Translations under genes and position numbers: made by a program
In this document: piece by piece, positions 1-32,000 of the stretch
Layout of the letters: the number at the start of each line of letters is the position of its first letter
How positions within the stretch are numbered: the stretch's first letter is position 1
Notes under the pieces: model-generated
Seen by the model: only the letters and a program-made list of their open reading frames with translations
Told to the model about the DNA's origin: nothing
The model's database searches: none
Assembly (NCBI RefSeq): GCF_000020385.1
Contig: NC_010814.1
Coordinates: 900,001 to 932,000, forward strand
Length of the DNA: 32,000 nt
DNA from: Trichlorobacter lovleyi SZ
GTDB lineage: Bacteria; Desulfobacterota; Desulfuromonadia; Geobacterales; Pseudopelobacteraceae
Direction: 5' to 3'

Positions 1-70
1 TGATGGCATCACGGATCGTCTCCAGTATTTTTTCCCGTAACGTCAGGTGTTTTTCTTTTAATCTTTTCAT
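1..70 (-). CDS. 5-prime end of a gene running off the left edge; product not assignable
   Basis: ATG at 70-68 (minus strand) opens MKRLKEKHLTLREKILETIRDAI with no stop before the window edge. Only 23 codons are visible. Confidence 0.3.
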   Translation of the reverse strand, partial: MKRLKEKHLTLREKILETIRDAI

Positions 71-265
71 GATGTCCGAGCCTGCTCCATAAGATGATGG
101 GATTATTGTATACAGTATGCACTATTTGTCAATTGAATCCATTTTACTTTAATGAGTTCCGGGGACGGGGCTGTTTGCTACAGTGGATAATTGCGCCAAA
201 GGCGCTTGAATTTTGACGGTTCAGGTAGTAGGGTGCAGCATCTGAATCAGCTACGGGGTTTACGC

Positions 266-1318
266 ATGGATCCGGTTCGACGTCTAAAAATCTCGGTTGT
301 CATACTCCTGCTGCTGCTGACCATGGGAACCGGCGGATACATGCTGATTGAGGGTTGGCGGCTCCTTGACGCGTTGTATATGACCGTGATTACGCTGGCC
401 ACCATCGGATTCAAAGAGGTCCATGACCTGACTGATCAGGGCAAGCTGTTTACCATGGTCCTGATTGTGTTCGGTGTCAGTACCCTCGGTTATCTGGTCA
501 GCAGTGTGGCCCAGTTGATGTTTGAAGGTCAGATTCAGCGGATCATCGGGAGGAAAAAGGTGGAAAAACGGATAGATGCCCTCAAGGATCATTACATCAT
601 CTGCGGTTTTGGCCGGATCGGCTCCATGATCTGCCGGGAGCTGGCTGCCAATCAAGTCCCGTTTGTGATTGTAGAACGCAATACCGATGTGGTGGAGCGG
701 ATTGAAGATAATCGTTACCTCTGGATGAAGGGGGACGCCACCCTGGATGAAACCCTGATCAGGGCCGGTATCCAGCGTGCAACCGGTCTGGTATCGGTGG
801 TTACCTCGGATTCGGAAAACGTCTATATTACCTTGACGGCCCGGGGGCTGAACCCGGATCTGCATATCCTGGCCAGATCCGGTGAAGAAGGAACTGAGTT
901 GAAGCTGAAGCGGGCGGGGGCCAACAAGGTGGTTTCCCCCTATGCCATTGGCGGCATGCGGATGGCCCAGTCAATCCTGCGTCCCAACGTGGTTGATTTT
1001 ATCGAGATTGCCACCGCCAGCGAACACCTTGATCTGCAGATGGAAGAAATCAGTATCCCCCATGATTCCGAGTTTGCCGGCCACACCCTGGTCAGTACCG
1101 GTTTCCGTAAAGAGACCGGCGTCATCATTGTCGGCATCAAAAAATCCCATGGCCACATGGTCTTTAATCCCAACCCGCAGGCTGCCATTGATGAGGGGGA
1201 CACCCTGATCGTACTGGGTGATCCTGCGTCGGTGGACAAACTTGAGGAACTGGTAAAACACCGGATAGAGCCGGGGCACAGCGCCCGCCGCAAGCAGAGG
1301 GAGGCTGTCCATGCCTAG
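266..1318 (+). CDS. Two-TM potassium-channel-type pore fused to RCK (TrkA-N/TrkA-C) domains
   Basis: ORF 191..1318. The ATG at 266 (MDPVRRLK) is the more likely start than the TTG at 191. Two hydrophobic helices flank a pore-like TLATIGFKE segment. A Rossmann GFGRIG motif and a C-terminal TrkA-C-like region (VIIVGIKK...GDTLIVLG) follow. Confidence 0.8.
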   Translation: MDPVRRLKISVVILLLLLTMGTGGYMLIEGWRLLDALYMTVITLATIGFKEVHDLTDQGKLFTMVLIVFGVSTLGYLVSSVAQLMFEGQIQRIIGRKKVEKRIDALKDHYIICGFGRIGSMICRELAANQVPFVIVERNTDVVERIEDNRYLWMKGDATLDETLIRAGIQRATGLVSVVTSDSENVYITLTARGLNPDLHILARSGEEGTELKLKRAGANKVVSPYAIGGMRMAQSILRPNVVDFIEIATASEHLDLQMEEISIPHDSEFAGHTLVSTGFRKETGVIIVGIKKSHGHMVFNPNPQAAIDEGDTLIVLGDPASVDKLEELVKHRIEPGHSARRKQREAVHA

Positions 1319-2078
1319 TCTGCTCTGTGCCCATGTGCCCTGGCCCCGCCTGGCAGAACACCGCTCATACCTGCTGGATCAGCGGATCAACCCTGAGCTG
1401 TACTTGCCCGCGGATGCCCTGGATACGCTGGATACGCGGCAGATGCAGGCCTTGTCGGATGACCTGATCAGCCATGGCCTTGCCTGTACCATCCATGCCA
1501 CCTTTATGGATCTGAATCCCGGCTCGGTTGACCGGGCGGTACGTGAAACCACCCGCCAACGGGTTGAGCAGACTCTGGATTGCGCTGAGCTGCTCAAGGC
1601 ACGGGTAGTGGTGTTTCATCCCGGCTACAGCCGGCTCTCCTACGGTTCTGCTGTTGACAGCTGGGTCGCCAATACGGTCTCCTTCTGGCAGCAGCAGGTG
1701 CCACGCATCAGGGAAACCGGCTGCCGGGTTGCTCTTGAGAATATCTTTGAAGAAGAACCTTCAACCCTGGTGCAGGTCTTGAATCAGCTTGATCCTGCTT
1801 TTTTCGGCCACTGTTTTGACAGCGGACATTTCAATATGTTCTGCACCGTGTCGCTGGAAGAGTGGTTTGCTGCCCTGGGCAGCTTCATTATTGAAAGCCA
1901 TCTGCATGACAATCACGGCGTGGCTGATGAACACCTGCCGGTTGGTGAAGGGGAGATTGATTTTCAAAAGATAACTGACTTGTTAAAGCAGTATGCCCCC
2001 CAGGCGGTCTGGACCCTGGAGGCCCATAGTCGCGAACGTTTAAAACGATCAATGCAGGCAATCCAACGCTACTTATAG
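1311..2078 (+). CDS. Xylose-isomerase-like TIM-barrel protein (sugar phosphate isomerase/epimerase family)
   Basis: 255-aa ORF overlapping the channel gene stop by 8 nt. Motifs VVFHPG, ALENIFEE, HCFDSGH and HLHDN are typical of the AP-endonuclease-2/xylose-isomerase-like fold. Confidence 0.7.
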   Translation: MPSLLCAHVPWPRLAEHRSYLLDQRINPELYLPADALDTLDTRQMQALSDDLISHGLACTIHATFMDLNPGSVDRAVRETTRQRVEQTLDCAELLKARVVVFHPGYSRLSYGSAVDSWVANTVSFWQQQVPRIRETGCRVALENIFEEEPSTLVQVLNQLDPAFFGHCFDSGHFNMFCTVSLEEWFAALGSFIIESHLHDNHGVADEHLPVGEGEIDFQKITDLLKQYAPQAVWTLEAHSRERLKRSMQAIQRYL

Positions 2079-2086
2079 GACTTAAT

Positions 2087-3079
2087 ATGTCAGACAAAAT
2101 TCTGGTAACCGGCGGGTGTGGCTATATTGGCAGTCATGTGGTACGGCAGCTTTCCGAGGCAGGCCATTCGGTGGTGGTCTACGACAACCTTTCCACCGGC
2201 TTTCAAGATGCCCTGCTGCACGGCGAAGAACTGATCCAGGCGGAGCTGGCTGATCATGCTGCTCTGGAAGCGGCCTTTCAAAAGCACCGCTTCAAGACGG
2301 TGCTGCATTTTGCCGCCGCCATTGTGGCGCCTGAGTCGGTCTCGCTGCCGCTTAAGTATTACGGTAACAACACCCGCAATACCCTCGGCCTGCTGGAGGC
2401 CAGCGTGCGAAACGGCGTTGAGCGCTTTGTCTTCTCCAGTACCGCTGCGGTCTATGGTTTTCCTGAAGGGGGCAGCGCCTCGGAGGAAACTCTGCTGGCG
2501 CCGATCAACCCCTATGGTACCTCCAAACTGATGAGTGAATGGATGCTGCGTGACACGGCCGCTGCCCACGGCCTCAAGTATGTTGCCCTGCGCTACTTCA
2601 ATGTGGCCGGAGCTGACCCACAGGCACGGATCGGCCAGCGCACCCCGGAGGCGACCCACCTGATCAAGATCGCCTGCCAGACCGCACTGGGCCAGCGTCA
2701 GCAGGCAGCCATCTACGGCACAGACTATCCCACACCGGACGGCACCGGCATCCGTGACTATATCCATATTGAAGACCTGGCAGCAGCCCACCTGGCTGCC
2801 CTTGACTATCTGGACAAGGGGGGTGAGTCCACAGCCATCAATGTGGGCTATGGCCAGGGCAGCAGCGTGCGTGAGGTACTGGCCATGGTCAAACAGGTCA
2901 GCGGCGTTGACTTCAGGGTGGTTGAAGAGGGGCGCCGCCCCGGCGATCCAGCCTGTCTGGTCGCCCGGGCAGAGAAGATCAAGCTGCTGACCGATTGGCA
3001 GCCACGCTTTAACAGTTTGGAAACCATTGTAGAGGATGCCTGGCGCTGGGAATCGTCCTTGGCCGCATGCACGCGCTAA
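2087..3079 (+). CDS. galE: UDP-glucose 4-epimerase
   Basis: 330-aa ORF with N-terminal ILVTGGCGYIGSH Rossmann motif, the SSTAAVYG region and the YGTSK catalytic motif. Confidence 0.9.
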   Translation: MSDKILVTGGCGYIGSHVVRQLSEAGHSVVVYDNLSTGFQDALLHGEELIQAELADHAALEAAFQKHRFKTVLHFAAAIVAPESVSLPLKYYGNNTRNTLGLLEASVRNGVERFVFSSTAAVYGFPEGGSASEETLLAPINPYGTSKLMSEWMLRDTAAAHGLKYVALRYFNVAGADPQARIGQRTPEATHLIKIACQTALGQRQQAAIYGTDYPTPDGTGIRDYIHIEDLAAAHLAALDYLDKGGESTAINVGYGQGSSVREVLAMVKQVSGVDFRVVEEGRRPGDPACLVARAEKIKLLTDWQPRFNSLETIVEDAWRWESSLAACTR

Positions 3080-3083
3080 GTTC

Positions 3084-3152
3084 GTTGGCTTCGTCGCCGT
3101 CTCCTCAACGTACTGTTGAGTACGTTTGCGTCGCCTTCTCCTTGCCGCCTGC
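3084..3152 (+). repeat. About 70-nt intergenic repeat, copy A (second copy at 27031..27099)
   Basis: GTTGGCTTCGTCGCC..CTCAACGTACTGTTGAGTACG..GCGTCGCCTTCTCCTTGCCGCCTGC aligns by eye with 27031..27099. Shared blocks are GTTGGCT, ACGTACTG, GTACG, CGTCGCCT and CCT.GCC.CCT.GC. It contains the hairpin CTCAAC-GTACT-GTTGAG and lies 5 nt after the galE stop. Confidence 0.6.
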
Positions 3153-3198
3153 TTATCATCGTGCATGTGGCAAGGACGAGTAGCCGGAAAGTGATCCC

Positions 3199-5841
3199 AT
3201 GGATCTGGTTATCTCACACCTGAATGCTGATTTTGACTGTCTGGGCTCCCTGGCCGCTGCTGCGCGGCTGTATCCGGGAGCCCTGCTCTCGTTTCCCGGC
3301 TCCCAGGAAAAGAATCTGCGTGAGTTCTGCGCCCGTCACCCAGATCTGCTTCCCCCGCTTGTCCGCTCAAAGGATATCGATCTCTCCCGTGTCACCCGCC
3401 TGATTGTTGTTGATTGCCAGCAGGGCTCCCGGATCGGCCGCTTTGCCGAGCTGTTGGAACGGCCCGGTCTGACGGTCCACCTCTATGATCATCATCCGGC
3501 CACTGCTGACAGTATCAGCGCATCGGGCGGGGTTGTCCGGTCGGTCGGCGCCACTGCCACCATCATGACTGAGCTGCTGCGGGAACGGGGTATGGAGCCA
3601 ACCCCTGCAGAGGCAACCCTGCTGTTGCTGGGCATCCATGAAGACACCGGACGGCTGCTGTTTCCCACCACGACGCCGGAAGACTATCGTGCTGCCGCCT
3701 GGCTGCTGGAGCGGGGCGCACGCCTGCATCTTGCCGACGAGATCTTGTCGCCCGAGCTGACCACCCCGCAGGTGGAGCTGCTGCATGATCTGCTCTCAAC
3801 ACTGAAGACCAGTGAGGTCAGCGGGGTACGGCTCTCCGTGGCCCATGCCAGCCGCCCCTGGTATGTCGGGGATATTGCCGGGCTGGCCCACATGATGCGG
3901 GATATGGAAAACCTGGACCTGCTGGTGCTGGTGGTGGCCATGGCGGACCGGGTCTACCTGGTGGCCCGCAGCCGCGTGCCTGAGGTGGATGTGGGGGAGT
4001 TGCTACGTCTCTTTGGCGGCGGCGGGCATGCCTCGGCTGCCTCGGCAACGGTCAAGGGTGAAGCGCTGTCCGTTGTGCTGGAACGGCTGGAACGGAACCT
4101 GCTGCTAATTGTGCATCCCCGCAAGACCGTGGGACAGATTATGTCATCACCGGTCCGCAGCCTGTCCAGTGCCACCACGGTACGGGGAGCCCGGGACCTG
4201 CTGGTGCGCTACAACTACAGCGCCATGCCGGTGCTGCAGGGGGAGCAGCTGCTGGGGATCATCACCCGCAAAGTGGCGGAAAAGACCGTCTATCATGGTC
4301 TTGGCGACCGGCCGGTAACCGAGGTGATGCACACCGCGGTGATGCGTGCCACCCCGGAGACTCCGCTTGCCACGGTGATGGACCATATGGTGGGTGGCGA
4401 CCGCCGTTTCGTGCCGGTCTTCGACGGTGAAAAACTGGTGGGGGTGGTGACCCGCACCGACCTGCTGCGTCATCTGCACGGCGCGAGCCAGGATGGTGAG
4501 AGCCTGTACGACCTGGAACGGCTTTCTCCGGAACCAAAGGAACGGGAACTGGCCACACTGCTCAGAAGGCGCTTGCCCGCAGATTCAGTGCAACTGCTGG
4601 AGCTGCTGGGCAAGAGCGGTGATGCGCTGGGGGTGGCGGTGCATGCGGTGGGTGGTTTTGTGCGGGATCTGCTGTTGGATGTTCCCAATCTTGATCTTGA
4701 CATTACGGTGGAGGGGGACGGTATCTTTTTTGCCGAGACCTTTGGCGAGCAGCATGGCTGCCGGGTCCGGCCCCACCAGGCCTTTGGCACTGCAGTGGTG
4801 GTCTTTCCCGATGGCCGCAAGCTGGATGTGGCCAGCACCCGGCTGGAATATTACGATTCACCCGGTGTCTTGCCTACGGTGGAACGGGCCTCGCTGCGCC
4901 ATGACCTCTATCGCCGCGACTTTACCATCAATACCCTGGCGCTCTGCCTGAATACCAATCGTTTCGGCCTCCTGCTGGATTTTTTTGGCGTCCAGAAGGA
5001 TCTGCAGGAGAAGGCGGTACGGGTGCTGCACAACCTTTCCTTTGTGGAGGATCCGACCCGGGCCTTCCGGGCGATCCGCTTTGAACAGCGGCTGGGCTTT
5101 CAGCTTGATCCCCACACCGAAGGTCTGCTGCGTTCTGCCGTGCGGGCCGGGCTGGTGGAGCGGGTCGGGGGCAAACGTCTGCTGGGGGAACTGATTCAGA
5201 TCCTGAAAGAACAGGAGCCGGTGCCGGCGGTCAAGCGGATGGCCCAGCTGGGGTTGTTGCCCTGCATCCACAGCGAGCTGCGTTTCGGCCCTGACAGTGA
5301 ACAGCTGTTTGCCGAGCTTGAGCGGGTGCTGGCCTGGTACCAGCTGCTCTATCTGGATACGCCGCTTGAGCCGTGGACGGTCTGGTTTCTGGCCCTGATG
5401 GACCGCCTTGATTCTCCCCGCTATCTGGAGGCCTGTCGGCGCCTGATGATGCCGGAACGCCTGATGGAACGAGTTTTCGGGCATCGTCACCAGGCCCTGA
5501 AACGTCTGCAGCATCTGCGGCAGATGCTGGGGCATGGGCAGGAAATCTCCAACAGCCAGCTCCATGCCGGTCTGCACGGCATGCCGGTGGAGCTGCTGCT
5601 GTACGGCCTGGCCCGTAGTGGCAAGGAGGATCTGCGGCGGTTGGTCTCGCACTACCTGACCAGACTTGCCGACGCAAAGGCTCTGGTCAGCGGTACCGAG
5701 CTGCAGGCCTTGGGAGCGGCCCGCGGACCTGCCATCCGCAGCCTCAAGGAGCAACTGCTGGCGGCACGGCTGGATGGCTTGATCGCTTCAAAGGATGAAG
5801 AGCTGGCATTGGCCAGGCAGCTGATAGCAGACCAGTCCTGA
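3199..5841 (+). CDS. Multidomain DHH/DHHA1 phosphoesterase - tandem CBS - polyA polymerase/CCA-adding nucleotidyltransferase fusion
   Basis: 880-aa ORF. DHH motifs: HLNADFDCLGS, VVDC, LYDHHP, GIHEDTG. DHHA1 motif GGGGHASAAS. Two CBS-like repeats (IMSSPV..., VMHTAV...). Nucleotidyltransferase head GGFVRDLLLDVPNLDLDITVEGD. Confidence 0.8.
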   Translation: MDLVISHLNADFDCLGSLAAAARLYPGALLSFPGSQEKNLREFCARHPDLLPPLVRSKDIDLSRVTRLIVVDCQQGSRIGRFAELLERPGLTVHLYDHHPATADSISASGGVVRSVGATATIMTELLRERGMEPTPAEATLLLLGIHEDTGRLLFPTTTPEDYRAAAWLLERGARLHLADEILSPELTTPQVELLHDLLSTLKTSEVSGVRLSVAHASRPWYVGDIAGLAHMMRDMENLDLLVLVVAMADRVYLVARSRVPEVDVGELLRLFGGGGHASAASATVKGEALSVVLERLERNLLLIVHPRKTVGQIMSSPVRSLSSATTVRGARDLLVRYNYSAMPVLQGEQLLGIITRKVAEKTVYHGLGDRPVTEVMHTAVMRATPETPLATVMDHMVGGDRRFVPVFDGEKLVGVVTRTDLLRHLHGASQDGESLYDLERLSPEPKERELATLLRRRLPADSVQLLELLGKSGDALGVAVHAVGGFVRDLLLDVPNLDLDITVEGDGIFFAETFGEQHGCRVRPHQAFGTAVVVFPDGRKLDVASTRLEYYDSPGVLPTVERASLRHDLYRRDFTINTLALCLNTNRFGLLLDFFGVQKDLQEKAVRVLHNLSFVEDPTRAFRAIRFEQRLGFQLDPHTEGLLRSAVRAGLVERVGGKRLLGELIQILKEQEPVPAVKRMAQLGLLPCIHSELRFGPDSEQLFAELERVLAWYQLLYLDTPLEPWTVWFLALMDRLDSPRYLEACRRLMMPERLMERVFGHRHQALKRLQHLRQMLGHGQEISNSQLHAGLHGMPVELLLYGLARSGKEDLRRLVSHYLTRLADAKALVSGTELQALGAARGPAIRSLKEQLLAARLDGLIASKDEELALARQLIADQS

Positions 5842-5895
5842 AGAAGGTCTGCCCGAGAGATTATTTGCCGGTGTGAAGTCTTGCGCAGCAGGCCT

Positions 5896-7083
5896 TCAGG
5901 CCTGTGCCACCGTCAGTTTCCGTACCGGTTTGTTCAGGATGAAACCGGCCACGGAACAGAGTCCGATCAGGCCGATGGCGATAAATACCCCTTGCAGTCC
6001 TGCCGAACTCTGCAGCAGTGACCCCAGCAGCGGTCCCGCCACAAATCCCAGGTTTAAGAAGGCATGGAAGGTGCCGATCGAGGTTCCCATTCCCAGCCGC
6101 TGTCCCTCCTCAGCCAGCAAGGCGCTGGTGGCCGGCTGCGAGAGGGCGCTGAATGCGCCGATCCCCAGCGTCACACCGAGCATCTGCATGAAGTCGGCTG
6201 CAACGGGCAGCAGCATGTAAAGTAATGGCACCACCGTGCCGCCGCAGATCACCAGCATCCTGCGGGGCACCCGGTCGGCAATCCGGCCTGCCGGGCGCAG
6301 CAGCAACGTCATGATCAGGGTGGCCGAGGCCATGATGATTCCCACCTGTACCCCGCTCATCCCCAGTTTTGATGAAAGCAGGATCGGCAGAAACGTTCCG
6401 CAGGCCGTGATGCCGCAGGCCCTGCCGAAGATGAACAGCAGCAGCCCCTGCAGCGTGCCGCCCTGACGGCAGATGTTCCTGATGCCAGGTTGAGCGGAGA
6501 CTTCCTGCGCTATGCGGGGCGGTTGCAGCTGTCGCGGGATCGCAGCAAGGGCCAGCCCCAATGCGGCCATGCTGCAGATAATCAGGACGCCGAACAGGCC
6601 GTGAAAGCCTGCCTGGTCCATGATGATCCCGCCGATCAGCGGGCCGCTGCTGAGCGCGGCGTAGAAGGAGATATCAAAGCTGCCCATCGCCTTGCCCCAC
6701 TGCCTGCTGCTGGCATGATCGGCAATCAGTGTCTGCACCACCGGCCGGAACATGGCGCAACCGGCCCCTTGCAGCAGGCGCAGAGAGACCACCACCACCA
6801 GGTTTTCGGTTACCAGGTAACTGCAGGAGACCAGCAGGTAGACCAGCAGGCTGGTGATAACCAGCTGCCGCCGCCCAAAGCGGTCTGCCAGCGATCCCAT
6901 GATCGGGCTGAAGATGATCTTTGACAGCGCATAGCCGCCAACCGCCACCCCCAGCAGCAGCCCTCGGGCTCCGATGCTCTGGCAGTAGAGCGGAAAAAAG
7001 GCGTCGCTGACACCGAACCCCAGCGAGATCAGGAAATTGATCAGAAACAACACCCTGAACAGATTCCGGTGCTGCCCGTTCAT
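5896..7083 (-). CDS. MFS transporter
   Basis: ORF 5896..7110, 12-TM-like hydrophobic pattern, MFS loop motif GSLADRFGRR. The start is either ATG 7083, which forms an ATGA overlap with the upstream ORF stop, or ATG 7110. Confidence 0.8.
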   Translation of the reverse strand: MNGQHRNLFRVLFLINFLISLGFGVSDAFFPLYCQSIGARGLLLGVAVGGYALSKIIFSPIMGSLADRFGRRQLVITSLLVYLLVSCSYLVTENLVVVVSLRLLQGAGCAMFRPVVQTLIADHASSRQWGKAMGSFDISFYAALSSGPLIGGIIMDQAGFHGLFGVLIICSMAALGLALAAIPRQLQPPRIAQEVSAQPGIRNICRQGGTLQGLLLFIFGRACGITACGTFLPILLSSKLGMSGVQVGIIMASATLIMTLLLRPAGRIADRVPRRMLVICGGTVVPLLYMLLPVAADFMQMLGVTLGIGAFSALSQPATSALLAEEGQRLGMGTSIGTFHAFLNLGFVAGPLLGSLLQSSAGLQGVFIAIGLIGLCSVAGFILNKPVRKLTVAQA

Positions 7084-7523
7084 CTGTACAGCTCCTGGTA
7101 CTGCTGGCATTGATACGGCTGAACGCCGGAGATCAGGTACTGCTCAAGCATCTGGTCGTGCTTGTCGATATGCAGGCTGAGCAGCTTCCTGAGGGTCTGC
7201 AGGTCGTCGTCGATACAGAGCGCACGGGCTGCCTTGCAGCGGATACCGGCAATGGTGGTACAGATCCGGAAGTGATCAAGCTTGTGATCTTCATAGGCCA
7301 GATAGTCGATCGTAAACATATGGACGTTTTCAGACGCGGTCTGGCCCAGGACATTACCAAGCAGATCTTCGATCTGTTGTTCCAGTTCTGCAGACGGTAC
7401 CTGATCGGCAGTCGCGATAATCGCGTCAAGCACTGAAATTAACCTGGCCTGCCGGCTGTCATACGGCATGAGATGCTGTGTTGCAACATAACCGAAGGTA
7501 TTGAGTGGGCTGTAAGAAGACAT
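7080..7523 (-). CDS. Hypothetical 147-aa protein (weak hemerythrin-like His pattern)
   Basis: The ORF lies between ribBA (18-nt gap, GAGGAG SD) and the MFS gene (ATGA overlap). HKLDHF and LHIDKHDQMLEQYL loosely resemble the HxxxH and C-terminal HIxxxD..YL hemerythrin motifs. This was not verified. Confidence 0.55.
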   Translation of the reverse strand: MSSYSPLNTFGYVATQHLMPYDSRQARLISVLDAIIATADQVPSAELEQQIEDLLGNVLGQTASENVHMFTIDYLAYEDHKLDHFRICTTIAGIRCKAARALCIDDDLQTLRKLLSLHIDKHDQMLEQYLISGVQPYQCQQYQELYR

Positions 7524-7541
7524 GATCTGTTCTCCTCTTGC

Positions 7542-8741
7542 TCAGGCAGCCAGCAGGTGCCCGAGCTTGTCGCGCTTGGTCTGCAGGTAGCGCATGTTGG
7601 TGCTTAACGCCTTCATCTCGATCGGTACCCGCTCAACAATATTCAGGCCATACCCCTCCAGTCCGATCATCTTCTTGGGGTTGTTGGTCATCAGGCGGAT
7701 CTTTCTGGCTCCCAGCGCCCTGAGCATCTGGGCGCCAATGCCGTAATCCCGCAGATCGGCCTTGAATCCCAGCGCCTCGTTGGCCTCAACGGTATCGCAG
7801 CCCTGATCCTGCAGTTCATAGGCCTTGAGCTTGTTGATCAGGCCGATCCCCCTGCCTTCCTGCCGCATGTACAACAGGATGCCTGCGCCTTCCTGTTCAA
7901 TGCGGTCCATGGCCCGGCTGAGCTGTCCGCCGCAGTCACAGCGGATGCTGCCGAATACGTCACTGGTCAGACACTCCGAATGCACCCTGACCAGCACCGG
8001 CTCGTCCGGCCTGATCTCTCCCTTGACCAGGGCGATATGCTCCAGGCCGTCAATATCATTCTCAAAGGCAACCACGCGGAATTTGCCGGCCCAGGTGGGC
8101 AGCTTTGCCTCCGCCACCGGTCGCACCAGTGATTCATGCTTCAGCCGGTAGGCCACCAGATCGGCCACCGAGCAGATCCGGATGCCGTGCCGCAGGGCAA
8201 ACTCCCTCAACTGCGGCATGCGGGCCATGCTGCCGTCCTCGTTCATGATCTCGCAGATTACCCCGGCCGGTTTCAGCCCGGCCAGACGGGCCAGATCCAC
8301 CGAACCTTCAGTCTGGCCGGTGCGTACCAGCACCCCGCCGGCCCGTGCACGCAGCGGAAAGATATGGCCGGGGCGGGAGAGATCCTCCGGCCCGGTATTG
8401 TCGGCAATCGCGGTCAGGATGGTCTGGGCCCGGTCTGCTGCCGAGATGCCGGTGGTCACTCCATGGCGGGCCTCAATGGAAACCGTAAAGGCGGTCTGGA
8501 ATGGTGAGTTGTTCTCTGAAACCATGGGCGGCAGCTCAAGCTGGTCACAGCGCTCTTCGGTCAGGGTCAGGCAGATCAGGCCGCGGCCATACTTGGCCAT
8601 GAAATTGATCGCCTCCGGGGTGACATGCTCGGCTGCCATGGTCAGATCGCCTTCGTTTTCCCGATCTTCATCGTCAACCAGAATAACCATCCTGCCGTTG
8701 CGGATATCCCTGATCGCCTGTTCTATGGAGGATCGTGCCAT
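7542..8741 (-). CDS. ribBA: Bifunctional 3,4-dihydroxy-2-butanone-4-phosphate synthase / GTP cyclohydrolase II
   Basis: ORF 7542..8912. The real start is most likely ATG 8741 ([10 protein letters not shown]..., AAGGAG SD upstream). DHBP synthase motifs [12 protein letters not shown] and [13 protein letters not shown] Zn motif [16 protein letters not shown]. Confidence 0.9.
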
Positions 8742-8787
8742 CGCTCTGTACTCCTTTGCCTGTGACTGAAGAGAACTGGTGTCTGCT

Positions 8788-8816
8788 GAAAAATTGGGGG
8801 AGATCGCTCTCCCCCC
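8788..8816 (-). terminator. Intrinsic-terminator-like hairpin inside the ribBA 5-prime leader (attenuator candidate)
   Basis: Minus-strand RNA reads GGGGGAGA-GCGA-UCUCCCCC (8 bp, GNRA loop) followed by AAUUUUUC. It sits about 50 nt upstream of the ribBA ATG. Confidence 0.6.
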
Positions 8817-8885
8817 ATTGCACCACCTAAGGAGGATGCTCACCTGACGTAAGCGTCCGGTCTTAGTCTTGTTATGATACTGTGT

Positions 8886-8901
8886 TGCACTGTCTGTGCC
8901 A
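8886..8901 (-). promoter_or_regulatory. Sigma-54 (-24/-12) promoter-like site upstream of ribBA
   Basis: Minus strand reads TGGCACAGACAGTGCA, against the consensus TGGCAC-N5-TTGCA, with exact GG-N10-GC spacing. It lies about 145 nt upstream of the ATG. Confidence 0.45.
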
Positions 8902-8980
8902 TTGTGTAACATGTTTGAATTGCATGCTATTTTGTTGATCTTGGTTGTTTTATGCTGTCGTTTTGGGTGAACGGCTTTTC

Positions 8981-9017
8981 ATTTTGATAGTGGTGTAATG
9001 AGGTTGTTCATCAAAAT
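8981..9017. promoter_or_regulatory. Inverted ATTTTGAT repeats (candidate activator binding site)
   Basis: ATTTTGAT (8981-8988) and ATCAAAAT (9010-9017) lie 80-115 bp upstream of the 8886..8901 promoter-like site. The same TTTTGATA core recurs at 24561 and 24581. Confidence 0.35.
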
Positions 9018-9040
9018 AGGATTGAGCGTTCACGATCTCA

Positions 9041-10663
9041 CTATGGCAGTCTGAATTGCCTTACCAATGACTTCAGGTTCTCGGCATGATCAGTTAGCAA
9101 ATGAGCCGAATCCTTTGTGGTGCGTACATTCTGCATGCGGTCCTGTGAGCTCATGCTGATCCTTTGAATGTTGTTTGTAATTTCCTGAGCGGTTGCGGTC
9201 TGTTCAGTAGCTGCAGTTGCAATCTGGTTTATCTGTGTTGTTACAGAGTTTATCTCGTCCAATATGGTGTCAAGCGCTCGCCTTGATTTGTTGACTCCTT
9301 CTGTCCCACGCTCAACTTCTGTGGATCCATCTTTCATAGAGTTAACAGCCGTGCGTGTTTCTTGCTGAATTGCCTTAATCATCTCTCCGATTTCTCGCGT
9401 CGCTGTGGTGGTGCGTTCAGCAAGTGCCCGTACTTCATCAGCAACAACAGCAAATCCTCGTCCTTGCTCGCCGGCCCGTGCAGCTTCTATAGCAGCATTA
9501 AGTGCCAACAAGTTGGTCTGATCTGCAATATCTTCAATGGTTCCCACTATTGTTCCGATTTGATCCGACCTTGCCCCCAGTTGTTCGACTGTGGTTGAAG
9601 CCATGTGTACGCGCTCGACAATACGAGCCATAATGTCGATGTTTGTCTTGATAACGGTAACACCCTCTTTCGCAGAATTTGTTGCTTGGTGTGCATTGTC
9701 TGCAGCCATTAGGCAGCTCGCAGATATCTCTGATGAAGTTGCGGCCATTTCAGTGCTTGCAGATGCCAAGATATTTAATTGGCAAGCGATCTCCTCATTG
9801 TCTGCTAATATTTTGCCTGAAGTGTCTGCTAGCTGTCCTGCGCATACACTAAGCCTTGCCGAAGTGCTAACTAGCTGTGATACTATATTTTTCAAATTTT
9901 CAACCATTTTGCCTAATGCCATCATAAACAGACCAACTTCATCAGTTGCACGCCTATTAATAGTAATGGTTAAGTCTCCAGTGGCAATATTGTCTGCTGC
10001 CTGCATACAGGATCTAAGCGGTCTGATAATGTTTATAACAACAAGAAAAACAACCATGCATCCCATTAATATTGATACGACACCAACACCAATGATAAGT
10101 AAGCTTGAAAATTTATATATTGAAATTGCATTTTTTGCTGTTTCATTAAATCTGTTTGATAGAAACACTTCCATTGCTTTCACGCGAAGTAAGTATTCTT
10201 TTTCGGCGGGCTCAATCTTTGAAAAAAGTATGCTTTTTGCTTCATGCTTGTCGTTGCTCAATGCATATTCAAGACATTTTTTGTGTAGTAGCTCTATTTT
10301 AAGGCCATGATTTGCCATTTCTTTAAGTATTGTTTTGCCATTTGCCGATGATTCGGCTTTTTCTAAAGCCTTGGCTGCGCTACTTATTTCTTGGCTAATG
10401 CCAGAAAATTTATCGGCCTCGCGCTTCATTATATTGATATCATCGGTAATTATGATATTTCTTAATCCTTGCGTTATGTCTTTTATGTTATTATTTATCG
10501 TGTATATAGAACGTATTTTAGGTGCTTCGTCATAAGCAATAGTGTTAATGTTTTCAGATAGTTTGTGTAGCTGGAATAAAGATATAATAAGTATTGAAAT
10601 AATTGCGGAGAATATTATTGTAAAACCTATCAATAATTTATTTTTAATATTTATTTTAAGCAT
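9041..10663 (-). CDS. Methyl-accepting chemotaxis protein (4-helix-bundle-type periplasmic sensor, HAMP, MA domain)
   Basis: ORF 9041..10744; likely start is ATG 10663 ([14 protein letters not shown]...). Two TM segments, HAMP ([19 protein letters not shown]) and a conserved signalling hairpin ([38 protein letters not shown]). The DNA is very AT-rich. Confidence 0.9.
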
Positions 10664-10692
10664 ATTAGTATTAGCCTGTGTTTGTGATAGAC

Positions 10693-10733
10693 ATTCAGTG
10701 CCTGCACACATGTTCCGTATGCAGGCACTGAAT
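10693..10733 (-). other. Perfect 14-bp stem hairpin between the porin-like gene and the chemoreceptor gene
   Basis: ATTCAGTGCCTGCA-N13-TGCAGGCACTGAAT. No U-tract follows, so this is more likely an intercistronic stabiliser or processing structure than a terminator. Confidence 0.5.
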
Positions 10734-10740
10734 ATGGAAA

Positions 10741-11670
10741 TCAAAATGAGTAATTAAACTTTAACCAGAGTTTGGAACCTTCAGTACGGTTGCGTGCCTC
10801 GAATTCTTTCTGGAACTTTAAGTCGAAGCTCATGTTTTTGTACTGATACTCAATCTGGGGACCGGCTGCAAAGACACGGCCCTGGGCATATAGAGGGCCC
10901 ATATAGCCACTGTCTACCTTGTCTTTGGTTGTTTGTTGATAGATATAGCCTCCAACACCTATCTGGAAATCTGTATTAAACAGCGTCACTCTCTGGCTTA
11001 AGCCATAATCAACATGAAACTCCTGCCCGGACAGATAACCGGTATCCGTGTTTTTGGTGTTAAAATCGTACATGAATTTTCCAAACGCTTGAAAACCTTC
11101 ATCCCCGGTATAGGCGGTAATAAAGTTGGGCTGAATATCCCAATAATTCCTTCCGATGTTGGCTATGCGCGTCTTGTCATAGGTGCCGGTAGGAGTGGTA
11201 ATGTCTACCCCGGTAATCAGATGCCAGTTTTTTGTGTGCCAACCGAGCATAACCGGCGCAATGGTTATGTCGCCAAGCCCTGTTCTGCTGTCACTGCCTG
11301 CAGGTGTTGCCGTATTTACATAGACATCTACGATAGGTACCAGAATGTGCGATGAGACCTTGCTGCCCAGAATTTCCAGGTCCTTGCTTGTATGCATAAC
11401 CCTGAAAATGTTTGCTGTTGCCCGTGTCTTAAAGCCGGGGGCTGTCTCTTTACCGCTGTTATCAAGTGTCCTGCCGGCTTCGTAATAATTGGTGTAGTTG
11501 ACCAGGTGCAATCCCGGCGGGAATGCATCAAGAAAACCTTCAGACCCATGACCATAGGAACTTCCGCCATTTTCGGTTGCACGCGCTGACTGTGCCAGCA
11601 TCGAACTTGCGATAATAATAGCTGCAGCAGTAAAGCGAGTTGCCTTCAGTCTGTCTTTATAGATATTCAT
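10741..11670 (-). CDS. Outer-membrane beta-barrel channel of the MetA-pathway-of-phenol-degradation-like family
   Basis: ORF 10741..11772; likely start is ATG 11670 ([31 protein letters not shown], a signal peptide). Alternating beta-strand pattern, aromatic girdle residues and a C-terminal ...LKFNYSF. Confidence 0.7.
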
Positions 11671-11749
11671 AAGAGATCCTTTTGTGGCTGCTTGTGAAAA
11701 TGCCATGAATGTGAGCTTACGTAATCGTATGCTTTCTCCGCTATTCAGT

Positions 11750-11776
11750 CCTGGTGCCCTGTTGCAGGGCACCAGG
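11750..11776 (-). other. Perfect 12-bp stem hairpin downstream of the flavoprotein gene
   Basis: CCTGGTGCCCTG-TTG-CAGGGCACCAGG, 24 nt after the stop at 11800. No U-tract follows. Confidence 0.5.
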
Positions 11777-11799
11777 AGGCAGTGCTAAACCCTCTGCTG

Positions 11800-12715
11800 C
11801 TATTTGTATGACTCCAGGAAATGAAGTGCTGCAATTCTACCGCTGTTGACAGCAAATCCGAAGGTTGTTCCCGGAGAATCAAGGCCGTAAGAATCGCCAT
11901 ACAGTCCGCCTACGTCACTACCAACAACGTACACGCCGCCGATGGTCTTGCCGTCTGGTCTGATGGGTCTCATATCCAGGTCAGTACTGACGCCGCCCAC
12001 TGTTACAAGATATGAAAGCACAAGGCGCATGGCATAGAGTTTGCCGGTCAAAGGCGACATGAAATGCGGATCTTTGGCGAATTCTTCATCTTTATTGACG
12101 GAGGCAGCCTTGTTATAGGTTGCTATGGTCTTTTTCAACGTGTCAGCAGGTACCTTGATTTTGTCAGCCAGTTCTTCGATGCTTTCTGCTGCATACACAT
12201 TACGATCACCTGCTGCTATATACTTGTCGATGGCGCCATTCAGTTTCTCCAGCTTAGTGCCAATTGGAACAATGACCCCCATTCCGGCATCGATGCCGGA
12301 ATGTACATAATGTTTGCGCAGGTTTTCATCGAAGATGACCCAGGCAAAATGATCTGGTTGGCGTTCGACGGCATTTGCCTGAAGCACAAAATTGTTGGCA
12401 ATCAGTTCGTCGCAAAACCGCTCGCCATTCTTGTTTACCATGATGTTATTAGGCTGTTGACCTAACGCATCGAACTCAAGATCAACAAGGTTGGGTGCCC
12501 CCATCTTGGCCTTCCGTTTATCATACACAGCAGAATTTTCGAGAGTGCCTAGCCCTTCAGTTTTTGCTCCAAGCGCTTGAAGCTGAGTTAGTCCAAAACC
12601 GACTTTGCCGAAGTTGGCTACAGAGCCGGCGTAGGCATTGCCAACATATTTTTTGACAAGTTCCGGGTTGTCGGCAAATCCGCCAGTTGCAACAATAACG
12701 GACTTGGCCTTAATG
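11800..12715 (-). pseudogene. C-terminal fragment of a periplasmic FAD-dependent oxidoreductase (flavocytochrome-c/KstD-like), disrupted by IS21-family insertion
   Basis: The frame is open from 12709 through ORF 11800..12528. It begins ...AKSVIVATGGFADNPELVKKY (FAD-binding-2 family VxATGGF motif) and ends ...GGVYVVGSDVGGLYGDSYGLDSPGTTFGFAVNSGRIAA. Confidence 0.85.
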
Positions 12716-12773
12716 TGTCAATCGGCATTGAAATTTGACCCACCATCGGCGTCCAAAATTGACCCACCTCAGC
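12716..12773. repeat. IS21-family terminal inverted repeat, istB-proximal end
   Basis: TGTCAATCGGCAT..TTTGACCCACC..GGCGTCCAAAATTGACCCACCTCAGC. It holds two copies of the TTGACCCAC transposase-site-like repeat. Confidence 0.8.
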
Positions 12774-12781
12774 GGTTGATT

Positions 12782-13546
12782 TTAGTCTGAGTTTCTGGTT
12801 TTGATTCTCCAGCTTTCATTTCCTGTTTCGACGATTTCGCAGTGATGGGTAACCCTGTCCAGAAGTGCCGTGGTCATTTTGCCATCACCGAACACCTGCG
12901 GCCATTCTCCAAAGGTCAGGTTAGTGGTAATGATAAGCGATGTTCTCTCGTACAGCTTTGATATAAGGTGAAACAGCAGCTGTCCTCCAGCCTTTGAGAA
13001 CGGCAGATAGCCCAGTTCGTCCAGCACAACCAGATCAAGCCTGCAGAGTGCCTCTGCAAGCTTTCCTCCGCGTCCGCTTAGCTTTTCCTGTTCTAGTTGG
13101 TTGACCAGATCCAGCAGGTTGAAGTATCGGCCACGCTTACCGTTTCTGATCACCTGCCGTGCAATGGCAATGGCCAGATGGGTCTTGCCGGTACCGGTTC
13201 CACCTACCAGAATGATATTACTCTTTTCAGTAAGAAAGCCTCCCTCATACAGCATTCTGACCTGTGTCTCGTTGATCGGTGTATCCGTAAACTCAAAGTG
13301 ATCCAGGTCCTTCTCTACTGGAAACCTTGCCTGACTCAGGCGGTAGCGGATACTTCTGATTCTCCGTTCAGCCAGCTCTGCATTAAGCAGCTCAAACAGG
13401 ATCTTCTCCGGTGTGGCCCGTTGTTTGATGCCTGTGGCGATCAGCTCGTCACAGGCAGTCTTCATGCCATGCAGCCCAAGGGTCTCCATGGCCTTTTGCA
13501 GTTTCTCACGCAGTAGCACAGGCACCTCCGGCAAGCAGCAGGTCAT
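12782..13546 (-). CDS. istB: IS21-family helper ATPase IstB
   Basis: Walker [10 protein letters not shown], Walker [11 protein letters not shown]-terminal LKxxGLHGM motif. The start is uncertain: ATG 13546, or GTG 13519 behind a GGAGG. It overlaps the end of istA. Confidence 0.9.
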
Positions 13547-15020
13547 ACCGCCTGCAGTCAGCTACAGGCGGTATGATCAAAACCGGCAGTTTTGCTGCAG
13601 GATCTGCCGTTGGTGTCGGTTCTTCATCGTTTCGGGACAACAGATTAAGCACGACATCCCGACTGATGGTATTGGCTGCCAATGCATCAGTGCATGCCTG
13701 TGTTACTGCTTCAATGCCATAGTAGGAGACAACCGCCAGTATCCCGACAAACTGCCGGTCACCATCACGGTGCTTGGCAAGGGCACTACGGATTTGCTCA
13801 ATAGATTCCGGCAAATTCCATTCCTTAAACGGTGCACCGTTTCTGAGTGCTCCCGGCTTCTTCTTCAGTGCCTCCAGATAGTGCCAGGGATCATAGAAGA
13901 CCTGATCACGACCAAAGTGCCGTTTGTGGAATCCTACGGTTCTGCCGCTCTGGACAAAGGTCAGACGATCAGCATAGGCCCGTACCGTGACCGGGTTGCC
14001 AACAGCAGAGACATGGACGCTGTAACGGTTGCGGTCAAATGAGACCAGGGAGGTAGAAGATACCTTGGCATCGCTTTCCAGATAACCGTCAAACGGAACC
14101 GTTACCGTGAGAAGCTGCCGGCGTTCCTCCTTAAACAGGTCATTGATCGTCAGGAGTGGGTTGTCAGGATGTTTCTGGGTTGCTGCGTAGTCCAGACATT
14201 GTTCCTGCAGCCACTGGTTTAGCTCAGAAAGGTTGGTAAATGTCCGCCGTTTGGCGAAGAAACGCTTGCGCACAAGGCCTACCTGATTCTCTACCTGCCC
14301 CTTCTCCCAGCCTGCAGCAGGAGTGCAGGCTATCGGTTCAAACAGGTAGTGGGAGGCCAGACTCAAAAACCGACGATTGAATACACGATCCTTGCCCATC
14401 AGGACTTTGGTTACTACGGTTTTTAGGTTGTCGTAGATACCACGCCGACAGGCACCACCAAAGAAGCTGAATGCCTTGATATGAGCATCCAGAACCATCT
14501 CCAGGCTCTCACGTGTGTAGGCCACGCAAAATGGCATCCGACTGTTACAGAGGCGAAACTGAGCAATCTTGACCTTTACGATGATCCCACCCAACTCAAT
14601 CTGCTCATAGCTCCAGTCAAACTGAAATGCCTCACCAGGATCAAAGGATAGCGGAATAAAGGCTGCGGCTACGCCGCCGCCGGTCTCTTTGCGCTGCTGC
14701 TGGATGTAACGACGGACGCTGTCATAGCCACCTTCAAATCCTTCCCGCTGTAGCGTCTCAAACAATAACTGGGCACTACGACGATGGCGGACTGGCTTTA
14801 CGGCATCTTCAGACAACAGTCCTTTGAGACGTTCTTCAAATGCAGCAAGCTTTGGCCTGGGCTGTTCGGTGCGGGTATAAACCTGATCGGTTACGTCACT
14901 TCTGATGATTTTCTTGACGGTGTTCTTAGACAGATGAAACTCACGGGCTATCTGCCTGATTGGTTTCTTGTCCCGGTGGTAAGCCTGGCGGATTTTACGG
15001 ATGGATTCCACTAGCAGCAT
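13506..15020 (-). CDS. istA: IS21-family transposase IstA
   Basis: 504-aa ORF with an N-terminal HTH ([17 protein letters not shown]) and a DDE-type integrase core (FQFDWSY...). Typical IS21 two-gene layout. Confidence 0.9.
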
Positions 15021-15071
15021 CTCCTTTCAAAGCTCCTCTCTCTGGATGATGCCAAAGAGAATGGAGGAGGT

Positions 15072-15139
15072 GCTGAGGTGGGTCAATTTTGGACGCCGAT
15101 TACACCCGAAAGTGGGTCAATATTGCATGCCGATTCACA
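15072..15139. repeat. IS21-family terminal inverted repeat, istA-proximal end
   Basis: The reverse complement reads TGTGAATCGGCAT..ATTGACCCAC..GGCGTCCAAAATTGACCCACCTCAGC, matching 12716..12773. Confidence 0.8.
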
Positions 15140-15780
15140 TTAATGCGGATTTCGCCTTTCTTGCCTTTTGCAGCTACGCCCACCACGTCATTATTTTCAT
15201 TTGCAATGAGGCGTGTAGCAGGTGTTTCCATCATTATCTTCACATTCGGGCTTTGCTTTGCCTTGCCGAACAAAACCTTGATCAAGCCCTTCCCATGTTC
15301 ATGAACAATGTGCCAGGTTCGAACACCATCAAATGTTGTTTGAGATACCTCTTCAAATGGCACTCCCATGTCCTGGAGCCAGTTAATAGTTGCACCGGAC
15401 ATATTGATAAATTTACGCATAAGCCGAGCATTGCCCTTCCAGTGCGTGTAATTCATCTCGCGTTTAAAAACCATGTCTTTGGTTAGCATGGGGGGGCCCA
15501 AATAACGATCACGTTGCATGCGTGATTCAACACCGAGCACGCCTTCCGCAACGTTGGAAGTGCCGCCAGGGAAAGGGTTTTGCTCAAGGACAATTATTTT
15601 CTTAACTCCACCTTGTAGGAGCGTCATTGTTGCACTTAAGCCTGAAGATCCAGCCCCAATAACAACGACATCGGCCTCGTCAGTAAACTCAGGACTTGCC
15701 GCATGCGCCGGTGTTATGGTTAGGCATGCTAACAATACCATCCAGTACTTTACAAACCTGCTTATTAGTGTTTTTCGCAT
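15140..15780 (-). pseudogene. N-terminal fragment of the same periplasmic FAD-dependent oxidoreductase
   Basis: ATG 15780 opens MRKTLISRFVKYWMVLLACLTITPAHA (signal peptide), followed by the dinucleotide fold DVVVIGAGSSGLSA. In ORF 15100..15843 the native sequence ends at ...KGKKGEIRI, then the frame reads into the IS. Confidence 0.85.
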
Positions 15781-15802
15781 TCCTTGCTCACGCTCCTTTG
15801 TA

Positions 15803-16213
15803 TTAATGTCCTGCTGGCTTTGAACCACCTGTTTTCTTTTCAAAGATCATTTCTGAATGACAATTCTGGCAGTAGTTGATTTGCTCTTTGTGGCCGACAT
15901 GGCATTTGGTGCAATCTATGTCTAAAAGATGGTTACTGTGTGGGTTTGGTTGTAAATTAATAGTGCGTTTTGCTACTGCTGCGCTGTTTTCGTGACAGCT
16001 AAGACACTTGTCTCCTTCAACAGCCTGTTTCGGGTTTGTGTCATGACATGCTTCGCACGTTAACCCATTGTTTTTGTGGCGATCAGCCAGAACCGGTTTG
16101 TCCTGAGCAAATACATAACCTGAGGTAATGACCAAAAGCATGGCTGCTATAAAAATATTGAACTTGTACTTGAAACCTGTTTTTGTTTTGCAAATACAGT
16201 AAGATGCTGTCAT
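15803..16213 (-). CDS. Small periplasmic tetrahaem cytochrome c
   Basis: 136 aa with a hydrophobic N-terminal signal and four CxxCH motifs (CEACH, CLSCH, CTKCH, CQNCH). GAGGTG SD upstream. The stop lies 22 nt before the flavoprotein start. Confidence 0.9.
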   Translation of the reverse strand: MTASYCICKTKTGFKYKFNIFIAAMLLVITSGYVFAQDKPVLADRHKNNGLTCEACHDTNPKQAVEGDKCLSCHENSAAVAKRTINLQPNPHSNHLLDIDCTKCHVGHKEQINYCQNCHSEMIFEKKTGGSKPAGH

Positions 16214-16439
16214 TCATTCACCTCTGTTCGTTTAAATGTGTAAAAACTGAGAACCGCCATACGTTTCTGCTACTGTTATGTCGTTCACCTCTCTTTCATT
16301 AATTGTGTGTTTGTTTATGTAAACAGGCACGCATCCTCGGCTTAACTGGTTTGGATTGCCTGAATGATATACTCGGCATCCATGTAGTGGCGGATGGTGC
16401 TTGCACTGTTAGGTGAATGCGGCTAATCCGTTACAGCTT

Positions 16440-16455
16440 TGCTCAGACTGTGCCA
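16440..16455 (-). promoter_or_regulatory. Sigma-54 promoter-like site upstream of the cytochrome/flavoprotein operon
   Basis: Minus strand reads TGGCACAGTCTGAGCA. GG-N10-GC spacing is exact, but the -12 box is weak (GAGCA versus TTGCA). It lies about 225 nt upstream of the cytochrome start. Confidence 0.35.
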
Positions 16456-16649
16456 TCAAGAGGCATGGCTGCAATGTGTTGAATATATTTATTTAATTCT
16501 GGTGTTTGGTGGTTAGTGCAGAGGCGGGCGGCATATTTTTTCTAGAATGTGTAATCTTGTTTTGCATTTTTTGGAAAAATGGTTATCGTGGGCCAACTCA
16601 AACATGGTGTGAAGCAGGTTCTTCCATGTACGGTTTCCGGGGGGTAAGC

Positions 16650-18257
16650 ATGAAGGCAGAAGAACTAGATCTGAGGCGCATCCTTTCCTTCAGACCCAAG
16701 GGGGGGACAATACAGTTTATGGGGCACAGGGCCATGATTGTCGATGCACTGGCAATGGGGCTTTTGCGTAAAGAATTGATCGAAAATCTTGGCAATTTTG
16801 CTGCCAGAACAATTCTTACCCGTTTTGGCTACGCACACGGCTGGAGCACTGCTGACAACCTCTGTATCGAATATCCAGATCTTAAAGATGACCCTAAAAC
16901 GGGGCCAACGTTACATATGCTGCAGGGGATTTTGAATGTGGCAACAAATGATGTTTTTCATGAGCCGTCTTTTCGAATATCTATTCGTAGTCAAGAATCC
17001 TATGAAGCCGAGCAACATCTCTTGCATGTCGGTATCCCTTCAGATCCGGTTTGCTGGACGCTGACGGGATATATCAGTGGTTACTGCTCACGCATGCAGG
17101 GTGAAGAAGTTTACTGTATTGAACATCAGTGCTGTGCCATGGGAGACGCGATATGTCGCTATGAAGTACGCACTCGAGAGGATTGGGATGAGGAGATTGA
17201 GCCGCATTTACCATTTTTTCGTGCAGATACTATTGATTCGGTGCTCCATGAGGTGACTGCAAAACTTAAAAAAACCGAACGTGACATCAAAGTGCGAAGA
17301 TCTCTTATGGATGGAGATCTTGGCTGCTGCGGACTTGCAGCAAAAAGCAAGACCATGCGCAAGACCATAGATCTTGCCAGGAGGATTGCGAAGGTAGAAT
17401 CTTCAGTGGTGATTACCGGTGAAAGCGGCGTAGGCAAGGAGCGGATAGCGCGGATCATCCATAGTGAATCTTCACGCGCCTTACGGCCGTTTGTTGCCAT
17501 CAACTGCAGTGCCGTCACGGAAACCTTGCTGGAAAGTGAATTTTTCGGGCATGCCCGTGGGGCTTTTACCGGTGCCAACAGAGACCGGATCGGTCTGTTT
17601 GAGGCCGCGAATGGCGGCACCTTGTTTTTAGACGAAGTGGGCGAGATCTCGCCAGGCATGCAGGCCAAGCTGCTGCGTGTCTTGCAAGAAAAGGAGATCA
17701 GGCGGGTTGGTGAAAACAGCTCACGCCCTGTGGATGTCCGGATTATCTCCGCCACTAACCGGGATCTCGGTAATGAGGTCTCGGCGGGCCGTTTTCGAGA
17801 AGATCTGTATTACCGGTTGTGTATCTTTGAGCTGGTTGTGCCGGCCCTACGTGAACGCCAAGAGGATATTCTGTTGTTGGCACGTTGTTTTCTGGATAAA
17901 TCGACACAGAAAATCGGTAAGGAAATCATTGGCTTTCAGCCTGAGGTAACGGATCGCCTGATACAGTATGAATGGCCTGGCAATGTGCGGCAACTAGAGA
18001 ATACCATTGAGCATGCCGTGGTGCTGTGCCAGGGAAAACGGATTGGGCTTGATGATCTGCCGAAGGCGGTGCGTTCGGCTCAGGGCGGGGGGAGTGTCGC
18101 AAATGCCATCAGAAAGATTGATGATCTCGAGCGGGAGCAGATCCTTGCAGCAATCAAACTGCTTGACGGCGATAAGACTGAGGCTGCCAAACAGTTGGGA
18201 ATAAGCCTCTCCTCCCTGTATCAGAAGCTTAAACGATACCAGACGTTGCCGGTTTAA
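16650..18257 (+). CDS. Sigma-54-dependent transcriptional activator with XylR-N/V4R sensor domain (XylR/DmpR/MopR-like)
   Basis: ORF 16506..18257. The likely start, ATG 16650 (MKAEELDLRRILSF...), was chosen by alignment with the paralog at 20153. V4R Cys motif CCAMGDAIC, AAA+ Walker A GESGVGKE, GAFTGA, ESEFFGH and a C-terminal Fis-type HTH. Confidence 0.9.
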   Translation: MKAEELDLRRILSFRPKGGTIQFMGHRAMIVDALAMGLLRKELIENLGNFAARTILTRFGYAHGWSTADNLCIEYPDLKDDPKTGPTLHMLQGILNVATNDVFHEPSFRISIRSQESYEAEQHLLHVGIPSDPVCWTLTGYISGYCSRMQGEEVYCIEHQCCAMGDAICRYEVRTREDWDEEIEPHLPFFRADTIDSVLHEVTAKLKKTERDIKVRRSLMDGDLGCCGLAAKSKTMRKTIDLARRIAKVESSVVITGESGVGKERIARIIHSESSRALRPFVAINCSAVTETLLESEFFGHARGAFTGANRDRIGLFEAANGGTLFLDEVGEISPGMQAKLLRVLQEKEIRRVGENSSRPVDVRIISATNRDLGNEVSAGRFREDLYYRLCIFELVVPALRERQEDILLLARCFLDKSTQKIGKEIIGFQPEVTDRLIQYEWPGNVRQLENTIEHAVVLCQGKRIGLDDLPKAVRSAQGGGSVANAIRKIDDLEREQILAAIKLLDGDKTEAAKQLGISLSSLYQKLKRYQTLPV

Positions 18258-18264
18258 GCATGAC

Positions 18265-18290
18265 AAAGGCCCGGACAGTGCCGGGCCTTT
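18265..18290. terminator. Bidirectional terminator-like hairpin between convergent genes
   Basis: AAAGGCCCGG-ACAGTG-CCGGGCCTTT (10-bp GC-rich stem with A/T flanks), lying between the activator stop (18257) and the chemoreceptor stop (18320). Confidence 0.7.
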
Positions 18291-18319
18291 GTACGTCTAC
18301 GTCTTCTATGTCCGTATAA

Positions 18320-19942
18320 TCAGGCTGCCAGCTTGAATCTGGCCACCAGCTGCTGCAGTTCCCCGGCCAGTCCGGACAGGTGCTGCGCGGCTGTAGCCGT
18401 GTCTTTGGCATGCTGGGTGGCATGTCCGACGGTTGCGGTGATCTGCTGCATGTTGTTGCTGATCTCATGGGTGGTGGCGGTCTGTTCCTCTGCAGCAGTG
18501 GCGATCTGGCCGATCTGGCCGGTCACTGCGGTGATCTGGGACAGGATATCCTGCAGGGCTGTCCCGGATTTTTCAGCCTCCAGGGCGCCGCGTTCAACCT
18601 GGCGTACTCCGTCGTCCATGGCACTGACTGCCGTCCTGGTCTCTTCCTGGATATTCTTGATCATCTGGCCGATCTCACGGGTGGCGGCGGTGGTCCGCTC
18701 TGCCAGGACCCGCACCTCATCGGCCACCACGGCAAAGCCCCGTCCCATCTCGCCGGCACGGGCCGCCTCAATGGCTGCATTCAGGGCCAGCAGGTTGGTC
18801 TGGTCGGCAATGTCTTCAATGGTGCTGACGATCTCGCCGATCTGGTCAGAACGCTTGCCCAGGCTGTCAACGGTTCCTGCCGCGGATTTGACCCGTTCCG
18901 TGATGGTGGCCATGGCGTTGATGGTGCTCTGCACCACTGTTTCGCCGGTCCTGGCGGCGCTGCTGGCCGTATCGGCGCTTTGGGCGGTCATCTGGCAGTT
19001 CTGGGCGATATCCCCGGCGGTTGCCGCCATCTCGTTGCCGGCCGTGGCCACGTTAAGGGCCTGGCTTGCCACCGTATCGGTGCCGGCCAGCATATCGGTC
19101 GAGGTATGCTGGAGCCGGTTGGCTGCATCGGCAACATTGGTCGCTGCGGTCTTCAGCATGCCGATGGTTTCTCGCATATACTGGGCCATGTTGCCCATGG
19201 CCCGCATCAGGACGGCGGTCTCGTCCTTGCCCTGGGCATCGATATGCACCGTCAGGTCACCGGTCGCAATGGCATCGGCAACCTGCATGCAGGAACGGAT
19301 CGGCCTGATGATGGTGCTGGTCACCAGGAACGAGATGATCAGGGCGGCGCCGATTGCGATGGTGCCGCAGACAATCATGAAGATCAGTGCGGTCCTGCTG
19401 GCTGACTGGGCCTTTTGTGCCGCAAGTTCTGCCTGGTCATTGTAGTATTCCAGCAACTTCTTCAGGGCCGGGTCGGTCACTTCCCGGGTAAGTTTGGTGC
19501 CATCCTGCAGGGCGCTTAGATAACGTGGCCGATCATTGGTCATGGCCGCTTCCACCAGGTTCTTGATCATCGTGCGGCCGGATACGGTTGCCCCCTTGTA
19601 ATCCTCAACCAGTTTTTTCCCTTCAGCCAGCAGGGTGCCGGCTTCAAGTTTTTTCAGGGCGTCCAGATAGATATCGCGATCTTTGGCGTTCAGCTGCAGC
19701 AGGGCCTGTTTTTCCTCCGTGTTTTCCAGGTGTCCCATATGTTTGACCCGGTCGTTGATGGAGTAAATGCTGGCCTGAACCTTTGATGCCTGGTGGCTGA
19801 GCTGGTAAACCCGTTGCACCTCCCCCAGTTTGTGCTGCATGTCGCGTAGTGCCTGAATACCGATGACCAGCGTGCCCAGCAGCAGTAGCGCGATCAGGCC
19901 GAAACCTACCATCAGTTTTGCGGTAATCCCCAGATTCTTCAT
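18320..19942 (-). CDS. Methyl-accepting chemotaxis protein (GC-rich paralog of 9041..10663)
   Basis: ORF 18320..19981; likely start is ATG 19942 ([14 protein letters not shown]) behind AAGGAGGAGG. The architecture matches the other chemoreceptor. The [23 protein letters not shown] is nearly identical to that of the AT-rich copy, while the periplasmic domain has diverged. Confidence 0.9.
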
Positions 19943-20041
19943 CTCCCCCCTCCTCCTTATCCTCCTTGGTAATTTCTGCACGGCTGTTTCCCCGCTGTGG
20001 GACTAGGCACATGGTTCTGCCGAGCTGATTGAGAGATCGGA

Positions 20042-20057
20042 TGCAGATGGCATGCCA
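20042..20057 (-). promoter_or_regulatory. Sigma-54 promoter-like site upstream of the chemoreceptor gene
   Basis: Minus strand reads TGGCATGCCATCTGCA with exact spacing, about 100 nt upstream of ATG 19942. Confidence 0.5.
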
Positions 20058-20152
20058 TGCCGTAAGTTGCTGTTTAAGCGTTGTTTTTCATATTTGTAGT
20101 TGACTGGGGTTATCGTAATGATAGGCTGTTTACTGAATTGAAAGGGGGGGGT

Positions 20153-21784
20153 ATGCGGGCACAGGATCTTGACTTGCGCGAGTTGCTCAGTTTTGCGCCG
20201 GGCGGAGGTATTATCCGGTTCATGGGGAAGCGCGCATTGCTGTTTGATGCCGTTGCTCTGGGGCTTTTGCGTAAAGAACTGATCGACACCCTGGGCACGA
20301 CTGCTGCCCGCAGTATTCTGACCCGCTTCGGCTATGCCCACGGCCGCAGGACTGCAGAAGCGCTACGGCAGGAGTTCCCGAGCCTGCTGGAGGACAGTCA
20401 GACCGGCCCGCGTCTGCATACGTTGCTGGGGCTGGTGGAGGTTGCCAACAGTACCCGTACCGAAGGTGTGGAGGGGGTGCCGTTGGTGGAGGGTGACTGG
20501 CTCAACTCATACGAGGTTGAACAGCATCTGCTGCATCTCGGCAGATCAACGGAACCTGTCTGCTGGAGTCTGACCGGGTTTGCCAGTGGCTATGTCTCTG
20601 CCTGGGCGGGCAAGGAGGTCTATTTTATCGAGACCCGCTGCTGTGCCAAGGGGGATGCCATCTGCCACATGCAGGGGCGTTTCAAGGAGCAATGGGGCCC
20701 CGAGCTGGATGAGCATCTGCAGTACTACCAGATGGAATCGGCCGACAATATGCTGGCCGAGCTGACTGAAAAACTGCGGACGGTCGAAAACCGGCTCAGG
20801 GTCAAGAAACGCCAGCTTTCCTGCCTGGATGGCGAGGGGGGGGAAGAGGAGTGTGCCTGTATTACCGCCCGTAGCCCTGCCATGCGCAAGACGATTGAGA
20901 TGGCCCGCCGGATTGCCAAGGTGGAATCGACGGTGGTGATCAGCGGTGAGAGCGGTACCGGCAAGGAGCGGATCGCCCAACTGATTCATGAGGGCTCGGC
21001 CCGTATGGGGCGACCCTTTGTGGCGGTTAACTGCGGGGCGGTGACGGAGACCCTGCTGGAGAGCGAACTGTTCGGCCATGTGCGCGGGTCATTTACCGGA
21101 GCTGCCAAGGATGCGGTTGGTCTGTTTGAGGCCGCCAACGGGGGGACGCTTTTTCTGGATGAGATCGGCGAGATATCGCCTGGGATGCAGGTCAAGCTGT
21201 TGCGGGCGTTGCAGGAGCGGGAGATCAGGCGGGTTGGCGACAACAAGGCCCGGCCGGTTGATATCAGGGTGGTGGCGGCCACCAACCGCAACTTGGCCGA
21301 TGAGGTGGCTGCCGGTCGATTCCGCCAGGATCTTTACTACCGTCTGCGGGTGATTGAGCTGCGGGTGCCCCCGCTGCGGGAACGGCGTGAGGACATCCTG
21401 CCCCTGGCACGCCTCTTTCTGGATGAATCGGCGCGCCGCTCAAACCGGACCATTACCGGTTTTGATGCCAAGGCGGCTGACCAGCTGTTGCGTTATGACT
21501 GGCCCGGCAACGTGCGGGAGCTGCAAAATGCCGTTGACTACGGGGTGGCGCTCTGTACAGGTGATCACGTGCAGGCCGATGAATTGCCCGAGGAGTTGCG
21601 TGCGGCCGTGTTCAAGCCGACGGTCAACGGCGGGATCAGGCCGCTTGAGGAGATGGAGCGGGAGTACATCCTGGCGGCCCTGGATGCCATGGGGGATAAC
21701 CGGACCCGTACCGCCAGTGCCTTGAATATCGGCATTGCGACCCTCTACCGCAAATTGAATGAATACGGCAAAGGGTTAAAATAA
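20153..21784 (+). CDS. Sigma-54-dependent transcriptional activator with XylR-N/V4R sensor domain (GC-rich paralog of 16650..18257)
   Basis: ORF 20081..21784; likely start is ATG 20153 (MRAQDLDLRELLSF) directly behind a G8 run. Motifs CCAKGDAIC, GESGTGKE, GSFTGA, ESELFGH and a C-terminal HTH. Confidence 0.9.
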   Translation: MRAQDLDLRELLSFAPGGGIIRFMGKRALLFDAVALGLLRKELIDTLGTTAARSILTRFGYAHGRRTAEALRQEFPSLLEDSQTGPRLHTLLGLVEVANSTRTEGVEGVPLVEGDWLNSYEVEQHLLHLGRSTEPVCWSLTGFASGYVSAWAGKEVYFIETRCCAKGDAICHMQGRFKEQWGPELDEHLQYYQMESADNMLAELTEKLRTVENRLRVKKRQLSCLDGEGGEEECACITARSPAMRKTIEMARRIAKVESTVVISGESGTGKERIAQLIHEGSARMGRPFVAVNCGAVTETLLESELFGHVRGSFTGAAKDAVGLFEAANGGTLFLDEIGEISPGMQVKLLRALQEREIRRVGDNKARPVDIRVVAATNRNLADEVAAGRFRQDLYYRLRVIELRVPPLRERREDILPLARLFLDESARRSNRTITGFDAKAADQLLRYDWPGNVRELQNAVDYGVALCTGDHVQADELPEELRAAVFKPTVNGGIRPLEEMEREYILAALDAMGDNRTRTASALNIGIATLYRKLNEYGKGLK

Positions 21785-21790
21785 TCCGGG

Positions 21791-22093
21791 TTATTTGTTT
21801 CCGACAAATCCCAGCAGTATCAGTTTCGTGCCGGCTCCGCCGCTCACCGCATCGATACGGGCGTTGGCGGTAGTCCTGAGATTACGGTGAACATATATGG
21901 CCGTTCCTTCGATGTTCATGGCCTCGTATGCGTCAATCTCTGATGCTTCAGGTGTTCCCCATCGCACGGATGGGATGTCTCTCGACTGGGCGCCCCCTCA
22001 GCTATAGCAGATCTGTTTGTTCAGGCTGACGGTCACCTGGTTGCCGTTATCAACAATGATCTTGTGCGCCTTTGGGGTCAGTTTCAGATGCAT
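21791..22093 (-). CDS. Candidate small selenoprotein (about 100 codons, in-frame TGA at 22000-21998, C-Y-S-U motif)
   Basis: Hand translation from ATG 22093 gives MHLKLTPKAHKIIVDNGNQVTVSLNKQICYS-TGA-GGAQSRDIPSVRWGTPEASEIDAYEAMNIEGTAIYVHRNLRTTANARIDAVSGGAGTKLILLGFVGNK-TAA, all in a single frame. A hairpin UCCCAUC-CGUGC-GAUGGGG starts 22 nt after the TGA. It is absent from the ORF track because of the TGA. Confidence 0.5.
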
Positions 22094-22162
22094 GTCAGAG
22101 TTCCCCGCTTGTATCTCAAATCCGGTCGTACCGCCGTTGACTCCATGAGTGTGTCCGGAGCC

Positions 22163-23143
22163 TTAGCCACCCACCTGTGACATCGGCATCGTCATGTTTC
22201 TCTGGGCCCGCTCCTCGATTGCGTGGTGTTCAGGTTTGGTGGTGACCACGTAGCGCAGCGCATCTCTGAGTGCCTGATCGTCTCCGGCATGGATGTAGGG
22301 CTTCAGGTCGTGGGTCTCGGTTGCAAACAGGCAGCTTTTGGCAATCCCGGTTGAGGTAACCCTGATCCGGTTGCATTCATTGCAGAAGTGGCATGATACC
22401 GGTGTGATGACGCCGACTCTGCCGGCCGCTCCTGCAATCCGGTAATAGCTGGCCGGTCCGTCCATGGCTGCCTTGCTCTCCGCTTGCAGGGAGTAGCGCA
22501 GGGCCAGCTTGCCGAGGATTTCACTGCCGGAAATGGTACGTGCCTTCCAGGAGTCATCCCGCAGGGTCGGCATATATTCGATGAATCTGACGTGGTAGGG
22601 CCTTTTGAGCGTCAGAGCGGCAAAGTCTGCCACTTCATGGTCATTGACGCCGCGTATCACCACCATATTGATCTTGATCCGCTTGAATCCGGCCTCTTCT
22701 GCTGCCTTGATCCCTTCAAAAACCTTCAGGATGTTTCCGCCGCGGGTGATGCTGTCAAAGGTGTCCGGCTGCAGTGAATCGAGACTGATATTCAGGCTTT
22801 CAACACCGGCACAGCGCAGTTCTGCCGCCATCTCCGGCAACAGGATGCCGTTTGTCGTCAGTACCAGACGTTTCAGACCGGGGGTGGTGGCCAGCTCTGC
22901 CAGAAAGGGGATGATCCCTTTGCGTACCAGCGGTTCGCCGCCGGTAACCCTGATCTTTTCAACGCCAATAGCAACGGCAGCCCGGGAGACCGTGAGCAGC
23001 TCTTCAAAACTCAGTACATCCGCATGCTTTATGGCATGTACCCCTGCGGCGGGCATGCAGTAGATGCAGCGCAGATTGCAGCGGTCGGTTACTGAAAGAC
23101 GCAGGTAATTGATTGACCTTCCAAACGGATCATAGAGTGCCAT
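22163..23143 (-). CDS. moaA: GTP 3',8-cyclase (molybdenum cofactor biosynthesis protein A)
   Basis: ORF 22163..23191; likely start is ATG 23143 (MALYDPFGRSINYLRLSVTDRCNLRCIYCMP, radical-SAM CxxxCxxC). C-terminal second-cluster cysteines CHFCNECNRIRVT. It overlaps the moeA stop by 14 nt. Confidence 0.9.
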   Translation of the reverse strand: MALYDPFGRSINYLRLSVTDRCNLRCIYCMPAAGVHAIKHADVLSFEELLTVSRAAVAIGVEKIRVTGGEPLVRKGIIPFLAELATTPGLKRLVLTTNGILLPEMAAELRCAGVESLNISLDSLQPDTFDSITRGGNILKVFEGIKAAEEAGFKRIKINMVVIRGVNDHEVADFAALTLKRPYHVRFIEYMPTLRDDSWKARTISGSEILGKLALRYSLQAESKAAMDGPASYYRIAGAAGRVGVITPVSCHFCNECNRIRVTSTGIAKSCLFATETHDLKPYIHAGDDQALRDALRYVVTTKPEHHAIEERAQRNMTMPMSQVGG

Positions 23144-24350
23144 AATGAATATCCCCCGTGCCCAGGTCCGGGTCCAGCAAGGTAATTTCAACGACGCTGT
23201 CAGCCAAGAGTAACGAGTGCGGTTCCAGCCTCAACAAGCCGTTGCCGGCTGTCAGTGATGCCAGGTTGGCAGAGCTCTGGTTGGTGATGGTGGAGGCCTT
23301 GTAGCTGTCCCCTTCCGGGGCGACCCGGACGCTGACCAGGTGGGGACGTTCGCCGCTGTTCAAGACCTGTCCGGACAGCACGGCCTTGACCGTGGGCCGC
23401 ATCAGCTGCGAATACCCCAGCATCTTGAGAATGGCCGGGCGAACGAACATCTCAAAACAGACCATGGCCGCGACTGGATTGCCGGGGAGCGCGAAGACCG
23501 GCTTACTGCCGATTGTGGCAAAGGTCGCCGGTTTGCCGGGCTTCATATTCACCTTGCTGAACTGCAGTTCGCCTTGCAGTTCCAGGATCGTTTCCCTGAC
23601 GAAGTCGCGGTCCCCCACGGATGCGCCGCCTGAGATGATCAGGCCATCCGCCTGCAACCCCTCAACAATCTTGTCTCTGGTCGCCTTCCTGGTGTCTGCC
23701 GCAATGCCGATCAGCACCGGTTCTCCACCGGCCTGTATCAATTGGGCTGCCAGACTGTAGCTGTTGCTGTTGATGATCTTGCCCGGACTGGGGATCGAAC
23801 CGATCTCCAGCAGTTCATCTCCCGTGGCAAGAATGGCGATACGCGGCTTGCGGTAGACCGGCAGGGTTGACCAGCCGAATGATGCTAAAAGGCCGATCTC
23901 CTGAGGCCGGACAGGATGGCCGGACTTGATCAGCAGATTCCCCTTCAGTATATCCTCGCCCTGCTTGCGGATATTGGAACCGCGCTTGATTGAGCGATTC
24001 AGGCGGATCACACCGCCATCTTCCGTAATGTCCTCAATCGGTACCACCGTGTCACATCCTGCCGGGACCGGGGCGCCGGTCATGATCTTGACTGTGTCGC
24101 CCTGGCAGACCGGTGCTGTGCGCAGTAACCCGGCAGGAATAAAATCCACAACGTTCCACTGTTCCTGCCCCGGCCGCAGGGCCAGCGCATACCCATCCAT
24201 GGCAGAGTTGTTTGACAGCGGGAGATCATGGGGGGCCCGCATATCAACGGCGATGATTCTGCCGATCGCCTCCAGGAGGGGAACGGACTCACTATCGATC
24301 TGTGTCGTATGCTTAAGGACAATCTCTTGTGCAGCATTGATGCTGATCAT
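23130..24350 (-). CDS. moeA: Molybdopterin molybdotransferase
   Basis: 406-aa ORF with a MoeA-type layout: N-terminal domain, MoCF-binding domain (ILATGDEL...SGGASVGDRDF) and C-terminal domain. Confidence 0.85.
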   Translation of the reverse strand: MISINAAQEIVLKHTTQIDSESVPLLEAIGRIIAVDMRAPHDLPLSNNSAMDGYALALRPGQEQWNVVDFIPAGLLRTAPVCQGDTVKIMTGAPVPAGCDTVVPIEDITEDGGVIRLNRSIKRGSNIRKQGEDILKGNLLIKSGHPVRPQEIGLLASFGWSTLPVYRKPRIAILATGDELLEIGSIPSPGKIINSNSYSLAAQLIQAGGEPVLIGIAADTRKATRDKIVEGLQADGLIISGGASVGDRDFVRETILELQGELQFSKVNMKPGKPATFATIGSKPVFALPGNPVAAMVCFEMFVRPAILKMLGYSQLMRPTVKAVLSGQVLNSGERPHLVSVRVAPEGDSYKASTITNQSSANLASLTAGNGLLRLEPHSLLLADSVVEITLLDPDLGTGDIHYGTL

Positions 24351-24460
24351 GACGAAGCCTCACAAATAGTTCAGGATGACTGGTCTTGTCGGCTGTGCAG
24401 CTCCGGATTCCGGGGGTCTGGTGAACCTGTGATCCGGAGGGTAACGCGTGGCGTAATCAC

Positions 24461-24486
24461 CAGTTACTGCTCGTTAGCAGTAACTG
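24461..24486. promoter_or_regulatory. Perfect 10-bp inverted repeat overlapping the moeA promoter-like site
   Basis: CAGTTACTGC-TCGTTA-GCAGTAACTG. Its right arm overlaps the -12 half of the 24476..24491 site. It could be an operator or a leader hairpin. Confidence 0.45.
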
Positions 24487-24491
24487 TGCCA
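24476..24491 (-). promoter_or_regulatory. Sigma-54 promoter-like site upstream of moeA-moaA
   Basis: Minus strand reads TGGCACAGTTACTGCT with exact GG-N10-GC spacing, about 125 nt upstream of ATG 24350. Confidence 0.5.
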
Positions 24492-24560
24492 TTGAATAAG
24501 TTGCTTGATTTATTGCTGTTGTTGTGTGGTCTGGGCGGGTGGGGGTGGCGTTGTATGTAG

Positions 24561-24591
24561 TTTTGATAATGGGGTCATCATTTTGATAATG
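24561..24591. promoter_or_regulatory. Two direct TTTTGATAATG repeats, 20-bp period (candidate shared activator site)
   Basis: Identical 11-mers at 24561-24571 and 24581-24591 sit midway between the divergent promoter-like sites at 24476..24491 (minus) and 24687..24702 (plus). Confidence 0.4.
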
Positions 24592-24686
24592 CTTCGGCAG
24601 GCAAGGGAATGGACAGGTGCGGGTCCACCCTTTGCCGGAGGGCGCCACTGCAGGTATCGGATTGGCCCGTTACTGTCCGGAAGGTG

Positions 24687-24702
24687 TGGCACAGTAGCTG
24701 CA
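24687..24702 (+). promoter_or_regulatory. Sigma-54 promoter-like site upstream of the MFS gene
   Basis: TGGCACAGTAGCTGCA with exact spacing, about 95 nt upstream of the start at 24794/24800. Confidence 0.5.
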
Positions 24703-24793
24703 GAAGAACCAGACAGTACGGGATCTGATCCTGTATGAGCCAGGGGCGTTACGTCGCGCCTGATTTTTCTTGTTTTGGCCCGGATGACCGCAG

Positions 24794-26011
24794 GTGGCTA
24801 TGAATCAGAATCTGGATAGTGCGGAAAGACGGCTTGCAGCGGCCTGTCTGATCAGCTTCAGCTGCTTCTTTGCCGCCTACATGAGGATGCCGATAGTTCC
24901 GCTGCTGGCGGCTTCTCTGGGGGCTGATCCGGTGCAGGCCGGACTGATCAACGCCACCTTCATGATAACGGCAGCGCTGCTCTCAATTCCGGCCGGTCTC
25001 GTCTCCGACCGTCTGGGGCGCAGACCACTGCTGTTGGGGGGGCTGGCTGTGATGTCGCTATCATCGTTTCTGCTGTCCCGCAGCCATGGGCTGGGTCAGA
25101 TGGCGGTTGTTTACCTGGTGTTTGGGGCCGGGCTTGCAACCTTTTCCCCGGCACTTATGTCCTACGTGGCCGATGTCACCCCTGCCGAAAGGCTCGGTCA
25201 TGCCTATGGCAGATATACTATGGCACTGTACTGCGGCATGACGCTGGGACCTGCTGCAGGCGGCTACGTCGCTGCCCTCAGCGGGTTGCAGGAGGTGTTT
25301 GTGCTGGTTGGCGGCCTGTTCCTGATCATGCTGTTGCTGGCGTGCCGCTATCTGCCCGCCCCTCCGTTAAAACCAGTCACCATTCGCCGTAAGACCTCTG
25401 CCGGGCCGGCGCTGCTGCTGATCCTGAAAAACCGTCCCTTTCTCGCCTGTCTGCTGGCAACCCTGGGGTGCTGTCTGGGCTACGGCATGTTTGTCACCTT
25501 TATGCCGCTGTATATGAAAGATATGGGTATGCATACGGTGCAGGTCGGTTACGTCTTTACCGCCCAGGCCCTTGCCAATGCCGTGTCCCGGTTGCCTACC
25601 GGCAAATTGTCCGACCGGATCAGCAATAAGGGGGGCCTGATTGGCAGCGGTCTGGCGCTGTTCTCCCTGGCAATGGCTGCTCTGGCGGTCTGCCGCTCAG
25701 TGACAGCACTCACGCTTGTTGCCGTTGTCATGGGGGGCGGCATGGGGGTAGCCTTTACCGTGATCTGCGCCCGGATTGCAGAGCTGGTCCCGCCGCAGAT
25801 GCGCGGCCTTGCTGTCGGTTGCTACAACACCTGCGTCTACACCGGTATGATGCTCAGCTCGGTCGCCATGGGGCCGGTGATCAAACTGGCCGGATTTGCC
25901 GGGGCCTTTGTGCTGAACGGTATGGCCGGGATCGTGGTGCTCGTTTTGTTCACGGCCCTCTATCATAGGAAGCGAGCTGGCGTGGCAATCGGATTGACCG
26001 ATCATGTGTAG
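24794..26011 (+). CDS. MFS transporter
   Basis: 405-aa ORF (GTG 24794 or ATG 24800) with a 12-TM-like pattern and the MFS loop motif GLVSDRLGRRP. Confidence 0.8.
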   Translation: MAMNQNLDSAERRLAAACLISFSCFFAAYMRMPIVPLLAASLGADPVQAGLINATFMITAALLSIPAGLVSDRLGRRPLLLGGLAVMSLSSFLLSRSHGLGQMAVVYLVFGAGLATFSPALMSYVADVTPAERLGHAYGRYTMALYCGMTLGPAAGGYVAALSGLQEVFVLVGGLFLIMLLLACRYLPAPPLKPVTIRRKTSAGPALLLILKNRPFLACLLATLGCCLGYGMFVTFMPLYMKDMGMHTVQVGYVFTAQALANAVSRLPTGKLSDRISNKGGLIGSGLALFSLAMAALAVCRSVTALTLVAVVMGGGMGVAFTVICARIAELVPPQMRGLAVGCYNTCVYTGMMLSSVAMGPVIKLAGFAGAFVLNGMAGIVVLVLFTALYHRKRAGVAIGLTDHV

Positions 26012-26191
26012 TGGCTGTAAGGATAGTGCGTCCGTTCGTCTGACAGACTCCAGGCTCCGGCACCGAAGACAGGAATCCATTGCCCTATGATTCGACGTCT
26101 GACCATACCCCTGCTGCATTTCTGCATCATTACCGGACTGCTTGTGCTCCGTCGAAAAATGATCCTATAACGAACTGTCAGGCCCTGGGTT

Positions 26192-27001
26192 ATGTCCATC
26201 TATCTTACGAGAAAAATAGTCAGTCCGGATTTTGAGCGATTGCTGACAGCATTTCATGGCCTGGAAGGAGCTGTTGCCAGGCCCAATCAGGGCATCAGGG
26301 TTGAAGGGCTGACCGGGCGCCTCGATCCGCTTTCCGAAACGCAGCAGAAAATGCTTGCCGCAGCCATTGCACTCGTCAAGGGAGAGGCTGACCGGCGCAG
26401 GACCTGTTACGCCATGGAACTTGAACAGCTGGTTCAGATTTGCGGCATCGAGCGGGGCAACCTCTACGAGTCGCTGCTCAATGAGACCGCAAAGCTGTTG
26501 AAGAAGGGAGTCTGGATATTTGATGAGGCAAACCGGTCTGTTGTCAGGACGGTCTGGTTTCAGTCAATCGAGTTTAGCGCGGGAAAGATCGTATTTCAGT
26601 TTGCTGATAAAGCGTTGCCGCTGATTTTCAGGTGTACTTCCGACAGTCCCGGCAGTGATCTGATCAAGGGGATCCAGTACAAGGGTAAACATACCCTGGC
26701 TGTCTTCGCAATGATCTGGCCCTGCCGCGGCAAAGGGGTGATTGAATATTCCATTCCCCGGCTCATGCAGCAGCTTTCCCTTGAGCATACCCGCTATTCC
26801 TATGGTCAGCTGAAGCTGCGGATTCTGGAACCCGCCTTCAGGGAGATCTACAGCCGGGACGATGCCGTCTTTGTTCGTTTCAGACCGTTGTTTTCCGGGC
26901 GCAAGGTCGAAGGGGTCCGGTTTGAGGTGACGGTGGGGGAAGAGGCCCGCGCACTGAGGCGGCTGGAGCCGGAATTCAGGATCGTTCCTTCCGGAGAGTA
27001 A
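26192..27001 (+). CDS. Rep_3/RepB-like plasmid replication initiator homolog
   Basis: 269-aa ORF. Segments resembling initiator winged-helix repeats: LSETQQKMLAAAIALV, WFQSIEFSAGKIVFQFADKALPLIF, YSYGQLKLRILEPAFREI and a C-terminal SGRKVEGVRFEV. The call is by recognition only. Confidence 0.55.
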   Translation: MSIYLTRKIVSPDFERLLTAFHGLEGAVARPNQGIRVEGLTGRLDPLSETQQKMLAAAIALVKGEADRRRTCYAMELEQLVQICGIERGNLYESLLNETAKLLKKGVWIFDEANRSVVRTVWFQSIEFSAGKIVFQFADKALPLIFRCTSDSPGSDLIKGIQYKGKHTLAVFAMIWPCRGKGVIEYSIPRLMQQLSLEHTRYSYGQLKLRILEPAFREIYSRDDAVFVRFRPLFSGRKVEGVRFEVTVGEEARALRRLEPEFRIVPSGE

Positions 27002-27030
27002 TTCCAATGCCAACTCAAGGCGCTCTCTCT

Positions 27031-27099
27031 GTTGGCTCGTCTTCGGCTTCTCGACGTACTGCCTGTACGCCTTCGTCGCCTCAATCCTCGCCACCTTGC
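27031..27099 (+). repeat. About 70-nt intergenic repeat, copy B (see 3084..3152)
   Basis: GTTGGCTCGTCTTCGGCTTCTCGACGTACTGCCTGTACGCCTTCGTCGCCTCAATCCTCGCCACCTTGC, in the same orientation as copy A and 30 nt after the stop of the Rep-like gene. Confidence 0.6.
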
Positions 27100-27169
27100 G
27101 ATCACTCTCGATTTGGAGTCGGAATAACCGGCCAATCCCGCATAGTTAAGGTGTCAGACCGTGCATGTC

Positions 27170-27215
27170 CGTTGATTGCAAATGCAGGATGCTTGCAATC
27201 AACAGACATTTTTTT
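27170..27215 (+). terminator. 11-bp perfect inverted repeat followed by T8 (terminator and/or protein-binding palindrome)
   Basis: GTTGATTGCAA-N11-TTGCAATCAAC, then AGACA and TTTTTTTT. The GATTGCAA half-site recurs at 27347..27378. Confidence 0.6.
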
Positions 27216-27339
27216 TGCCCATATCTGCTGGTCTTAAACTGATAGCTGTTTTCTCAAAACGATATTGAACGGGTCTGCTTGCTTGATTTAACATGTTGAT
27301 TACAGGCTGATATGATCGAGTAAAGCGCCTGCTTCTGGC

Positions 27340-27355
27340 TGGCATATCGATTGCA
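27340..27355 (+). promoter_or_regulatory. Sigma-54 promoter-like site upstream of arsM
   Basis: TGGCATATCGATTGCA, one mismatch to TGGCAC-N5-TTGCA with exact spacing, about 90 nt upstream of ATG 27442. Confidence 0.55.
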
Positions 27356-27378
27356 AATGTATTGGTGTCTGCAATCGA
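27347..27378. promoter_or_regulatory. 9-bp inverted repeat overlapping the -12 box (operator candidate)
   Basis: TCGATTGCA-N14-TGCAATCGA. It shares the GATTGCAA(ATG) core with the palindrome at 27170..27202. Confidence 0.4.
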
Positions 27379-27441
27379 ACGGCTGTCCTGGTGCCGTGAG
27401 CTGTATGGAAAAAACACACAGGAGGGGCTGAGGAGAAGAGC

Positions 27442-28494
27442 ATGGGTGACAAACAGGATGCGCTGGCCACGGTCAAGGAATACTACGGGAAGGTGCTGAC
27501 AGGCTCAAAAAAACTGCAAGCCACGGCCTGCTGCTTGCTGGAGGTATGCCCGCCGGCACATCAGGCGATTCTGGCGGAGATTGATGACGAGCTGCTGGAC
27601 AGGTTCTACGGTTGCGGTTCGCCGATTCCTGCAGCAATCGACGGTTGCACGGTGCTCGATCTGGGATGCGGCACCGGGCGGGATGCCTATCTGGCGTCGA
27701 AACTGGTTGGTCAGGACGGCTATGTCATCGGCGTAGATATGACTGATGAACAGCTGGCCGTGGCCCGCAAACATCTGCACAGCCAGACCGCACGCTTCGG
27801 TTTGACTCAACCGAATCTGGAGTTCAGGCACGGCTACATTGAAGACCTGGCCGACTGCGGTATTACCGATAACTCAATTGATCTGGTCATTTCAAACTGC
27901 GTCATTAATCTCTCTCCCGACAAGGAGCGGGTCTTTTCAGAAATCTTCCGGGTGCTAAAGCCGGGCGGTGAGCTGTATTTCTCCGACGTCTTTGTTGATC
28001 GCCGTCTGCCGGTGCATCTGAAAAACGATCCGGCGCTGTATGGAGAATGTCTGAGCGGTGCGCTCTATAGCGAAGATTTCCGCCGCCTGCTCCTCGGCCT
28101 TGGCTGCAGGGATTATCGTGTCCTGTCCAGGCGGCCCGTTGTACTCGACAACCCTGCCGTTTTTTCCTGGATCGGTCAGGCACAGTTTTGTTCCTGTGTC
28201 ATACGGGCCTTCAAGCTGGCCTGTCTGGAAGATATCTGCGAAGACTACGGTCAGGTCGCCTGCTACAACGGCACACTACCCGGCCTGCCACATTACTTTG
28301 ATCTCGATGACCACCACCGCTTCTACACCGGCAAGCCGATGCCGGTCTGCGGCAACAGCGCCGCCATGGTGCAGGAAACCCGCTTCGGGAAACACTTTAC
28401 CGTAACCGGTGACCGCTCCGTTCATTTTGGCGCCTTTCCCTGCGGCCCCGCACCTGCTCAGGCTGCCGATTCCTGTGCCGCTAACGGTTGTTGA
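27442..28494 (+). CDS. arsM: Arsenite S-adenosylmethionine methyltransferase
   Basis: 350-aa ORF behind GAGGAG. SAM motif VLDLGCGTGRD, plus VISNCVINL and conserved cysteines (ACC, YGCGSP, NCV, GEC) as in ArsM/AS3MT. Confidence 0.85.
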   Translation: MGDKQDALATVKEYYGKVLTGSKKLQATACCLLEVCPPAHQAILAEIDDELLDRFYGCGSPIPAAIDGCTVLDLGCGTGRDAYLASKLVGQDGYVIGVDMTDEQLAVARKHLHSQTARFGLTQPNLEFRHGYIEDLADCGITDNSIDLVISNCVINLSPDKERVFSEIFRVLKPGGELYFSDVFVDRRLPVHLKNDPALYGECLSGALYSEDFRRLLLGLGCRDYRVLSRRPVVLDNPAVFSWIGQAQFCSCVIRAFKLACLEDICEDYGQVACYNGTLPGLPHYFDLDDHHRFYTGKPMPVCGNSAAMVQETRFGKHFTVTGDRSVHFGAFPCGPAPAQAADSCAANGC

Positions 28495-28530
28495 TGATCT
28501 GCCGGTTACAACGAGATAAGGATTCCGACA

Positions 28531-29355
28531 ATGAAATATCTGCATGATTTTATCGGTGAACTGTTTGGCACCTTCCTGCTGGTCTTTATCGGCTGCTCTT
28601 CGGTTGCGGTAGCCGTACTCTACTCAGCCCATTCCGGTCTTTTTCAGATTGCCATGATCTGGGGGCTGGCGGTGACACTTTCGATTTATGCCACCAGGCA
28701 TCTTTCCTGCGCACACTTCAATCCGGCGGTCAGCATCGCCATGGCGGTACGCGGCAGAATGCCCTGGAGCAAGGTGCCGCTCTATCTGATCGCTCAATTT
28801 GCCGGGGCGTTTATCGCCGCTGCAACACTCTATCTGCTGTTCTCCAGCTCCATCGCCCAGCTTGAACAGCTGCAGGGGATCATGCGCGGTTCGCCCGCAT
28901 CAGTAAAAACCGCCCAGATGTTCGGCGAATTCTACCCCAATCCCGGCGCCGGTGCAGTGGCAGCGGTCTCTACGCTGAACGCCTTTCTGGCTGAGGCGGT
29001 CGGTACCTTTATCCTGGTCTCCATGATCTTTGCCCTGAGCGAAGGGTGTAATCTGGGGCGGCCGTCCGATGTGCTCTGTCCGCTTTTTATCGGTTTGACC
29101 GTGACGGCGCTTATTTCTGTACTTGCCCCGCTTACCCAGGCCGGATTCAACCCGGCTCGTGACCTCTCGCCCCGTCTGTTCGCCTGGATGATGGGCTGGG
29201 GAGACGCTGCGTTCCCGGGTAGAGGCCCGGGATTCCTGGTCGTCTATGTCCTGGGGCCGATTGCCGGCGGTGTGGCCGCATCAGCAGTCAGTTTTCTGAT
29301 GGAGCCGCTGATGAAGGCAAAGAGCTCCTGCCGCGATGTCTGTGTGTGCCGTTAG
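28531..29355 (+). CDS. MIP-family channel (aquaglyceroporin-like) with a Cys-rich C-terminal tail
   Basis: 274-aa ORF with two NPA boxes (HFNPAVS, GFNPARD) and six TM-like segments. The C-terminus reads ...KAKSSCRDVCVCR. Confidence 0.85.
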   Translation: MKYLHDFIGELFGTFLLVFIGCSSVAVAVLYSAHSGLFQIAMIWGLAVTLSIYATRHLSCAHFNPAVSIAMAVRGRMPWSKVPLYLIAQFAGAFIAAATLYLLFSSSIAQLEQLQGIMRGSPASVKTAQMFGEFYPNPGAGAVAAVSTLNAFLAEAVGTFILVSMIFALSEGCNLGRPSDVLCPLFIGLTVTALISVLAPLTQAGFNPARDLSPRLFAWMMGWGDAAFPGRGPGFLVVYVLGPIAGGVAASAVSFLMEPLMKAKSSCRDVCVCR

Positions 29356-29473
29356 AGCACAGGCGGGCCCGCCTATGTGTGCCCGGCTATGACAAGCTGA
29401 TGAAGCGGATCGACCGGCTTGAGAAAGAACCGGCAGCGGTTAAAACGTTAAGAGTCCGACTTGGAAAAAGCAT

Positions 29474-29781
29474 GGAAACGGCATGTACTCATGCAACTCC
29501 GCAACGTACGCCAAGAACATCAAAATCATATTCAAGAATGCTGCTTCTCCTCTCGGGTGAACGCCCAACTCTTCGCAACCACTTGTTTTTGAATTAAAAC
29601 GGCAATTAGCCGCAGAGGGCACAGAGAAACACAGAGAGCTACAAGAAACATCTGTTTTTAGTGGTTCACCCAAAGGGAATCAGGTTGTTTGGTATATCTT
29701 CCTGTTTTCCTCTGGGACCTCTGTGGCAACTGCTGTTTAAGGTCTAAACATTGCGGCGTTGCGTGAGTCAATGCCGTTTTC
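29474..29781. repeat. About 310-bp imperfect nested inverted repeat (MITE-like or head-to-head repeat copies)
   Basis: Outer arms 29474-29507 and 29748-29781 match 28/34 in inverted orientation. Inner arms GCCGCAGAGGGCACAGAG (29609-29626) and the reverse complement of 29709-29727 (GCCACAGAGGTCCCAGAGG) also match. Confidence 0.6.
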
Positions 29782-29872
29782 AGTATAACCAATCGAAACC
29801 CTGCAAACCTGCTGCTTCCCGAATATCTCCACACCTGCCGGCAGTCCTTCCGGCCCTTCCCTCTCAGAGCGG

Positions 29873-29908
29873 TTATCAATTTTCAAATTGATAGAAAGCT
29901 TATCAAAG
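29873..29908. promoter_or_regulatory. Cluster of three TTGATAR sites including a 9-bp perfect palindrome (candidate activator site)
   Basis: TATCAATTT-TC-AAATTGATA (29874-29893) plus CTTATCAAAG (29899-29908), 80-106 bp upstream of the 29979..29994 promoter-like site. Confidence 0.45.
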
Positions 29909-29978
29909 CCAGAAATGTATTCGCTTGTGCCGGATGTTAAGTCCAGTTGTTTCAGTATGTTGGATGTTTTTGCGGCTA

Positions 29979-29994
29979 TGGCATGCTCGTTGCT
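29979..29994 (+). promoter_or_regulatory. Sigma-54 promoter-like site upstream of the molybdopterin oxidoreductase gene
   Basis: TGGCATGCTCGTTGCT with exact spacing and a near-consensus -12 box, about 165 nt upstream of ATG 30159. Confidence 0.55.
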
Positions 29995-30158
29995 ATCTGG
30001 CTGATGTACGCACATTCGCCTGGCGAGCTGCAGGTATACGCGGCGCCAGCAGATCCTACGGTCGCAACGTGAAGGGGGAGAAGAAAGAAAGGAGGTGCAA
30101 CAACAAAGAGAATCTCGGCTAAGCAGTTGTCAAACTAACTGAAAGGATAGGTAAAGCA

Positions 30159-32000
30159 ATGAAAAAAGAATGGAAAGTACAGAACGAAGATGGATCATAT
30201 ACCGTTAGAACCTGTGGTTGGTCACCTCCGGGGGATCACCCGGTAGGCTGCGGCATGAAGCTGCATGTTAAGAACGGCAAGCTGGTCAAGGTTGAGGGTG
30301 ACCCTGAGCATCCGATCACCAACGGTCGTTTGTGTATCCGTTGTCTGACGCTGCCCGAGTATGTCCACCACCCGCAGCGGATCACTCACCCGATGAAGCG
30401 TGATCCGAAGAACCGTGGTAAAGACGCCTGGACCAAAATCTCATGGGATGAGGCCTGGGATATCATTGTACCCAAGATCAAGCAACTGAAGGCTGATCAC
30501 GGCGCGGAATCCATCGTCGTGTTTGGTGGAACAGGTCGTGAGGCCTGCCTGTATTACTATCCGCTCGGCTTTGCATCAATCGGTACCCCGAACGTCTGCT
30601 ATCCGCTCAGCGGCTGGTCATGCTACGGTCCCCGTTGTGCAATCACCGACTACATCCTCGGTGCCGGTTATCCCGAGATCGACAACGCCGGTTACTATCC
30701 GGACCGTTTTGACAACCCCAAATATGTACTGCCCAAGTACATCATGGAGTGGGGTAAGAACCCCCTGATGTCCAACCCTGACGGCTTCTTCGGTCACTCC
30801 CTGATCGATATGATGAAGCGCGGCTCCAAGATGATCTGCATCGACCCGCGGATCACCTGGCTGGGTACCCGTGCCGAACATGTCTGTCAGCTGCGTCCGG
30901 GTTCCGACACCGCTCTGGCACTGGGCTTCCTGAACGTCATCATCAATGAAGACCTGTATGACCACGACTTCGTCGATAACTGGACCTACGGTTTTGACGA
31001 GTTGAAAGAGCGTGTTCAGGAGTATCCGCCCGAGAAGGTTGCGGAGATCACCTGGGTACCGAAAGAGAAGATCATTGAAGTTGCCCGTGCCTTTGCCACC
31101 AACAAGCCATCCACCATCCAGTGGGGCCTGGCAGTGGACGAAAACCCCAACGGCGTACAGCTTGGCCATGCCATTCTGTCCCTGGCTGCCATCACCGGTA
31201 ACATCGACGTTCCGGGCGGCATCACCATCGGCCCGCCTGCCGCACTGTTGGGCAAATGGCGTGTTGAGACCCGCCGTAACCTCTCCGAAGAACTGTGGGA
31301 CAAGCGGATCGGCGCCAAGGAATGGCCTGCACTCAGCACCGCCATGGCAACCACCCACCCGGACGAGACCCTGGATACCCTGGAGACCGAGCGTCCCTAC
31401 AAACTGCGGATGGGCTGGTTCAACAGCAGTAACTTCCTGTCTCCGACCTGCTGCGCCTGTCCTGACCGCTGGTACAAGGGACTCAAGAAGCTTGAGTTCA
31501 ACGTGGTACAGGATTGCTTCATGACCCCGACGGCAATGGCCCTGGCAGATATCTTCCTGCCGCTGCCTACCTTCGCCGAGCATGATGGCGTGGTTATTAC
31601 CCACTTCGGCCGTAACGCCGTATTCCTTGGTGCAATCAACGAGGCACTGCGCGTTGGCGACACCAGATCAGATATCGAAGTATGTATCGAGCTTGGCAAG
31701 AAACTCCACCCCGATATGTGGCCCTTCGATGACGTGCCTGACTTCTTCACCAAGCAGCTCAAGCCTGAGCTGGGCGTTGACTTCGACGGTCTGCGTGAAC
31801 TTGGTGTATGGCAGCCTGACTACACCTATCGCAAGTTTGAAAAAGGTGGTCTGCGTACCGACGGTGAGCCGGGCTTCAACACCGTTACCGGTATGGTCGA
31901 GCTGACTTCCACGCTGTTTGAGGCATGGGGCGACGATGCCCTGCCGTACTTCAAAGAGCCTCCTTACAGCCCCTACAGCACACCGGAACTCTGGAAAGAG
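30159..32000 (+). CDS. Molybdopterin (bis-MGD) oxidoreductase family catalytic subunit, cytoplasmic, 3-prime partial
   Basis: Hand translation from ATG 30159 stays open for 614 codons to the window edge, so it has no stop and is absent from the ORF track. It reads MKKEWKVQNEDGSYTVRTCGWSPPGDHPVGCGMKLHVKNGKLVKVEGDPEHPITNGRLCIRC...ISWDEAWD...VVFGGTG...ICIDPRITW...GSDTALALGF...QDCFMTPTAMALADIFLP. There is no twin-arginine signal. Confidence 0.85.
   Translation, partial: MKKEWKVQNEDGSYTVRTCGWSPPGDHPVGCGMKLHVKNGKLVKVEGDPEHPITNGRLCIRCLTLPEYVHHPQRITHPMKRDPKNRGKDAWTKISWDEAWDIIVPKIKQLKADHGAESIVVFGGTGREACLYYYPLGFASIGTPNVCYPLSGWSCYGPRCAITDYILGAGYPEIDNAGYYPDRFDNPKYVLPKYIMEWGKNPLMSNPDGFFGHSLIDMMKRGSKMICIDPRITWLGTRAEHVCQLRPGSDTALALGFLNVIINEDLYDHDFVDNWTYGFDELKERVQEYPPEKVAEITWVPKEKIIEVARAFATNKPSTIQWGLAVDENPNGVQLGHAILSLAAITGNIDVPGGITIGPPAALLGKWRVETRRNLSEELWDKRIGAKEWPALSTAMATTHPDETLDTLETERPYKLRMGWFNSSNFLSPTCCACPDRWYKGLKKLEFNVVQDCFMTPTAMALADIFLPLPTFAEHDGVVITHFGRNAVFLGAINEALRVGDTRSDIEVCIELGKKLHPDMWPFDDVPDFFTKQLKPELGVDFDGLRELGVWQPDYTYRKFEKGGLRTDGEPGFNTVTGMVELTSTLFEAWGDDALPYFKEPPYSPYSTPELWKE

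Follow-up and report, generated by a model that had tools for sequence, protein, structure and literature searches.

The window, by which we mean the whole stretch of 32,000 nucleotides of Trichlorobacter lovleyi SZ DNA analysed here, contains a minus-strand cluster in which genes for a tetrahaem cytochrome c and a flavoprotein are accompanied by those for an outer-membrane channel and an MCP. The question raised by this locus is which compound the cytochrome and the flavoprotein would act on, and in which direction. The genes had been described before in a sequence-only reading, and all of them were recovered on the minus strand, with the activator gene transcribed divergently (Table 1).

Layout of the locus

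Table 1. Features of the locus, with positions in the window.
Feature	Position	Strand	Evidence
Tetrahaem cytochrome c (136 aa precursor, Sec signal)	15803..16213	-	PF14537 E=1.4e-19
Flavoprotein gene, 5' part	15140..15780	-	PF00890 E=1.9e-19; codons 1-213 and two bases of codon 214
IS21-family insertion sequence, 2,424 bp	12716..15139	-	TIRs, CATTAA duplication, istA/istB
Flavoprotein gene, 3' part	11800..12715	-	PF00890 E=7.1e-14
COG4313 / Phenol_MetA_deg outer-membrane channel, 309 aa, signal peptide	10741..11670	-	PF13557 E=3.8e-69
MCP, 540 aa	9041..10663	-	Pfam: 4HB_MCP_1, HAMP, MCPsignal
EBP1, sigma-54 enhancer-binding activator	16650..18257	+	XylR_N, V4R, Sigma54_activat, HTH_8
Candidate -24/-12 (sigma-54) promoter for the cytochrome operon, TGGCACAGTCTGAGCA	16440..16455	-	Consensus match
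A/T-rich palindrome CATTTTTCCAAAAAATG, tentative candidate activator-binding site	16565..16581	-	L100 analogue
Predicted hybrid promoter of sigma-70 type where IS and target meet	12692..12721	-	10/12 consensus match
Adjoining operon: sigma-54-like promoter, structured leader, RibBA, hemerythrin-like protein, MFS	5896..8901	-	Pfam, NCBIfam

The domain matches of the locus genes are far above chance level. Likely true starts lie downstream of the mechanical ORF starts for the flavoprotein, the porin, the MCP and the activator EBP1, the last having a mechanical ORF from 16506. The flavoprotein starts at ATG 15780, preceded by the RBS AAGGAG, and its gene is split by an IS21-family element. The 5' part holds a Sec-type signal peptide (MRKTLISRFVKYWMVLLACLTITPAHA, followed by A) and the FAD dinucleotide-binding motif; the 3' part holds the capping domain together with the C-terminal motif GGLYGDSYGLDSPG of the active site. 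Removal of the IS and one copy of the duplication gives an intact in-frame ORF of 516 aa, exactly the length stated in the sequence-only reading, and an uninterrupted orthologue (91% identical) has the target site once. The IS-free 516-aa model has a pLDDT of 86 and a pTM of 0.83.

The operon is low in GC, was acquired horizontally and encodes a periplasmic flavocytochrome of two subunits. The composition of the locus is mosaic: compared with locus L001 of a near-identical relative the flavoprotein has a dS of 0.89 versus 0.08 for the porin, which is 99% identical to its L001 orthologue, and GC3 across the locus spans 28 to 78%. The cluster contains no gene for an inner-membrane quinol dehydrogenase, and no PAD, tannase or UbiD genes occur within the 32-kb window.

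The cytochrome-flavoprotein pair

The cytochrome has four CXXCH motifs with a haem spacing that is identical in all 12 orthologues. It aligns haem-for-haem with the N-terminal domains of Ifc3 (1qo8, 2.7e-10) and Fcc (1d4d, 3.9e-10). Since its counterpart is the haem domain of flavocytochrome c3 in Shewanella, the pair is taken as a split flavocytochrome, as had been proposed earlier, of which the cytochrome is the electron-input subunit. In Fcc3/FccA, Ifc3 and UrdA a tetrahaem c3-type module likewise feeds an FAD domain of the same fold (TM 0.62-0.76) for respiratory C=C reduction, and these proteins are exported by the Sec route, implying periplasmic flavin loading. The window pair differs in that the haem and FAD domains are encoded by separate genes. 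This arrangement, with both genes in one operon, is found in the periplasmic methacrylate reductase Mrd/Mcc of Geobacter sulfurreducens AM-1 (PMC4427408) and the acrylate reductase ArdAB of Shewanella woodyi (bioRxiv 10.1101/2024.02.11.579808), in each of which the two genes likewise moved as a unit by horizontal transfer. In AM-1 a 'GTP cyclohydrolase' gene just downstream of Mrd/Mcc recalls the RibBA of the window (PMC4427408). In contrast to the window, the flavoprotein gene precedes the cytochrome gene in both systems, Mcc is longer than the window cytochrome (231 versus 136 aa), the substrates are small 2-enoates, with C4-carboxylate-binding residues retained in ArdA, and the Mrd and ArdA flavin subunits carry Tat signals. 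Sec-type signal peptides were found throughout the flavoprotein family of the window; with a Sec rather than a Tat signal, FAD insertion must be periplasmic.

The flavoprotein is a Sec-exported FAD protein of a VprA-like branch of the fumarate-reductase/KstD superfamily. Its best PDB sequence matches are Fcc (4.5e-32) and UrdA (1e-27), with a TIGR01813 score of 198 that is below the cut-off of 285. Foldseek TM values are 0.76 for UrdA, 0.62-0.69 for Fcc3 and, level with these reductases, 0.70-0.74 for KstD and cyclohexanone dehydrogenase, the HMM scores for the latter two being far below cut-off (125 vs 789). The curated family that fits best is that of VprA, the vinylphenol reductase of Lactiplantibacillus plantarum (NF053717; PMC10295242), but at 313 bits the flavoprotein stays below the 600-bit cut-off, and it is 31% identical over 480 aa to true VprA, which itself scores 784 bits. 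NF053717 was the top family for every clade examined (290-416 bits). The two proteins belong to the same FAD_binding_2 superfamily branch and have in common the motif GD(S/T)YG..PG and a core of E79, W156, H157, R311, N326, Y412, K426, D486, Y488 and G494; both are without the fumarate-type Arg/His residues. VprA, for which a review cites EC 1.3.1.74 (PMC10295242), is cytoplasmic, lacks both a signal peptide and a cytochrome partner and is under LysR control, whereas the window protein is Sec-exported, has a tetrahaem cytochrome partner and is predicted to be under sigma-54/XylR-type control. The substrate-contact residues also differ.

The C-terminal motif GGLYGDSYGLDSPG, noted earlier, aligns with GGVHGANRLGGN of Shewanella flavocytochrome c. 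The protein has no fumarate or 2-enoate clamp: the substrate-binding and proton-delivery residues H365, R381, R402, H504 and R545 of Fcc3 are replaced by S273, Q298, N319, V449 and Y488, and none of the mapped substrate-contact positions has a positively charged residue. Fumarate, already doubted in the sequence-only reading, was rejected as substrate on the basis of these five substitutions. Y488 and G494 are invariant and align with Tyr487 and Gly491 of KstD1, the pair that hydrogen-bonds the conjugated keto oxygen; unlike the window protein, the dehydrogenases KstD and cyclohexanone dehydrogenase lack a cytochrome subunit and reside in the cytoplasm or at the membrane. At the Fcc3 substrate-contact positions the clade of the window has S/T273, Y276, D294, Q298, N319 and N320, and a clade linked to PAD genes has F, G/A, A/G, G/L and F, so the substrate of the window clade may differ from that of its sister. 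The PAD-linked clade is among the nearest sisters in an NJ tree without support values.

Gene neighbourhood and regulation

Among 13 lineages a cytochrome homologue adjoins the flavoprotein gene in all, a COG4313-family porin accompanies the pair in 9, an MFS exporter in 7 and an XylR-type activator in 5. The MCP does not belong to the core. It sits on a 1,681-bp lineage-specific indel (9052-10732) that is replaced in L001 by 145 bp with a strong hairpin and is missing also from FeAm09. The sensor half has a GC3 of 28% versus 74-78% in host genes, and a search of 5.8e9 proteins gave no homologue for it at E<=1e-5; overall the MCP is 41% identical to the resident MCP2. Unrelated MCPs adjoin the module in the sister lineage L099, an independent recurrence seen once. 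These comparisons mark the MCP as an insertion specific to its lineage, with an orphan sensor, and as an accessory outside the conserved module, a better description than the earlier 'dedicated' chemoreceptor. Nor is the quartet with an XylR-type regulator conserved as a package; regulators vary by lineage (XylR-type, PAS-kinase/LuxR or LysR). A PAS kinase/LuxR pair replaces the XylR-type activator in four lineages of the window clade.

Genes of phenolic metabolism occur beside related pairs. In the sister-clade loci L095 and L096 PAD (PF05870, 1e-75 and 3e-81) and tannase/feruloyl esterase (2e-122) genes are clustered with the pair, FeAm09 has a tannase gene and L089 a UbiD/VdcC-like decarboxylase. 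Among ~100 loci fetched, PAD was seen only beside this flavoprotein family. The sequence-only reading had missed the recurring MFS exporter and RibBA genes. In the window these form an adjoining minus-strand operon of host-like composition, encoding RibBA (8741..7542), a 147-aa hemerythrin-like protein (7523..7080) and an exporter-type MFS protein (7110..5896), which is syntenic in L001 and FeAm09. Its sigma-54-like promoter (8901-8886, TGGCACAGACAGTGCA) is kept in L001, and its leader has a fold z of -2.6 and no Rfam match. MFS_3 and RibBA genes from unrelated lineages adjoin the pair in L085, L087 and L099.

EBP1 is a divergently transcribed aromatic-sensor sigma-54 activator of the XylR/DmpR/MopR type, with XylR_N (2.8e-29), V4R (6e-10), Sigma54_activat (2.4e-69) and HTH_8 domains. 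The sensor domain is homologous to those of MopR, PoxR and DmpR and matches MopR 5kbe at 5.6e-22. The Zn site (C..ExxC..C) and His106 are kept; Trp134 of MopR, a ligand of the phenol OH, is Ser in EBP1. An EBP1 orthologue (70% identical) adjoins a flavoprotein-cytochrome pair in L100. Every promoter and UAS named here is a candidate identified by consensus match only. The sigma-54 site TGGCACAGTCTGAGCA scores 13/15, with only ~8 sites of at least 13 in 64 kb on both strands, and in L100 a comparable site, TGGCACGAAGAACGCA, precedes the flavoprotein gene by ~90 nt. The short, A/T-rich palindrome CATTTTTCCAAAAAATG, ~110-125 nt upstream of the -24 element, is tentatively considered a candidate activator-binding site; in L100 a similar palindrome with the same TTTCCAAAA core lies ~100 nt upstream of the sigma-54-like site.

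Proposed reaction, alternatives and state in this genome

With slightly better than even confidence we read the locus as a two-part periplasmic flavocytochrome system that probably reduces a lignin-derived phenolic alkene. The gene context points to an alkene derived from hydroxycinnamates. The aromatic or hydrophobic unsaturated substrate favoured in the sequence-only reading is still the best interpretation, in view of the VprA-like clade, the KstD-type Tyr/Gly pair, the MopR-type sensor with its intact Zn site, the COG4313 channel, and the PAD, tannase and UbiD genes beside pairs of relatives. The porin matches PDB 4RL8 (Pput2725, E=3.8e-6), and its family comprises channels suited to hydrophobic rather than anionic substrates (PMC4493636); by analogy, it is proposed to take up a hydrophobic substrate. 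A vinylphenol-type or related hydroxycinnamate- or lignin-derived alkene would enter through this channel, and an aromatic effector would bind EBP1 and switch on the sigma-54 promoter upstream of the cytochrome gene. Electrons would pass from the quinol pool and the periplasmic cytochrome network via the four haems to FAD, which would reduce the C=C bond. Tyr488 and the Gly494 backbone could polarise a conjugated phenolic or keto oxygen and activate the C=C bond as in KstD, in place of the Arg and His residues with which fumarate, urocanate and acrylate reductases clamp a carboxylate. Against this reading stand the VprA score at about half the equivalog cut-off and the low identity to true VprA, as do the clade-specific contact residues, the lack of PAD, tannase and UbiD genes in the window and of a quinol dehydrogenase gene in the cluster, the Ser in place of Trp134 and the PAS kinase/LuxR pair of four lineages; against the reductive direction, the relatives KstD, cyclohexanone dehydrogenase and TcuA are dehydrogenases.

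It is unlikely that the pair is a periplasmic hydroxycinnamate (2-enoate) reductase that converts p-coumarate, ferulate or caffeate to phenylpropionates, with vinylphenols playing no part. The model for this is the Arg-less, Tyr-containing clades of cinnamate reductases in gut bacteria. At least four separate origins of cinnamate reductases are shown by Little et al. (bioRxiv 10.1101/2022.12.26.521950). As described there, clades 2-4 of these Cir/Crd enzymes are secreted PF00890 respiratory reductases of phenylpropenoids that, as here, have the two active-site Arg replaced, a conserved Tyr and co-localised dedicated regulators; Sutterella homologues fall in the same VprA-like superclade as the window protein. 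The polar contact residues listed above could bind a carboxylate or catechol, the tannase/feruloyl esterase of FeAm09 would free hydroxycinnamates, and exporter/importer-type MFS genes are nearby. However, Cir/Crd belong to other clades and hosts, and the passages of the preprint that were consulted mention neither a c3-type tetrahaem partner nor a COG4313 porin or control of the sigma-54 XylR type (10.1101/2022.12.26.521950). Moreover, the top family is VprA and no enoate reductase, the mapped positions showed no positively charged residue, the channel family fits hydrophobic substrates better than anionic ones (PMC4493636), and the PAD adjacency implies that in the sister clade the decarboxylated product is the substrate.

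An oxidative role appears quite unlikely. The flavoprotein would then be a periplasmic KstD- or cyclohexanone-dehydrogenase-like desaturase of an alkyl-phenolic or cyclic ketone, passing electrons through the tetrahaem cytochrome and the periplasmic cytochrome pool to Fe(III) or another acceptor. The aligned catalytic Tyr/Gly pair and the equal TM values agree with this, as do the aldehyde dehydrogenase genes that adjoin the pair in L004, L096 and L100 and the Geobacteraceae-like hosts, in which periplasmic cytochromes normally move electrons outward. However, reduction is the reaction of the nearest curated family and of every characterised relative that is linked to a cytochrome c (Fcc3, UrdA, Mrd/Mcc, ArdAB), and what PAD yields beside the sister-clade pairs is an alkene rather than an alkane. 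The cytochrome has its homologue in the haem domain of Fcc3, which is of low potential, and with such haem potentials C-C desaturation (midpoint near 0 mV) would be thermodynamically uphill. Finally, the differing dS and GC3 values, the MCP indel with its orphan sensor, the IS and the varying regulators could indicate a generic redox pair set by coincidence among unrelated porin, MCP, activator and RibBA/MFS genes in a recombination-prone, IS-rich island, but this is very improbable since porin, MFS and XylR-type genes recur in varied orders from non-orthologous lineages, which inheritance or chance can hardly explain, the EBP1 orthologue of L100 again adjoins a pair, and among the ~100 loci PAD was confined to this family.

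The IS is oriented like the operon and carries terminal inverted repeats, a perfect 6-bp duplication CATTAA (15140-15145 and 12710-12715) and intact istA (15020..13506) and istB (13546..12782) genes, with Mu-transpos_C_2/rve domains in IstA and an IstB_IS21 match of E=3.4e-75. L001 has a single, uninterrupted target site, and a Trichlorobacter lovleyi plasmid matches the last 149 nt of the IS at 96.6% identity. From the perfect duplication and repeats, the intact istAB and the flavoprotein dN/dS of 0.058 against L001 the insertion is judged recent, and since it splits the flavoprotein gene the reductase is non-functional in this genome. The sequence-only reading had named an IS-free allele without stressing this. 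The hybrid promoter at the IS end (-35 TTGACA inside the element, -10 TATTGT in the flanking gene) was the top match in a 13-kb scan. This predicted promoter would read into the 3' gene fragment, the porin and the MCP, and it may sustain expression of the last two.

A split flavocytochrome c and its predicted active site

The sequence-only reading had described a minus-strand operon for a tetrahaem cytochrome c, a flavoprotein, a beta-barrel porin and a methyl-accepting chemotaxis protein (MCP), with the activator EBP1 divergently transcribed, and Pfam searches and gene coordinates showed this description to be correct in every particular (see table). The cytochrome gene precedes the flavoprotein gene in the same orientation with an intergenic gap of 22 nt. 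The cytochrome aligned haem for haem with the N-terminal tetrahaem domain of the Shewanella flavocytochromes Ifc3 and Fcc (2.7e-10), and the closest solved structures to the flavoprotein by sequence were Fcc (4.5e-32) and UrdA (1e-27), also from Shewanella. The haem-domain match and the adjacent, co-oriented genes bear out the split pair proposed earlier; by homology this pair of genes encodes a split flavocytochrome c3. A tetrahaem c3-type module coupled to an FAD domain is common to Fcc3/FccA and the window protein, but in the window the module is a separate gene. The porin has a signal peptide, a precursor length of 309 aa, a match to PDB entry 4RL8 (3.8e-6) and the mature length of 270-320 aa that characterizes COG4313 channels, a family with a role in the uptake of hydrophobic compounds (PMC4493636).

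Features of the cytochrome-flavoprotein locus and its surroundings in window coordinates
Feature	Position	Strand	Characteristics
Cytochrome c, 136 aa	16213..15803	minus	PF14537 E=1.4e-19; four CXXCH
FAD_binding_2 flavoprotein	ATG 15780	minus	RBS AAGGAG; Sec-type signal peptide ending at AHA, followed by A
IS21-family element, 2,424 bp	12716-15139		istA (DDE transposase), istB (AAA+ helper)
Sigma-70-like match at IS end	12692-12721	minus	-35 TTGACA, flank TATTGT
Phenol_MetA_deg/COG4313 beta-barrel porin	11670..10741	minus	PF13557 E=3.8e-69
MCP	10663..9041	minus	4HB_MCP_1, HAMP, MCPsignal
Stretch replacing 145 bp of L001	9052-10732		1,681 bp
EBP1 activator	16650 (probable start), end 18257	plus	XylR_N + V4R + sigma-54 AAA+ + HTH_8
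Sigma-54-like site, cytochrome gene	16455-16440		TGGCACAGTCTGAGCA
RibBA operon	5896-8901	minus	RibBA, hemerythrin-like protein, MFS
Sigma-54-like promoter, RibBA operon	8901-8886		TGGCACAGACAGTGCA
ribBA leader	8742-8895	minus	hairpin GGGGGGAGAGCGATCTCCCCC, then T-run
V_AS9 match	8541-8644	plus	62 bits, antisense within ribBA
Second MCP (MCP2)	18320-19981	minus	4HB type
EBP2 activator	20081-21784	plus	XylR_N/V4R, sigma-54 type
Sigma-54-like site, second MCP	20057		TGGCATGCCATCTGCA
Back-to-back sigma-54-like sites	24491; 24687	minus; plus	both contain TGGCACAG
moeA/moaA	23130-24350, 22163-23191	minus
Another MFS gene	24794-26011	plus
Rep_3-type replication initiator	26192-27001	plus	Rep3_N 3.5e-12, Rep3_C 5.3e-7

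When the active site of Fcc was mapped on the window protein through sequence alignment, every fumarate-binding or proton-relay residue was found to be replaced (H365 by S273, R381 by Q298, R402 by N319, H504 by V449 and R545 by Y488), in agreement with the earlier judgement that the substrate is probably not fumarate. The motif GGLYGDSYGLDSPG was confirmed and aligned to GGVHGANRLGGN of Shewanella flavocytochrome c. The score with the flavocytochrome c fumarate reductase model TIGR01813 was 198 bits, below the cut-off of 285 bits. Y488 and G494 are invariant across the family and aligned with Tyr487 and Gly491 of KstD1, the pair that polarizes the steroid C3 keto oxygen. The KstD model NF009478 did not reach its cut-off (125 vs 789 bits), and the sequence alignment to KstD covers the C-terminal third only, without the regions of the catalytic base Tyr318 and Tyr119. 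In Foldseek comparisons a model of the 516-aa protein (pLDDT 86, pTM 0.83) was about equally near to UrdA and Fcc3 (TM 0.62-0.76) and to KstD and cyclohexanone dehydrogenase (TM 0.70-0.74).

The best of 18,950 curated NCBIfam models was that of vinyl phenol reductase VprA (NF053717), which aligned over the full length with 313 bits against a cut-off of 600 bits. Relatives in every clade of the Sec-exported family scored 290-416 bits with this model, and a bona fide VprA encoded beside a LysR gene on an L. plantarum plasmid scored 784 bits. The window protein and this VprA are 31% identical over 480 aa (BLASTP, E=5e-62) and have the segment GD(S/T)YG..PG in common, and core catalytic columns are conserved between VprA and all clades. 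From the VprA match, the common segment and the KstD-type residue pair, the window protein would share the chemical theme of VprA and KstD, which is a C=C bond conjugated to a phenolic or keto oxygen.

An outright label as vinylphenol reductase (VprA equivalog) was rejected, as the HMM score is sub-threshold and the pocket residues differ from clade to clade. At the Fcc3 substrate-contact positions the window clade has S/T273, Y276, D294, Q298, N319 and N320, the clade linked to phenolic acid decarboxylase (PAD) genes has F, G/A, A/G, G/L and F, and VprA has F, Y, N, T and D. VprA is cytoplasmic and has no cytochrome partner, whereas the window protein has a Sec signal and a tetrahaem cytochrome gene; VprA converts 4-vinylphenol, vinylguaiacol or vinylcatechol to the ethyl derivatives, a reaction suggested for the window protein by gene context, namely the PAD and tannase genes beside sister-clade pairs. 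Flavin-reductase clades in which the two Arg are lost and a Tyr is conserved are independently reported by Little et al. (bioRxiv 10.1101/2022.12.26.521950).

Adjacent, co-oriented genes for a flavoprotein and a tetrahaem cytochrome c also encode the split reductases Mrd/Mcc and ArdAB. The flavin subunits Mrd and ArdA carry a Tat signal (PMC4427408; ArdAB preprint), whereas the window protein has no twin-arginine motif and every member of its close family has a Sec-type signal with an AXA site, not Tat. The system belongs to the periplasmic flavocytochrome c reductases, and its distinctive set consists of a Sec-exported flavin subunit, a VprA/KstD-type active site, a hydrophobic-compound channel and aromatic-type regulators. 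The literature searched, which covers part of the published work, yielded no account of a periplasmic reductase of the vinylphenol type that is linked to a cytochrome.

Gene neighbourhood, chemoreceptor and regulation

The neighbourhood was surveyed in 13 lineages of the flavoprotein family with 43-91% identity to the window protein. A tetrahaem cytochrome c with identical haem spacing was present in all 13 and a COG4313 porin in nine; seven lineages had an MFS transporter, five an XylR/V4R sigma-54 activator, four a PAS-HisKA_3 kinase with a LuxR regulator and two a LysR regulator. RibBA and aldehyde dehydrogenase genes occurred in three lineages each, PAD and tannase/feruloyl esterase genes in two each, and a UbiD/VdcC-like decarboxylase in one. 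An adjacent MCP was found in only two of the 13, so that of the quartet suggested earlier the cytochrome always accompanies the flavoprotein and the porin recurs with it, but the MCP is not a conserved member.

The order of the module genes varies among the lineages. The MFS genes form two unrelated groups, one represented by the window and the relative FeAm09, the other of the MFS_3 type in loci L085, L087 and L099, and the RibBA of L085 is only 28% identical to that of the window. The XylR-type activators likewise form two groups: those of L085, L087 and L089 are 55-64% identical to each other and 36-38% to EBP1, which is itself 70% identical to the activator of locus L100. The varied order and the unrelated MFS, RibBA and activator lineages suggest that the associations are functional rather than the result of joint inheritance alone.

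PAD genes were found only in L095 and L096 among ca. 100 fetched loci, and their identification is secure (PF05870, 1e-75 and 3e-81; structures of ferulic/p-coumaric acid decarboxylases, 1e-59 to 1e-93). The gene order in L095 is PAD, tannase, amylase, MFS, cytochrome and flavoprotein; in L096 the cytochrome-flavoprotein pair has a divergent LysR gene and is accompanied by PAD and a COG4313 porin. Vinylphenols, the substrates of VprA, are formed from hydroxycinnamates by PAD (PMC10295242). In a neighbour-joining tree, calculated without support values, the closest sisters of the window clade included the PAD-linked clade. Within the 32-kb window tblastn detected no PAD, tannase or UbiD genes. 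The PAD of L096 (5416-6033 of that locus, minus strand) has an export-signal-like N-terminal extension of ca. 43 residues, MSRATFLKGVAGAAVLGIASRNMAA, and may act in the periplasm. The pattern used in a reference-genome scan with the family alignment was only a generic FAD motif, and the matches listed included neither FeAm09 nor the source genome; the best of these was 42% identical and provides distant context only.

The chemoreceptor had been considered a dedicated part of the module, a view that was abandoned since the MCP gene is missing at the same position in L001, the locus of the closest relative, and in FeAm09. In L001 the porin stop codon is directly followed by a strong hairpin within 145 bp that are swapped in the window for a stretch comprising exactly the MCP gene. 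Because it lies on an indel absent from L001 and is missing from FeAm09, the MCP is an accessory insertion and not a conserved module member. Its sensor half had no homologue at E<=1e-5 among 5.8 billion proteins, and its signalling half resembles the resident second MCP (41% identity overall). The 77-nt spacer between porin and MCP contains an 11-bp hairpin with no T-run, and read-through from the porin into the MCP gene is therefore possible.

Locus L099 has three paralogous MCPs around the module, one of them directly downstream of the porin; the sensor of these MCPs is unrelated to that of the window MCP. Locus L014 has a 4HB MCP ca. 3 kb away from the module. The L099 genes led us to reject an MCP link unique to the window. 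Recurrent independent recruitment of MCPs to the module is plausible, with the qualification that the cases are few and MCPs are abundant in such genomes.

The sensor of EBP1 has homologues of solved structure in the phenol-sensor domains of MopR, PoxR and DmpR/CapR (5.6e-22), and all four domains of the protein (the XylR_N and V4R sensor, the sigma-54-interacting AAA+ domain and the Fis-type HTH) exceed the Pfam cut-offs. The Zn-binding Cys/Glu/Cys/Cys site and His106 are kept in EBP1, and Trp134 is changed to Ser (MopR numbering). His106 and Trp134 of MopR are the ligands of the phenol OH, and with Ser at the latter position the effector of EBP1 need not be a simple phenol.

The sigma-54-like site upstream of the cytochrome gene is one of ca. 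8 sites scoring at least 13 in 64 kb of both strands (weighted GG-N10-GC scan), and the strict TGGC-N8-TGC pattern had zero matches in the cytochrome-EBP1 intergenic region. Locus L100, which has an EBP1 orthologue, carries TGGCACGAAGAACGCA ca. 90 nt before the flavoprotein gene, and an A/T-rich palindrome whose core reads TTTCCAAAA occurs in both the window and L100 ca. 100-125 nt upstream of the -24 element. These sites and palindromes are consensus matches only and were retained as candidate elements. The cytochrome leader matched no Rfam family even at E<=1.

A second activator, EBP2, is 55% identical to EBP1 and divergent from the second MCP, with a high-scoring sigma-54-like site just upstream of the latter; the two look like a native aromatic-type activator/chemoreceptor pair of host GC content beside the island. 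Further downstream, two strong back-to-back sigma-54-like sites are flanked by moeA/moaA and another MFS gene.

Insertion and mosaicism of the locus

An IS21-family element splits the flavoprotein gene; its istA and istB are both intact, it ends in terminal inverted repeats, and the 6-bp target duplication CATTAA is perfect. Removal of the element and one copy of the duplication restored the 516-aa ORF, reproducing the earlier reconstruction, and P0001, an intact orthologue with 91% identity, has a single copy of the target site (...ATCCGTATTAAGGCC...). No further copies of this IS were found among the fetched loci; the IS21 genes near L087/88 were rejected as such because they belong to a different element. 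The -35 hexamer at the IS terminus and the flanking TATTGT gave the best sigma-70-like match in the region, a putative hybrid promoter that would be directed into the 3' fragment of the flavoprotein gene, the porin and the MCP.

GC3 is 74-78% in host-like window genes (RibBA, MFS, second MCP), 38-52% in the cytochrome, flavoprotein, porin and EBP1 genes and 28% in the sensor half of the MCP. Compared with L001, the porin and RibBA are 98-99% identical at the protein level (dS 0.08 and 0.17, respectively) and the flavoprotein 91% (dS 0.89), with nucleotide identities of 77-94% across 150-nt blocks of the flavoprotein gene. This divergence contrast along 10741-16213 points to allelic replacement or recombination inside the operon. 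A dN/dS of 0.058 indicates that the flavoprotein gene had been under strong purifying selection, which together with the perfect duplication and the intact transposase genes shows the insertion to be recent. The reductase is non-functional in the window genome, where the locus is an inactivated copy.

A metagenome scan for relatives recovered only a duplicate of L001 and L093, a contig of 1,139 bp. The first 250 nt of L093 are 98.8% identical to window positions 12657-12408 inside the flavoprotein gene and the remainder is unrelated GC-rich sequence; it is probably a chimeric assembly, or else another rearrangement of the gene. Between the MFS and DHH-CBS-polyA polymerase genes, L001 has a 799-aa PDZ/peptidase S41/caspase-like gene (6428-8875 of L001) that is absent from the window (5830-5892). 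The GC content drops locally at the Rep_3-type gene; no iteron array was detected by TRF, and comparison of the window with known plasmids gave no meaningful match. The gene may be what is left of an integrated plasmid; alternatively, the window may be part of an uncharacterized replicon.

Proposed mechanism, flavin supply and implications

The mechanism that we favour, with somewhat better than even confidence, is reduction of a phenolic alkene. A hydrophobic phenolic alkene would enter through the COG4313 channel, the periplasmic cytochrome network would deliver electrons to FAD by way of the four haems, and FAD would reduce a C=C bond activated through Tyr488 and Gly494. Aromatic-sensing EBP1 would induce the operon from a sigma-54 promoter. 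The catalytic direction (reduction) and an energy-conserving role are inferred by analogy with relatives.

Since signals throughout the family are of the Sec and not the Tat type, the flavoprotein must acquire its FAD in the periplasm; in Shewanella, the exporter Bfe is required for FAD in this compartment. The RibBA operon of the window is of host composition and encodes, besides RibBA, an exporter-type MFS protein and a hemerythrin-like protein of 147 aa (27 bits, below cut-off). It has its own sigma-54-like promoter, which L001 shares. Elsewhere, the flavocytochrome pair again has MFS and RibBA neighbours, of unrelated lineages, and a 'GTP cyclohydrolase' gene, of a type not stated, lies downstream of mcc (PMC4427408). 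This recurrence may have to do with supplying flavin to the Sec-exported flavoprotein, or with removing toxic phenolics by efflux. The ribBA leader is a structured 5' UTR with a terminator-like hairpin (z=-2.6); neither the FMN riboswitch nor any other Rfam family matched it even at E<=1, and it may be an attenuator. The only Rfam match at gathering level in the window, V_AS9, was rejected as an sRNA because its antisense position inside the ribBA coding sequence makes it a probable coding-conservation artefact.

A wider reading, which we consider unlikely, joins these elements into a complete respiratory system of environmental anaerobes for vinylphenol-type lignin products, with its own flavin-supply line and taxis. 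RibBA would provide precursor synthesis and the MFS protein would export flavin to load the Sec-exported apo-flavoprotein in the periplasm, a role equivalent to that of the MATE-family exporter Bfe for FccA/UrdA in Shewanella. MCPs would have been added in some lineages for taxis towards the electron acceptor. If true, this would be the first MFS-type exporter assigned a periplasmic flavin-export role. The Sec signal and the recurrent RibBA/MFS neighbours in any case raise the question of the FAD source of periplasmic flavoproteins outside Shewanella.

Since the enzyme gene is broken, phenolic-alkene reduction is less important for the window genome itself. If the proposal is true, vinylphenol-type or related phenolic alkenes could serve Geobacteraceae-like and other anaerobes for respiration. 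Feruloyl esterases and phenolic acid decarboxylases liberate these alkenes from plant cell walls, and the carbon cycle of sediments and soils would gain a new class of organic electron acceptor. With a Tyr/Gly pair replacing the Arg/His clamp, the enzyme would then illustrate how a fumarate-reductase scaffold is retuned from activating carboxylates to activating phenol or keto groups. The recently recognized diversity of respiratory 'flavin reductases' would reach beyond the gut and include a periplasmic, cytochrome-linked route to ethylphenols; Sutterella homologues share the superclade of the window protein, and 4-ethylphenol is a metabolite active in the host.
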